A stretch of 64,000 nucleotides of DNA from an uncultured Phenylobacterium sp. (GTDB lineage: Bacteria > Pseudomonadota > Alphaproteobacteria > Caulobacterales > Caulobacteraceae). Positions within the stretch are counted from its first letter, which is position 1. Each line of letters starts with the position of its first letter. The stretch covers positions 14,181 to 78,180 of the forward strand of contig CAZERE010000001.1 in assembly GCA_964515365.1 (NCBI GenBank). The letters run 5' to 3'. A program made the translations under genes and the position numbers. A model generated the notes under the pieces. It saw only the letters and a list, made by a program, of their open reading frames with translations. It made no database searches and was not told where the DNA came from. Positions 1-64,000 of this stretch are shown one piece after another.

Positions 1-168
1 ATCGAGCAGGACCAGGTCGATCCGCCGCCGGGCCGCCAGGCGATCATAGGCCGGCACGTCGGGGCAGGCGCCCACCTCGTACCCCTCGCGCGCCAGCAGG
101 CCGACGGTCAGGTCGCGGATCTCGGAGTCGTCCTCGACGACGGCGATGAAGGTGTTGTCTTGGCTCAT
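1..168 (-). CDS. Response regulator, N-terminal receiver domain (probably OmpR family); truncated by window edge
   Basis: Manual translation from ATG at 168 gives MSQDNTFIAVVEDDSEIRDLTVGLLAREGYEV...IDLVLLD, with the receiver VVEDD and DLVLLD motifs. Confidence 0.85.
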   Translation of the reverse strand, partial: MSQDNTFIAVVEDDSEIRDLTVGLLAREGYEVGACPDVPAYDRLAARRRIDLVLLD

Positions 169-226
169 GACGGTGAGGTCCACGCTGCCCGACGAGAGCG
201 CCGCCGCCTAGGCCCAAGACGCAGGC

Positions 227-263
227 GTTACACTTCGTCACGCAAGGCCACGGGTCGGTCACA
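227..263. promoter_or_regulatory. Four tandem GTnACA-like direct repeats (OmpR/PhoB-type binding array)
   Basis: GTTACA(227), GTCACG(237), GCCACG(247), GTCACA(258); period 10/10/11 bp, between divergent genes. Confidence 0.6.
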
Positions 264-334
264 GGGGGGTTTCGGAGCCACCTTCTGATGGGGCCATCGA
301 CGGACACCCGTCCCCCTCATCGAAGGAGCCCAAC

Positions 335-748
335 ATGTTCACCCGCAACACCATCCTCGCCGCCGGCGCCTGGACCAGCCTGGCCGCCTTGCTGGTCGCC
401 CTCCCCGCCGAAGCCGGCCAGCATGGGCGCACCCGCGCCGTTCAAGGGCCGTACGGCGCCGGCTATGTTCAGTCGCGCCAGGTGAGCCGCCAGCCTGGCG
501 CGGTCAGCGTGCAGAAAAGCATCCAGACCCATGGCGGCTATGGCGCCGCCCATAGCCGCAACGCCGCCTGGGCGGATGGCCTCTATCAGGGCGGGGCCAG
601 CCACACCTTCAACAACGGCGCCTCGGCCGGTCGTTCCACCACCGTCCAGGACAATGGGGACGGCTCGATCAGCTACGCCCGCGCCCGCACCGGCCTTCAG
701 GGCCAAACCTCGACGGTGACCGGGACCGTCCAGCGGCCGCCGCAATAG
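335..748 (+). CDS. Secreted Gly/Ser/Thr/Gln-rich hypothetical protein
   Basis: AAGGAG RBS; signal peptide ending AEA; repeated beta-hairpin-like segments. Confidence 0.75.
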   Translation: MFTRNTILAAGAWTSLAALLVALPAEAGQHGRTRAVQGPYGAGYVQSRQVSRQPGAVSVQKSIQTHGGYGAAHSRNAAWADGLYQGGASHTFNNGASAGRSTTVQDNGDGSISYARARTGLQGQTSTVTGTVQRPPQ

Positions 749-806
749 CCATCGGCCATCGCAAGATCATCCCCAGATCGCCCCACGACCATCAAAGGAC
801 CCGCCC

Positions 807-1229
807 ATGAAGCGCCTCACCCTGCTCGCCCTCGGCTTCGCCGTGCTGGCCACCCCCGCCCTCGCCCAGATGCGGGGCCAGGACCCTTTCGCCGATGCGG
901 ACATCAACCGTGACGGCCAGATCACCATCGCGGAGTACCAGGCCAGTCGCGCGGCCCGGTTCGACCGCCTTGACCGCGACCGGGATGGCGTCATCCGCAT
1001 GCAGGACTTCCCCCGGATCGCCCACCGGGGCGACCGTGGCGCGGATCTGGAACGCATGATCTCGGCCGCCGACCGCAATCGCGACGGCGCCCTGACCCGG
1101 CAGGAGATGCTGGCCTCGCCGCCGGTCGCCTTCGCCATGGCCGACGCCAATGACGACGGGGTTCTGACCGCCGCCGAGAGGGATGGCGCCAAGGCGCGCC
1201 TGCAGCAGATGCGGTCGGCCAGACGCTGA
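807..1229 (+). CDS. Secreted EF-hand calcium-binding protein
   Basis: Signal peptide (ALA-Q); four EF-hand loops DINRDG, DRDRDG, DRNRDG, DANDDG. Confidence 0.9.
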   Translation: MKRLTLLALGFAVLATPALAQMRGQDPFADADINRDGQITIAEYQASRAARFDRLDRDRDGVIRMQDFPRIAHRGDRGADLERMISAADRNRDGALTRQEMLASPPVAFAMADANDDGVLTAAERDGAKARLQQMRSARR

Positions 1230-1247
1230 GGACCGAGGGGCGCTGGC

Positions 1248-2384
1248 CTACCAGTCGACGGCGGCGCGCAGGGTCAGCAGGGTCTCATCTGTGACGCCGG
1301 CTGAGGCGTCCTCGACCCTGGCCTGGATCAGGTTGGCCGAGAGGCGCAGGCGGGTGACCGGCAGCCAGTTGATCACCGCCCCATAGGTGGTCATCTCGCC
1401 GCCGGCGATCCCTCCGTCGTCGAGGTCGAGGCGGCTGGCCCTCAGGCCGGTCTCCAGGGCGCCGAAGCCACCCTGGCCCCAGGGCCGATCGGGGCGCACC
1501 CGGCCGAACGTGCCCGAGGCGACGTCATAGGACCGCGCCTCGCCGGTCCAACGCCAGGCGACCTGGGCCGACCAGCCGGAGAAGCGCGGGCTGACCTCCG
1601 GTCCGTCGTAATCCATGGCGCCGCCCTCGCCCTGCAGGGTCAGCGGTCCGAGACCGAAGCCGGCCTCCAGGCCGAGAAACCGCGCCTCGTCGGCCGCGAA
1701 CCTGCCGGTGTCCAGGGCGCGCGGAACCCGACCGGTCTCGGGCCGCTGCGAGAGACGCACGGTGGGGTCCTGGGACGAGGTGTCCAGGTGATAAGTCGAT
1801 GCGCCCAGATGCAGCGCCGCCTCGCCAGGCAGCAGATCGCCATAGGCGCGCAGGGCCAACAGCCGAGCCCCGCCAGCTTCCCCGTCAACAGCGCTGTCCT
1901 CGGCCTCGCCGAACACGCCGCCCTGCAGACCCCAGCGCTCCCGCGCATAGTTGGCGGCTACCCCCACCCGCCGCCCCGGCGCGAAGGCGCCGACGAAGGA
2001 CGAGCGTTCCAGGAACAGGGTCTGGGTGTCCGAGGTCAGATCCTCGTTGGTGACCGGCGCCTTGAAGTGGCCCACGACGAGCTCGAGCGAAGGCGTCGCC
2101 TGATAGGCCAGGGTGACGTCCTGGAGCACCACCTCGGGCCCGCTGAAGTCGGCTTCCACCACGTATGACACGGCCTCCGAGAGGTCGCCCTCGACGCCCA
2201 GATAGAGCCTGCGCAGCTCTCCGCCGGTGAGGGTGGAGCCCTCGTCATTGTTTGCCGCCAGGGCGTCGAACTGCGCCCGGCCCCTCAGGTTCGGTCCTTC
2301 GGACGCAGAGGCGACGGCGGTGGCCACGGGCGACAGACCCAGGACCAGACCTGTCCCAAGGATCGATGGAATCTTGCAGGGCAT
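1248..2384 (-). CDS. OprO/OprP-family porin
   Basis: Signal peptide, ELRRLYLG, LFLERS, GALETGLR motifs, terminal W; GGAGG RBS. Confidence 0.85.
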   Translation of the reverse strand: MPCKIPSILGTGLVLGLSPVATAVASASEGPNLRGRAQFDALAANNDEGSTLTGGELRRLYLGVEGDLSEAVSYVVEADFSGPEVVLQDVTLAYQATPSLELVVGHFKAPVTNEDLTSDTQTLFLERSSFVGAFAPGRRVGVAANYARERWGLQGGVFGEAEDSAVDGEAGGARLLALRAYGDLLPGEAALHLGASTYHLDTSSQDPTVRLSQRPETGRVPRALDTGRFAADEARFLGLEAGFGLGPLTLQGEGGAMDYDGPEVSPRFSGWSAQVAWRWTGEARSYDVASGTFGRVRPDRPWGQGGFGALETGLRASRLDLDDGGIAGGEMTTYGAVINWLPVTRLRLSANLIQARVEDASAGVTDETLLTLRAAVDW

Positions 2385-2481
2385 TCCTCCCTATACAGAC
2401 GAAATGGCGCCGAAGCCACAGGACCTGCGTCGCGGAATCCGCCTCGCCGGAAAGGCTTTGCCGTGACGCCTTCGACTGCTA

Positions 2482-2498
2482 TTGCGAACGACTTTCAT
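2482..2498. promoter_or_regulatory. Fur-type iron box
   Basis: TTGCGAACGACTTTCAT, about 30 bp upstream of the siderophore receptor; 12/17 identical to the reverse complement of the 4751 box. Confidence 0.65.
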
Positions 2499-2527
2499 AA
2501 TCGCTCGCGACTCCCAAGGCTCCTCTC

Positions 2528-4684
2528 ATGTCCGCCATCAAGACCCTTCTTTCCGGCGCCAGCGCCCTGGCCTTCGTTCTCGCCGGCGCCCCGGCTGCCC
2601 TGGCCCAGGGGGTCGAGGTGGACGAACTGGTGGTCACCGGCTCCCAGGTCGAACTGGCGCCCGTCTATGCCGGCGGTCAGGTGGCCCGCGGCGGGCGGGT
2701 GGGCCTGTTCGGCGCCCTGGACGTGATGGACACCCCCTTCTCGGCCACCAACTACACCGAAGAACTGGTGCGCAATCAGCAGGCCACCGGCGTCGGCGAC
2801 GTGCTGAAGAACGAGCCCACCGTCCGCGTCGCCAAGGGGTTCGGCAACTTCCAGGAGCTCTACGTCGTCCGTGGTTTCCCGGTCTATTCCGACGACATGA
2901 CCTATAACGGCGTCTACGGCGTCCTGCCCCGGCAGTTCGTGGCCGCCGAGCTGATCGAGCGGCTGGAGGTCTTCCGCGGCGCCAACTCCTTCCTGAACGG
3001 CGCGGCGCCCGGCGGCAGCGGCATTGGCGGGGCCTTCAACCTGGTGCCCAAGCGCGCGCCGCAAGGCCCGCTGACCCGGGCCACGGTCGGCTACGAGAAC
3101 GAGGGCGCCCTCTATGGCGCCCTGGACGTGGCCCGCCGCTTCGGCGCGACCGAGGACTTCGGCGTGCGGCTGAACCTGGTCAAGCGGGACGGCGAGACCT
3201 CGGTCGCCGATCAGGATCGCGACCTGTCGGTGGCGGCCCTGGGCCTGGATTATGAGGGCGAGCGCCTGCGCTTTTCCGCCGACCTTGGGTTCCAGGATCA
3301 CCGCATCGACGCCCCGCGCCCCAGCGTGACGCCCAACGGCGCCGTGCCCGCCGCCCCCTCGGCGGACGCCAACTTCGCCCAGCCCTGGACCTTCACCGAC
3401 GAGCGCCAGCTGTTTGGCGTGGTGCGCGGCGAGTTCGACCTGAACGCCAATGTCTCCCTGTGGGCCGCCCTGGGCGGCCGGGACGGCGAGGAGGAGAATG
3501 TGCTGGCCAATCCCAACGCCGCGGCGGACGGGACCACCAGCGCCTACCGCTTCGACAATCGCCGCGAGGACGAGATCATCTCGGCCGATGCGGGCGTCCG
3601 GGCCGACTTCGCCACCGGCGGCCTGGAGCATCGCGTCGTCGTCTCGGCCTCGGCCATCCAGTCGAAGTCGCGCAACGCCTACGCCTTCTCCAACTTCGCG
3701 GGCTTCGCCGGCGACCTCTACAATCCCGTGGCCGTCGCGCCGCCGACTCCGGACTTCTTCGTCGGCGGCGTGCTGTCCGATCCCAATGTCACCGAAAAGG
3801 TCGAGAACCGCAGCCTGGCCATCGCCGACATGGTCACCCTGATGGACGGTCGCCTGATCGCCACCCTGGGCGCCCGTTACCAGGAGATCGAAACCACCAC
3901 GTTCAACTACGACACCGGCGCGCTGGATTCTCAGTATGCCGACGACGCCATCACCCCGGCCGTCGGCCTGGTGTTCAAGCCGTCCGACGCGATCTCGGTC
4001 TACGCCAACTATGCCGAGGCCCTGACGCCGGGCCAGATCGCGCCCGGCACGGTGGGCGGCGTCCCGATCCTCAATCCCGGGGACATCACCGCCCCCTTCC
4101 GCAGCAAGCAGTACGAAGCCGGCGTGAAGTATGACGGCGGGACCTTCGGCGGCACGGTGTCCCTGTTCAGCATCAGCCAGCCCAGCGCCATCGTCGACAA
4201 TCTGCTCTTCGTGGTCGATGGCGAGCAGGTCAACCAGGGGATCGAGCTCAGCGCCTATGGCGAACCGGCCCCGGGCCTGCGGGTGCTGGGCGGGGCGACC
4301 TTCGTCGACGCCGAGCGCAAGCGCACCGAGGGTGGCGCCTTCGACGGCAAGACGGCCATCGGCGTCCCGGACTTCCAGGCCAACCTCAATGTCGAATACG
4401 ACCTGCCCGCCGTTCCCGGCCTGACGGTCGATGGACGGATCGTCCACACCGGCTCGCAATATGTGAACGCCGCCAACACGGTGAGCCTGGACGCCTGGAC
4501 CCGCCTGGACCTGGGCGCCCGCTACAGCCTGGACGTCTCGGGCAGGCCGGTCACCCTGCGCGCCCGGGTGGAGAACGTCACCGACGAGAACGACTGGCTG
4601 TCGGCCGGCGGCTATCCCGGGGCCAACTATCTGGTGCTAGGCGCGCCGCGCACCTTCATCGTGTCGGCCTCGGTCGATTTCTGA
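2528..4684 (+). CDS. TonB-dependent siderophore receptor
   Basis: Signal peptide, TonB box ELVVTG, plug YVVRGF...ERLEVFRGANS, terminal F. Confidence 0.95.
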   Translation: MSAIKTLLSGASALAFVLAGAPAALAQGVEVDELVVTGSQVELAPVYAGGQVARGGRVGLFGALDVMDTPFSATNYTEELVRNQQATGVGDVLKNEPTVRVAKGFGNFQELYVVRGFPVYSDDMTYNGVYGVLPRQFVAAELIERLEVFRGANSFLNGAAPGGSGIGGAFNLVPKRAPQGPLTRATVGYENEGALYGALDVARRFGATEDFGVRLNLVKRDGETSVADQDRDLSVAALGLDYEGERLRFSADLGFQDHRIDAPRPSVTPNGAVPAAPSADANFAQPWTFTDERQLFGVVRGEFDLNANVSLWAALGGRDGEEENVLANPNAAADGTTSAYRFDNRREDEIISADAGVRADFATGGLEHRVVVSASAIQSKSRNAYAFSNFAGFAGDLYNPVAVAPPTPDFFVGGVLSDPNVTEKVENRSLAIADMVTLMDGRLIATLGARYQEIETTTFNYDTGALDSQYADDAITPAVGLVFKPSDAISVYANYAEALTPGQIAPGTVGGVPILNPGDITAPFRSKQYEAGVKYDGGTFGGTVSLFSISQPSAIVDNLLFVVDGEQVNQGIELSAYGEPAPGLRVLGGATFVDAERKRTEGGAFDGKTAIGVPDFQANLNVEYDLPAVPGLTVDGRIVHTGSQYVNAANTVSLDAWTRLDLGARYSLDVSGRPVTLRARVENVTDENDWLSAGGYPGANYLVLGAPRTFIVSASVDF

Positions 4685-4750
4685 TCATCAGGCCGTAGTC
4701 TGCGGGGCGCGACGGCATGGTTCGTTGCGTCCCGACGCAGAAGGGCTTAG

Positions 4751-4767
4751 TTGAAAGCAATTCTCAA
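4751..4767. promoter_or_regulatory. Fur-type iron box
   Basis: Imperfect palindrome TTGAAAGCAATTCTCAA upstream of the PepSY gene. Confidence 0.7.
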
Positions 4768-4797
4768 CCGCATCCCCGTCCGCCAAGCCGTTCCCGC

Positions 4798-5946
4798 ATG
4801 ACTCGCAACACCGTCCGCGCCTGGTCTGTCGTCCACAAATGGACCAGCCTCGTCTCGACGGCCTTCATGCTGATGCTTTGCGTCACCGGCCTGCCGCTGA
4901 TCTTCCATCACGAGATCGATGACGCCCTGGGGACCCACGGAACCTATGAGGCGCCGCCGCTGGGCACGCCGACGCTCAGCCTGGACACCATGCTGGCCAC
5001 GGCCCTGGCCGACCGCGGCGATGAAGTGCCGCTCTATCTGAGCTTCGACGAAGACCGGCCTGTGGTGAACTTCACCACCGGCCCTCAGCCGGACGCCACC
5101 GACAAGGCGATGCATTTCGCGTCCTTCGACTGGACCAGCGCCACAGCCCTGCCGCCCCACCCCGAGGGCGGGGTGATGGACTTCATCCTGAAGCTGCACA
5201 CCGACATGTTCCTGGGCCTGCCGGGCATGCTGTTCCTGGGCTTCATGGGGCTGGTGGTGTTCGCCGCCATCGTCTCCGGGGTCGTTCTGTATGCGCCCTT
5301 CATGCGCAAGCTGGACTTCGGGGTCGTGCGGGTCACCCGGTCTTCGCGGGTCAAATGGCTCGACTATCACAACCTGCTGGGCGTGGTGACGGTGGCCTGG
5401 CTCAGCGTCGTGACCCTGACCGGCGCCATCAACACCCTGTCGACGCCGATCATCGAGCTCTGGCAGGCCGACCAGCTGTCGGAGATGACGGCGCCCTATA
5501 GGGGCCTGCCGCCGGCGCGCGCCGAGGCCTCCATCCAGGAGGCGGTGGACACCGCCCTGGCCGCCGCGCCCGGCATGCGTGTGCAGTTCGTCGCCTTCCC
5601 GGGCGTGGCCTATTCCACCGAGCACCACTACGCGGTCTTCATGCAGGGGGCGACGCCGCTCACCAAACACCTGCTGACCCCGGCCCTGATCGACGCGCGC
5701 ACCGGCGAGCTGAGCGCCATCCGGCCGATGCCCTGGTACGCCCAGGCCCTGCTGCTGTCGGGGCCGCTGCACTTCGGCGACTATGGCGGCCTGCCGCTGA
5801 AGATCCTCTGGGCCCTGCTCGACATCGCCACCATCGTGGTCCTGGTCAGCGGCCTTTACCTGTGGCTCAGCCGTCGGCGCGCGCCGGCCACCGATCCGGT
5901 GGTCGCCCAGCTTCGCGATCGGCCGGCCCTGGCGCCGGCCGAATGA
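4798..5946 (+). CDS. PepSY-associated TM helix protein (iron-regulated membrane protein)
   Basis: VHKWTSL, LHTDMFLG, YHNLLG, PLHFGDYGG; start re-called at ATG 4798, downstream of the Fur box. Confidence 0.9.
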   Translation: MTRNTVRAWSVVHKWTSLVSTAFMLMLCVTGLPLIFHHEIDDALGTHGTYEAPPLGTPTLSLDTMLATALADRGDEVPLYLSFDEDRPVVNFTTGPQPDATDKAMHFASFDWTSATALPPHPEGGVMDFILKLHTDMFLGLPGMLFLGFMGLVVFAAIVSGVVLYAPFMRKLDFGVVRVTRSSRVKWLDYHNLLGVVTVAWLSVVTLTGAINTLSTPIIELWQADQLSEMTAPYRGLPPARAEASIQEAVDTALAAAPGMRVQFVAFPGVAYSTEHHYAVFMQGATPLTKHLLTPALIDARTGELSAIRPMPWYAQALLLSGPLHFGDYGGLPLKILWALLDIATIVVLVSGLYLWLSRRRAPATDPVVAQLRDRPALAPAE

Positions 5947-6137
5947 GCATGAGCCGCGCCTCGAGCCGCGCCAATCTGTGGCGCACCTTCGCCGCCCCGC
6001 TGCTGATCCTGGCCGCCAGCATCATCGGCCTGGTGGCCGCCCTGGTGGCCAATGGCCTGGGTGACTGGATTTCATGGGCCGCGCTGAGCGTGCCCGTGGC
6101 GGCGATCATCTGGGGCCGCGTTCGCCGCAGCCGGTAG
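5943..6137 (+). CDS. Small two-TM membrane protein coupled to the PepSY gene
   Basis: ATGA overlap with the PepSY stop; two hydrophobic helices around GLGDW. Confidence 0.75.
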   Translation: MSMSRASSRANLWRTFAAPLLILAASIIGLVAALVANGLGDWISWAALSVPVAAIIWGRVRRSR

Positions 6138-6216
6138 GCGCGATCCTCTCGCCAAGACTCGACGTGCGCCTTAGCAAGTTGGCCTGCCGCCGCCGCGCAT
6201 CTCGTCAGGTCAGGTC

Positions 6217-7592
<1,376 letters not shown>

Positions 7593-7596
<4 letters not shown>

Positions 7597-8951
7597 CGCG
7601 CCTCGCCCAGCAGGCCTGCGATCCCCGCCAAGGCCTCGGCCAACACCTCCTGCCGACCGGGCGCGCCCAGGGAGATGCGGACGCCATTGGCGGCCGCCGG
7701 CCCCACCGCGAAAGCCTCGGCGCTGACCAGGGCGAGGCCGCGCGCCTTCGCCGCCGCCCGCAGGCGCACAGCGCTCCAGTCGGCCGGCAGAGGCAGCCAG
7801 ACATGGATGGCCTCAGGAGAGCCCTGCGCCGCCGGCAGGCGCGCCGCAGCCAGGGCGCGGCGGTCAGCCGCCTCGGCCCGGACCCCGGCCAGCAGGGCCT
7901 CGGCCGTCCCGTCCCGGATCCAGCTGGCCGCCACCGCCGACATCAGCGGCGCAGGCATGCCCGCCAGGCTGCGCACCGCCTCGACCGCCGGCGCCCCCCG
8001 ATCGCCTTCGGGAGCCACCAGGAAGGCGAGACGCAGGCCAGGGGCCAGGCACTTGGACAGGGTGGCGATGTGGAAACTGCGCTCCGGCGCCAGGGTCGCA
8101 AGGCCTGGAGGAGGATCGGCCATCAAGCGGCTATAGGGGTCATCCTCGATGATCCAGAGGTCGTGGTCCGTCGCGATCTGGGCGATCTCCTGGCGCCTGG
8201 TCAGCGGCATGGTGACCCCGGTGGGGTTCTGCATGGTCGGGATGACATAGAGCGCGGCGGGACGCTCCCGGCGGCAGATCGACGCCAGGGCGTCTGGCGC
8301 AAGCCCCTCGGCGTCCGTCGGGCAGGCGATCAGCCGAACCCCGAGCTGATCTGCGATGGCGAGCATGCCGGGATAGGTCAGGGGCTCGACCACCAGGGTT
8401 CCGCCGTGGCCCACCAGGCTCCAGACCAGGGCCGACAGCGCCGCCTGGGCGCCGGGACAGACCTGAACCCGCTCGGGCGCCACCGCCCCCAGCACCGGCG
8501 CGAGCCAGGCGGCGCCGGCCGCCCGCTGGCCCAGGGCGCCTAGGCCGGGGTGATAGGCCATCAGGGTCGCCGCATCGGTCCTCTGCAGCACTTCCGCCGT
8601 CGTCGCCTTGAGGCTGGCCGCGATGGACAGGCCCCGGGGCGGGGGCGGCAGGTTCATGCCAAGATCGACGAGGCCGACCTCGTCCTCCTTCGCCAGACGT
8701 CGGACGAAGGTGCCCCGGCCTACAGCGCCATCCACCAGGCCTCGGCGCCGCGCCACGCCATAGGCCCGGGTCACGGTGGTGAGATCAACGCCCATCAGGG
8801 CGGCCACAGTCCGTTGCGGCGGCAACTGGTCGCCCGGCTGCAACTCCCCGGTCCGGATGGCGGTTTCCAGGGCTTCGGCGAGGGCGAGATAGATCGGCGC
8901 GCCGCCGCCCTTGGGCGCATGACGGAGCCAGGGGATGTGGCGGATTGTCAT
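7593..8951 (-). CDS. MocR/GabR-family regulator (GntR HTH plus PLP aminotransferase-like domain)
   Basis: GDQLPPQR...TVTRAY...GRGTFV HTH; QNPTG, IIEDDPY, TLSKCLAPGLR; start re-called at ATG 8951. Confidence 0.92.
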
Positions 8952-8974
8952 GGTGGATTGAAGTCCCGAGCCGA

Positions 8975-9025
8975 TATCCATACATTAGATCACAATTGTA
9001 TGGATACAAGCTCGCTTTGTATGGA
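8975..9025. promoter_or_regulatory. MocR-type operator (one inverted and two direct repeats)
   Basis: TATCCATACA(8975-8984) and TGTATGGATA(8997-9006) form a perfect inverted repeat; TTGTATGGA recurs at 9017-9025. Confidence 0.75.
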
Positions 9026-9034
9026 GCCACCAGG

Positions 9035-9463
9035 ATGGCGGAATCCTTCGATCACCCCTCGAGCCTCAGCGCCGGCCTTCGCTGCCGCTGTCCGAACTGC
9101 GGCCAGGGCAAGCTGTTCAAGGGCTACCTGACCCTGGCCGAGGGCTGCGATCACTGCGGCCTGGACTACGGCTTCGCCGATCCCGCCGACGGCCCGGCCT
9201 TCTTTGTGATGAGCGGCGTCGGCGTCATCGTCACCACGCTCTGGGCCATTTGGGCGGTGATGGCCCAACCGCCGATCTGGGCGCAGCTCGCCGTGGCCTT
9301 CCCGGCCATGATCGGCGGGTGCCTGGGCACGCTTCGGCCGGTCAAGGCCTGGCTGGTGGCCGAACAGTTCGTCCACAAGGCCGGCGACGCCGAGTTCGTC
9401 AGCATCGGCAAGCACGGTGAGGGCGGCTTCACCCGGGACCGCCGCAAAGCCTCAGGGGGCTAA
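9035..9463 (+). CDS. DUF983-family membrane protein with CxxC zinc-finger-like N-terminus
   Basis: RCPNCGQGKLFKGYL..CDHCGLDY...DPADGPAFF plus two TM helices; GGAG RBS. Confidence 0.88.
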   Translation: MAESFDHPSSLSAGLRCRCPNCGQGKLFKGYLTLAEGCDHCGLDYGFADPADGPAFFVMSGVGVIVTTLWAIWAVMAQPPIWAQLAVAFPAMIGGCLGTLRPVKAWLVAEQFVHKAGDAEFVSIGKHGEGGFTRDRRKASGG

Positions 9464-9517
9464 AAACCCCGCTGCAAATTAACCTGCTGTTTGGCAAAGC
9501 GCACCACGCCTCTCCCC

Positions 9518-9718
9518 ATGGGTAGAGATGACGTGACCTTGGAAGAGCGATTCAAGTCGGCGGTGCGGCGGGCCTATGACGCGGCAGGCGTCCGCCTGCA
9601 GGAGCACCATGCCGCCTCCCTGGCCAGCGTCTATGCCGCCTGGGCCGAAGGGGCCGACGACGGGGTGGTTGCGCGGGTCGAGCGCGCCCTCGCCTCCTCG
9701 CTGGGCGTGAGGGCCTAG
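9518..9718 (+). CDS. Small hypothetical protein
   Basis: ORF with host-like codon usage filling the gap; start uncertain. Confidence 0.5.
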   Translation: MGRDDVTLEERFKSAVRRAYDAAGVRLQEHHAASLASVYAAWAEGADDGVVARVERALASSLGVRA

Positions 9719-9724
9719 GCGCGC

Positions 9725-9901
9725 CTAGCGGTCGCCCTTGTCGCCCTGGCCAGGTTCGACCTTGGTCTTGGCGCTCTGCCGCTGGTCGGCGGCGAGCGAT
9801 TTGCCAACGTCCACCACCTTCTTGAATCGCCCCTCTTCGTCCCGGCGGACGTAGCGCTTGTCGCCAGGGGTGGGCTCGATCAGTTCACGTTTGTTGGCCA
9901 T
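9725..9901 (-). CDS. Small hydrophilic protein, probably general-stress induced
   Basis: AGGAG RBS; MANKRELIEPTPGDKRYVRRDEEGRF...PGQGDKGDR; SigT-type promoter upstream. Confidence 0.8.
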   Translation of the reverse strand: MANKRELIEPTPGDKRYVRRDEEGRFKKVVDVGKSLAADQRQSAKTKVEPGQGDKGDR

Positions 9902-9925
9902 GGGAGGTCTCCTTCCTGGAAGTCG

Positions 9926-9950
9926 AATCCGCGTGCGGGCGGGTGGTTCC
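9926..9950 (-). promoter_or_regulatory. SigT/EcfG-type promoter
   Basis: GGAAC-N16-GATT on the minus strand. Confidence 0.65.
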
Positions 9951-10011
9951 CTGCGGCCCTCGCCCCATGGCGACCTCGCGCGGCGCGACATGTGAGGCTA
10001 GAGAGGGCGCG

Positions 10012-11646
10012 ATGCTGCGGATCTCCGAACTCAAACTGTCCCTGGACCACGCCCCGGACGCCTTGCCGGCGGCCATCGCCGGGCGCCTGGGCGTCAGCCA
10101 AGGCGACCTGCTGAGCTGGTCTGTGTGGAAGCGGGCGCACGATGCGCGGCGCAAGTCGGCGATCCTCAAGGTCTACATCGTCGACGCCGAGGTTCGGGAC
10201 GAGGCGGCCGTCAGCCAGCGCCTGGCCGGCGACCCGCATGTGCGGCCGACCCCAGACACCGCCTATCACCCGGTGGCGACCTCCCCGCCGCCTGGACGAC
10301 TGCGGCCGGTGGTGATCGGAGCCGGTCCCTGCGGCCTGTTCGCTGGCCTGATCCTGGCGGAGATGGGCTTTCGGCCGATCATCCTCGACCGCGGCAAGGT
10401 GGTGCGCGAGCGGACCAAGGACACCTGGGCCCTGTGGCGTCGGAGCGAGCTGAACCCGGAGTCCAACGTCCAGTATGGCGAGGGCGGCGCCGGCACCTTT
10501 TCCGACGGCAAGCTCTACAGTCAGATCAAGGATCCGCGCTTTCTCGGCCGCAAGGTGCTGACCGAGTTCGTCGCCGCCGGCGCCCCGCCCGAGATCCTGA
10601 CCGAGGCCCACCCCCATATCGGCACCTTCCGGCTGGTGACCATGGTCGAGGCCATGCGCGCCAAGATCGAGGCCCTGGGCGGGGAGTACCGTTTCCAGCA
10701 GCGGGTCACCGATCTGGAGCTGGACCGCGGCCCGGACGGCGGCCACCGGCTGCGCGGCGTCCACCTGCACACCGGCGAGTTCCTGGAGGCCGATCAGGTG
10801 GTCCTGGCCGTCGGCCATTCCTCCCGCGACACCTTCCAGGCGCTCTATGACCGGGGCGTCCATATCGAGGCCAAGCCCTTCTCCATCGGCTTCCGCATCG
10901 AACATCCGCAGTCCTGGATCGATCAGGCCATGTTCGGCCCCTGCGCCGGTCATCCGGACCTGGGGGCGGCGGCCTATTCCCTGTCGCACCCCTGCGCCAA
11001 TGGCCGGACCGCCTATTCCTTCTGCATGTGTCCAGGGGGCACGGTGGTGGCCGCGGCGTCCGAACCCGGCCGTCTGGTGACCAACGGCATGAGCCAGTAT
11101 TCGCGCAATGAGCGCAACGCCAACGCCGGCTTCGTGGTCGGCGTCTCGCCGGCCGACTATCCCAGCGACCATCCCCTGGCCGGGATCGAGCTGCAGCGGG
11201 AGCTGGAAGGCCGGGCCTTCACAGCCGGCGGCGGCGACTATTTCGCGCCGGGCCAGCGGGTCGGCGACTTCCTGGCGGGCCAGGCCTCCACCAGCCTCGG
11301 CGTGGTGGAGCCCAGCTACAAGCCCGGCGTCCGGGCGACCGACCTGGCCGCCCTGATGCCCGACTATGTGATCGAGGCCATGCGCGAGGCCCTGCCGGTC
11401 TTTGGCCGCAGGATCCCGCGCTATGACGACCCCGAGGCCCTGCTGACCGGGGTCGAGACCCGCACATCCTCGCCCATCCGCATCACCCGCGACGCCGGCT
11501 TCCAGAGTCTGAACGTGCGCGGCCTGTTCCCGGCTGGCGAAGGCGCCGGCTATGCAGGCGGCATCTTCTCGGCCGCCGTCGACGGCATCAAGGTCGCTGA
11601 AGCCGTCGCCCGGGCCATGGCGCAGACGGGCGCTGCAGCCGCTTGA
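10012..11646 (+). CDS. NAD(P)/FAD-dependent oxidoreductase (uncharacterised family)
   Basis: VIGAGPCG, GEGGAGTFSDGKL, FCMCPGG, GEGAGYAGGI; start re-called at ATG 10012. Confidence 0.9.
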   Translation: MLRISELKLSLDHAPDALPAAIAGRLGVSQGDLLSWSVWKRAHDARRKSAILKVYIVDAEVRDEAAVSQRLAGDPHVRPTPDTAYHPVATSPPPGRLRPVVIGAGPCGLFAGLILAEMGFRPIILDRGKVVRERTKDTWALWRRSELNPESNVQYGEGGAGTFSDGKLYSQIKDPRFLGRKVLTEFVAAGAPPEILTEAHPHIGTFRLVTMVEAMRAKIEALGGEYRFQQRVTDLELDRGPDGGHRLRGVHLHTGEFLEADQVVLAVGHSSRDTFQALYDRGVHIEAKPFSIGFRIEHPQSWIDQAMFGPCAGHPDLGAAAYSLSHPCANGRTAYSFCMCPGGTVVAAASEPGRLVTNGMSQYSRNERNANAGFVVGVSPADYPSDHPLAGIELQRELEGRAFTAGGGDYFAPGQRVGDFLAGQASTSLGVVEPSYKPGVRATDLAALMPDYVIEAMREALPVFGRRIPRYDDPEALLTGVETRTSSPIRITRDAGFQSLNVRGLFPAGEGAGYAGGIFSAAVDGIKVAEAVARAMAQTGAAAA

Positions 11647-11655
11647 CGCACCGGC

Positions 11656-12438
11656 TCAGGCCTGGCCCAGATGACGCTTCCAGAAGGGCAGCCAGGAGTC
11701 GCGCTCGTGGGCGGGGATCTCGACGTGGCGGCCCGGATTGACGTGCAGCGTCTTCTCCGTCGAGCCGAAGGCGTCGAACAGGGCGATCCCCTGGTCGCGC
11801 TTCATCAGCTCATCCTCCCACTGGTAGACGAACATCAGCGGGATCTTGATCTGCTCGGCGGCGGCCTTGTGATCTTCGAGCCCCGGAAAGACGCCGAACA
11901 GGCCGAAGATGGCGCAGGCGATCCGAGGCTCCTCGGCGACAAACGGCACGCCGAAGCGCGTGCCCATGGAGACGCCCCAATAGCCGACCCTGTGGTCTGA
12001 GCCGACGAAGTCCAGGCCCTGGACGGCGTCCAGAGTGGCCTTCCATTCAGCGGTCACCTTGGCGACGGTCTCGGGGTCGCGGGAGAGCTTCGGCCGCTCG
12101 CCCGCATCGGGGCGCCTGCCCTCCTGGGCGGCGCGGCCGGCGGCCAGGGCTGCGGCGCGGCCCTTTTCAGCGGCCTCGCGGCTGATGCGGTCCCCATGGC
12201 CCGGCGCATCTATGGCCACGGTGGCATAGCCCAGCGTCTGGGCGTGGGTGACGGCGGCGCCGGCGATGTTGGCCGCCTTCTTGTGCTGCGAGCCCCCGTG
12301 GCCCAGCAGGATCAGGGGCCGCGAGCCCTTGGCGCCTTCCGGCGTCCAGACGCAGCCCGGCACCGTGTCGCCGCCGACCTCGAGACGGAACTCCCGCCGC
12401 GTGACGCCGTCCTCGGTCTTCTCGCCGATGAAGTCCAT
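11656..12438 (-). CDS. Alpha/beta-fold hydrolase
   Basis: GHGG, DAPGHG, nucleophile elbow GVSMG, C-terminal PGRH. Confidence 0.85.
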   Translation of the reverse strand: MDFIGEKTEDGVTRREFRLEVGGDTVPGCVWTPEGAKGSRPLILLGHGGSQHKKAANIAGAAVTHAQTLGYATVAIDAPGHGDRISREAAEKGRAAALAAGRAAQEGRRPDAGERPKLSRDPETVAKVTAEWKATLDAVQGLDFVGSDHRVGYWGVSMGTRFGVPFVAEEPRIACAIFGLFGVFPGLEDHKAAAEQIKIPLMFVYQWEDELMKRDQGIALFDAFGSTEKTLHVNPGRHVEIPAHERDSWLPFWKRHLGQA

Positions 12439-12456
12439 ATGGCTCTTCCCTCTTGC

Positions 12457-13644
12457 CTAAGCCGCCGCGCCGGCCGGATCGGGCAGACCCAGGATGCGCT
12501 TGGAGATGATGTTGTTCTGGATCTCGTAGGAGCCGGCATAGATGGTCGAGGCCTTGCCCGAGAGCCATTCGCGGGTGTTGGCCAGGGCGTCGGGACCGAA
12601 ACCTTCGCCCTCCCAGCCCAGCCCGCCCAGGCCATAGATCTCCAGCAGCAGCTCGGCCCGGGTCTGGTTCACCACCGAAGACACGTTCTTCAGGATCGAG
12701 GTCGCCGCACTGGGTCCCGCCCCCTTGGACTCTGCGGCGGCGCGATCCATGGTCAGCCGCAGCAGCCTGCGCTCCATCAGGTGCTCGGTCAGCCGGCGGC
12801 GAATGTCTGTGTCGGCCAGGCGTCCGGAGGCGTCGATACCGAGGTTTTCGACCGCGACCTCGTTCAAGGGCCGGCCCTCCCCCGGGCGGGCCGGCGCGTC
12901 CTCGCTGCGCTGGCGCTCGTACTGCAGCAGGCGCTTGCCCACCGTCCAGCCGCCGTTGAGCGGCCCCAGCAGGTTTTCCTTGGGCACCTTCACATCGGTG
13001 AAAAAGGTCTCGCAGAAGGGCGAGGAACCCGAGATCAGCCGGATCGGCCGCACCTCAATCCCGGGCGAGGCCATGTCGATCATCAGGAAGCTGATGCCCT
13101 CATGCTTGCGTGTCGTGTCGGTGCGCACCAGGCAGAAGCACCAGTCGGCGTACTGGGCGCCGGAGGTCCAGATCTTCTGGCCGTTGACGACGAAGTGGTC
13201 GCCGGCGTCCTGCGCCCGCGTCTGCAGCGAGGCGAGGTCAGAGCCGGCGCCCGGCTCCGAATAGCCCTGGCACCAGCGGGTCTCGCCGCGGGCGATGGGC
13301 GGAATGTGGCGCTGCTTCTGGGCCTCGGTTCCGTATTCCAGCAGGGTGGGGCCGAACATCCGCACCCCCATGGACCAGCCGATAGGGTTCCAGCCGCCCG
13401 CCCTGCGGATCTCCTCCCGGACCACGCGGGCCTCGGCCGGCGTGAGCCCGCCGCCGCCATACGCCGCCGGCCAGGTGGGCGCGCCCCAACCCTTGGCGCA
13501 CAGGCGAGTCTTCCAGGTTTCCAGCGCTTCGGCGTCGCCGGCGGCCGGCTGTCCCATGACAGGCGCGCGGCCGGCCAATTCCCGGGGGAAGTTGTCGGCC
13601 ACCCAGGCGCGGACGGCGACGCGGAGTTCGTCGAGCTCAGTCAT
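12457..13644 (-). CDS. Acyl-CoA dehydrogenase
   Basis: WCQGYSEPGAGSDLASL, NGQKIWTS, TIYAGSYEIQ; start re-called at ATG 13644. Confidence 0.95.
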   Translation of the reverse strand: MTELDELRVAVRAWVADNFPRELAGRAPVMGQPAAGDAEALETWKTRLCAKGWGAPTWPAAYGGGGLTPAEARVVREEIRRAGGWNPIGWSMGVRMFGPTLLEYGTEAQKQRHIPPIARGETRWCQGYSEPGAGSDLASLQTRAQDAGDHFVVNGQKIWTSGAQYADWCFCLVRTDTTRKHEGISFLMIDMASPGIEVRPIRLISGSSPFCETFFTDVKVPKENLLGPLNGGWTVGKRLLQYERQRSEDAPARPGEGRPLNEVAVENLGIDASGRLADTDIRRRLTEHLMERRLLRLTMDRAAAESKGAGPSAATSILKNVSSVVNQTRAELLLEIYGLGGLGWEGEGFGPDALANTREWLSGKASTIYAGSYEIQNNIISKRILGLPDPAGAAA

Positions 13645-13663
13645 GGCGTCCTGGGTAGGTCTG

Positions 13664-13680
13664 ATTGGTGCGACCGTCAA
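13664..13680. promoter_or_regulatory. Putative operator, copy 1 (TGAC-N5-CACCA)
   Basis: ATTGGTGcgacCGTCAA. Confidence 0.55.
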
Positions 13681-13747
13681 CAATGAGGCCAGACCCATCC
13701 CCGCGAACCGCGCCGGCGCCCCGGTTGCGAACCCGCCGATCTTATGT

Positions 13748-13764
13748 ATTGGTGTCTTCGTCAA
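13748..13764. promoter_or_regulatory. Putative operator, copy 2
   Basis: ATTGGTGtcttCGTCAA, a direct repeat of copy 1. Confidence 0.55.
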
Positions 13765-13789
13765 AAAGAACACGCCGAGAGGAAACCCC

Positions 13790-14929
13790 ATGGCCCCCTA
13801 TGCCAGCGGCCGCGTCTTTCATGACGCCGATAGCCATGTGATGGAGCCCGGCGACTGGCTGGTCCCCCATGCGCAAGGCGCCCTGCTCGACCACCTGAAA
13901 AAGCGAAAGTCGGCCGAGCGGGTCGAGACTCAGGTCGCCGCCGCCCGCGCCCGTGCTGATGATCCGGAAGCCGCCCGCAAGGCCGCAGAGAAGCTGGTCG
14001 ATGGCCCCAAGGGCTGGATCGCCTATGGCGCCTTCGACGCGCAGGAGCGCAAGCGCGCCCTCGACGAGCTCGGCTTTTCCCGACAGCTGGTGTTCGCCAC
14101 CTCATCCCTGGCCCACTTCCGCGGCGCCGAGGATCCCGAGGTGCTGTTCGCCGGCGCCCGGGCGCACAACCGGGCCATGGCCGCCTTCTGCGCCGATCCG
14201 CGCCTGATCGGCGTCGGCTTCGTGCCGCTCGATGATCCCCAAAGGGCCGTGGAGATCGCCAAGGAGGCCATCGAGCTCGGCTGCGGCGCCTTCTGGGTGC
14301 CCTCCACCCCGGCCGGCGAGCGCTCGCCGGGCCATCCCGACCTCGACCCCTTCTGGTCGCTGCTGGCGGAGAAGCGCATCCCCTTCATGCTGCACATCGG
14401 CCAGGGGTCGCGGGTCCTGCCCAAGGCCTACAACAACAACGGCAAGCCGCGCTCGCCCGACCTGCACGGCGGCGGCGAGAACCTGCGCTTCCAGGACTTC
14501 ATCGTCCTGCCCTTCTCGGCCCAGATGTTCCTGGCGGCCATGGTCTATGATGGGCTGTTCGATCGCGTACCGGACCTGCGGGGCGGGGTGATCGAGTTCG
14601 GGGCGGCCTGGGTTCCGGGCTTCCTGCGCCAGATCGACCTGGGCTATCGCAGCTTTTCCAAGACCGACCCGCAGCTCAAGGCCCTGGCCATGAAGCCGTC
14701 GGAATACATGCGCAAGCACGTCAAGTTCACCCCCTTCCCGGGCGAGGATGTGGGCCACCTGATCGCCGACGCCGGCGCTGACCTCTTCCTGTTTTCCAGC
14801 GACTATCCGCACCCCGAAGGCACCACCGATCCCATCGGCCGGTTCGAGCGGACCTTCGAAGGCCTCAGCGAGGACGATCGCGAGCGGTTCTACAGCCGCA
14901 ATTTCGAAGAGATGATGGGCGCGTTCTAG
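13790..14929 (+). CDS. Amidohydrolase_2-family metalloenzyme
   Basis: DADSHVMEP, MLHIG, FSSDYPHPEG; GAGG RBS; start re-called at ATG 13790. Confidence 0.9.
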   Translation: MAPYASGRVFHDADSHVMEPGDWLVPHAQGALLDHLKKRKSAERVETQVAAARARADDPEAARKAAEKLVDGPKGWIAYGAFDAQERKRALDELGFSRQLVFATSSLAHFRGAEDPEVLFAGARAHNRAMAAFCADPRLIGVGFVPLDDPQRAVEIAKEAIELGCGAFWVPSTPAGERSPGHPDLDPFWSLLAEKRIPFMLHIGQGSRVLPKAYNNNGKPRSPDLHGGGENLRFQDFIVLPFSAQMFLAAMVYDGLFDRVPDLRGGVIEFGAAWVPGFLRQIDLGYRSFSKTDPQLKALAMKPSEYMRKHVKFTPFPGEDVGHLIADAGADLFLFSSDYPHPEGTTDPIGRFERTFEGLSEDDRERFYSRNFEEMMGAF

Positions 14930-14953
14930 AGCGCCTGCGACAGGGAGACACCC

Positions 14954-15799
14954 ATGGCCGACACCATCCAGGGCAAGATCATCGAGGGCGAATTTCGCAC
15001 GCCCCATAACGGCTTCCAGCAGGCGCCGGGCTCGATCCACAATGACGAGGTGGCCTCAAAGCTCGGCTTCAAGGGCGGCACGGTGCCGGGCTCGGTGCAC
15101 ATGGACCAGTTCGCCCCCATGCTGGTGGAGACCTATGGCGCCGACTGGTTCGCCCGCGGGAACATGTCCCTGCACTTCACCCAGGCGACGGTGGACCGCG
15201 AGGAGGTCAAGGCTGTGATGGCGGCGGCCAGCCCGCGCTCACGCCTGACCATGTTCAACCGCGAGGGCGACCAGGTCTGCGTGGGCACCGCCAGCGGCGA
15301 GACCCGTGACGCGGAGTCGGAGATGGCCCGCCGCATGGCCACCCAGGCTCTGGCGTCGCCTGGGGCGCTTCGCATACTGGCGGGCTACAAGGTCGGCGAC
15401 GTCAACACCGACATCCCCATGCGCGTCGAAGCCGAGGCGCTGGAAAAGGCGTTGGGCCGCATCACCGAAAAGCTGGCGCTGTACGACGAGGGGGTTCTGC
15501 CGCCCTCTCACCTCATCAAGCTCGCCCATATGAGCCGCCCGACGGTTCTGGCCAAGGTGAACCAGTCGGTGGGTCTGTTCGGGGCCCTGGAGATCCGCAT
15601 CATGGACGGGCCGCTCAAGGCCGGTCGCGACTATGTCGGGCGGACCACCATGCTGAAACTCACCGAAAGCCCAAAGACCGAAAACGCCTGGTACGATGTC
15701 GATATCGCCGACGCCGCAACGGGCAAGGACGTGGCCACGGTCACCTTCATGATCCGCTTCATGAAGGCCTCCTCCCCCCTCTGGGCCAAGTCGGCCTGA
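14954..15799 (+). CDS. Hypothetical protein, probable double hotdog (MaoC-like) fold
   Basis: SIHNDEVASKLGFKGGTVPG resembles the MaoC hydratase motif; GGAG RBS. Confidence 0.65.
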   Translation: MADTIQGKIIEGEFRTPHNGFQQAPGSIHNDEVASKLGFKGGTVPGSVHMDQFAPMLVETYGADWFARGNMSLHFTQATVDREEVKAVMAAASPRSRLTMFNREGDQVCVGTASGETRDAESEMARRMATQALASPGALRILAGYKVGDVNTDIPMRVEAEALEKALGRITEKLALYDEGVLPPSHLIKLAHMSRPTVLAKVNQSVGLFGALEIRIMDGPLKAGRDYVGRTTMLKLTESPKTENAWYDVDIADAATGKDVATVTFMIRFMKASSPLWAKSA

Positions 15800-15818
15800 G
15801 GAGGTAAGCCTTGGCCCC

Positions 15819-16688
15819 ATGGCCGCCCCGCGACACCCCGCCGAGACATCTTCCCCGCCGCGCCTGACGCGGGAAGCCCTGTACGATCAGGTCTGGACGA
15901 CGCCGCTATCGACCCTGGCGGTCCGGTGGGGCATCAGCCGTAGCGGCCTGGCCAAGATCTGCGACCGGCTGATGGTGCCCTATCCCGGGCGCGGCTACTG
16001 GAATGCGCGGAAGGCCCAGCGCCCGCCCCTGCCGCCGGCGCCTGCAGGGATCGAGGCGGTGATCGACCTGTCGGCGCGGGCCGGCCGCGCCCGCCGCGAC
16101 CGGACCCGGCTCTCACCGGACGCCCGCCAGGATCAGCTGATGGCCGCCGCCGCGACCATCATCACGGCCGAGGGCCTGCATGCGGCGACCATGAAGCGCG
16201 TCGCCCGTGAGACGGGCCTGAGCGAGGCCCAGGCCCACAACCTCTTTCCCCGGCGCGCCGATCTGTTGACCGCGCTCGCCCGGCGGGAGCTGGCGGCCAT
16301 GAATGACGAGCGCCAGGCCGAGATCGAACGGGGACAGGACAATCTGACCCGGGTGACCCTTTCGACCCTGGCCTATCTGCGCCAGGTGGAAGAACGCGGC
16401 GCCCTGATCCAGCGGCTGCTCAACAGTCCCGAGGTGCGCGCCGGCCTGCGGGCCGAGCGGGAAGCCCAGAGCGGCTATTCCCGGCGGCGCATGACCGAGC
16501 GTCTGCAGACCCGCTACGGCGTCGAGGCCGATCTGGCGCGCGGCGCGACCGTGGTGCTGACGGCCGTCTGCCTGCGGGCCGGCCGGCTGCTGGCGGAGAA
16601 GAAGATCCCCCTGTCCATGGCCGAGCGGTTGAGCCTGGCCATCGTCACCGGCGGCAACCGCGAGATCGTCCGCGAAGGCCGCAGCTAG
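15819..16688 (+). CDS. TetR-family regulator with an extra N-terminal HTH-like domain
   Basis: N-terminal TREALYDQVW...GLAKICDRL..PGRGYW domain, then TetR HTH GLHAATMKRVARETGLS. Confidence 0.85.
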   Translation: MAAPRHPAETSSPPRLTREALYDQVWTTPLSTLAVRWGISRSGLAKICDRLMVPYPGRGYWNARKAQRPPLPPAPAGIEAVIDLSARAGRARRDRTRLSPDARQDQLMAAAATIITAEGLHAATMKRVARETGLSEAQAHNLFPRRADLLTALARRELAAMNDERQAEIERGQDNLTRVTLSTLAYLRQVEERGALIQRLLNSPEVRAGLRAEREAQSGYSRRRMTERLQTRYGVEADLARGATVVLTAVCLRAGRLLAEKKIPLSMAERLSLAIVTGGNREIVREGRS

Positions 16689-17300
16689 CTAGACGTCCGG
16701 CGTCAGGGCCCGCAGGGAAGACCCCATCAGGCGCGTGGTGAGCTCGCGCCCCCGCTCGCGGGTCAGATCGCCGGCATGGACCAGGCGACCGGCCTCCTCC
16801 GGGATGGTGGTCATCAGACTGAGCGCCGCCACGGCTTCCTTGGGCGACAGGCGCAGGGTTGCGCGGCCGGCGCGCGCCAGCCGCCGGGCGACACGGTCGC
16901 GGATGGCGGCGAGCGCGGGATCGATCTTGCCCGCCATGAAGGGATCGCGCAGGACGATATGCGCCGCCGGCCCCACCTGGGCCACCTCTTCGAAGTAGAG
17001 CCCCGCGCAAGCCTGGGCGGCGTCGAACAGGTCCGCAAGAGCCGCCGCATCCTCCAGCCCCGCCGCCAGCAGCGCGGCGATCCGGCGGGCCAGAAGCGCG
17101 TTGGCCAGGTCGTGCTGGTTGGGAAAATAGGCGTAGATCAGCGCCTTGCTGACCTGGGCGTCCCGCGCCAGGTCCTCCAGGGGCAAGGGCAGCCCGCCAT
17201 GGGCGATCAGCAGGGCCTCGGCGGCGTCGAGGATCTGGCCCCGCCGCACCTCAGGGGAAAGCCGGGCGCGGCCACCCCTCTGCGCCGTTTCGGACCTCAT
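16689..17300 (-). CDS. TetR-family regulator
   Basis: RRGQILDAA...LEDLARDAQVSKALIYAYFPN. Confidence 0.9.
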   Translation of the reverse strand: MRSETAQRGGRARLSPEVRRGQILDAAEALLIAHGGLPLPLEDLARDAQVSKALIYAYFPNQHDLANALLARRIAALLAAGLEDAAALADLFDAAQACAGLYFEEVAQVGPAAHIVLRDPFMAGKIDPALAAIRDRVARRLARAGRATLRLSPKEAVAALSLMTTIPEEAGRLVHAGDLTRERGRELTTRLMGSSLRALTPDV

Positions 17301-17365
17301 GGGGGATTTGTGGGCCGCGTCTGGCGCCTAGGCAAGTTCCGCTGTGCGGAAGGCCACGCCGTCTA

Positions 17366-17382
17366 GTGACATTCGCACCATT
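17366..17382. promoter_or_regulatory. Putative operator, copy 3
   Basis: GTGACattcgCACCATT; copy 1 reverse complement is TTGACggtcgCACCAAT. Confidence 0.5.
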
Positions 17383-17456
17383 AGTGATCCATATTGCGCG
17401 GGCTAGGCCATTCATGAAGACGCCATCGAGAGCGTCGCGGCCGGCAGGGAGGCCCT

Positions 17457-19025
17457 ATGGCTGGACGGCTCGACGACGATTCCGCAAACGACCTGAAGGC
17501 CGCCGCCGAGCTTGGCATGGCTCCGGCCTTCTGGGCCGCCCGCCAGCCCGACAAGGTCGCCATCTTCGAGATGTCGGGGCCGACCCGCACCTTCGAGGCG
17601 CTCAACGCCAATGCGAACCGCATCGCCCGGCTGCTGCGGGATCAGGGGCTGAAGCCCGGGGACTCTGTCGCCCTGCTCTGCCCCAACCGGGCCGAATTCG
17701 TCGACGTGCTGTTCGCCACCCAGCGCTGCGGCCTGCGCATGACGCCGGTGAACTGGCACCTGACGCCCGAAGAGATCGCCTATGTCATCGACAACTGCGA
17801 GGCCCGCGCCCTGTTCGCCGACGCTGCGGTGGCCGGCGCGGCCGACGCCGCCGCGCAGTGCCCGGGTCTGGTCCTGAAGATCGCCATCGGCGGGCCGCTG
17901 CCCGGCTTCCTGGACTATGAGGACGCCCTCGGCCCCTATTCCGGCGCCGACATCGACGATCCGGTGCGCGGCCACACCATGCTCTATTCGTCGGGCACCA
18001 CCGGCCGGCCCAAGGGCGTCTACAAGCCCAACGCCCCGATCCCGACCTATGACCCGGCCTATCAGGACGACGACGTCCACTTCTGCACCGGGCCGGCCTA
18101 TCACGCCTCGCCCATGGCCGGGGATGTGCGCAAGGCCCTGGTGAATGGCGTGCCGACGGTGCTGCTGGACCGCTGGGACAATGAGACGGTGCTGGCCACC
18201 ATCGAGGCCCGCCGGGTCACCCGCAGCCACTTCGTGCCGATCATGTTCCAGCGCCTGCTCGCCCTGCCCGAGGATGTACGCGCCAGGTACGATCTCAGCT
18301 CCCTGCGACGCATCTCCCACGGCGCGGCCCCCTGCCCGCCGGAGGTCAAGCAGGCCATGATCGAATGGCTGGGCCCGGTGCTGTTTGAATACTATGCCGG
18401 CTCCGAGGGCGGGGTCGGCTTCTGGATCACCTCCCAGGACTGGCTGAAGAAGCCCGGCACGGTGGGCCGGCGGCCCGATCCGGAGGCGGCGAAGATCCTC
18501 GACGAAGCCGGGAACGAGCTGCCCCCTGGCCAGGCCGGGACGATCTATATGCGCCTCGCCGACCAGGGCGGGTTCGAATATTTCAAGGACAGCGCCAAGA
18601 CCGACTCCGGCCGCCGCGACGGCTATTTCACCATGGGCGACGTCGGCTATTTCGACGAGGACGGCTACCTGTTCCTGACCGGCCGCAGCGCCGAGACGAT
18701 CATCGTCGGCGGGGTGAACATCTATCCGCAGGAGATCGACAACGAACTGATCAAGCATCCCGCCGTGGCCGATTCCTGCACGGTCGGCGTGCCCCACGAG
18801 GAGTATGGCGAGGAGGTTCGGGCGGTGATCGAACTGGCCGCCGGCTATGCCCCGTCCGAGGCGCTGAAGGACGAGATCCTGGCCTATGCCCGCACCGCGG
18901 TGGCCAAGTACAAGATCCCCCGCGGCGTGGACTTCGTGCCGCGGCTGCCCCGTAGCGAGGCGGGCAAGATCCAGCGCAACAAGGTCCGCGCCCCCTATTG
19001 GGAAGGCCGCGCCCGGGCGATCTGA
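17457..19025 (+). CDS. Acyl-CoA synthetase (AMP-forming)
   Basis: YSSGTTGRPKGV, EYYAGSEG, TMGDVG, LPRSEAGKI. Confidence 0.95.
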   Translation: MAGRLDDDSANDLKAAAELGMAPAFWAARQPDKVAIFEMSGPTRTFEALNANANRIARLLRDQGLKPGDSVALLCPNRAEFVDVLFATQRCGLRMTPVNWHLTPEEIAYVIDNCEARALFADAAVAGAADAAAQCPGLVLKIAIGGPLPGFLDYEDALGPYSGADIDDPVRGHTMLYSSGTTGRPKGVYKPNAPIPTYDPAYQDDDVHFCTGPAYHASPMAGDVRKALVNGVPTVLLDRWDNETVLATIEARRVTRSHFVPIMFQRLLALPEDVRARYDLSSLRRISHGAAPCPPEVKQAMIEWLGPVLFEYYAGSEGGVGFWITSQDWLKKPGTVGRRPDPEAAKILDEAGNELPPGQAGTIYMRLADQGGFEYFKDSAKTDSGRRDGYFTMGDVGYFDEDGYLFLTGRSAETIIVGGVNIYPQEIDNELIKHPAVADSCTVGVPHEEYGEEVRAVIELAAGYAPSEALKDEILAYARTAVAKYKIPRGVDFVPRLPRSEAGKIQRNKVRAPYWEGRARAI

Positions 19026-19026
19026 C

Positions 19027-19052
19027 GGAACATGGCGCGCCCGCGCCGAGTT
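19027..19052 (+). promoter_or_regulatory. SigT/EcfG-type promoter (possible)
   Basis: GGAAC-N17-AGTT upstream of the kinase. Confidence 0.45.
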
Positions 19053-19174
19053 ACTTCCACTGGCCCCGACGAAATGTGGTAGGCATTAAAGTAGAGGTTG
19101 CAGCCTCAGCCAGCCACGGCTCCGCGTTGCAATCTACCCGGCTGTGGCCTCGCACCCTGAGCCCGCGGGGACCC

Positions 19175-20257
19175 ATGAAAGGACGGCTATTGGCGGTCCA
19201 CCCCGATCCGACCCAGGGCCTGGCCCTTGCGGTCGTCGCTTCCGCAACCTCGCCCCTCGTCCTGCTTGATGGCGATCTTCGCGTCCTGGGCGCCAGCACG
19301 AGCTTCTACCGCGCGTTTCACATCAAACCCGTCAGCGGGCGCGGCCAGCCCATTTTCGACATCGGCGACGGCGAGTGGAACATCCCCCAGCTCCGCTCCC
19401 TGCTGCGGGCTACGGCCGCCGGGGACGCCGAGATCGAGGCCTACGAGATGGATCTCAAAAGCCATCATGGCGAACCGCGACGTCTGGTCCTCAACGCCCA
19501 GAAACTGGCCTATGGCGACGAGGACCACGGCTACATCCTGCTGTCGGTCGCCGACGTCACCGACGCGCGGCTGGCGGCGAAGCTGAAGGACGACCTTCTG
19601 CGGGAAAAGGCGATCCTGCTGCAGGAGGTGCAGCATCGGGTCGCCAACAGCCTGCAGATCATCGCCAGCGTCATCCTGCAGAGCGCCCGCAAGGTCAGCT
19701 CCGACGAGACCCGGCTCCACCTGACCGACGCGCACAACCGGGTCATGTCCGTCGCCGCCCTGCAACACGAACTTTCCGCCGCCCGGCTCGGCCAGGTTGA
19801 GCTGCGCAGCTATTTCCGCAAGCTCTGCGACAGCATTGGCGTGTCGATGATCCACGACCACGATCAGCTGGTTCTGGAGGTCCAGGTCGATGACAGCACG
19901 AGCGAGGCCGACGTGTCCGTCAGCCTTGGCCTGATCGTGACCGAGCTGGTGATCAACTGTCTGAAGCACGCCTTTCCGGGCGGCCGGCTGGGCAAGATCG
20001 AGGTGGGCTACAACTCCCGCGGCCCCAACTGGACCCTGTCCGTGGCCGACAACGGCGTCGGCATGCCCAAGGACAAGGCCAGCGCCACCCCGGGGCTTGG
20101 CACCAGTATCGTCGACGCCCTGGCCCACCAGCTCGACGCCCGGGTCCAGGTGGCCAACGCCCATCCAGGCACGATCGTCTCGGTGGTCCACAATCAGATC
20201 GCCGCGGTCGAAGAGGATGACGAGGCGGTCCCACAGCGGTCCCAGCGAAGCGACTAG
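19175..20257 (+). CDS. Cytoplasmic PAS + HisKA_2 sensor histidine kinase
   Basis: CheR-associated-like PAS (GEWNIPQLRSLL), H-box EVQHRVANSLQ, ELVINCLKHAF, DNGVG, GLGT; start uncertain. Confidence 0.88.
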   Translation: MKGRLLAVHPDPTQGLALAVVASATSPLVLLDGDLRVLGASTSFYRAFHIKPVSGRGQPIFDIGDGEWNIPQLRSLLRATAAGDAEIEAYEMDLKSHHGEPRRLVLNAQKLAYGDEDHGYILLSVADVTDARLAAKLKDDLLREKAILLQEVQHRVANSLQIIASVILQSARKVSSDETRLHLTDAHNRVMSVAALQHELSAARLGQVELRSYFRKLCDSIGVSMIHDHDQLVLEVQVDDSTSEADVSVSLGLIVTELVINCLKHAFPGGRLGKIEVGYNSRGPNWTLSVADNGVGMPKDKASATPGLGTSIVDALAHQLDARVQVANAHPGTIVSVVHNQIAAVEEDDEAVPQRSQRSD

Positions 20258-20440
20258 GGCTGATCAGCGGCCCACGACGCCGATGCCAGCGGCCTGTCGG
20301 AACGGGCGCCGTTTCGTCCTCCCATCGGGACGGACGCCATCCGCCTCCAGGCGCCCCCACCGACAGCTGGGGCGTGAGAGGGCATGTGCGGCCCAGGCGG
20401 GCGCCGCCGCAATAAATGGCCCCTCGCAACCTGAGCCATA

Positions 20441-20465
20441 GGAACGAAGCGGGGGGGCGCCTGTT
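20441..20465 (+). promoter_or_regulatory. SigT/EcfG-type promoter of the glgE operon
   Basis: GGAAC-N16-TGTT, about 30 bp before glgE. Confidence 0.7.
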
Positions 20466-20493
20466 GTGATGGCATGCCATTCCCAGAGGGACG

Positions 20494-23400
20494 ATGACCC
20501 CCGCACAATCTTCGCGCGCTGCTCCGCCGCGCATCTACTACGTCCACCCTCTTGCGATTCATGGCGACGGACCGGCCGCGCAGGTGGCCGAGAGGGCCGC
20601 TGATCTCGGCTTCGACCACCTTCTGATCGCGCCCATCTTCCAGCAGGGCGGCTTCCAGCAGGGCGGCGATGTCTTCCGGCCTCGCAATCATGACGTTTCC
20701 AGTCTCGGGGACGTCCCGACAGCCGCCGCAATCGCTGATCTGGCGGCGGCCTGTCAGCCGCACGGATTGCGGTTGCTGATGGACCTGGACCTGGTGCGGT
20801 TCGACGCCGAGCACCCGCTGGTGGCGGCCCAGCCGGACGCCTTCACCCTGCGACGGGAAGCGCCCGCCGACCGGCCCATCGATCCGCGGGTCGCCTCGCC
20901 GCCCCAGGGCGTGGCCCTGGCCCGATTGCGGGAGCCAGCCGCCTGCGAAGCCGTGATCGACTGGATCGCAGGCCGCGCCGAAGCCTGGATCGAGGCCGGC
21001 CTGGACGGCTTCCGCCTGCTGGAGCTCAGGCAGGCGCCGCCGGAGGTCTGGACCCGCCTTATCGCCCGGCTGCGCAAGGTCAGACCAGACCTGATCCTCA
21101 TCGCCGACACGCCGGGCATGGACCGCGAGGCGGCCCTCGCCCTGGCGCCCTGTGGTTTCGACGCCCTGATCTCCTCGGTCGCCTGGTGGGACGGCCGCGC
21201 GCCATGGCTCGTCGAAGAGCACGAGGACCTGCGCCTCATCGCGCCGCTGATCGCCCAGCCCGAAGCGCCCTTTGGCCCGCGCCTGGCCACACGCCTGCCG
21301 GCCGAGGCCGACACCCGCTCTGGCTATGTTCGGGCGCTGCGGCTGGCGGCCGCCACCGGCTCGGGCCTGCTGCTGCCCATGGGCTTTGAATCGGCCGAGC
21401 GCATGCCGTTGGGAAGCGCGACGCCGCTCCCCGCGGACGAGGGCGACCTGGCCCCGGAGGTGCGCGCCGCCAACCGCCTGGTGGCCGAGCTTGCGCCATT
21501 CGAGGGCGAGATGCGGATGCTGACCGGTCCTGGCGCGCCCGCCACGGCCCTGCTGCGCGCCAGCGGCTCTGACCTGCGCACCGCCGAAGGCGCTGTTCTG
21601 GTGCTGATCAACAGGTCGCTTGCCGAGACGGTCGACCTCGACCGCGGAGAGATCCTGCCCGCGGCCGGGGCGTTCGGCCCCTTCGAGGCGATGGACGGCC
21701 GGGAAGAACCCTTCGAGCCCCTCGCCCCCGGCGAAGTTCGTCTGCTGGGCGCCAGGCGCAGCCCCCCCATTCGCGTCCAGAGCCGCGCCGGCCGCCAGGG
21801 CGCGAAGACCGCGGCCAAGGCGCCGCGGCTGGTGATCGAAGAGGTGTCCCCCCGGGTCAGCGGCGGCCCCTTCGCCGCCAAGCGCATCGTCGGCGAGACC
21901 GTCGAGGTCGGCGCCGCCATCTATGGCGATGGGCACGAAGAGCTCGCGGTCGAACTCCGCTGGCGGGCCACAGACGGCGAGGCCTGGTCCTCGACCCGCA
22001 TGACCGAGCTCGGCAACGACGAGTGGAGCGGGCGCTTCCCGCTGGAGCGCATGGGCCGCCACCAGTTCGTCATCGAGGCCTGGATCGACCGGTACGGCTC
22101 CTACCATCACGGCCTGGAGAAGAAGATCGAGGCCGGCGTGGCGCAGGGGGTCGATCTGGACGAAGGCCGCCAGCTGATCGCCGAAGCCGCCAAGGGCGAC
22201 GGCACGGGCACACTGGCCAAGATCGCTGAAAAGCTCTCGACCCTCGACCCCGACGCGGCCGGCCAGCTTCTGCTCGATCCCGAGACCTCGCGCCTGATGG
22301 ATCAGGCCCAGGATCGGGCCTTCGCCTGCAAGAGCGAGGCCTACTGTATCGACGCCGAGCGGCGCGAGGCCCTGTTCGCCAGCTGGTACGAGCTCTTCCC
22401 CCGCTCGCAGACCGACGACCCGGCTCGCCACGGAACCTTCGACGATGTCATCGCCCGCCTGCCGGCCATCCGGGCCATGGGCTTCGACGTGCTTTACTTC
22501 CCGCCGATCCATCCGATCGGCCAGCGCCATCGCAAGGGCAAGAACAACAGCCTGACCGCTGGCCCCGACGATCCGGGCAGCCCCTACGCCATCGGCGCCG
22601 CCGAGGGCGGGCACGACGCCATTCACCCCGAACTCGGGACCTTCGACGACTTCCGCCGGCTGATCGCCGCGGCCCATGACCATGGGCTGGAGATCGCGCT
22701 CGACTTCGCCATCCAGTGCTCCCCCGACCATCCCTGGATCAAAGATCACCCGGGCTGGTTCGACTGGCGCTCGGACGGGACCATCAAGTACGCCGAGAAC
22801 CCGCCCAAGAAGTACCAGGACATCGTCAATGTGGACTTCTACAGGTCCGAGGCGATCCCCGACCTGTGGCTCGCCCTGCGCGACGTGGTGCTGCTCTGGG
22901 TGCGCGAGGGCGTCCGCACCTTCCGCGTCGACAACCCCCACACCAAGCCCTTCGCCTTCTGGGAGTGGATGATCCGTGAGGTGCGCACCGCCCATCCCGA
23001 CGTCATCTTCCTGTCGGAGGCCTTCACCCGCCCGCGGGTCATGTACCGGCTGGCCAAGATCGGCTTCTCGCAGTCCTACACCTACTTCACCTGGCGCCAC
23101 ACCAAGGCGGAGTTCACCGACTATCTGACGGAGCTGACCACGACGGAGCCGAAGGAGTTCTTCCGGCCCAACTTCTTCGTCAACACGCCCGACATCAATC
23201 CCTACTTCCTGCAGAGCTCGGGCCGGGCGGGATTCCTGATCCGTGCGGCCCTGGCTGCCACCCTGTCGGGCCTGTGGGGGGTCTATTCCGGTTTCGAACT
23301 GCTGGAGGGCGAGCCCGTCCCCGGCAAGGAGGAATACAAGGACTCCGAGAAGTACGAGATCCGGCCGCGCGACTGGAGCGCGCCGGGCATCATCCCGCAG

Positions 23401-23739
23401 ATCAGCCAGCTGAACCGCCTGCGCAAGAGCCACCCGGCCCTGCAGACCCATCTGAACGTCACGTTCCTGCCGGCGACCAACGACAACATTCTGTTCTACG
23501 CCAAGACCAGTCCGGGCGGCGGCGACCTCATCCTGGTCGCCATTAATCTCGATCCCCACGGCGCCCACGAGGCCGATGTGGAGGCGCCATTCTGGATGCT
23601 CGGCCTGGCCGATGACGCCACCGCCCAGGTGGACAACCTGCTCACCGGCCAGGGCTTCGCCTGGCAGGGCAAGTGGCGACGCATCGCCCTTGATCCCGAC
23701 CAGCCCTATCTCATTTTTCGTATGGAGGCCCCGCGATGA
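20494..23739 (+). CDS. glgE: Alpha-1,4-glucan:maltose-1-phosphate maltosyltransferase, long form with a degenerate N-terminal GH13 domain
   Basis: SWYELFPRS, YAENPPKKYQDI, FRVDNPHTKP, FLSEAF, NTPDI. Confidence 0.95.
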   Translation: MTPAQSSRAAPPRIYYVHPLAIHGDGPAAQVAERAADLGFDHLLIAPIFQQGGFQQGGDVFRPRNHDVSSLGDVPTAAAIADLAAACQPHGLRLLMDLDLVRFDAEHPLVAAQPDAFTLRREAPADRPIDPRVASPPQGVALARLREPAACEAVIDWIAGRAEAWIEAGLDGFRLLELRQAPPEVWTRLIARLRKVRPDLILIADTPGMDREAALALAPCGFDALISSVAWWDGRAPWLVEEHEDLRLIAPLIAQPEAPFGPRLATRLPAEADTRSGYVRALRLAAATGSGLLLPMGFESAERMPLGSATPLPADEGDLAPEVRAANRLVAELAPFEGEMRMLTGPGAPATALLRASGSDLRTAEGAVLVLINRSLAETVDLDRGEILPAAGAFGPFEAMDGREEPFEPLAPGEVRLLGARRSPPIRVQSRAGRQGAKTAAKAPRLVIEEVSPRVSGGPFAAKRIVGETVEVGAAIYGDGHEELAVELRWRATDGEAWSSTRMTELGNDEWSGRFPLERMGRHQFVIEAWIDRYGSYHHGLEKKIEAGVAQGVDLDEGRQLIAEAAKGDGTGTLAKIAEKLSTLDPDAAGQLLLDPETSRLMDQAQDRAFACKSEAYCIDAERREALFASWYELFPRSQTDDPARHGTFDDVIARLPAIRAMGFDVLYFPPIHPIGQRHRKGKNNSLTAGPDDPGSPYAIGAAEGGHDAIHPELGTFDDFRRLIAAAHDHGLEIALDFAIQCSPDHPWIKDHPGWFDWRSDGTIKYAENPPKKYQDIVNVDFYRSEAIPDLWLALRDVVLLWVREGVRTFRVDNPHTKPFAFWEWMIREVRTAHPDVIFLSEAFTRPRVMYRLAKIGFSQSYTYFTWRHTKAEFTDYLTELTTTEPKEFFRPNFFVNTPDINPYFLQSSGRAGFLIRAALAATLSGLWGVYSGFELLEGEPVPGKEEYKDSEKYEIRPRDWSAPGIIPQISQLNRLRKSHPALQTHLNVTFLPATNDNILFYAKTSPGGGDLILVAINLDPHGAHEADVEAPFWMLGLADDATAQVDNLLTGQGFAWQGKWRRIALDPDQPYLIFRMEAPR
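20638..20667 (+). repeat. Perfect 15-bp in-frame tandem duplication
   Basis: TTCCAGCAGGGCGGC x2 (FQQGG FQQGG). Confidence 0.9.
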
Positions 23740-26700
23740 GCGTCGCCTATCTCGCTGACGATCACGCGGCCGATCCCGCCCAGACCGCCGACCCCCAGTG
23801 GTACAAGGATGCGGTCATCTACCAGCTGCATGTGAAGTCGTTCTTCGACGCCAATGATGACGGCGTCGGCGACTTTGCGGGCCTGTCGGCCAAGCTCGAC
23901 TATATCGCCAGCCTCGGCGTCACCGCCATCTGGCTGCTGCCCTTTTATCCGTCCCCGCGCCGGGACGATGGCTATGACATCGCCGACTATCGCGGCGTCC
24001 ACCCGGAATACGGCGACTTCGACGACGTGAAGCGCTTCATCGACGAGGCGCACGGCCGCGGGATGAGGGTCATCACCGAACTGGTGATCAACCACACCTC
24101 CGACCAGCACCCCTGGTTCCAGGCCGCCCGGCGCGCGCCGCCGGGCTCGCCGGAGCGGGACTTCTATGTCTGGTCCGACAACGACGCCGACTACAGCGGC
24201 ACGCGGATCATCTTCCTGGACACCGAGAGCTCCAACTGGAGCTGGGACCCGGTGGCCGGCGCCTATTACTGGCACCGGTTCTACAGTCATCAGCCGGACC
24301 TGAACTTCGACAATCCCAAGGTCCTGGAAGAGATCCTTTCGGTCATGCGCTACTGGCTGGAGGCCGGGGTCGACGGCCTGCGGCTCGACGCCATCCCCTA
24401 TCTGATCGAGCGGGAGGGCACCAACAACGAGAACCTGCCCGAGACCCACGACGTCCTGAAGGCCATCCGCGCCCATCTGGACGAGCACTTCGACGACCGC
24501 ATGCTCCTGGCCGAGGCCAACCAGTGGCCGGAGGACACCCAGCAGTATTTCGGCGACGGCGACGAATGCCACATGGCGTTCCACTTCCCCCTGATGCCGC
24601 GCATGTACATGGCCATCGCCCAGGAGGATCGCTTCCCGATCACCGACATCATGCGCCAGACCCCGGACATTCCGGAGGCCTGCCAGTGGGCGATCTTCCT
24701 GCGCAACCATGACGAGCTGACCCTCGAAATGGTCACCAACAAGGAGCGGGACTACCTCTGGAGCGTCTACGCCTCGGAGAGCCGCGCGCGGATCAATCTC
24801 GGCATCCGCCGCCGCCTTGCGCCCCTGATGGAGCGCGATCGCCGCCGCGTCGAGCTCATGAACTGCATGCTGCTGACCATGCCCGGCACGCCGGTGATCT
24901 ATTACGGCGACGAGCTCGGCATGGGCGACAACATCTATCTGGGCGACCGCGATGGCGTGCGCACGCCCATGCAATGGTCGCCCGACCGCAACGGCGGCTT
25001 CTCCCGCGCCGACCCGGCCAGCCTCGTCCTGCCGGCGATCATGGACCCGCTCTATGGCTTCCAGGCGATCAATGTCGAGGCCCAGAGCCGCGACAGCCAC
25101 TCGCTGCTGAACTGGCTGCGCCGGATGCTGGCGGTCCGCCAGCGCCACAGCGCCTTTGGGCGCGGGACGCTGCGTTTCCTGCGGCCGCAGAACCGCAAGG
25201 TCATGGCCTATCTGCGCGAGCACGACGGGGACACCATCCTGTGCGTCGCAAACCTGGCCCGCACCGCCCAGGCGGTCGAGCTCGATCTCTCGGAGTTCGC
25301 CGGTTGGACGCCGATGGAGATGTCGGGCAGCACGCCCTTCCCGCCCATCGGCCATCTCACCTATCTGCTGACCCTGCCCCCATACGGCTTCCACTGGTTC
25401 CAGCTCTGCGAAGGGACCGAGGGGCCAAGCTGGAGCACGGCGCCCAGCGGCATCCAGGCCGAACAGCACACCTTCGTCCTCCGGGGCGATGTGGCCACCC
25501 TGGTGGAGCCGCCTCACCGGGCGGTGCTGGAGTCCGAGGTGCTGCCGAACTGGATGAGCGGCCGACGCTGGTTCCAAGGCAAGGACGCCGAGCTGATCGC
25601 CACCCGCGTGAAGGGCTTCTCCCCCCTGCCCGGGGCGTCGAACCAGATCCTGGCTGAGCTTGAGGTCGAGACCTCCACCGGGGCCTCCGCCTATCTCGTC
25701 CCCCTGGGCGTGGCCTGGGAAGACGATGTCGGCGACCCCTACGCCCACAGCTTCGCCATGGCGCGCGTGCGCCGGGGCGCCCGGGTCGGCGATCTGACCG
25801 ACGGCTTCCTGACGACGGAGTTCGTCCGCTCGGTCATGGCCGGCCTGCGGACCAACGCCAGGCTCGCCTCCCCCTTCGGCGACATCGAGTTCACCTCGGC
25901 GGCGTTCGAGGCCGGGGACGACGCCGAGATCGAATGGTCGTCAGCCGAGCAGAGCAACAGCTCGGTGATCATCGGCCGCGAAATCGTCCTGAAACTGCTG
26001 CGCAAGGTGACGCCCGGCGTTCATCCCGAAGCCGAGATGACCCGCGTGCTCAGCGCGCGGGGCTATCCCCACGTGCCGGCCTTTGTGGGCGAGGTTCGGC
26101 GCATCGCCCCCGATGGCGCGCCGCACACCCTGATGGTTGCTCAGGCCTTCATCTACAGTCAGGGAGATGGCTGGGACTGGACGCAGGACTACCTCCACCG
26201 TGTGATCGACGATCTGGTCCTGGCCAACGACCAGAACACCGCCCCGGACTTCGCCTCCTATGCCGAGTTCGCCCGTATTCTGGGCCGCAGCCTGGCCGAG
26301 ATGCATGAGGTCCTGGCCCAGCCCTGCGACGACCCGGCCTTCGCGCCTGAGATCATGGACGCCGAGGCCGTCGACGCGGTGCGCGCCAGCGTCATGGCGC
26401 AGGTCGACGGCGCCCTGGCCGTGCTGGGAAAGGGCGGCGATTGGACCGAAAACCTTGGTCAAACCGCCGAGGCCATCCTGCAGCGCCGCAGCGAACTGGG
26501 TGAGGCCGTTAGCCGCCTTTCCCGCGCCGCCGCAGGCCAGGTGCGCACCCGCATCCATGGGGATCTTCACCTCGGCCAGGTGCTGGTCACCGGCGGCGGC
26601 GTCACCTTCATCGACTTCGAGGGTGAGCCCGCAAAACCCCTGGAGGTCCGCCGCGCCAAGGCCAGCCCCCTGCGCGATGTGGCCGGCATGCTGCGGTCCT

Positions 26701-26986
26701 TCGACTATGCCGCAGCGCTGGGGGCCGTCGCCGCGGCCAATGTGGCCCAGGGCGTTCAGGATCGCGCGGTCGATGTGGTGGGCCAGTTCGAGTCCGTCGC
26801 CAGCCAGGCCTTCCTGGAGGGCTACGGCGAGGTGGCCGGCGCGTTCCCGGCCGAACTGCTCGACCTCTTCCTCCTGGAAAAGGCGGCCTACGAGGTCAGC
26901 TACGAGGCGGCCAACCGCCCGGCCTGGCTGGGCACGCCCCTTCAGGGCCTGGCCGTGACGGTGGATCGGCTGCTGGGTGGCGACCA

Positions 26987-26990
<4 letters not shown>
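23736..26990 (+). CDS. treS: Trehalose synthase-maltokinase fusion
   Basis: [29 protein letters not shown]; C-terminal [23 protein letters not shown]. Confidence 0.96.
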
Positions 26991-33035
<6,045 letters not shown>

Positions 33036-33039
<4 letters not shown>

Positions 33040-35066
33040 GCGAGGCGGAGCTTGAGGCCTTCGCGACCGAGGCCGGCGTCCTTATCGAGTGGGAAGACGT
33101 CCATGGGGCGCCAAGGCGCACGCCGCCCGAGACCCTGCGCGCCGTGCTGGCGGCTCTTGGCCTGCCCGCCTCCACCGCGGCCGAACTCCAGGATAGCCGC
33201 CGGCTTCTGTCCTCGGCGCCGCCGCCGGACTTTATCACCGCGCAGGTGGGCCAGCCCTTCCAGCCCCTTGGCGTTCCGTGTGGCGAGCGCGCCCGGCTTC
33301 TGAGCGAAGACGGCGAGATCGTAGACCTCGCCCTTGACCCGGAGACCGGCTTCACACGCCAAGGCGTAGACATTCCTGGCTATCACCGCCTGGAGATCGC
33401 CGGCCGGGAGATCACCGTCGCCGTAGCCCCGGCGCAGGCCTTTGGTCTGGACGATCTGGCGCCCGACCGGCGCCTCTGGGGTCTGGCGGTGCAGCTCTAT
33501 TCCCTGCGTGGCCGCAGCCCGCGACCGTTCGGCGACTTCGGCGATCTCGCCGGCTTCGGCGACGCCGCCGGGCGCCGCGGCGCCGCGGCCCTGGCCATCA
33601 GCCCGGTCCATGCTCTGTTCGCCGCCGACGCCGAACGGTTCAGTCCCTATGCCCCCTCCAGCCGCCTGTTCCTGAACGGCCTCTATGCCGATCCCGCCGC
33701 AGTCCTGGGCGAGGAGCTTGGCGACCTGGGGCCTCAGCCGGCCGACGGCGATCTGGTGGGATGGTCGACCGCCATCCCGCAGCGCGTGGCCGCCCTGCGT
33801 CGAGTCCATGCGCGGTTCAGGGCCTCAGCCCCCGCCGATCTGAAGGCCGATCTGCTGAGCTTCGAAGCCGAGGGCGGCGGGGATCTGCGCGGTCATGCCC
33901 GGTTCGAGGCGATCCATGGGACGTTCTTCACCCGCGACGGCGCCCGGGGCTGGCCGGAATGGCCGCAGGCCTTCCATGATGCGGCAAGTCCGGCCGTGGC
34001 CGCCTTCGCCGCCGAGCACGCCGACGAGGTGGCCTTTCACATCTTTGTCCAATGGCTCGCCGACCGGAGCCTGGCCCGCGCCCAGACGGCCGCCCGGGCC
34101 GCCGGCATGCCGGTGGGCCTGATCACCGATGTCGCGGTCGGCATGGATCCCGGCGGCAGCCACGCCTGGTCGCGGCCGCAGGATCTGCTGGCCGGCCTCA
34201 ATATCGGCGCGCCGCCGGACGCCTTCCAGGCCAATGGCCAGGACTGGGGGGTCACCACCTTCTCGCCCCGCGCGCTCGCCGCCAGCGGCTATGAGGGCTT
34301 CCTCGCCACCCTGCGCTCGGCCATGCGCCATGCCGGCGGGGTGAGGATCGATCACATCCTGGGCCTGCGACGTCTCTGGGTCGTGCCCCATGGGGCGGGG
34401 CCGACCGAGGGCGCCTACCTCACCTATCCCATGCAGGACCTGATGCGGCTGATCGCCATCGAGTCCCACCGCCACGGCGTCCTGGTGGTGGGCGAAGACC
34501 TGGGCACGGTGCCGGCGGGCCTGCGCGAAACCCTGGACGAGGGCGGCGTGCGCGGCATGCAGGTGCTGCTCTTCGAGCAGGACGAGACAGGCGCGTTCAA
34601 GCCGCCGGAGCAATGGTCGCCCCGGGCCTGCGCCATGACCACCACCCATGACCTGCCCCCCATCGCCGGCTGGTGGCGCGGGACCGACATCGACTGGCGC
34701 GTCCGACTGGAGCCTGACATCGAGGGCGAACAGGCGCTGGCCTTGCGGTCGGAGCGCGAGGCGCAGCGGACCGCCCTGTGGGCCGCCTTCTGTCAGGCCG
34801 GCTGCGCCGAGGGCGATCGCCCGCCCGCAGAACAGACCGACCCCGTCGTCGACGCCGCGATCGGCTTCCTGGCCAGGACGCGCTCCGAACTCGCCATCCT
34901 GCCCATCGAGGACCTGCTGGGCCTGGAGGCGCAGCCCAACCTGCCCGGCACCACCACCGAACACCCCAATTGGCGGCGACGCCTGGCGGGGCCGGCCGAG
35001 GCGCTGTTCGATGCGCCAGGTCCGGCCGGCCGGATTGCGAGCCTGAACAAAGAGCGGCCGCGATGA
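33036..35066 (+). CDS. malQ: 4-alpha-glucanotransferase (amylomaltase)
   Basis: SPYAPSSR, DVAVG, GAPPD, RIDHILG, GEDLG, TTHDLP. Confidence 0.95.
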
Positions 35067-37642
35067 CTCCCACGGCGACCTACCGGCTGCAGTTCCACGC
35101 CGGCTTCACCTTCGCCGACGGCGCGGGGCTGGCGAACTATCTTCGCGACCTGGGGGTCAGCCATGTCTACGCCTCGCCCATCGCCGTGGCCCGCGCCGGC
35201 TCCACGCACGGCTATGACGTGGTCGATCCCACCGCCATCAATCCGGCGCTCGGCGGGGAGGACGGCTTCCGCCAGATGGCGGCGACGCTCAAGGCTGCGG
35301 GCCTGGGGATCATCCTCGACATCGTCCCCAACCACCTCGCGGTCGGCGGCTCGGACAACGCCTGGTGGCTGGACGTCCTGGAAAAGGGCGAGGCCAGCGC
35401 CTTTGCGGGCCTGTTCGACATCGACTGGCGGCCCCGCGATTCCGCCCTGCAGGGCAAGGTCCTGGCCCCCTTCCTGGGCGCGCCCTATGGCGAGGCCCTG
35501 GCCGGCGGGAACATCCGGTTGGAAACTGGCCCTGACGGATCGCTGTGGGCGATGGCCTATGGGCATCACAAGTTTCCCATCCGCGCGGCCGATCGGGCCG
35601 AGGTCTTCGATCTTGGCCTTGAAGCCTACGACCCGGCCAGAGAGCCCGGCCGCGCGCGGCTTCACGACCTGCTTGAGCGCCAGGCCTATCGCCTGGCCTG
35701 GTGGCAGACCGCGGGCGACGAGATCAACTGGCGGCGCTTCTTCGACATCACCGAGCTGGCCGGCGTCCGCGTGGAAGTCCCCGCGGTCTTCGAGCGCATC
35801 CACGCCCTGCCGCTTCGCCTCTATGCCGAGGGCCTGATCGATGGCCTACGCATCGACCACATCGACGGCCTGGCCGACCCGGCCGGATACCTCACCCGCC
35901 TGCGGGCCGAGCTGGCGAAGCTTGAATCCGCCAGGCCCGCCGGGTCGAGCCCCGGCCCGGCCTATCTGGTGGTGGAGAAGATCCTCGCCGAGGGCGAGGC
36001 CCTGAGCCGCGACTGGGCCTGCGACGGGACCACCGGCTATGAGTTCATGGACGGCGTCTCCGCCCTCCTCCATGAGCCGGAAGGCGCCGCGCCCCTCGCC
36101 GCGCTCTGGCAAGAGATCAGCGGCCGCGATGGCGACTATGAAGATGAGGAGCACGCCGCCCGGCTTGAAATCCTCACCCACGGCTTCGCCGGCCAGGTCG
36201 ACGCCGTCGCCGGCGCCTTTCACGACCTGGCCCGAGATGATCTTAAGACCCGCGACCTGACGCAGGGCGCCCTGCGCCGCGCGATCACCCAGCTGCTCAC
36301 CGGCTTTTCCGCCTACAGGCTCTATGGGGAGGGTGAGGCCCTTTCCCAGGGCGAGGCCGGCATCCTGGCGCAGGCCATGGCCAGGGCGCAGGCGGCCATT
36401 GCGCCCGCTGACCGCCCGGCGCTCAATCAGATCGAGACCTGGCTGACCGGCGGCGGACCGGGCGCGCCGAACGCCCGGCGCCGGGCGCTGCAGCGGTTCC
36501 ATCAGCTCAGCGCCCCGGTGGCGGCCAAGTCGGCGGAAGACACCGCCTTCTACCGCTATCTGCGGCTCATCTCGCGAAACGAGGTGGGCTCCTATCCTGG
36601 CCACCTAGCTGGTGACGCGGACGAATTCCACGCCGCCAACCTCGCCCGGGCCGCAGCCTGGCCCGGCAGTCTGCTCACCACCGCCACCCACGACCACAAG
36701 CGGGGCGAAGACGTGCGCGCCCGGCTGGCCGTGCTCAGCGAGCGCCCGGAGGCCTGGGCGGCCAGGGTGCGCCCCTGGCTCGGCGACGCGCCGGCGGAGA
36801 TCGATCCCGCCGACGCCTATCAGATGCACCAGACCCTGGCGGGCGCCCTGCCCCTCGACTTGGACATGGGTGATGCGGCGGGGCTGAAGGTCTTTGGCGA
36901 GCGGGTGGCCGGCTGGTTCACCAAGGCCCTGCGGGAGGGCAAGCTGCGGTCCTCCTGGGCGGTTCCGAACGCCGACTATGAGCGCGCCTGCCTCGCCTAT
37001 CTCGACCACTGCCTTGGGGATGAGGCCTATCGCGCGGCCCTTTCGGATCTGGTGGAAGAGATCGCGCCCGCCGGCGCCGTCAAGGGCCTGGCCCAGGCGC
37101 TGCTGCGCTGCGCAAGCCCGGGCGCGCCCGACACCTATCAGGGGACCGAACTCTGGGACTTCAGCCTGGTGGACCCCGACAATCGCCGCCCGGTGGACTT
37201 CGCCCTGCGCCAGGAGATGCTGCGCCAGACCTCGCCTGGGGACCCCCTGGCCGATTGGCGCACCGGGGCGGTGAAGCAGATGGTGATCGGCCGCACGCTC
37301 AATCTTCGCAGGGCCAGGCCCGATGTCTTCGCCCAAGGCGCCTACGCGCCGCTGCGGGTGCAGGGCCGCCGGCAAGAGGCGATCGTCGCCTTCGCCCGCC
37401 GGACGGCAACGGACACGGTGATCGCCGCGGCGGTGATCGCCTCGCCGGCCGACTTCGCCCGGGGGCTTCCCCTGCCCGATGCGGAATGGTGGGGCGACAC
37501 TGTCGTGCAGCTTGAGGCCGATCCGGAGATCACACTCCACGACCATCTGAGCGAGCAGGCCCACGTGGCGGGCGCCGTGCCCGCCGCCAGGCTGTTCGAG
37601 CGCCTGCCGGTCGCCCTGCTGGCCCTCGAACCGCGCGGCTAG
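35063..37642 (+). CDS. treY: Malto-oligosyltrehalose synthase
   Basis: PTATYRLQF, GSTHGYDVVDP, DIVPNH, GLRIDHIDGL, THDHKRGED; ATGA overlap with malQ. Confidence 0.96.
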   Translation: MTPTATYRLQFHAGFTFADGAGLANYLRDLGVSHVYASPIAVARAGSTHGYDVVDPTAINPALGGEDGFRQMAATLKAAGLGIILDIVPNHLAVGGSDNAWWLDVLEKGEASAFAGLFDIDWRPRDSALQGKVLAPFLGAPYGEALAGGNIRLETGPDGSLWAMAYGHHKFPIRAADRAEVFDLGLEAYDPAREPGRARLHDLLERQAYRLAWWQTAGDEINWRRFFDITELAGVRVEVPAVFERIHALPLRLYAEGLIDGLRIDHIDGLADPAGYLTRLRAELAKLESARPAGSSPGPAYLVVEKILAEGEALSRDWACDGTTGYEFMDGVSALLHEPEGAAPLAALWQEISGRDGDYEDEEHAARLEILTHGFAGQVDAVAGAFHDLARDDLKTRDLTQGALRRAITQLLTGFSAYRLYGEGEALSQGEAGILAQAMARAQAAIAPADRPALNQIETWLTGGGPGAPNARRRALQRFHQLSAPVAAKSAEDTAFYRYLRLISRNEVGSYPGHLAGDADEFHAANLARAAAWPGSLLTTATHDHKRGEDVRARLAVLSERPEAWAARVRPWLGDAPAEIDPADAYQMHQTLAGALPLDLDMGDAAGLKVFGERVAGWFTKALREGKLRSSWAVPNADYERACLAYLDHCLGDEAYRAALSDLVEEIAPAGAVKGLAQALLRCASPGAPDTYQGTELWDFSLVDPDNRRPVDFALRQEMLRQTSPGDPLADWRTGAVKQMVIGRTLNLRRARPDVFAQGAYAPLRVQGRRQEAIVAFARRTATDTVIAAAVIASPADFARGLPLPDAEWWGDTVVQLEADPEITLHDHLSEQAHVAGAVPAARLFERLPVALLALEPRG

Positions 37643-38280
37643 AGGGCTTCGCCGTCCAGATCAGCGCCAGCCGCCGCGCCCGGACGAGGCGTCAGGATCA
37701 TGGTCCGGCCCTCGACGCGCCAGCTGGCCAGCCGCGTCAGAAAGTTCATGCCCAGGACATCCACCGGCCCCAACGCCCCTGAGATGGCCACCTGCAAATC
37801 GGCCGCCCGGACGCCGCCGAGCTGGAATTCGTCAACCGAGGCCGGCCGCGCCTGGACGACGCCATTGGCCGTCCGCGCCAGGATCGGCGTGAGGCCAGGC
37901 TCTGGGCGAATGCCGGCGCGGGCGGCGGTTTCGGTGGATATGGCCGTCAGGGTCGCGCCGCTGTCGACCAGCATGCGGACCTCCTGTCCGTTCAGCGTCG
38001 CCTTGGCCCAGAAGTGCCCGTCGGCCGACATGGGGATGCGAACCTCCTCGCCCACAACCTCCTGCCGGTCCAGCCCGGTGCGCTCGACGATCTGGGCCAG
38101 CCAGGGCTGATAGGGCGCATGCTGCAACAGGATGAAGAGGCAAAGCGCCAAGGCGCCGAACGACACGGCTGTGCGCAGCGCCGGACCCACATAGGGAATC
38201 CGGAACAGCAGGGTCATGATGGCGGCGCCCGCCAGCGCATAGAGCGCCAGCTGCTGCCAGTAGGGGAGCGTGCTGAGCAT
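37639..38280 (-). CDS. Clan AA aspartic protease (TIGR02281-like), membrane anchored
   Basis: DGHFW, MLVDSGAT, VLGMNFL; N-terminal TM helices; GAGGAG RBS. Confidence 0.9.
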   Translation of the reverse strand: MLSTLPYWQQLALYALAGAAIMTLLFRIPYVGPALRTAVSFGALALCLFILLQHAPYQPWLAQIVERTGLDRQEVVGEEVRIPMSADGHFWAKATLNGQEVRMLVDSGATLTAISTETAARAGIRPEPGLTPILARTANGVVQARPASVDEFQLGGVRAADLQVAISGALGPVDVLGMNFLTRLASWRVEGRTMILTPRPGAAAGADLDGEAL

Positions 38281-38352
38281 GTCCCTCCTCAACCCCACAG
38301 CCGGGCTTTCGATCCCGCCGAGCGCTACAATAGGATCGAAGGCCGGATCGTC

Positions 38353-38868
38353 CTAGGTGTCGGCCTGCCCATACTCCGGCGGCGCGATCAGGTCGAACCT
38401 TCGGACCAGGGCGCGGACGTCTCGGTGATCCTTCTCGCGCGGTCGATAGCCCCGATGGCTTTCCAATTGGTACTCCGGCGATAGGCAAAAGACGGGCAGG
38501 TCGCCCACGCGGCCGCGCCCGGCCAAGGCTGAGGCCGGATAGAACTGGCCATTCTCGGCGGGGCCATAGATTCCGTCGCCGCGCCTGTCGATGCTGATGA
38601 CGTGGACATCGATCAGCTCCTGGCGGGCGTTCGCCAGCACATAGTTCCAGGCTCGGGTGTCGTCCCGCGGATAGGGCGCAAAGCCCTGGTCGGCCAGGAA
38701 GGCGCTCATGGCCGGCAGGTCCTTCTCCTGCACGACGATGTCGAGGTCGGAATGCTCCCGCGTCTGCTCACCCAGCAGAGCATCGACGCCCCAACCCCCA
38801 TCCAGCCAGGTCTGGACGCCGACAGTCAGCAGGCCGGAATAGAGGGTGATCACGGTTTCAATGCGCAA
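38353..38868 (-). CDS. Lnu(A)/ANT(2'')-like nucleotidyltransferase
   Basis: WLDGGWGVDALLGEQTREHSDLD, IDVH, HRGY..REKD..D; GGAGG 7 nt before TTG 38868. Confidence 0.85.
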   Translation of the reverse strand: MRIETVITLYSGLLTVGVQTWLDGGWGVDALLGEQTREHSDLDIVVQEKDLPAMSAFLADQGFAPYPRDDTRAWNYVLANARQELIDVHVISIDRRGDGIYGPAENGQFYPASALAGRGRVGDLPVFCLSPEYQLESHRGYRPREKDHRDVRALVRRFDLIAPPEYGQADT

Positions 38869-38929
38869 GGCCAAGCCTCCATGCTTCTGGACCAGACGCC
38901 CAAAGGTTTGGAGCCAGCTCGCGGCGAGC

Positions 38930-39301
38930 TCAGCTGTCTGACTGGTCCTGGATCAACCTGAGGAGCGACCCATTGGGGTCGATGAGCGCGCCGACGAGCG
39001 GACCTGTGTCGCCTTCGGCGCGGGGGACGAGCCTGGGAATCCCGGCGCGGGCCTCAGGGACCCCAGCCGCCAGGCAGGCTTCATAGAACCGGGCAGGGTC
39101 TGAAAGCCGCAAACAGCTGCCGAACCAGCTTGCGCTCGGGTCGAGGTCTGGGTGGGGGAAGAATTCCAGCTGAAGAGCCCCCCGGACCAGGATCATCCAG
39201 GCCGGGTCACGCCAGGTCTGCGAGAAGCCGAGGGCCTCATAGAACCGGGCCGTCTCGTCAAAGTCACGGGCTGGAAGATTGGGCGTCGCGCGATCAGCCA
39301 T
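38930..39301 (-). CDS. ble: Bleomycin-binding protein homologue (VOC fold, Tn5 Ble/Ble-MBL-like)
   Basis: ATPNLPARDFD, WMILVRG.LQLEFFPHPDLDP, DPNGSLLRLIQ. Confidence 0.85.
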   Translation of the reverse strand: MADRATPNLPARDFDETARFYEALGFSQTWRDPAWMILVRGALQLEFFPHPDLDPSASWFGSCLRLSDPARFYEACLAAGVPEARAGIPRLVPRAEGDTGPLVGALIDPNGSLLRLIQDQSDS

Positions 39302-39356
39302 GCGCCATGACTAGTGGGCTGTTGTGACACCTGTGCGTCCCAGCGCCCCCGCCGCC

Positions 39357-42300
39357 TCACCAGACCCAGCGGACGCCGACGGAGGCCTGGCGGCCGACCG
39401 ATCCGAGTTGGAGCAGGCGATCCTTGGAGCCTTCATAGGCGAGTTCGCGGGTGTCGGTGAGGTTGGTGGCCGAGAGGACCAGTTCGGCCTGGGCGGAAAG
39501 CTCATAGATCGCCTGGGCGTCGAGATAGCCCGCCGCGCCGACGGTGAAGTCCGAAACCCCGCCGCCCTGCATGTCGGCCTCGGACCGGAAGGGGGAACGC
39601 CAGGACCAGGACAGGTTCACGCTTAAGGGCCCGCGCTCCAGATAGGGACTGATGGACCAGGCCCAGTCCGAGACCCCGGTCAGCCGCCCGCCGCCGTCCA
39701 GCCGCGAATGGGTCCAGGTGGCGCTGGCCCAGAGGCCCAGGCCATGGGCCAGGCGCTGATGCAGACCCAGCTCCACCCCGTCGATGGTGGCGCGCCCGAC
39801 ATTGTGCGGCCGGCTCATCAGGACCTCGGCCTCGACCGAGGGACCGGCCTGGGTTTCGAAAATCAGCACCTCCGGGGCCGCCACCGTCTCAATGAAGTCG
39901 TCGATGGTCTTGTGGAAATAGGCGATGGAGATGCTGGTGCGACGACCGGTGACCTCATAGGAGAGGTCGAAATTGGTCGAGACATACGGGGTCAGGGCGG
40001 GGTTGCCGCCGACGCCGCTGAAGATGAGGCCGTCTTCCGGGTCGGTGACCGCCGCCTCGCCATCCTCGTAGATGGCCGACACCAGGACGCTCGCCGGGAC
40101 GGTGGAGGCCCGCAGATCGGCCAGGGACGGCCGGGTGATCGAGCGCGACGCCGCCACCCGCAGGATCGAGGCCTCATCCAGATCGACGGCCAGATTCAGG
40201 CTCGGCAAGGCCGCCCGATGGTCGCCGTCGAAGGTCACGGGTCGAACCTGGGCGAGCCCCCCGACCCGCTCCACGCGGGCGCCTTCCACATGGGTGCGGG
40301 TCTCGATGGCGCGGACGCCGAGATTGCCGAAGACCCGACGCGCCAGGACCCGACCTTCGAAATCCAGGCGCAGATAGGCCGCCGCCACCTGTTCGCCCAC
40401 CTCATAGGAGTTCTGCTGGTCGGCGCCGGTCGGCGCGACATCGCCGGGCTGGAAGACGATGTCGGCGGCCGGATCTGAAATGCGAAAGGCCGGCCGCAGG
40501 CGCGCGAAATCGGCCGTGGCCCAGGGCGTCGCGCGCACGGCGACCAGGTCGCTGAACACATCGGTCGGCGTGGCGCCGGTGAAAAAGCCCGCCACACCGG
40601 CGTCTTCCGCCAGGGGGATGGCGCGCCGATCCCGGCGATCATAGTCCCGGCTCCGGTCGCTGATCTGGACGCCCAGCCGAAGCGTCGAGAGGCTGACGCC
40701 CGCCCAGCTGTGGTCGAGACGGCGCTCGGCGTCGAAGATCGCCGTCACATCGATGTCCCGGGACTCCACGGCGCGAATGCTCAGCTGGCCCAGGGTCAGG
40801 CTGGCGGGGTTGAGGAGGCCGAAGTCGGTGGTCAAGCGGGCGGCCCGGCGCGAGCTGGCCGCATCCCCCAGATCGAAGGCGTAGGCGACCCCCTCGGGCG
40901 ACTCCGTGGAGAACCGCTCCAGGGGCGTATCCAGCACGGAGTCCGCCTGGGAGGCGCTGAGGCGCGGGGTCAGGCGCCAGTCGCCCAGGGCGACGTCGGC
41001 CCCTACCGAGACCAGCACGTTCAGGTGCGACTGGTCGGAGAACTCGGTGTTGTTGTCGATCTGGCCGTCGGTGACGCTGGCGGCGGTGACCACGCCGTTT
41101 TCAGCGCGCACCACCGCGCCCGGCTCGGCCAGCACGGCGCCCAGGCCAAACACCAGCCGATCCTCGCGAATGGTGTTGTCGAAGGTGGAGACCAGCCCGT
41201 CGAAATCGAACCGCACATCGGGGGACGGCCTCCAGTCGGCGCCGACGAACAGGCTGCGTCGCCGGCGCTCTTCCTGCTCCACGGTGGTGCGGACATCATT
41301 CGGGGTGACCAGCAGCTCGCCGTCGATGACCGTCTGGCCATAGCGCATGATCTGGAAGCGGTCATAGCGGACGCTCCGCGTCTCCTGGGACACCCCGGCG
41401 ATCAGGCCCATCTCGCCATTGGCCGACACCATCCGTCCGGCCACGGAGAGGTCGGCCCCGAGATCGTCTGATCGCGCGCTCGTCTCGGCGCCCAGCCGCA
41501 GGGACAGGAAGGGGTCGCCATCGAGGCCGCCGGCGGTCTCGATATCGATATTGGACCCGATGCCGCCGTCGATCAGGTCCGGCGTCGAGGACTTGGTCAG
41601 GCGCGCCCCGGCCAGCAGATCCACCGACAGGGCGCGGAAGCGGAACTGGCGGCCGCTCTGGGTGGAGTTGCGGATGTTCTCGTTGAAGGCCACCGGCGCG
41701 CCGTTCAGCGTCACCGACTGGAACAGCGGCCCAAGGCCCCGGACGCTGACGAACTGCCCCTCGCCCACCTCGCGCTCGATGGCCACGCCCGGCACCCGCT
41801 GCAGGGCCTCGGCCAGGTTGGCCGCTGGCAGGTCGCCGATCCGGTCCGAAGCGACGACATCGGATATAACGTCGGCGGCGCGCTTGCGGCTCAGCCCCAC
41901 ATCGATCTGGTCCGAGAGACGCCCGACGACCTCCACGGCCCGCACCTCGACCGGCCCGATCGCCTCGGGCGGCGGGGGCGGCGCTGGGGCGGCGACCCAG
42001 ACCCGCACGCCCCTGGCGCCCACGAAGCGGTAGCGCAGATCGGTGCCGTCCAGCATCTGGGCCAGGGCCGTCCGCCAGCCCATCGCCCCCCGCACCGCCT
42101 TGGTGCGAGCCCTGTGGCCGGGCCGGGGGGTGAAGGCCAGCTCGCAATCGGCCGCCAGGCAGAGCTGGAGCAGCGCCGAGGAGGCGTCCTGGGCCGGGAT
42201 GTCAAAGGCGATCGGGCGCCCGCTCTGGGCCTGGGCCGGCTGGGCCGCCGCCAGCGCCAGGGTGACGGCCAGAGTCAGAGCCCCGACCACACCCCATCGC

Positions 42301-42359
42301 AAGCTTGCGCTCGACAACGTGGCGGACAGGTTCAAAGAGCTGCGCCGTGGATAGACCAT
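39357..42359 (-). CDS. TonB-dependent receptor/transducer with N-terminal STN signalling domain
   Basis: FDIPAQ...LAQMLDGTDL STN domain, Pro linker, NLAEALQRVPGV, VSVRGLG, terminal W; start uncertain. Confidence 0.92.
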   Translation of the reverse strand: MVYPRRSSLNLSATLSSASLRWGVVGALTLAVTLALAAAQPAQAQSGRPIAFDIPAQDASSALLQLCLAADCELAFTPRPGHRARTKAVRGAMGWRTALAQMLDGTDLRYRFVGARGVRVWVAAPAPPPPPEAIGPVEVRAVEVVGRLSDQIDVGLSRKRAADVISDVVASDRIGDLPAANLAEALQRVPGVAIEREVGEGQFVSVRGLGPLFQSVTLNGAPVAFNENIRNSTQSGRQFRFRALSVDLLAGARLTKSSTPDLIDGGIGSNIDIETAGGLDGDPFLSLRLGAETSARSDDLGADLSVAGRMVSANGEMGLIAGVSQETRSVRYDRFQIMRYGQTVIDGELLVTPNDVRTTVEQEERRRRSLFVGADWRPSPDVRFDFDGLVSTFDNTIREDRLVFGLGAVLAEPGAVVRAENGVVTAASVTDGQIDNNTEFSDQSHLNVLVSVGADVALGDWRLTPRLSASQADSVLDTPLERFSTESPEGVAYAFDLGDAASSRRAARLTTDFGLLNPASLTLGQLSIRAVESRDIDVTAIFDAERRLDHSWAGVSLSTLRLGVQISDRSRDYDRRDRRAIPLAEDAGVAGFFTGATPTDVFSDLVAVRATPWATADFARLRPAFRISDPAADIVFQPGDVAPTGADQQNSYEVGEQVAAAYLRLDFEGRVLARRVFGNLGVRAIETRTHVEGARVERVGGLAQVRPVTFDGDHRAALPSLNLAVDLDEASILRVAASRSITRPSLADLRASTVPASVLVSAIYEDGEAAVTDPEDGLIFSGVGGNPALTPYVSTNFDLSYEVTGRRTSISIAYFHKTIDDFIETVAAPEVLIFETQAGPSVEAEVLMSRPHNVGRATIDGVELGLHQRLAHGLGLWASATWTHSRLDGGGRLTGVSDWAWSISPYLERGPLSVNLSWSWRSPFRSEADMQGGGVSDFTVGAAGYLDAQAIYELSAQAELVLSATNLTDTRELAYEGSKDRLLQLGSVGRQASVGVRWVW

Positions 42360-42405
42360 GCCTAGCCGCCCTAACCTACGGGCGTGACAGCTCTGCGATG
42401 GCCGC

Positions 42406-43404
42406 CTATTCGGCGCGGATCAGGACGCGGCCGTCGGCGGCGTGCTCGGCCCGTATGGGCAGCAGCGCGGCCATGCGATCGGCCAAAGCGCCGTCCCCCT
42501 CCAGGGGCAGGACCGTGGTGATGAACATGCGATCCAGGGCCGGGTCGGCGACGACCAGCGGCGCGCTGGAATAGCGGGCCGCGGCCCTGATCACGTCGGA
42601 CAGGGGCGCATTGCGGAAAACCAGGCGGCGCTGGCGCCAGGCCGTCGCCGCCTCCACGTCGGCGCGGGTCTTCACGATCTGAGGCGCGCCGGATCGGAAG
42701 ACGGCGCGTTCGCCGGCCGTGACCCCCAGCGCGCCCTCCAGCGCATCGGCCCGGGCCGCATCGCGGCGCCCGATCGCCACCCGGCCCTGGAGGACCGAGA
42801 TCTGCGCGCTGTCGCCGGTGATCGCCGTCACGAAGCGCGTGCCCGTGACGATCACCTGACGATCGGCCACCGCCACCTGGAAGGGGTGGGCCGCGTCGTG
42901 CGTCACCTCGAAATAGGCCGAGCCCCGCTCCAGGGTCAGGCGGCGCACGTCCTTGGCGAAGGCCACGCGGATGGCGGAGTCGGCGTCCAGGGTCACCCGC
43001 GAGCCGTCGTCCAGGGTCAGGTCGACGATCTGGCCCGGTGCGCTTTCGAAAAGCTGGCTCTCGGGCGCGGCCCGCAGCATGGGCAGTAAGGCGAGCGCGG
43101 CCACCACAGCGGCCATGGCGGCGAGACCACCGCCAAGGAGCAGCCCCTTCGGCGCGCCCGATCGCCGCGCGCCGCCGCGCCGCAGACGGGCGAGATCGCC
43201 CTCAAAGGCCATCCGCAGGTCCGCCAGTTCGGCGTTCGCCGCCTTCAGCGCCTCGTACTGGCGCAGATGATCGGGGTCGGCGTCGAACCAGGCTTCGAGC
43301 GCCGCCTGGTCGCGCGCGCTCACCCCCGGCCGCCCCATACGGGCCAGCCAGGCCTCGGCCGTCACGGGCCGGGCGGCGAACAGGGCGGCGAGACGATTGA
43401 GCAT
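42406..43404 (-). CDS. FecR-family anti-sigma factor
   Basis: AEAWLAR...WFDADP.H, TM helix, LDDGSRVTLDADS, VTGTRF, AWRQRRLVF. Confidence 0.92.
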   Translation of the reverse strand: MLNRLAALFAARPVTAEAWLARMGRPGVSARDQAALEAWFDADPDHLRQYEALKAANAELADLRMAFEGDLARLRRGGARRSGAPKGLLLGGGLAAMAAVVAALALLPMLRAAPESQLFESAPGQIVDLTLDDGSRVTLDADSAIRVAFAKDVRRLTLERGSAYFEVTHDAAHPFQVAVADRQVIVTGTRFVTAITGDSAQISVLQGRVAIGRRDAARADALEGALGVTAGERAVFRSGAPQIVKTRADVEAATAWRQRRLVFRNAPLSDVIRAAARYSSAPLVVADPALDRMFITTVLPLEGDGALADRMAALLPIRAEHAADGRVLIRAE

Positions 43405-43462
43405 CAGCGCAGGGACTTCCTCTGGACGGCGTGGCCAGCGTCGCCGCGGGCGTCACCAAAGA

Positions 43463-43488
43463 CAACGATGCACGGGACCAACACCTCA
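43463..43488 (-). promoter_or_regulatory. Putative ECF promoter upstream of fecR
   Basis: TGAGGtGTTGgTCccgtgcaTCGTTG; 17/26 identical, with the same spacing, to 46971-46996. Confidence 0.65.
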
Positions 43489-43992
43489 ATCGCCCCGCGA
43501 CATCTTCAACTGCCGCAGCGCCTCGGCGATGTGTTTTTCGACCATGCTGACCGAGATTCCCAGCCGCGCGGCGATCTGCCGGTAGGTCAGGTTTTCGAAC
43601 CTGTGCAGCAGGAAGGCGTCCCGCGTCTTGGGCGGCAGGGCGCGGATGGCCGCGGCGGCGGCGGCCAGGTTCTGGCGATCGATCAACTGCTGATCGGCCC
43701 GCGGCGCCGCGCTGGCCAGGGCGTAGGGACCGGAGTCCAGGTCATAGACGTCATCAGGCAGGCTCCGGCGGGTCTCCCGCGCGGCGGCCTTCCAGCGGTC
43801 GAGCTGGATGTTCTTCGCGATGACGAACAGCAGCGGCCGCGCATCGGCCGCCGTCAGCTCGTGGCCGGCGCGGTGGAACCGGGCGAAGGCCTCCTGCGCC
43901 ACGTCCTCGGCCTCCTCCCCGCCCCGGTCCTTGCGGCGGAGATAGGCGACCAGATCGGCGCGCAGGCCGTTGACGTCGAACTCAGTCCCCAT
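43486..43992 (-). CDS. FecI-like ECF sigma factor
   Basis: AEDVAQEAF (region 2), LPPKTRDAFLLHR...IAARLGISVSMVEKHI (region 4); start re-called at ATG 43992. Confidence 0.92.
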   Translation of the reverse strand: MGTEFDVNGLRADLVAYLRRKDRGGEEAEDVAQEAFARFHRAGHELTAADARPLLFVIAKNIQLDRWKAAARETRRSLPDDVYDLDSGPYALASAAPRADQQLIDRQNLAAAAAAIRALPPKTRDAFLLHRFENLTYRQIAARLGISVSMVEKHIAEALRQLKMSRGD

Positions 43993-44027
43993 GCGCCGCC
44001 TGCCGTCCGCCCATGCGGGCGCAAAGA

Positions 44028-44050
44028 CGCCCCCTCCGTCGGAGGGGGCG
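44028..44050 (-). terminator. Probable intrinsic terminator after the TonB receptor
   Basis: Perfect 10-bp stem CGCCCCCTCC/GGAGGGGGCG followed by TCTTT on the minus strand. Confidence 0.6.
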
Positions 44051-44123
44051 CGTCGCGCGGTGGAACGCAGGGGGACTGTGCGCTCCACCGGCTATCTCGA
44101 TGGCTGTCGCGATCAACGCGGGC

Positions 44124-46895
44124 TCACCACTCCATGCGCACGCCCAGGCTGAAGCGGCGCCCGGAAAGCTCGTACATGGTCGGGAAGGAGGGATGCATGG
44201 TGTAGCCCTTGGTCTCCTCGTCGGTGATGTTGATCCCCTCCAGGCTGAGCTGGATGCGATCGTTCACATCGTAGCTGACCGAGATGTCGGTCTGGCCGTA
44301 GGCGTCGCGCCAGATCGGATACATCTCGTAGCCGATCCCTTCGACGTACTTGTCCTTGTAGTTATAGGACGCGCGGGCCTGGAAGCGGTCGTTCTCGTAA
44401 TAGAGGGTGACGTTGTAGGTCTTGTCGGCCAGACCCACCGGCGGCGTCGGAATGCCCAGATCGGACTCGCCGGTCAGCGAGCTGTCCAGCAGGGTGTAGT
44501 TGGCGTTGACGCCGAAGCCTTCCAGCGGCGCATAGAGGAGGCTCAGCGGCACCACGGCCACCAGCTCCACGCCGCTGACCTCATAGGAGCCATCGGCGTT
44601 GACCGGCTGATAGACGTCGAAGTCGTAGACCCCGTCGACCGTGCCGTTGGCGTTGTACTTGGTGACGTTCGGGACGGTCCCGGTCAGCTCGCTGCGGACG
44701 ACGCCCTCGATCTCCTTCCAGAAGTACGAGACCGACAGCAGGCCACCCTCGGCCAGGTACTTTTCGAGGCCGACTTCCCACTGCTTGGCGTAGGTCGGCT
44801 GCAGGTTGGGGTTGCCGTCGGTGAACCGGAACGAGTTCCAGCTGGCGGTGCGCTTGTAGGCGAGGTCGCTGAGCGCCGGCCGGATCAGAGTTTTCGAGGC
44901 CGCGCCGCGCAGGACGATGCTGTCGGTCAGCTCGGCGTTGATGTTCAGGCTGGGCAGGACCTTGTCATACCCGCCTTCGCTCGACACCGGATCGGGGGTG
45001 TAGCCCGTGGTTCCGTTCGGATTCTGGATCTGGTGGAAGCCGGACGATTGCACCGTGGTGTCCACATAGCGGGCGCCGCCGTTCACGAACACCGGCACGC
45101 GGGCGATCTCGAAATCGAAATCGGCCATGGCGTAGAGGCTGAGGGTCTCCTCGGTGACTTCGTAATACTGGCCGTCGTCAAAGGGGGTGACGAAGCCCGC
45201 ATAGCGGAAGGTGTCACGGGCGTAGGCGTTGGAGATCTGGCTCCAGGTCAGGTCCCGGGCGCTGTAGTCGCCGCCGGGCACGAGATCGGCGATGGGCGTC
45301 AGAACGCTGTCGGCCAGGGTGCGCTTGTTGGCCCAGGAGGAATCGCCCGGCCCCGGGCCCTGGATGTTCAGGGAGCCGTACTGGCGCTCCTTGGACTTGT
45401 CGGTGTAGCGGGCGCCGACCTGGACGCTGCTGAGCGCCGGGAAGGCTGCGAAATCGAAGTGGCGCGTGAAGTCGGCCTGGGCGGCGTACTTGTCGTCGGT
45501 GATCGCCTCGAGGTTGGTCTCATAGGCCTCGAACAGGTAGCGCGTCGGCGAGTTGTACATGTCGATGGAGGCCGGGTTGGCGCTCAGGATCGTCTCGCCG
45601 CCATCGGCCGTCCAGCGGGTGCGCGAGGGGGCGTAGGCCACATGCTTCAGATTGGCGAAGTCGATGGTCTTTTCCGCGCCGGAATAGCCGGCCAGGGCGT
45701 TGAATTCCCAGGTGTCGCCGCTCCAGTTCAGCTCGGTCCCGAACTGCGCATAGTCGGTCTTGCTGATCCGCTCCTTGCTCAGGAACTCGTGCTGGGTGGC
45801 GGTGTAGGAGACGTCGCGGAGCGCCACCATGCCGTAGTCTGCGAGCGTCGTGTCGTCATATTCGTGGATGGTCTCGAAGGTGCTGCGGCTGGAGGCCGAA
45901 TAGGCCGCGGCGTCGTACTCGTCCTCGGTGGCGTCGTAGCTGCCGATCATGCCGTCGAAGGCCAGGCTGAAGTTCGAAGACGGCTGGTACTGCAGCGACA
46001 GGGTCGCGCCCCACTGGTCCTGCTCATTCAGATAGACCCGGTCGCCGACCTTGTCCTGGAAGATGATGCGGCTGGTCTGGTCGCGGTCCGAACGGTTGGT
46101 GACGACCACGCCGGCGTCGCGGGCCAGCACGCTCTGGGCCTGGGTCCCCCGCGTGCCCGAGGCTTCCAGGAAGCGGAAGGCCGGGCGGAAATTGATGCCG
46201 GAATTGGAGTCGGTGCGGTTGGTCCGCTTGGCCGTGGAGACCGAGACCAGCGCGCCGAAGTCGCCCCAGGTGTTGCTGGCCAGGAAGGACAGCTTGGGAT
46301 CGATCTCCTCGGAGATGGAGTTGTAGGCGCCCTCGGCGGAGGCGACCAGGCGGGGGCCGTCATAGTCGAACGGCCGGGCGGTCGAGATGTTGATCGAGCC
46401 GGCGATGCCGCCTTCCTCGTCGGCCGCGGTCGGCGACTTCTGGACGGTGACCTGCTGGATGATCTCCGAGGCGAAGATGTCGAACTCGACGTCGCGGCCG
46501 CCGCTGCCCGAGGCGGTGGCCAGGTCATTGATGGTGACGAAGGTGAACTCGCTGGGCAGGCCGCGCACCATGACCCGGGTGCCCAGGCCCTTGTTCCGCT
46601 CGATGGTCACGCCGGGCATGCGCTGCAGCGCCTCGGCCAGGTTCTGTTCGGGGAAGTTGGCGACGTCGGTGGCGACGATGGAGTCCGAGAAGCCGACGTT
46701 TTCGCGCTTCAGCTCCACGGCCTGCTGAAGGCTGCGCTGATAGCTGCCGGTGACGATGAGTTCGTCCACCTCGGTGGCCCCGTCCTGGGCCTGGGCGCCG
46801 GTGGCGGCGAGGAGGCCGATGGCGGCGCAGCTGGTCATCAGCCCGGCGGCGCGGCGCGCGCGGCCTCGGCCGAGGTTGTGATTCATTCTGTTCAC
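44124..46895 (-). CDS. TonB-dependent receptor without STN domain (TIGR01782-like)
   Basis: ELIVTG, NLAEALQRMPGV, VMVRGL, GNPNLQP, terminal W; GGAGA RBS before GTG 46895. Confidence 0.93.
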   Translation of the reverse strand: MNRMNHNLGRGRARRAAGLMTSCAAIGLLAATGAQAQDGATEVDELIVTGSYQRSLQQAVELKRENVGFSDSIVATDVANFPEQNLAEALQRMPGVTIERNKGLGTRVMVRGLPSEFTFVTINDLATASGSGGRDVEFDIFASEIIQQVTVQKSPTAADEEGGIAGSINISTARPFDYDGPRLVASAEGAYNSISEEIDPKLSFLASNTWGDFGALVSVSTAKRTNRTDSNSGINFRPAFRFLEASGTRGTQAQSVLARDAGVVVTNRSDRDQTSRIIFQDKVGDRVYLNEQDQWGATLSLQYQPSSNFSLAFDGMIGSYDATEDEYDAAAYSASSRSTFETIHEYDDTTLADYGMVALRDVSYTATQHEFLSKERISKTDYAQFGTELNWSGDTWEFNALAGYSGAEKTIDFANLKHVAYAPSRTRWTADGGETILSANPASIDMYNSPTRYLFEAYETNLEAITDDKYAAQADFTRHFDFAAFPALSSVQVGARYTDKSKERQYGSLNIQGPGPGDSSWANKRTLADSVLTPIADLVPGGDYSARDLTWSQISNAYARDTFRYAGFVTPFDDGQYYEVTEETLSLYAMADFDFEIARVPVFVNGGARYVDTTVQSSGFHQIQNPNGTTGYTPDPVSSEGGYDKVLPSLNINAELTDSIVLRGAASKTLIRPALSDLAYKRTASWNSFRFTDGNPNLQPTYAKQWEVGLEKYLAEGGLLSVSYFWKEIEGVVRSELTGTVPNVTKYNANGTVDGVYDFDVYQPVNADGSYEVSGVELVAVVPLSLLYAPLEGFGVNANYTLLDSSLTGESDLGIPTPPVGLADKTYNVTLYYENDRFQARASYNYKDKYVEGIGYEMYPIWRDAYGQTDISVSYDVNDRIQLSLEGINITDEETKGYTMHPSFPTMYELSGRRFSLGVRMEW

Positions 46896-46970
46896 TGAAT
46901 TTCTCCGCGTGTCGATGTTGCGACGGCGGGGAACCGAACATGCGTGTCCGGCCCTTGCCCCCCGCCCCCT

Positions 46971-47007
46971 CAACGACAGGGCCGAGCAACCCCTCAGTGT
47001 GTGACAG
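46971..47007 (-). promoter_or_regulatory. Putative ECF promoter with upstream CTGTCAC half-site
   Basis: CTGTCACacacTGAGGgGTTGcTCggccctgTCGTTG. Confidence 0.65.
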
Positions 47008-47147
47008 TTGTTTTCATTCAAACTTCACGGAGCCGTCACGTTCGCCGTTCCCTCCGCGGCAAAGGACGCTCTGTTGTAATCCCGACCTGTTCAACAGTCT
47101 GGTTGTCGACACTTCCTATGATTTCTAACAATTGAGCCTTCACTATA

Positions 47148-47172
47148 GGAACGCATGGCATTCGCAGGGCTT
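47148..47172 (+). promoter_or_regulatory. SigT/EcfG-type promoter of the catalase
   Basis: GGAAC-N16-GCTT. Confidence 0.6.
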
Positions 47173-47216
47173 CTGTCACCAGGTCGCTAGTTTTAGCGCA
47201 CGGTGAAGGATGATCC

Positions 47217-48116
47217 ATGTTCATGCACAACAAGAGGCTTCAGTACACTGTGCGTGTATCTGAGCCGAACCCCGTTCTGGCCAGCCTGCTTCTTGAGCAA
47301 TTTGGCGGACCTGACGGCGAACTGGCTGCAGCGATGCGATATTTTACTCAAGGTCTGGCCGAAGAAGACCCAGGCCGGAAGGACCTTCTGCTTGACATCG
47401 CGACCGAAGAGCTGAGCCACCTGGAGGTGATCGGCAGCATCGTCGCCATGCTCAACAAGGGCGCCAAAGGTCAGCTGGCCGAGGCCGCCCTCTCTGAAGC
47501 CGACCTCTACATGTCCCTGACCCGGGGGGGCGACAGCCACACCCAGGCCCTGCTCTATGGCGGCGGCCCGGCCCTGACCAATTCGTCGGGCGTGCCGTGG
47601 ACGGCGGCCTATGTGGACAGCCGCGGCGAACCGACGGCCGATCTTCGGTCCAACATCGCCGCCGAAAGCCGCGCCAAGGTCATCTATGAGCGGCTGATCA
47701 ACATCACCGATGATCCGGGCATCAAGGACGCCCTGGGCTTCCTGATGACCCGCGAGGTCGCCCACCAGAAATCGTTCGAAAAGGCGCTCTACGCCATCGA
47801 GCCCAACTTCCCCACCGGCAAGCTGCCGGCCGATCCCAAGTTCGCCGACGTCTATTACAACATGTCCCAGGGCGACGGCGACGCCACGGGTCCGTGGAAC
47901 TCCGGCGACAACTGGCAGGTGGTCAGCGAGCGGGAAGACCAGGCCGCGGTCGATGGCGGCGATGGTCTGGCCTCGGTCAAGCTGCCGGCCAAGGACACCA
48001 AGGTGCTGGCCAATCTGGCCAAGCGGACCGAGTCCGCGCCTGAGGGCGACCCGATCACCGGCGCGGATCTGGGCGCCGGCCCCGGCGCCGGCTCCACGAC
48101 GCCGGTCGCCAAGTGA
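47217..48116 (+). CDS. Manganese catalase
   Basis: EQFGGPDGELAA, DIATEELSHLE, DLRSNIAAE, REVAHQ. Confidence 0.95.
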   Translation: MFMHNKRLQYTVRVSEPNPVLASLLLEQFGGPDGELAAAMRYFTQGLAEEDPGRKDLLLDIATEELSHLEVIGSIVAMLNKGAKGQLAEAALSEADLYMSLTRGGDSHTQALLYGGGPALTNSSGVPWTAAYVDSRGEPTADLRSNIAAESRAKVIYERLINITDDPGIKDALGFLMTREVAHQKSFEKALYAIEPNFPTGKLPADPKFADVYYNMSQGDGDATGPWNSGDNWQVVSEREDQAAVDGGDGLASVKLPAKDTKVLANLAKRTESAPEGDPITGADLGAGPGAGSTTPVAK

Positions 48117-48132
48117 TCCGGGGGCGAAGGTC

Positions 48133-48420
48133 ATGAACCGCGTGCTGCTCAAGACCACCACCTACGGTCTGATGCACCTGACCGTGGCGGTGGCCGTGAC
48201 CTTCGCCCTCACCCGCGACTGGCGGGTGGCGCTCGCCGTCGGCCTCGTCGAGCCTATCGTGCAGACCTTCGCCTTCGCGATCCACGAACGCTTCTGGTCG
48301 CGGGCGGGCGATGTGCCCGTGGCGCCGATCTGTGGCCACGCCCATGGTTCGCCAGCCGGCAAGGCGTCTGGCGCCGGCTCCTCCCGCGCCGCTTCGGGCC
48401 AGGCGCCGCGGCTGGCCTAG
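48133..48420 (+). CDS. DUF2061-family small membrane protein
   Basis: KTTTYGLMHLTVA...GLVEPIVQTFAFAIHERFW. Confidence 0.8.
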   Translation: MNRVLLKTTTYGLMHLTVAVAVTFALTRDWRVALAVGLVEPIVQTFAFAIHERFWSRAGDVPVAPICGHAHGSPAGKASGAGSSRAASGQAPRLA

Positions 48421-48424
48421 GCCT

Positions 48425-49006
48425 CTAGTCTTCGCCGCCCGCCTTTCGGTAGGCGGCGAGGGCCTGGGCGACATCGGCCGCGGCCGCCTTGCGGGTCCTG
48501 GCGAACGCGGCCTTGGCCTGGGAAATCTCTTTCTCCAGGCTCGCCCTCCGACGCGCGAACGCGGCCTCCTCCTCCTGGCGTTCGGCCTCGACGGCGCGGA
48601 GCCTGTCTTCAGCCGCCTCAAGCGGGCGCCGGTCGGGTTTCGGCTTGGGTTTCGGCTTGGCCTTGGGCGGAGCGGATTTCGCAGGCCTGGTCTTCAGCGG
48701 CGCCTTTGTCGAACCGGCCGTCCGAGCCTTGCGACGGGCGGGCGCGGCGGGGACCTCGGGCAGGTGAGCCGCTTCCACCGCAAACGCATCTGTCGATCCC
48801 ACGGCCCGCTTCAGCGGCGTCTCCGGATGGGCGCGGGCCGCCTCGATGGCCTGAGGGTCGTCGGCGAGCCTTGCATGGCCCGATGCGAAGAGGTCCTGGC
48901 GCATGCCCCAGGCGCGCAGAGCGGCTGGCTGGCTCGAGGCCGCCACCACCGTGTCGTAGAAGCCGATCTGGGCTTGAAAGACCTTGAGCTTGCGTGGCGC
49001 GGCCAT
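48425..49006 (-). CDS. Conserved hypothetical protein with Lys/Pro-rich linker and coiled-coil tail
   Basis: RKLKVFQAQIGFYDTVVAA.SQ.AALRAWG...DLFASG; GGAG RBS. Confidence 0.8.
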   Translation of the reverse strand: MAAPRKLKVFQAQIGFYDTVVAASSQPAALRAWGMRQDLFASGHARLADDPQAIEAARAHPETPLKRAVGSTDAFAVEAAHLPEVPAAPARRKARTAGSTKAPLKTRPAKSAPPKAKPKPKPKPDRRPLEAAEDRLRAVEAERQEEEAAFARRRASLEKEISQAKAAFARTRKAAAADVAQALAAYRKAGGED

Positions 49007-49024
49007 GGCGACTCCCCAGGCAGA

Positions 49025-49049
49025 GACGTTCGAGCCGAAAGACGGTTCC
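49025..49049 (-). promoter_or_regulatory. SigT/EcfG-type promoter
   Basis: GGAAC-N16-CGTC on the minus strand. Confidence 0.6.
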
Positions 49050-49073
49050 TGTCCCGTGGCCGAAGCGCCGTGA

Positions 49074-49952
49074 TCAGGCCTTGCGGAGGCGATTGTGCAT
49101 GGCGGTGGCGGCGATGGCCGCCTCCCCGGTGGCGACGGCGATCTGGTTCAGGCCCAGGACCACGTCGCCGGCCACATAGAGCCCTTCCACCGTCGTCATC
49201 TGGTGGGCGTCGGCCAGCAGTTTGCCGGTGTCGTCCTGCCGGGCGCCGAGGCGGGTGGCGAGATCGGCTTGGATCGTGCAGCCCAGGGCGAGGTAGAGAT
49301 AGTCGAAGCGCTGCTCGGCCAGGCCCTGGCGTGCGAGAAGAACCTTGCGGTCCTCGAACCGGATGTCGCTCTGCACGACCGGCAGGACACCGGCGGAGTC
49401 CGCCACATCCTCGCCCAGCATCAGGACGGTGACATCCTGGCTGTAGGTGCGCAGGAACTCGGCCTCCCGCAGGGCCAGGGGCCCGTCGCCGAGCACGGCC
49501 AGCCTGGCGTCGATGGCTTCATAGGCGTCGCAGATTGGGCAGACCCGCGCCAGGCTCTCGGCCAGGGCGGCCTCCACCCCTGGGATCGCCGGCAGACGAT
49601 CGACCAGCCCGGTGGCCAGAAGCACGGTGGGGGCTTCAAGACAGTCGTCGCCGATATGAAGCCTGAAGCCATCAGGGATTTGCTCGAGCCTGTCGGCCCT
49701 GGCTGTTCGAATGACGGCCCCATACTCCTCGGCCTGGTCGCGAAGGCGCTGCAACAGCGCGGTCCCGGAGATACCCGCCGGGAAGCCCGGCGTGTTGTGG
49801 CTTTCGGGAATCCACGCCGCCCGCGAAGGTCCGCCGTCGAGCACCAGCACCCGCCGCCGAAACCTCGCAAGATAGACAGCCGCTGTCAGGCCCGCAGGGC
49901 CGGCGCCGACGACGATCGCCTCATAGGCCTGGTCGAGCGGATATTCGGTCAA
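49074..49952 (-). CDS. Thioredoxin reductase-like FAD/NAD(P) oxidoreductase
   Basis: VGAGPAG, LLATG, CPIC, TTVEGLYVAGDV. Confidence 0.9.
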   Translation of the reverse strand: MTEYPLDQAYEAIVVGAGPAGLTAAVYLARFRRRVLVLDGGPSRAAWIPESHNTPGFPAGISGTALLQRLRDQAEEYGAVIRTARADRLEQIPDGFRLHIGDDCLEAPTVLLATGLVDRLPAIPGVEAALAESLARVCPICDAYEAIDARLAVLGDGPLALREAEFLRTYSQDVTVLMLGEDVADSAGVLPVVQSDIRFEDRKVLLARQGLAEQRFDYLYLALGCTIQADLATRLGARQDDTGKLLADAHQMTTVEGLYVAGDVVLGLNQIAVATGEAAIAATAMHNRLRKA

Positions 49953-50271
49953 AAGCGCCTTCCCTCTGCGACAGGCACGCTCACGGCCTCCATGGCCGGA
50001 GGCGCCGCGTGCCGTTGCTGGTCCTGCAGACCCAACGCACGACGCGCCCTGTGGGGGGCGTGGATCCGGGACAGGTGCGCCGGATCAGGCCGCCTGACGA
50101 GGCGACCTCGCGGGCCGGCGAAGAAGCTTCGCCAGCCGCCGGCCCGGCTGATCCCGCAGAAAGCTCATGAAATCGGCAGGTCCCAAAGGCGAGCCCGGGG
50201 TTTCAACCTGTGAAGAGACCTGCGGGCTCGGGGGGCGGACGTCCAAAAAGGCGAGGAAAAATTTCCGCCCA

Positions 50272-50298
50272 TGTCGGATGGCTTGTCGCCGAGGCGTC
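50272..50298 (+). promoter_or_regulatory. ECF42-like promoter (TGTCG-N-CGTC)
   Basis: TGTCGG-N17-CGTC preceded by an A/T tract (AAAAATTT). Confidence 0.5.
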
Positions 50299-50351
50299 CT
50301 ATGCTCGCCCGGCGCCGCATCGGCCGCCATGCAAAGCCCAGGAGCTAGACC

Positions 50352-51503
50352 ATGACCTATATCGACGGCTTCGTGATCGCAGTGCCCACAGCCAACCGCC
50401 AGAAGTTCATCGACCACGCCAACACTGGCGACAGCGTCTTCATGGAGCTGGGCGCCGTGCGCATCCTGGAATGCTGGGGCGACGACGTGCCCGAGGGCAA
50501 GCAGACTGATTTCCGCCGCGCCGTGCAGGCCACGGCGGACGAGACCGTGGTCTTCTCCTGGATCGAGTGGCCCGACAAGGCGACCCGCGACGCCGCCATG
50601 GCGCGCATGGAAGAGATGGTGAAGACCGATCCGCGGATGAGCCCCGAGCAAAATCCCATGCCCTTCGACGGAGCCCGCATGATCTTTGGCGGGTTCACCC
50701 CGGTCGTCACCGTGGAAGCCGCGCAGTCTGACAGCCAGGGCGACTTCATCTGGTACGAACTGCTCACCACCGACGCCGACGCGGCCCAGGCCTTCTACGC
50801 CAAGGTTCTGCCCTGGACGTTCAATGATTCCGGCCAGGCCGACATGGACTACCGCATCATTCGGGCGCCGGAGCATGATGTCGCCGGCCTGATGGCCATC
50901 ACCCCCGAGATGGCCGAGCATGGCGCCCGCCCCGTCTGGCTCTCCTATCTGGCGGTGGACGATGTGGATCAGTCGATCGCGGCGATCGAGCAAAAGGGCG
51001 GCGCCGTGCAGATGCCCGCCATGGACGTTCCCATGGTCGGCCGGATCGCCATGGTCGCCGATCCGCAGGGCGCGCCGCTCTACATCATGAAGCCCTCGGG
51101 GAGCGGCAAGAGCATGGCCTTCGCCTATGACCGGCCCCGGGTCGGCCATGCCGCCTGGAACGAGCTCCATACCGCCGACCAGCTCGGCGCCTGGGCCTTC
51201 TATGGCGACCTGTTCGGCTGGAGCCACGATGGCGACATGGATATGGGTCCCATGGGCCAGTACCAGTTCATCCGCCGCGGCGGCATGATCGGGGCCATGA
51301 TGAAGGCTGATCCCGCCATGGGTCCGCCCCACTGGAACACCTATTTACGGGTCGCCGACATCGACGCCGCCAAGACCGCGGTGGAAGCCGCCGGCGGTCA
51401 GGTGGTGCAAGGGCCCGACGAGATTCCCGGCGGCGACTTCTCCATGAACTGCATCGACCCCCAGGGCGCGGCCTTCGGCCTGGTGGGCGGTCGGTCGAGC
51501 TAG
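50352..51503 (+). CDS. DUF1428 (YbaA) domain fused to a tandem VOC/glyoxalase protein
   Basis: YIDGFVIAVP...ETVVFSWIEW...MPFDGARMIFGGF, then FIWYELLT...DPQGA and WNELHT...DPQGA. Confidence 0.9.
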   Translation: MTYIDGFVIAVPTANRQKFIDHANTGDSVFMELGAVRILECWGDDVPEGKQTDFRRAVQATADETVVFSWIEWPDKATRDAAMARMEEMVKTDPRMSPEQNPMPFDGARMIFGGFTPVVTVEAAQSDSQGDFIWYELLTTDADAAQAFYAKVLPWTFNDSGQADMDYRIIRAPEHDVAGLMAITPEMAEHGARPVWLSYLAVDDVDQSIAAIEQKGGAVQMPAMDVPMVGRIAMVADPQGAPLYIMKPSGSGKSMAFAYDRPRVGHAAWNELHTADQLGAWAFYGDLFGWSHDGDMDMGPMGQYQFIRRGGMIGAMMKADPAMGPPHWNTYLRVADIDAAKTAVEAAGGQVVQGPDEIPGGDFSMNCIDPQGAAFGLVGGRSS

Positions 51504-51572
51504 GCCGGATCCGCAGGCGTTTGATGCGCCGCCGCAGGTCTTGAGCTGCGACGGCGCATCGTCCCGCCGGGA

Positions 51573-52865
51573 CTAAGGGATGATGATGGCTCCGGTGGCC
51601 ATGGCGGCCAGGGTGGCGAAGACGGAGAGCAGGAGCGCCCACGGCAGGCCGAACCGCTGGAGCTGGCCCACATCGGCGCGGATCAGGCTGGCGACCAGAT
51701 AGATCGGCGCGATGAAGGGGCTGAGCGCATGCAGCGGCATGCCCATCAGCGAAGCCCTGGCGATCACTTCGGGCGGAACGCCATAGGCCGCCCCCGTGGC
51801 GCCCAGGACCGGCACGATGCCGAAGAAGAAGGCGTCGTTGGACATGAACATCAGCAGCGGCATGCTGAGCACCGCGGTGATGGGACCCATATAGGGGCCG
51901 AGCGGCTCGGGGATCGTCGAGACCAGGCTCTGGGCCATGGCGTCGATCATCCCTGTGCCCGACAGGATGCCGGTAAAGGCGCCGGCGGCGAAGATCAGCG
52001 AGACCATCATCAGGATGGTCTCGCCGTGGTGGGCCAGGGCCGCCTTCTGCTCGGAGAGCCGCGGGAAGTTCAGAGTCACCGCAATGGCGAACCCGCCCAT
52101 CACCACGGCGGGCAAGGGCGCAAGCCCGGTGAGCATCCCGACCATCAGCCCGATGGTCAGAAGGAGGTTCAGCCAGAGGTTCCGGGTGGCCTTCGGCTCG
52201 ACCGTGATGGTTGCGGCCTCGTCCTCGGTGAGGGTGGGACCGCTGGTCTTCGCCAGGCGGCGACGCTCGGCCCGTCCCATGACGTAGGCGAGACCCAGCA
52301 CCGCCAGCAGCGACAGGCCGAGCGCCGGCAGCAGGGGTCCGACGATGTCCATGACGTCGATGCGCAGGGCGAGCGCGGCGCGAGCCGCAGGTCCGCCCCA
52401 GGGCAGCCAGTTCATCAGCGTGTTGCTGAGGCCGAGCAGCACAGCCAGGATCAGGGGATTGAGCCCCAGCCGGCGATAGACTGGGTACATGGCCGAGATG
52501 GTGACGATGGCGCTGGTGGCCCCGTCCCCGTCCAGCGAGACCAGCATGGCCAGGACCGCGCTGCCCACCACCACCCGGACCGGATCGTCGCCGGTCACCT
52601 GCAGGATCTTCCGCACCAGCGGCTCGAACAGCCCCGCCTCGATCATCACCGCGAAATAGAGCAGCGCGAAGATCAGCATCAGGGCGGTGGGCGCGACCTC
52701 GGTCACCCCTTCCAGCATCATGTCGCCCAGGCCCGCGCCGAATCCGGCGATGAGGCCAAAGACGATGGGCACGAGAATGAGCGCGGCGACCGCCGACAAT
52801 CGCCGCGAGAGCACCAGGGCCATGAAGACCGCCAGCGCCGAGAAGCCCAACAAAGACAGGTTCAT
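51573..52865 (-). CDS. CitMHS-family citrate/(metal-)carboxylate:H+ symporter
   Basis: VSLDGDGAT, NWLPWGGP, SNDAFFFG, HALSP; about 11-12 TM helices. Confidence 0.9.
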   Translation of the reverse strand: MNLSLLGFSALAVFMALVLSRRLSAVAALILVPIVFGLIAGFGAGLGDMMLEGVTEVAPTALMLIFALLYFAVMIEAGLFEPLVRKILQVTGDDPVRVVVGSAVLAMLVSLDGDGATSAIVTISAMYPVYRRLGLNPLILAVLLGLSNTLMNWLPWGGPAARAALALRIDVMDIVGPLLPALGLSLLAVLGLAYVMGRAERRRLAKTSGPTLTEDEAATITVEPKATRNLWLNLLLTIGLMVGMLTGLAPLPAVVMGGFAIAVTLNFPRLSEQKAALAHHGETILMMVSLIFAAGAFTGILSGTGMIDAMAQSLVSTIPEPLGPYMGPITAVLSMPLLMFMSNDAFFFGIVPVLGATGAAYGVPPEVIARASLMGMPLHALSPFIAPIYLVASLIRADVGQLQRFGLPWALLLSVFATLAAMATGAIIIP

Positions 52866-52920
52866 CTGATCCCTTTCGGATCGGAGGCCGACGCCAGGGC
52901 GAGGCGCCGGCCCACGCCGG

Positions 52921-55077
52921 TCAGTACTTCCAGTTGAGGCTGAGGCCGTAGGTCCGCGGCGGGTTGTAGGCGCCGAAATTCGCCCCCAGGAACACCGACT
53001 GGAAGGTTCGCGTGACCTCGTCCGTCAGGTTCTTGCCCCACAGCGAGACGGTCCAGTGGCGGGAGGGATCGGTGAAGATCACCCGCGCATCCACGAAATG
53101 GGTCGGGTCGCGCACCTCGGGCGGCAGGTTGGAATTGTCGTCGAAGATGCGGCTCTCATAGGCGTAGTCGAGGGCGAAGCGCAGATCCGCGCCGCTGGCC
53201 AGGGCCGCGGTGTAGGACGGCGAGACCACCAGCTTGTGCTCCGGCGTCCGCGAGATGCGGTTGCCCGCATAGTCCACCCCAGGCTCCGGCGAGAATTCGT
53301 CGAAGCGCGCGTCGGTATAGGCGTAGCTGGTCACCAGGCTGGCGCCGGCGAAGGGCCGCCACTGCAGATAGGTCTCATAGCCCTTGATGGTCGCCTGGCC
53401 GGCATTGTCGGTGACCACCGACAGATTGGGCAGGGTGCGCCGGGTCTGCAGGTCGTCGTATTTCATGATGTAGAGGGTGTTGTTCCACACCACCGCCCCG
53501 CCCAGCAGGACACTCTTCTGGCCGATCTCGTACTGGGTGGCGAACTCGGGCTCGAAACCGTCGGCGGCATCGGCGGCGCTGGACGGCGTGTCCTGGAACC
53601 CGCCGCTCTTGAAGCCGCGGGAAATCATCCCGTAGAGCAGATGGTCGTCGGTGGCCGCCCAGGTCAGGCCGGCGCGCCAGGTGACCGCCTCATAGTCGTC
53701 GGCGACGCTGACATCGAACAGCTCGCCAGCCCGGAAGAGCTCGGTGCTGGAGAGGTTGTCGATCCTGTAGTCCTTCTCGTCGCGCGTATAGCGGACCCCG
53801 GCCACCGCCGAGAGCTGCTCGGTGACCGGCGCGGTGACGTCAGCGAAGACGGCGTAGCTCGAGAGCTCGGCGGCCTGGGTATAGACCTCCCGCCCGGCGC
53901 TGCCGGCGATGTCGAGGTCGAGGATGTCCCGGCGATCGGTCTCGCTCTGGAAGAGATAGGCGCCGGCGATCCACTGGACGTCGCTCTCAGGCAGGGCGCT
54001 GAGCCGGAGTTCGTGACTGTAGAAGGTCGACTGCTCCTCGTTGCCGCCGGAGATGTCGACCAGATTGGTGGTCGGATTGCCGCCGTCGAAGTCGTAGGCG
54101 GCCGCATAGTCCAGGTCGCGGTACGACCCGAGATAGATCAGGGTCGCAAACGGCAGGTCGCGCTCGACCTGCAGCCGCGCCCCCCAGGTGTCGCGATCCT
54201 GATAGCCGACATAGGCGCCGGCGGTCTCATCCCGATCCCGGTCGATCGTCCAGAAGGCCGAAAGCGGATCGCCGGCGTCCAGGTCGAGGACATGCTGGGC
54301 CGGGCCGGTCTCGCGACTGCGGGTCCCGTCCAGGGTGGCCAGGAACCTGAGTTCCGGCTGGGGCTCAGCGCGCAGGGAGATGCGGCCGCTACGGGTGTCC
54401 TGGTCTTCCACCCGGTCGCCGGTGAAGGTGTTGCGGACATAGCCGTCATGGGTGCGCCAGGCGCCGCTGAGGCGGACCGCTGCGGTTCCGTCGGCGAAGG
54501 GCGCATTGAGCATGCCGGCGCCTTCCAGCCGCTCATAGTTGCCCACCGTCGCCTCGGCGGCGGCGTCGAAGCCCGCGAGGTCGGGCCGGCGGGTGACGAC
54601 ATTGATGGCCCCGCCGACCACGTTGCGGCCGAACAGCGTGCCCTGCGGACCTTTAAGGACCTCGATGCGCTCCACGTCGAAGGCGTCGAAGGCCACGGCC
54701 GCAGGACGGCCGATATAGATGTCGTCCAGGAAGACGGCCGCGCTGGGGTCGCCCGCCGCGCCGCGGTCCGAGGAGCCAATGCCGCGGATCGCAATGCGCG
54801 GTTGGGAGGACGGGAAGGCGTCGAACTGCAGACCCGGCGTGAGCGTCGCCACGTCCTGGACCTCGCGGATGCGCGCCTCTTCCACCTGCTCGGCGCCGAA
54901 GGCGGTGACGGTGACCGGGACATCCTGCAGGCTCTGGGCGCGCCGCTGGGCGGTGACGACCACCTCCTCCAACGTGCTGACCTCAGCAGTCTGAGCCTCC
55001 TGGGCCGTGGCCGCCTGGCCCGCGAGAAGGGCCGCCGCGGCTGCGCCGCCCGCCCATAGGCCTCGATGATCCCTCAC
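52921..55077 (-). CDS. TonB-dependent receptor
   Basis: EEVVVTAQRR, IAIRGIG, ERIEVLKGPQGTLFGRN, PRTYG, terminal Y. Confidence 0.95.
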   Translation of the reverse strand: MRDHRGLWAGGAAAAALLAGQAATAQEAQTAEVSTLEEVVVTAQRRAQSLQDVPVTVTAFGAEQVEEARIREVQDVATLTPGLQFDAFPSSQPRIAIRGIGSSDRGAAGDPSAAVFLDDIYIGRPAAVAFDAFDVERIEVLKGPQGTLFGRNVVGGAINVVTRRPDLAGFDAAAEATVGNYERLEGAGMLNAPFADGTAAVRLSGAWRTHDGYVRNTFTGDRVEDQDTRSGRISLRAEPQPELRFLATLDGTRSRETGPAQHVLDLDAGDPLSAFWTIDRDRDETAGAYVGYQDRDTWGARLQVERDLPFATLIYLGSYRDLDYAAAYDFDGGNPTTNLVDISGGNEEQSTFYSHELRLSALPESDVQWIAGAYLFQSETDRRDILDLDIAGSAGREVYTQAAELSSYAVFADVTAPVTEQLSAVAGVRYTRDEKDYRIDNLSSTELFRAGELFDVSVADDYEAVTWRAGLTWAATDDHLLYGMISRGFKSGGFQDTPSSAADAADGFEPEFATQYEIGQKSVLLGGAVVWNNTLYIMKYDDLQTRRTLPNLSVVTDNAGQATIKGYETYLQWRPFAGASLVTSYAYTDARFDEFSPEPGVDYAGNRISRTPEHKLVVSPSYTAALASGADLRFALDYAYESRIFDDNSNLPPEVRDPTHFVDARVIFTDPSRHWTVSLWGKNLTDEVTRTFQSVFLGANFGAYNPPRTYGLSLNWKY

Positions 55078-55148
55078 GTTCCAACTCCCCGTCTTGTTCT
55101 CGCTGGCGTGCAGCTTTGCCAGGGTGCTTACTGGGGTTGGACGCAGTA

Positions 55149-55178
55149 CGTCAATATTTTGGATCCAATTTATTGACG
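55149..55178. promoter_or_regulatory. 30-bp palindrome: VanR-type operator between two back-to-back TTGACG -35 elements
   Basis: CGTCAATAttTTGGATCCAAttTATTGACG; 13/15 arm positions pair. Confidence 0.8.
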
Positions 55179-55237
55179 CAATGAGGCCGATCCCGCTAAG
55201 GCTCGGCCCGCTTGGAAACGGTCAAAGAGGGTTTGGG

Positions 55238-56635
55238 ATGGAAAACGGCCCAATAAAGATACTTGTCCCGGTGGGTTCGCTGGGCGCAGGCGTCCGGGAA
55301 GAGGAGTTGCGGTACGGCCTCGCCCAGGGAGCGCAGGCGATCGCCACCGACGCCGGCTCCACCGACAGCGGCGCGGCCTATCTGGCGCTCGGAAAATCCA
55401 AGAATGACCGCAGCTCGGTGAAGCGGGACCTGGCGCTGCTGATGAAGGCCGGCGCCGAGGCCGGCATCCCGGTGATCGTCGGCACCTGCGGCCAGGCCGG
55501 CGGCGACCGCAACCTCGACTGGACCCGCGACATCGCCCTGGAGATCGCCGCCGAGCTCGGCCTGAAGCCCAAGATCGCCCTGCTCTATTCCGAGCAGGAC
55601 AAGGCGGTTCTGAAGGCCAAGAACGCCGCCGGCAAGATCCGCCCCCTGCCCCCGCTCGGCCCCCTGGATGACGCCACCATCGAGGCCTGCGACCACATCG
55701 TCGCGGCGATGGGCGCCGAGCCCTATATCGCCGTCCTGCGGGAAGGCGCCGACCTGATCCTGGGCGGCCGGACCACCGACACCGCGGTCATCGGGTCCTT
55801 CGCCCTCTGGCGCGGCGCCCATACGGCGGCGACCTGGCACGCGGCCAAGGTCGCCGAGTGCGGCGCCCAGTGCACGGTCAACACCGGCGAAGGCGCCGGC
55901 GTGCTGATCTCGATCGGCGCCGAGGGTTTCGAGGTCGAGCCGCTCAGCCTTGCGAACCAGTGCAGCCCGCACAGCGTCTCGGCCCACATGCTCTATGAGA
56001 ACAGCAATCCGTTCCGGCTGACTGAACCGGGCGGCGTCCTCGACGTCACGGAGTCCATCTACACGCTGGTGAATGAGCGGACCGTGCGGGTGACCGGGTC
56101 CCGCTGGGAGCCCCAGCCCTACACCATGAAGCTGGAAGGCGCCGCGGCCGGACGGTTCCAGACCCTCATGCTGATCGGCATCCAGGACCCGGAGGTGCTG
56201 TCGCGCCTGGACGAGTTCCACGACAAGCTGCTGCACGCCCTCTATCAGCGCACCCGCCGCACCATCGGCGAGGCCGCCGGCGACTTCCACATCTCGCTGC
56301 GGATCTATGGCTGGAACGCGGTCTCGGGCGACAAGCCGGCGCCGGGAACCCCTGCGCCGCGCGAGGTGGGCGTGCTGTTCATCGCCACCGCCGACACCCA
56401 GGCCATGGCCACCCAGATCGCCAACACCTGCAACGCCTACTTCTTCCACTTCCCCCTGCTGCGCGACAAGGAGCTGCCCAGCTACGGCTTCGCCTTCACG
56501 CCGGCCGAGGTCGAACGCGGACCGATCTATGAGTTCAAGCTGAACCACGTGGTCGAGACCGACGACCCCCTGGAGCTTGTGCGCACGAAATGGATCGACC
56601 TGTCAGAGGAAGGGACCGCCCATGTCGACCGTTAA
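55238..56635 (+). CDS. AtuA (DUF1446)-family protein
   Basis: DAGSTDSG..YL, IVGTCGQAG, MGAEPY, GRTTD, KVAECG, SAHMLYEN; start re-called at ATG 55238. Confidence 0.88.
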   Translation: MENGPIKILVPVGSLGAGVREEELRYGLAQGAQAIATDAGSTDSGAAYLALGKSKNDRSSVKRDLALLMKAGAEAGIPVIVGTCGQAGGDRNLDWTRDIALEIAAELGLKPKIALLYSEQDKAVLKAKNAAGKIRPLPPLGPLDDATIEACDHIVAAMGAEPYIAVLREGADLILGGRTTDTAVIGSFALWRGAHTAATWHAAKVAECGAQCTVNTGEGAGVLISIGAEGFEVEPLSLANQCSPHSVSAHMLYENSNPFRLTEPGGVLDVTESIYTLVNERTVRVTGSRWEPQPYTMKLEGAAAGRFQTLMLIGIQDPEVLSRLDEFHDKLLHALYQRTRRTIGEAAGDFHISLRIYGWNAVSGDKPAPGTPAPREVGVLFIATADTQAMATQIANTCNAYFFHFPLLRDKELPSYGFAFTPAEVERGPIYEFKLNHVVETDDPLELVRTKWIDLSEEGTAHVDR

Positions 56636-56930
56636 GGACGTCTGCCGTCATGTCCGCTCGAAGAACGCCGGGCCGTTCTGGGTGACCTTCGACCTCTTCT
56701 TCGATGGCGAGGAGAGTTTCGCGAAGTACGCCGAGGCGCCGGCCCTGGGGCCGCAGCTCTTTGCGCGCCTGTTCGGGGCCGACCCGGCCTTCGTTCAGCG
56801 CTATCCGGTGGCGAGCCTGAACATGGTCAAGATCTCCTATGCCCGCACCGAACCCCAGGGCGGCATGATCGAGCGGGACATGCACCGCGGCCAGCAATAT
56901 GTCCGCCTGCTCGACGTCGAGCTCGACTGA
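56622..56930 (+). CDS. DUF4387-family protein (AtuA partner)
   Basis: VRSKNAGPFWVTFD...G...ERDM.R.QQ; overlaps the end of the atuA-like gene. Confidence 0.85.
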   Translation: MSTVKDVCRHVRSKNAGPFWVTFDLFFDGEESFAKYAEAPALGPQLFARLFGADPAFVQRYPVASLNMVKISYARTEPQGGMIERDMHRGQQYVRLLDVELD

Positions 56931-56960
56931 TCCACGGCGGCGGCCCTCAAGACCTAGAGT

Positions 56961-57578
56961 CTAGATCGGGGCCATCGCCAGCCAGGGATGGCGTTGCAAA
57001 TGCGCCATCTCGAACGCCCGGATTTCATCGGCGCGAGCCAGGGCCACGCCAATGGCGTCGAGGCCGTTCAACAGGGCGTGCCGGCGCGACGGATCGATCT
57101 CGAACCGCCAGACGCCGCCTGCGCCCTCAATAGTCTGGGCTTCCAGGTCCAGGGTGAGCCGGCTGGTCTCCGGCCGCGCCACCAGGGCCAGCAGATCCTC
57201 GGCCTCCTCAGGCGGCAGGGTCACGGCCAGCAGGCCGTTGCGGGCGCAGTTGTCGAAGAAGATGCCCGCGAAGCTGGTCCCGATCAGGGCGCGAACGCCC
57301 AGTTGCGAGAGCCCCCAGACCGCGTGCTCACGGCTTGAGCCGCAGCCGAAATTCGGCCCCACCACCAGGAAGCGGGCGTCACGCCAGGGCGGTTGGTTGA
57401 GGATGAAGTCCGCTCGCGGTTGGCCGGCCTCATCGAAGCGAAGGTCGTGAAAGGCGCCGCGGGCGAGGCCGGCGCGGTCGATGCCCTTCAGGAACTGCTT
57501 GGGCATGATGACATCGGTGTCGATATTGGCGGCCGGCAGGGGCGCTGCGATCCCCTCGACCCGCTGGAACGGCTCCAT
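56961..57578 (-). CDS. LeuD-like aconitase-family dehydratase, small subunit
   Basis: NIDTDVIMPKQFL, NFGCGSSREHA, SFAGIFFDN, LLNGLDAI. Confidence 0.9.
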   Translation of the reverse strand: MEPFQRVEGIAAPLPAANIDTDVIMPKQFLKGIDRAGLARGAFHDLRFDEAGQPRADFILNQPPWRDARFLVVGPNFGCGSSREHAVWGLSQLGVRALIGTSFAGIFFDNCARNGLLAVTLPPEEAEDLLALVARPETSRLTLDLEAQTIEGAGGVWRFEIDPSRRHALLNGLDAIGVALARADEIRAFEMAHLQRHPWLAMAPI

Positions 57579-57581
57579 GGC

Positions 57582-59000
57582 CTAATCCTCCATCTGGCGC
57601 ACATCGGTGAGACGCCCGCGAACCGCCGCGGCGGCCACCATGGCCGGGCTCATCAGGTGTGTGCGTCCGCCAGCGCCCTGGCGGCCCTCGAAGTTGCGAT
57701 TGGTGCTCGAGGCGCATCGCTCTCCCGGCGCCAGGACATCGTCATTCATGGCCAGGCACATGGAGCAGCCCGACTGGCGCCACTCGAAGCCGGCCGCCTG
57801 AAAGATCAGGTCGAGCCCCTCGGCCTCGGCCTGACGGCGGACGCTGGTGGAGCCGGGCACCACCATGGCGCGGACGCCGGCCGCCACCGTCCGGCCCCGC
57901 AGGACCGCAGCGGCGTCACGCAGATCCTCGATGCGCGCATTGGTGCACGAGCCGATGAAAGCCCGGTCGATCCGCACGCTTTCAAGCGGCGCGCCGGGCT
58001 CAAGGCCCATGTATTCCAGCGCCCGGGCCGCATCGCGCCGCCGCGACGGGGTGGCCTCAGCCGCGGGATCGGGCACGCGCCCCAGCACCGAGACGGCCTG
58101 GTCGGGACTGGTGCCCCAGGTCACCATGGGTTCGATCTCTTCGGCGCGCAGCACCTCGTGGCGGGCATAGACGGCGCCGGGATCGGCCCTCAGCCCGCGC
58201 CATGACGCCACGGCGGCGTCCCACATGCCCCCCTTCGGCGCCCTGGGAAGACCGGAAAGATAGTCGAACACCTTCTCGTCCGGGGCCACCAGGGCGCCGC
58301 GGGCGCCGCACTCCACCGCCATGTTGCAGAGGGTCATGCGGCCCTCGACGCTGAGCGCCGACAGGGTGTCGCCGCAGAATTCGATGGCGCAGCCGGTGGC
58401 CCCGTCGGCGCCGATCCGGGCGATCAGGGCCATCACCACGTCCTTGGCGGTGACGCCCAGCGGCAGGCGGCCGGTCACCTCCACCTTGATGGGCTTGAGC
58501 CGGCGATAGACCACCGTCGAGGTGGCCAGCATGTGCTCGATGTCAGACGTGCCGATGCCGAATCCCAGGGCGCCGAAGGCGCCATAGGTGGTGGTGTGGC
58601 TGTCGCCGGCGGCCACCACCATGCCCGGCAGGATCAGGCCGAGTTCCGGGGCGACCACATGCTCGATCCCCTGGTTGGGGTGGAGGATGTCGAAGAGTTC
58701 GATGCCGAAGTCGCGGCAGTTGCGGCCGAAATAGGCCACCTGCTCGGCCCCGCCGGGATCGGGCATGCTTGCGGTGCGGATCGGCGCGGTGGCGTTGACG
58801 TGGTCGACCACCCCCAGCAGGCGCTCGGGCCGCCACACCTTCCGGCCGGCGTCGCGCAGTCCGGTGAAGGCCTGCGGGCTGGTGTATTCATTGAGGACGC
58901 TGCGATCGACGTAGAGCAGCACCGTGGCGCCGTCCTCGTCCAGGCGGGCGACGGTGTGGTCGTCCACCAGCTTGTCATAGAGGGTCCGGGGCGGGCTCAT
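57582..59000 (-). CDS. LeuC-like [4Fe-4S] dehydratase, large subunit (non-canonical paralogue)
   Basis: GDSHT, GSCTN, GCSMCLAMN, STNRNFEGRQG; altered N-terminal substrate motifs. Confidence 0.9.
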   Translation of the reverse strand: MSPPRTLYDKLVDDHTVARLDEDGATVLLYVDRSVLNEYTSPQAFTGLRDAGRKVWRPERLLGVVDHVNATAPIRTASMPDPGGAEQVAYFGRNCRDFGIELFDILHPNQGIEHVVAPELGLILPGMVVAAGDSHTTTYGAFGALGFGIGTSDIEHMLATSTVVYRRLKPIKVEVTGRLPLGVTAKDVVMALIARIGADGATGCAIEFCGDTLSALSVEGRMTLCNMAVECGARGALVAPDEKVFDYLSGLPRAPKGGMWDAAVASWRGLRADPGAVYARHEVLRAEEIEPMVTWGTSPDQAVSVLGRVPDPAAEATPSRRRDAARALEYMGLEPGAPLESVRIDRAFIGSCTNARIEDLRDAAAVLRGRTVAAGVRAMVVPGSTSVRRQAEAEGLDLIFQAAGFEWRQSGCSMCLAMNDDVLAPGERCASSTNRNFEGRQGAGGRTHLMSPAMVAAAAVRGRLTDVRQMED

Positions 59001-60019
59001 GCGTCCACCACGTCCAGGGGCTGGCGCCCGTCGGCGACGATACAGGCCGGCGGCGGATCCTCCCCGTTCAACACGGCGACCACACAGCGGGCGGCGATCA
59101 TATTGGTGCGCGCCAGGCCTTCACGGGTGGAGGCGCCGGCGTGGGGCGCGGCGATGACGTCGGCCCGGGCGATCAGAGCGTCGGTGACGGGCTGCAGGGC
59201 CGGATCGCTCTCGCTCTCGAACACGTCGAGGCCGGCGCCGCCCAGGCGCCCGCCCTGCAGCGCGGCCAGCAGGTCACGGTCCGACACCAGGCCGCCGCGG
59301 GCGGTGTTGATCAGGAAGGCGCCGGGCCGCATCCGATCGATCGCTGCGGCGTCGATCATATGCCGGGTGGCCGGCGTCAGGGGGGCGTGGAGGGTGATGT
59401 AGTCGCTCTGCGTCAGCAGGGTGTCGAGGTCCACATGGCGGACGCCCGTCCGGGCGGCGTATTCGGGATCGGTCCGCGAAGTCGCCACCAGCACCTCGGC
59501 CTCGAAGCCGCTCAGGCGCTGGACGACGCTGCGCCCGATCCGCCCGAGGCCCACCAGGCCGACGGTCTTTTGATAGAGGTCGGACCCCATCAGGATCGAC
59601 CACGAGCCGGCGTTCATCTGCGCCTTCGCCTCGCGGAAGCGACGGCCGAGCGCGATCATCATGCCGATGGCCTGGTCGGCGACCGAGGCGTCGTTGCCGC
59701 CCGCCGCGATGGTCACCACCCGCCCGAGCTCGGTGGCGGCCTCGAGGTCCACCCGCTCATAGCCGACCCCGCGTCGCGCGATGACCGCCAGGCGTGGCAG
59801 GGCCATGAGCAGAAAGCGCGTGACCTTGGCATGGCCGACGATCCAGCCCTGGGCGCCGACCAGCATCGCGGCCAGGCGATCATGGTCGAGGTCGCCATCG
59901 GCCTCCCCCGGCGCCAGGTCGGCGATGACGACGTCGCAGCCGGCCGCCTCCAGATAGGCGATCGCAGCCTCGTCGAAGAACCGCTGGGTCACCACGACCC
60001 GCCTGTTGTTGAGCGCCAT
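58997..60019 (-). CDS. D-isomer-specific 2-hydroxyacid dehydrogenase
   Basis: GLVGLGRIG, LHAPLT, INTARG, GLDVFESE, APHAG; ATGA-coupled to the leuC-like gene. Confidence 0.92.
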   Translation of the reverse strand: MALNNRRVVVTQRFFDEAAIAYLEAAGCDVVIADLAPGEADGDLDHDRLAAMLVGAQGWIVGHAKVTRFLLMALPRLAVIARRGVGYERVDLEAATELGRVVTIAAGGNDASVADQAIGMMIALGRRFREAKAQMNAGSWSILMGSDLYQKTVGLVGLGRIGRSVVQRLSGFEAEVLVATSRTDPEYAARTGVRHVDLDTLLTQSDYITLHAPLTPATRHMIDAAAIDRMRPGAFLINTARGGLVSDRDLLAALQGGRLGGAGLDVFESESDPALQPVTDALIARADVIAAPHAGASTREGLARTNMIAARCVVAVLNGEDPPPACIVADGRQPLDVVDA

Positions 60020-60131
60020 GCCTGCACCTCCCGTGACCGCCCTTGCGGTAACCCAGGCCGGGCGCGGCGGGCCAAGTCCGCTTGCGCATAAGCCTATGCG
60101 GCTGGTGACGAGGGCTTGGCAGGCCGGGGAT

Positions 60132-60890
60132 TTAGCGGGTGGCGATACGGTGCAGGCGCGCCTTGGTCCGCAGCACGTGCTCGGTCATGAGCCTGCCGGC
60201 CGCTGCGCTGTCGCCGCCGCGGATGGCCTCCAGAATGGCCTCATGATCGGCTTGCGAGACGCAGATGAATTCCGGCGGCGTGTCGGGCACTTCGCGCAGG
60301 CGCAGGGGCACATGGTCGGCCACGGTCGGGCACAGCCGGGCCGGATCCCCAAACAACGGATAGAGCAGCGTCATGCGGATGGCGTTGCGCAGGACGCCGT
60401 TCTGAGGCGCCAGCTGGATCGCCCGGTGAAACAGGCGGTTGATGGCGTACCAGTCCCGCTCGATGGCCTCGGACCAGCGGCCCTCGGCCAGGATGGCCCC
60501 ACCGCGCTCCACCATGCGCTCGACCTCCGCCAGGGCATCAGCCGTCCAGCCCATCTCCACCGAGAGCCTGGCCCCCAGGCCCTCGAGTTGCGCCCGCACG
60601 TCGATGGAATCGAGGATGTCGCTGAGCTTCATGCTCTGGACGGTGTAGCCGCGATTGACCCCATAGCTGACCAGGCCCTCGGCGGAGAGCACCGCCAGGG
60701 CGCTGCGCACCGGGGTGCGCGAGACGTTCATCTCGGTGGCCAGGGCCTCGGCCCGGAGCTTGCTGCCCGGCGGCAGACGACCCATGACGATCTGTTCGCG
60801 CAGGTGGGTCAGGACGGTGTAGGTCGCAGGCTCGGTATAGGGCTCGGAACTCGCCGCCCCGAACGACGCCAGCCATCCTTCACCTGTCAT
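60132..60890 (-). CDS. GntR/FCD regulator, VanR-like
   Basis: VSRTPVRSAL..L..EGLV....RGY...DSIDVRAQLEG; NRLFH, DHEAI, EH; start uncertain. Confidence 0.9.
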   Translation of the reverse strand: MTGEGWLASFGAASSEPYTEPATYTVLTHLREQIVMGRLPPGSKLRAEALATEMNVSRTPVRSALAVLSAEGLVSYGVNRGYTVQSMKLSDILDSIDVRAQLEGLGARLSVEMGWTADALAEVERMVERGGAILAEGRWSEAIERDWYAINRLFHRAIQLAPQNGVLRNAIRMTLLYPLFGDPARLCPTVADHVPLRLREVPDTPPEFICVSQADHEAILEAIRGGDSAAAGRLMTEHVLRTKARLHRIATR

Positions 60891-61042
60891 CCCAGCCGTC
60901 CTTTCGCCAGTTCCCCGCCCCGGGGGAGAGCGCCTCAGATACACCACTGCGGAGAGATTGCAGCGCCTCCCGACCCTGGTGTCGAGGCCGGTGATAGTCT
61001 TACACGGCCCAGGCCCGGTGGGCGCGGCGGAGGAGACGGCGG

Positions 61043-61981
61043 ATGGAACTGGCCTGGCTGGAGGACTTTCTGGCGCTTGCCCGGGAGCGGAACTTCTCGC
61101 GCGCCGCCGAGGTCCGCCACATATCGCAGCCGGCCTTCAGCCGCCGCGTCCGCATGCTGGAGGACTGGCTCCAGGCGCCGCTCTTCGACCGCGACACCCA
61201 CCGCGTGGAACTGACCGCGGCCGGGGCGGAATTCCTGCCCATCGCCGAGGAGATCGCGCGCCGTATCGCCTTTGGCCGAGAACGGGTCCGGGAGGTCGCC
61301 GAACTGTCGGCCAGCAGCCTGCGCATCGCCTGCACCAATGTCCTGTCCCTGACCTTCTTCCCCGCCTGGCTGCAGGTCCTGGAACAGGCCGCCGCGCCCT
61401 CGAACATCAGCCTGGTCACCGACAGCATGGCCGACTGCGAGCGCCTGATGATCGAGGGCCAGGCGCAGTTCATCCTCTGCCACCATCACCCGGCGACCAC
61501 GACGGAACTCGACTCCGCAGCCTTCCTCGCCCTGGACATCGGCGCCGATGTGCTGGCGCCGGTGAGCGCGCCGGCGGGGCCGGGGGACGCCGCGCCCCGG
61601 CATCCCCTGCCTGGGTCGCCCGAGACGCCCACCGCGCATCTGGCCTTCAGCGCCGCCTCCGGCATGGGGCGCATCGTCTCGGCCACGCGGAGCGCCGGGG
61701 CGCCGGCGACCTGGCTCACCCCCGTATTCACCGCGCACCTGGCCATGGTGCTGCTGATCATGGCGCGGGAGGGACGCGGCATGGCCTGGCTGCCGCTCAG
61801 CCTGACGAGACAGGACCTGGAGGCCGGCCGCCTGGTGCGCAGCGCGCCCTCCGGCGACTGGGACATCCCCATGAGCATCCGCCTGTATCGCCCCCGCGCG
61901 CGGCAAAGCCCGGCGGCGGAGGCCTTCTGGTCCCAGGCGGCCGCGGCGGCGGACGAAGCGGCGCGTCCGGCCCGCCGCTAA
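61043..61981 (+). CDS. LysR-family regulator
   Basis: WLEDFLALA..RNFSRAA..RHISQPAFSRRV. Confidence 0.95.
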   Translation: MELAWLEDFLALARERNFSRAAEVRHISQPAFSRRVRMLEDWLQAPLFDRDTHRVELTAAGAEFLPIAEEIARRIAFGRERVREVAELSASSLRIACTNVLSLTFFPAWLQVLEQAAAPSNISLVTDSMADCERLMIEGQAQFILCHHHPATTTELDSAAFLALDIGADVLAPVSAPAGPGDAAPRHPLPGSPETPTAHLAFSAASGMGRIVSATRSAGAPATWLTPVFTAHLAMVLLIMAREGRGMAWLPLSLTRQDLEAGRLVRSAPSGDWDIPMSIRLYRPRARQSPAAEAFWSQAAAAADEAARPARR

Positions 61982-62119
61982 GCCGCCCACAAGGCGACCT
62001 GTCGGCCCGTCCGGCGTGTCAGAGCTCATTCTTGGGCCTCATGGAGTCCTGAGAACATATCGCTTTTCAGTCCGCCCCCCCGGCTCCAAGCCTCCTTCAA
62101 ACCATGTGGGAGAGAACTG

Positions 62120-63151
62120 ATGAGCGTGTCGCCGCTGCAAGACCTGGTCGAGACCGTGCTGGGCGCCGACCGCTCCGATGAGATGTTCCAGCTGCTGGTC
62201 GTGCATCCCGACCTGATGGCCCCGGCCGAGGGAGTCAGCCGCGCGGTCATGGCCCAGGCCCTGAACATGGTGCTGTTCAGCGACCTGCTGCTTCGGGTGC
62301 CGGCCGCGGCGGACTATGCTGCCGACTGCCTGCGGGACGGTCGGACCATCTTCCATGACCATGGCGCGGTGCGCACGGTGGTGATGAGCGGCATGGGCGC
62401 GCTGCCGTCCGGCGAGGCCGCCGTGGTGCGCGTGCTGAAGCCGTTGGGCTACCAGCAGAACGGGCTCTATCCCCTGGAGCGCCTGAAGATGACGGGGCGC
62501 TCCTACGCCCATCTCGACTATCCCGAGGACATCGCCCAGTTCTTCGTCAGCGAGCTGCACACCGACCGGTTCTCGCCGGACTTCGTCAAGGCCGCCCGCG
62601 CCGTCACCGCCACGTCCCGCGACCCGCTGTCGGATGCGGCCAAGGCCGTGCTGGCGACATTCCAGGCCAAGGGCGAGGTGGATCTCGCCGCGGCGGCCGC
62701 CGTCCTGCCCGTCCTGGCGGCCTGCTTTGACCGCCAGCACGACGCGCCGGCCCGGGCCGACTACGAGGCCCTGCTGGCGGAGTCGGCCGAAATGGCCTGG
62801 ATCGCCACCGAGGGGAACGCCTTCAACCACGCCACCGACCGGGTGGACGACGTCGAGGCCGTGGCCGAAGCCCAGAAGACCCTGGGCCGGCCGATGAAGG
62901 ACACGGTCGAAGTCTCGGGCTCGGGCCGTGTGCGGCAGACCGCCTTCCGCGCCGCCCAGGTGATGCGGGACTTCGTGGACGCCGACGGGGCCACGGTCAC
63001 GCGGTCGGCGCCCGGCTCCTTCTACGAGTTCATCACCCGCCTGCAGATGACCGACGAGAAGACCGGCCGCCCGCGCCTGGACCTCGCCTTTGACAGCTCC
63101 AACGCCCAGGGCATCTTCAAGATGACCGCCGCGGCCGGCGCCGATCGCTGA
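62120..63151 (+). CDS. DUF1338-family 2-oxoadipate dioxygenase/decarboxylase (HglS-like)
   Basis: Fe-ligand motifs DHGAVRT, FNHATDRV, FYEFITR; FVSEL; NAQGIF. Confidence 0.82.
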   Translation: MSVSPLQDLVETVLGADRSDEMFQLLVVHPDLMAPAEGVSRAVMAQALNMVLFSDLLLRVPAAADYAADCLRDGRTIFHDHGAVRTVVMSGMGALPSGEAAVVRVLKPLGYQQNGLYPLERLKMTGRSYAHLDYPEDIAQFFVSELHTDRFSPDFVKAARAVTATSRDPLSDAAKAVLATFQAKGEVDLAAAAAVLPVLAACFDRQHDAPARADYEALLAESAEMAWIATEGNAFNHATDRVDDVEAVAEAQKTLGRPMKDTVEVSGSGRVRQTAFRAAQVMRDFVDADGATVTRSAPGSFYEFITRLQMTDEKTGRPRLDLAFDSSNAQGIFKMTAAAGADR

Positions 63152-63154
63152 GGC

Positions 63155-64000
63155 ATGAACGCCCAACTCGCCGCCGACCTTGCGAAACTGGTGGGCGACG
63201 ACGCTCTGCTGACGGCGCCGGAGGACCTGCGGGCCTATGATCAGGCGGCGCGCTATGAGGGCGGCCGCGCCGCGGTGGTGGTCCGGCCCCGCACCCCGGC
63301 CGGCGTCTCGGCGATCGTCGCCTGGTGTGTCAGCCACCAGGTGGCGCTGGCGGTCCAGGGCGCCAATACGGGCCTGGTCGGCGCCTCGACGGCGGACGAC
63401 AGCGGCCGTCAGGTTCTGCTCAGCCTGGAGCGGCTGCAGGCGCCGCTGGAGATCGACCCCATCAACCGCAGCGTCCGCGCCGGCGCCGGCGTCCGCCTCT
63501 CGGCCGTCAACGCCGCCCTGCAGCCGCACGGCCTCTTCCTACCCATCGACCTGGGCGCCGACCCCACCGTCGGCGGCATGGCGGCGACCAACACCGGCGG
63601 CGCCCGCTTCATCCGCTATGGCGACATGCGCCGGCAGGTGCTCGGCCTGGAGATGGTCCTGGCCGACGCGGCCGGAACGGTGGTGCGACTGCGCCGCGGC
63701 CTGCGGAAGGACAATACCGGCCTCGACCTGCGCCAAGTGGTGATCGGGGCCGGCGGCGCGCTCGGCGTCATCACCGCCGTGGAGTTCGAGGCTCATCCCC
63801 TTCCCGCCCAGACCGCAGCGGCCCTGGTGCTGCTGGAGGACCTCGACACCGCCCTGCCGCTCCTCCTGCACATGGAACGGGAAGGCGGCGAGACCCTGTC
63901 GGCCTTCGAGGGCATGTCCCGGGCCGCCCTGGCCGCGGCGCTGACTCACGGGCCAGGGCTGCGAAACCCCTTCGCAGGCGGCCTGCCGCCCTATGCGGTG
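63155..64000 (+). CDS. FAD-binding oxidoreductase (D-2-hydroxyglutarate dehydrogenase-like); truncated by window edge
   Basis: Manual translation from ATG 63155: VVRPRT, QGANTGLVGAS, DLGADPTVGGMAATNTGG, RKDNTG.DL. Confidence 0.88.
   Translation, partial: MNAQLAADLAKLVGDDALLTAPEDLRAYDQAARYEGGRAAVVVRPRTPAGVSAIVAWCVSHQVALAVQGANTGLVGASTADDSGRQVLLSLERLQAPLEIDPINRSVRAGAGVRLSAVNAALQPHGLFLPIDLGADPTVGGMAATNTGGARFIRYGDMRRQVLGLEMVLADAAGTVVRLRRGLRKDNTGLDLRQVVIGAGGALGVITAVEFEAHPLPAQTAAALVLLEDLDTALPLLLHMEREGGETLSAFEGMSRAALAAALTHGPGLRNPFAGGLPPYAV

Follow-up and report, generated by a model that had tools for sequence, protein, structure and literature searches.

A conserved gene cassette in an uncultured Phenylobacterium, predicted to catabolise a citrate-like acid and possibly hydroxycitrate

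Introduction

The closest described counterpart of the AtuA/DUF4387 protein pair is the CoA-free lyase CmlAB, whose structure has been deposited as "Citramalate lyase - ADP - pyruvate complex" (PDB 9EVF). According to a preprint, this only characterised lyase relative cleaves citramalate, and R-citramalate gave no growth via Cml in the strains studied. LeuC-type enzymes are described in PMC8307300 as showing maleate hydratase activity, tartrate dehydrogenase is described in PMC7895386 as connecting oxaloglycolate with tartrate and meso-tartrate, and malate hydro-lyases (fumarases) are described in PMC4682846 as dehydrating (2S,3S)-tartrate to oxaloacetate, a reaction analogous to one proposed below. 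Here we compare with these systems a gene cluster at the end of a 64,000-nt stretch of Phenylobacterium DNA (the window).

Results

Gene content and layout

All eleven named genes of the region (51573..64000) are intact open reading frames, in the order and on the strands given in the preliminary description. The minus strand carries genes for a CitMHS-family citrate:proton symporter (citM, 51573-52865; TIGR00784, 484.9 bits, cut-off 259.7) and a TonB-dependent receptor (52921-55077; PF00593 and PF07715). On the plus strand lie atuA (55238-56635; PF07287), which encodes a CmlA homolog, and the gene of a DUF4387 protein, a CmlB homolog (56622-56930; PF14330), the two overlapping by 14 nt. The minus strand then holds paralogs of leuD (56961-57578; NF002458, TIGR00171) and leuC (57582-59000), a D-2-hydroxyacid dehydrogenase gene (58997-60019; PF00389 and PF02826) and a GntR/FCD regulator gene of the cassette (60132-60890; PF00392 and PF07729). 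The dehydrogenase gene, leuC and leuD are coupled (gaps of -4 and 3 nt), but gntR, which had been counted in the same coupled block, stands 112 nt away. On the plus strand follow lysR (61043-61981), a DUF1338/HglS-family gene (hglS, 62120-63151; PF07063, 95 bits) and a gene for an FAD-linked oxidoreductase of the D-2-hydroxyglutarate/D-lactate dehydrogenase type (63155..64000; PF01565), which continues beyond the window to a full length of 473 aa (L001 1336-2757).

From citM to lysR, the first nine genes cluster far more strongly than chance would allow; the link of the final two genes to them is not conserved. The junction between lysR and hglS (spacing 138 nt) is bridged by single contigs from two studies (X1 and X2, of which X1 could itself be the origin of this DNA), and is therefore no assembly artefact. 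Near-identical DNA was found in marine and aquatic metagenomes; DNA shared with eight close relatives stops at 61,933-61,963, i.e., at lysR. LysR goes with the lyase cassette rather than with the hglS genes: LysR matches occur in 24 of 75 dehydrogenase loci, and orthologs (55-56%) directly precede a detached leuCD in two Nitrospirillum/Azospirillum genomes (L196, L197), in the first of which a 2-hydroxycarboxylate transporter gene lies downstream. GntR orthologs of 54-98% identity are found in many related loci.

CitMHS is likely the inner-membrane importer of the acid, and the TonB-dependent receptor likely the outer-membrane one. Of 79 loci with an AtuA match, 40 have CitMHS within 10 kb of it, and receptor matches, some only distant family matches, occur in 36 of 75 dehydrogenase loci; in related clusters the importers belong to tricarboxylate types (CitMHS, TctABC/Bug). 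Enzymes that open esters, lactones or lactams are also found repeatedly, namely a LIP lipase (10 loci), an oxoprolinase/hydantoinase pair (8 loci, adjoining the dehydrogenase or lyase genes, and also two plasmids), an alpha/beta esterase (7 loci) and a beta-propeller lactonase (one genome). This repertoire would fit lactones or acyl esters of hydroxycitrate.

The AtuA/DUF4387 pair

The preliminary description had assigned the pair an unknown step, which does not stand given its match to citramalate lyase in both sequence and structure. AtuA matches chain A of 9ERQ/9EVF (phmmer E 2e-75), and its AF2 model (pLDDT 92.9) superposes on 9evf_A with Z 48.6, an rmsd of 2.6 over 445 residues and a TM of 0.86. 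The DUF4387 protein matches 9erq_B (E 9e-12); CmlA and CmlB are the only PDB matches of the two subunits. AtuA is 33% identical to ECs_0760 of E. coli O157, and the DUF4387 gene is present in 78 of 79 atuA loci. Given the structural match the pair probably performs the cleavage step, and lyase chemistry as such is very probable; by analogy with the ADP-pyruvate structure, we infer an ATP-dependent retro-Claisen cleavage without CoA. At the position that is Phe in E. coli CmlA, AtuA has K55, which is shared by at least 95% of 43 core sequences and by 62 of 68 other homologs; DUF4387 R85/H88 are N/Y in CmlB. These basic residues have no specificity for dehydrogenase-linked lyases. Several related clusters carry two AtuA/DUF4387 pairs. 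A distant AtuA (37%) in Diaphorobacter stands alongside a flavin monooxygenase and PrpD.

The LeuCD paralog and the dehydrogenase

LeuCD is a non-housekeeping [4Fe-4S] hydro-lyase, as had been proposed. Its LeuC has NEYTSPQ and GIEHV where housekeeping LeuC has HEVTTPQ and GIVHV, and NEYTSPQ, GIEHV and MNDD are present in 31 of 31 cluster LeuCs; the cluster-binding motifs GSCTN and GCSMC are intact. The best model is NF009116/PRK12466 (770.9 bits), and scores fall below homoaconitase-family cut-offs. Residues N38-E39-Y40 correspond to H-D-I in isopropylmalate isomerase and H-D-G in homoaconitase, so that Tyr40 stands where homoaconitase 4KP2 carries Gly. LeuD has IMPKQFLKGIDR, in contrast to IIPKQFLKTVER in housekeeping LeuD, and is 54% identical to the housekeeping LeuD of contig C79. 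The PRK12466-type subfamily extends beyond this pathway, since two of its alphaproteobacterial LeuCs (60-61% identity; G339, G586) belong to clusters without atuA.

The dehydrogenase forms a distinct clade with R241/E268/H293, GLGRIG at 157 and extra conserved Arg/His; RRGVG occurs in 70 of 71 clade members and GH[AS] in all 71. NAD-linked oxidising members of this family typically have an acidic residue after the nucleotide-binding strand, but at most 5 of 71 clade members do in any one column. In the pathway the enzyme is predicted to work in the reductive direction. The family is not one of beta-decarboxylating enzymes.

Interchange of LeuCD and tartrate dehydrogenase

Related loci (162 overall) were collected with two independent anchors, atuA in genomes and the dehydrogenase in metagenomes. 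Among 75 loci with a clade dehydrogenase, 60 have atuA, 33 LeuCD and 20 a tartrate dehydrogenase (TtuC; TIGR02089, 583 bits, cut-off 470; 3FLK, E 2e-164), and none has both LeuCD and TtuC. A MOFRL glycerate kinase occurs in 15 of the 75, 12 with TtuC and none with LeuCD. In a control set of 42 loci with distant dehydrogenases, just 3 have one or more of these genes, and atuA had been the anchor that fetched all three.

The dehydrogenase is present in 35 of 49 atuA genomes. These have LeuCD-type genes only (16, two by fragments), TtuC only (16) or both (3; G610, G619 and G620, in separate modules), and never neither. The 14 atuA genomes that lack it have no LeuCD-type gene, and 13 also lack TtuC. 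Glycerate kinases (MOFRL or GlxK) occur in 13 of 16 TtuC-only genomes versus 1 of 16 LeuCD-only genomes, and in 5 of the 14 lyase genomes without the dehydrogenase; in three TtuC-only genomes (G613, G615, G627) none of either type was found. Relatedness among the genomes, many of them incomplete, means that these counts overstate independence, and part of the kinase pattern could reflect hitch-hiking with ttuC out of tartrate operons. Along the tree of dehydrogenases, the LeuCD/TtuC label switches five to six times, at least three of them forced by starred branches, and gene order differs among related clusters, which together indicate repeated swapping of LeuCD and TtuC.

Discussion

Proposed pathway

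The order lyase, reductase, then LeuCD or TtuC is probably correct. In the proposed scheme, a hydroxylated citrate, most likely hydroxycitrate, would be taken up by the cassette transporters, and AtuA/DUF4387 would split it into acetate and oxaloglycolate. The dehydrogenase would act as an oxaloglycolate reductase yielding meso-tartrate, which LeuCD, as a predicted meso-tartrate dehydratase, would convert to oxaloacetate. In relatives with TtuC, meso-tartrate would be decarboxylated to D-glycerate, the product that tartrate dehydrogenase gives from this substrate, and the MOFRL glycerate kinase would phosphorylate this glycerate.

Hydroxycitrate as substrate and meso-tartrate as intermediate are put forward only tentatively, the acid being deduced from neighbouring genes and meso-tartrate from its place as shared intermediate. 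(2R,3S)-3-Substituted malates are substrates for both the LeuCD and the TtuC family, and a glycerate product implies a hydroxyl as the substituent. In stereochemical terms, replacing isopropyl by hydroxyl in (2R,3S)-3-isopropylmalate, the LeuCD/LeuB-family substrate, yields meso-tartrate, and so does D-specific reduction of oxaloglycolate derived from a 2S-hydroxycitrate. The polar and basic residue changes in LeuC, AtuA and DUF4387, with the extra Arg/His of the dehydrogenase, also speak for this reading. The 14 lyase genomes without dehydrogenase or LeuCD-type gene count against it, since the lyase there must yield usable products alone; citramalate, citrate or homocitrate fit these at least as well. 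Hydroxycitrate is known mainly from plants and a few bacteria, and we know of no obvious source in marine or aquatic settings.

Alternative readings

The same steps could act on 2-methylcitrate or another alkylcitrate, which we consider unlikely. The lyase would then give acetate and methyl-oxaloacetate, the latter would be reduced to (2R,3S)-3-methylmalate, and TtuC would form 2-oxobutyrate or LeuCD (R)-citramalate. 3-Methylmalate is a substrate of LeuCD and LeuB-family enzymes alike, which would explain the interchange; PrpD-family genes (12 of 75 loci) and regulators with a citrate-synthase domain (13 of 75) are in keeping with an alkylcitrate, and clusters with two lyase pairs could cleave both acids. 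However, the PrpD clade scores far under methylcitrate dehydratase cut-offs, housekeeping LeuB/LeuCD already handle 3-methylmalate, the second cleavage needed after (R)-citramalate would fall to a source genome (82% complete) with one atuA, and the tracking of TtuC by glycerate kinase is left unexplained. It is rather unlikely that the cassette instead serves to scavenge D-series C4/C5 dicarboxylates, with LeuCD working at the start as a hydratase of maleate/citraconate, the lyase splitting (R)-citramalate, the dehydrogenase oxidising D-malate, and TtuC and glycerate kinase serving as D-malate/tartrate add-ons. The maleate hydratase activity of LeuC-type enzymes, the activity of CmlAB, the 14 genomes with lyase-plus-transporter-only clusters and the transporter after the detached leuCD all suit such a role, and nicotinate fermentation likewise pairs LeuCD with a lyase. 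Yet a maleate hydratase should accompany a D-malate dehydrogenase, and LeuCD and TtuC meet in 0 of 75 loci and, in separate modules, in 3 of 35 genomes. In addition, the dehydrogenase would be redundant next to TtuC in 20 loci, never occurs without LeuCD-type or TtuC genes in the 35 genomes and lacks the acidic residue of oxidising members, and R-citramalate was no growth substrate through Cml in the preprint strains.

A nitrogen-containing or conjugated acid (an aminocitrate lactam, a hydroxy-iminodisuccinate-type chelator or a siderophore fragment), which additional hydrolysis would turn into the same C4 unit at the oxaloglycolate/tartrate level, is distinctly unlikely. The oxoprolinase/hydantoinase pairs, an iminodisuccinate epimerase among the PrpD-family members, the Diaphorobacter genes and the TonB receptors, which suggest chelates, point that way, but this window's cassette has no amidase, oxoprolinase or aminotransferase, most clusters lack such enzymes, and transport across the inner membrane relies on an ordinary citrate-type symporter. 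Least probable by far is the route first proposed for this locus, from homocitrate or homoaconitate through LeuCD and oxidative decarboxylation to 2-oxoadipate, and on through HglS and the FAD dehydrogenase; genomics largely refutes it. The blocks are true neighbours in the source species, in two close relatives one contig carries both the cassette and the hglS block, some 14 kb apart, and 7 of 19 LeuCD-type genomes have HGLS-family genes. The 14-kb gaps, however, hold potassium-uptake or cobalamin genes, the hglS block there travels with its own GcvA-type LysR, and 12 of the 19 genomes have no HGLS match. DUF1338/hglS occurs in 0 of 162 related loci, and these also lack any copy of the FAD oxidoreductase of at least 45% identity. 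Among 200 family genomes, AtuA occurs in 16 and DUF1338 in 10, with both in just one, on different contigs. As for chemistry, the cassette has no homoisocitrate dehydrogenase, the sole beta-decarboxylating dehydrogenase of the clusters is TtuC, which never shares a locus with LeuCD, Tyr40 and the model scores argue against a homoaconitase, and homocitrate, if used, would give 2-oxoglutarate and acetate by the lyase alone, bypassing HglS. The DUF1338 protein is nearest to 3IUZ (E 4e-114; HglS 6W1G, E 9e-5), its gene neighbours in 10 relatives include aldehyde dehydrogenase (6) and FAD oxidoreductase (2), and the FAD oxidoreductase, which matches D-2-hydroxyglutarate dehydrogenase 6LPN (E 3e-51), is its partner outside the cassette. 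The two genes are probably a lysine-related module and most likely bystanders, which upholds the original caveat of an hglS block that only happens to lie next door.

Literature searches found no description of such a cassette or pathway. The genes from citM to lysR constitute one conserved nine-gene cassette, common to many other species, and its gene content and conservation in related loci bear out the earlier view of a catabolic cassette for a citrate-like acid, apparently one so far undescribed.

Gene content and borders of the cassette

All eleven genes named in the preliminary description were found intact and in the order claimed, by gene calls and profile searches. The window is part of contig C1 of a 3.3 Mb genome (82% complete) whose closest relatives in a named genome collection are Phenylobacterium MAGs, and the assembly holds one copy each of AtuA, DUF4387, CitMHS and DUF1338. 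Neither a sigma-70 site nor a convincing terminator emerged from a promoter scan. A gene for a DUF1428 domain fused to two glyoxalase/VOC domains (50352–51503, + strand) flanks the nine-gene cassette that runs from citM to lysR, but probably lies outside of it, because close relatives have it now on one flank of the cassette, now on the other (L006, L095). Beyond the window by approximately 8–17 kb are two similar large genes (locus L001, 10594–13419, 941 aa, with a product that matches the M14 zinc carboxypeptidase family, and 15970–18960, 996 aa), accompanied by a porin-like gene, an aminotransferase and a dicarboxylate/amino acid symporter.

The DNA common to eight close relatives stops at 61,933–61,963, the end of lysR, which bears out an earlier caveat that the adjoining hglS block (a DUF1338/HGLS gene at 62120–63151, + strand, and an FAD oxidoreductase gene from 63155, + strand) might be merely adjacent. 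The lysR–hglS junction is genuine in the window's species. Two close relatives carry a 5.2 kb block consisting of hglS, the FAD oxidoreductase, three small genes and a GcvA-type LysR (89–90% identical), located about 14 kb from the cassette with potassium-uptake or cobalamin genes between; this separation indicates shared chromosomal ancestry and not coupling. None of 79 atuA-anchored genome loci contains hglS/DUF1338, and with the two unlinked across genomes, the proposed funnelling of 2-oxoadipate into HglS is abandoned. HGLS-family genes occur in 11 of the 49 genomes that we tallied (the closer AtuA clade, picked from the 79 loci) and in 7 of the 19 with LeuCD-type genes, meaning window-like LeuC/LeuD paralogs. 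Among 200 family genomes, AtuA was found in 16, this DUF1338 in 10, and both in one, on different contigs.

The two genes of the block belong to the same families as HglS and D-2-hydroxyglutarate dehydrogenase of lysine catabolism, and the window DUF1338 protein falls within Pfam HGLS (95.1 bits, above 25). Unlike HglS, it is a member of a divergent 343-aa subfamily, nearest to the uncharacterised 3IUZ, and it scores far below the NCBIfam HglS equivalog models (20.7 versus 550; 25.6 versus 600). Its neighbours in 10 relatives include an aldehyde dehydrogenase (6/10) and the same FAD oxidoreductase (2/10), a context that would be compatible with lysine breakdown.

Alternation of LeuCD and tartrate dehydrogenase

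The other part of the proposed neighbourhood, namely that CitMHS, the dehydrogenase and LeuCD recur near atuA, stood up: the 79 loci contain DUF4387 in 78 cases, CitMHS in 40, a D-2-hydroxyacid dehydrogenase in 34, LeuD in 18, LeuC in 17 and LysR in 16. With the dehydrogenase as its anchor, an independent scan of metagenomes yielded 80 loci, in which the close ones (at least 57% identity) have the same module and the distant ones have none. For related loci, genes were called with a codon-usage caller plus tblastn at identity cut-offs set by hand; for glycerate kinase, the 50% threshold overlooked L018 and L020, which were found by clustering, and L009/L101 and L037/L174 are duplicate loci from one genome each. 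The clade dehydrogenase (58997–60019, − strand, in the window) is present in 75 of the 162 pooled loci, and atuA accompanies it in 60 of these (57 of 61 among loci of at least 10 kb). LeuCD is found in 33 of the 75, tartrate dehydrogenase (TtuC) in 20, neither in 22, and both in none. A MOFRL glycerate kinase is encoded in 15 of the 75; 12 of these also have tartrate dehydrogenase, and no locus combines it with LeuCD.

At the level of genomes, the dehydrogenase occurs in 35 of the 49, where LeuCD-type genes alone are found in 16 (two of these, with loci L056 and L069, scored by fragments), TtuC alone in 16, both in three, and neither in none; the 14 dehydrogenase-free genomes have no LeuCD-type genes and a single TtuC. 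Carriers available in culture include Steroidobacter flavus, S. gossypii and Alloalcanivorax balearicus for the LeuCD type, and Kordiimonas aestuarii and Caulobacter sp. Root1455 for the TtuC type. Glycerate kinase is present in 13 of the 16 TtuC-only genomes versus one of the 16 LeuCD-only genomes, and was not seen in three TtuC-only genomes searched for two types. As for the genomes with both, a second dehydrogenase copy adjoins LeuCD in G610, while in G619 and G620 a detached leuCD after LysR (55–56% identical to the window's) lies beside the same class II aldolase, and ttuC is found among unrelated genes. On the dehydrogenase tree, with L019 and L034 set to LeuCD by the genome-level result, the LeuCD/TtuC label changes five to six times, at least three of which are forced by starred branches. 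We place weight on this repeated swapping and give no p-value, because kin are not independent and many of the genomes are incomplete. LeuCD and TtuC behave as alternatives on the dehydrogenase product, and not as successive steps.

The genes that take the place of LeuCD in 20 of the 75 loci are like the ttuC/ttuD tartrate genes, and their TtuC passes TIGR02089. We take ttuC to encode tartrate dehydrogenase/decarboxylase (EC 1.1.1.93, 4.1.1.73, 1.1.1.83) and ttuD a MOFRL glycerate 2-kinase. In contrast to the ttu operon, from which the gene order presumably also differs, the ttu genes here would use internally made tartrate, downstream of the lyase and reductase. The window's genome has no ttuC/ttuD, the sole match being the LeuB beside the housekeeping leuD.

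The dehydrogenase itself has both Pfam domains, GxGxxG and the catalytic Arg/Glu/His triad, along with additional invariant basic residues, and scores below every named subfamily cut-off. An acidic residue after the nucleotide-binding strand marks NAD use, and its absence hints at NADPH. This residue is missing in most members of the clade, which suggests that they may use NADPH and work in the reductive direction.

A minority of loci also contain recurring class II aldolase, PrpD-family and AbrB membrane proteins, citrate-synthase-domain regulators, esterases and an oxoprolinase pair. The last, a hydantoinase/oxoprolinase A+B pair, adjoins the dehydrogenase or lyase in L112 (6196–9992) and seven other loci, and in L183 and L184; it could serve to ring-open the substrate where this occurs as a lactone or lactam. 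The regulators, with HTH and citrate-synthase domains, lie beside lyase genes in L035, L037, L044, L050, L076, L077 and nine more loci, and may sense the substrate. On a Diaphorobacter plasmid (NZ_CP049906.1; L189, 5307–11118), a distant AtuA/DUF4387 pair occurs with a flavin monooxygenase, flavin reductase, aldehyde dehydrogenase and PrpD, a cluster that we take to resemble those for the breakdown of chelators (aminopolycarboxylates).

The LeuCD paralog

A housekeeping leuCD lies beside leuB on other contigs of the genome (C79/C181), and the window leuCD, which is 51–54% identical to it over most of the length, is therefore a paralog. Its products score above the TIGR00170 cut-off (LeuC, 645.9 versus 560.25, with a higher score for the PRK12466 model) and the TIGR00171 cut-off (LeuD, 212.7 versus 116.25). 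Like other LeuCD hydro-lyases, the enzyme has two subunits, intact cluster-binding cysteine motifs and a DSHT motif, but it differs in belonging to the PRK12466 subfamily, with NEY replacing HEV/HDI/HDG and GIEH replacing GIVH. Residues N38-E39-Y40 of LeuC align with H-D-I of isopropylmalate isomerase and H-D-G of homoaconitase, NEY being present in 31 of 31 cluster LeuCs, and the predicted pocket fits a small polar substituent.

The view that this is not an ordinary isopropylmalate isomerase is upheld by the absence of both the HEV-type pocket motif and leuB linkage. A homoaconitase, a role that the preliminary description put forward as an example, is contradicted by scores below the cut-offs of TIGR01343 (334 versus 386) and NF040615 (253 versus 550), and by Tyr40 where homoaconitase has Gly. 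Nor does the oxidative decarboxylation that was to follow LeuCD survive, since the cassette has no homoisocitrate-type dehydrogenase. The only beta-decarboxylating dehydrogenase family member in the related loci is TtuC, which is never in the same locus as LeuCD. A maleate/citraconate hydratase of the LeuCD family would be expected to precede a D-malate dehydrogenase or a maleate isomerase. For the former, no match at the TtuC level was found in the 16 LeuCD-only genomes; for the latter, searches with PF17645 gave partial, weak matches in 5 of 19 genomes, none of them here, and were positive in no control genome. PF01177 has three matches in the window's own genome, on other contigs.

A survey of 400 Alphaproteobacteria found only two members of the LeuC clade, both without atuA, and says little about the subfamily as a whole because of this small number. 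LeuC at 74% identity or above occurs in only 2 of 200 other family genomes, within 6 kb of atuA in each. In L172 and L173 (genomes G339 and G586), an NEY-subfamily LeuCD lies in a conserved cluster with an esterase, a TonB receptor and an enolase-superfamily enzyme, with atuA absent. A conserved protein of about 395 aa that has no Pfam match is encoded in L102 (3429–4610), L107 and L195 (121–1320), where it belongs to a larger LeuCD-type module that further encodes an FAD oxidoreductase and an FMN dehydrogenase; the L102 and L107 modules also hold an IlvD-type dehydratase and an FAA hydrolase.

The AtuA/DUF4387 pair

The step assigned to this pair had been left as unknown, and its family is now identifiable from sequence and fold matches as that of citramalate lyase, CmlAB, an enzyme that splits (S)-citramalate to pyruvate and acetate. 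Each protein has one distinct sequence match in the PDB, namely subunits A and B of citramalate lyase (9ERQ/9EVF; E 2e-75 for AtuA with subunit A; E 9e-12 for DUF4387 with subunit B). The AlphaFold model of AtuA (48 sequences, from an alignment that drew on 47 of the 79 genome loci; pLDDT 92.9) superposes on 9evf_A with Z 48.6 and rmsd 2.6 over 445 aligned residues, the second-best match having Z 9.3, and Foldseek gives E 1e-48 and TM 0.86 for the same comparison. The 9evf entry is titled "Citramalate lyase - ADP - pyruvate complex". As reference members of the family we take Raoultella planticola Cml and E. coli O157:H7 ECs_0760/ECs_0759.

Like CmlAB, the window pair comprises two adjacent subunits (AtuA family and DUF4387) with the same overall fold, and the motifs DAGS-x-D-x-G, GR-x-D, H-x-x-K-x-x-EC, H-x-LYE and KLEG are common to AtuA and CmlA. 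Residues D38, G40, S41, D43, G82, G88, R178, D181, H201, K204, E207, C208, H250, Y253, E254 and K298 are identical in ECs_0760. However, window AtuA is 33% identical to ECs_0760 and occupies a separate branch of the tree (sequences below 420 aa left out), and the pair carries Lys (in AtuA), Arg and His (both in DUF4387) where CmlAB has Phe55, Asn85 and Tyr88; the conserved Lys55 is also found in most other AtuA homologs, beyond the window's clade. The neighbours differ as well, being an aerobic import and reduction module for the window pair, and glutamate mutase, methylaspartase and mesaconase for CmlAB. These methylaspartate-pathway genes surround ECs_0760 and are not among the recurring families of the related loci. 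The window lyase probably acts on a different substrate from that of CmlAB. By analogy, we infer that it would catalyze an ATP-using, CoA-free release of acetate from a tertiary hydroxy acid. The homologous pair of E. coli O157:H7 comes after methylaspartase in a glutamate-fermentation cluster (PMC4682846). The Sakai copies (L182, 21934–23618) carry the labels "3-methylaspartate ammonia-lyase" and "acyl-CoA synthetase", apparently by misannotation.

Citrate lyase CitDEF and ATP-citrate lyase likewise free an acetyl unit from a tertiary hydroxy acid by C–C cleavage, and both cleave some hydroxycitrate isomers in vitro, but they are unrelated proteins that require acyl carrier protein or CoA. 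The cassette has genes for neither. Two AtuA/DUF4387 pairs are present per cluster in L174 (at 5898 and 11798), L109, L116, L119, L183 and L184, with the two AtuA copies usually from different subclades (signatures Q86 versus T86); this suggests two isomers or two successive cleavages.

Proposed pathway and alternatives

The LeuCD and tartrate dehydrogenase families act on (2R,3S)-3-substituted malates. We order the steps as lyase, reductase and then LeuCD or TtuC because the alternatives share such malates and the dehydrogenase looks reductive: the lyase would give a 3-substituted oxaloacetate, which the dehydrogenase would convert to a 3-substituted D-malate. Tartrate dehydrogenase gives glycerate only if the substituent is OH. 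By priority bookkeeping, the isopropylmalate geometry with isopropyl replaced by OH is meso-tartrate, and D-reduction of the oxaloglycolate derived from 2S-hydroxycitrate also leads to meso-tartrate; both natural hydroxycitric acids are 2S. Hydroxycitrate would then be the parent acid, in keeping with the citrate-type importers, and LeuCD would dehydrate meso-tartrate to oxaloacetate. Should the lyase retain the stereochemistry with which (S)-citramalate is cleaved, its preferred isomer would be (2S,3R)-hydroxycitrate. Tartrate dehydrogenase connects oxaloglycolate with tartrate/meso-tartrate (PMC7895386), and fumarases convert (2S,3S)-tartrate to oxaloacetate but reject meso-tartrate (PMC4682846). 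The LeuCD step would mirror the fumarase dehydration of (2S,3S)-tartrate. A literature search, mostly without subscription papers, found no gene for the conversion of meso-tartrate to oxaloacetate.

The route from hydroxycitrate via meso-tartrate is our best mechanism, held tentatively and at somewhat less than an even chance. Against it, near-identical DNA comes from marine and aquatic samples, where a source of the compound is not obvious, and LeuCs of this subfamily are also found in clusters that lack atuA. The substrate could instead be methylcitrate, a D-series dicarboxylate or a nitrogen-containing conjugate, all of which are live alternatives. The lyase may also cleave an acid whose products are directly usable, because the 14 genomes without the dehydrogenase also lack LeuCD-type genes, and 13 of them lack TtuC.

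Other candidates were rejected. Citrate, cleaved to oxaloacetate and reduced to D-malate, would be futile because oxaloacetate is already central. Itatartarate, leading through hydroxypyruvate to glycerate, accounts for the glycerate kinase but not for LeuCD/TtuC, and the kinase is in just one LeuCD-only genome. 3-Hydroxy-3-methylglutarate would yield acetoacetate, a compound that dehydrogenases of this family do not reduce. A lyase that splits tartrate directly leaves the dehydrogenase without an explanation.

Implications

Every enzyme family here is already known, and what is apparently new is a sharply bounded catabolic module. In a mostly open-access literature, so that absence is weak evidence, we found no description of the cassette, nothing on DUF4387, no primary description of CmlAB, and nothing on hydroxycitrate catabolism via oxaloglycolate or on an isopropylmalate-type meso-tartrate dehydratase. 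That this is the first gene-level account of bacterial hydroxycitrate catabolism, comprising an ATP-driven CoA-free lyase, an oxaloglycolate reductase and a LeuCD-family meso-tartrate dehydratase, is a claim we hold slightly more doubtfully than the mechanism itself. The gene context narrows the chemistry to an unusual degree: as the step after a single dehydrogenase, LeuCD and TtuC, which are unrelated, have replaced each other repeatedly, and of the two only TtuC comes with a glycerate kinase. Should the substrate be wrong, what is left is an orphan pathway with clear borders that can be put to the test, without the HglS link.

The AtuA/DUF4387 family has one solved member, which is recent, and most of its clades are without a substrate. 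If the hydroxycitrate route is true, an undescribed catabolic route would be defined, meso-tartrate dehydration would gain a gene, and the CmlAB family a new activity. It would also correct many "3-isopropylmalate dehydratase" and phosphoglycerate dehydrogenase annotations, and some members of the widespread PRK12466 subfamily ("second LeuCD") would acquire a function. Water and soil would then commonly offer hydroxycitrate, free or conjugated, as a natural substrate.
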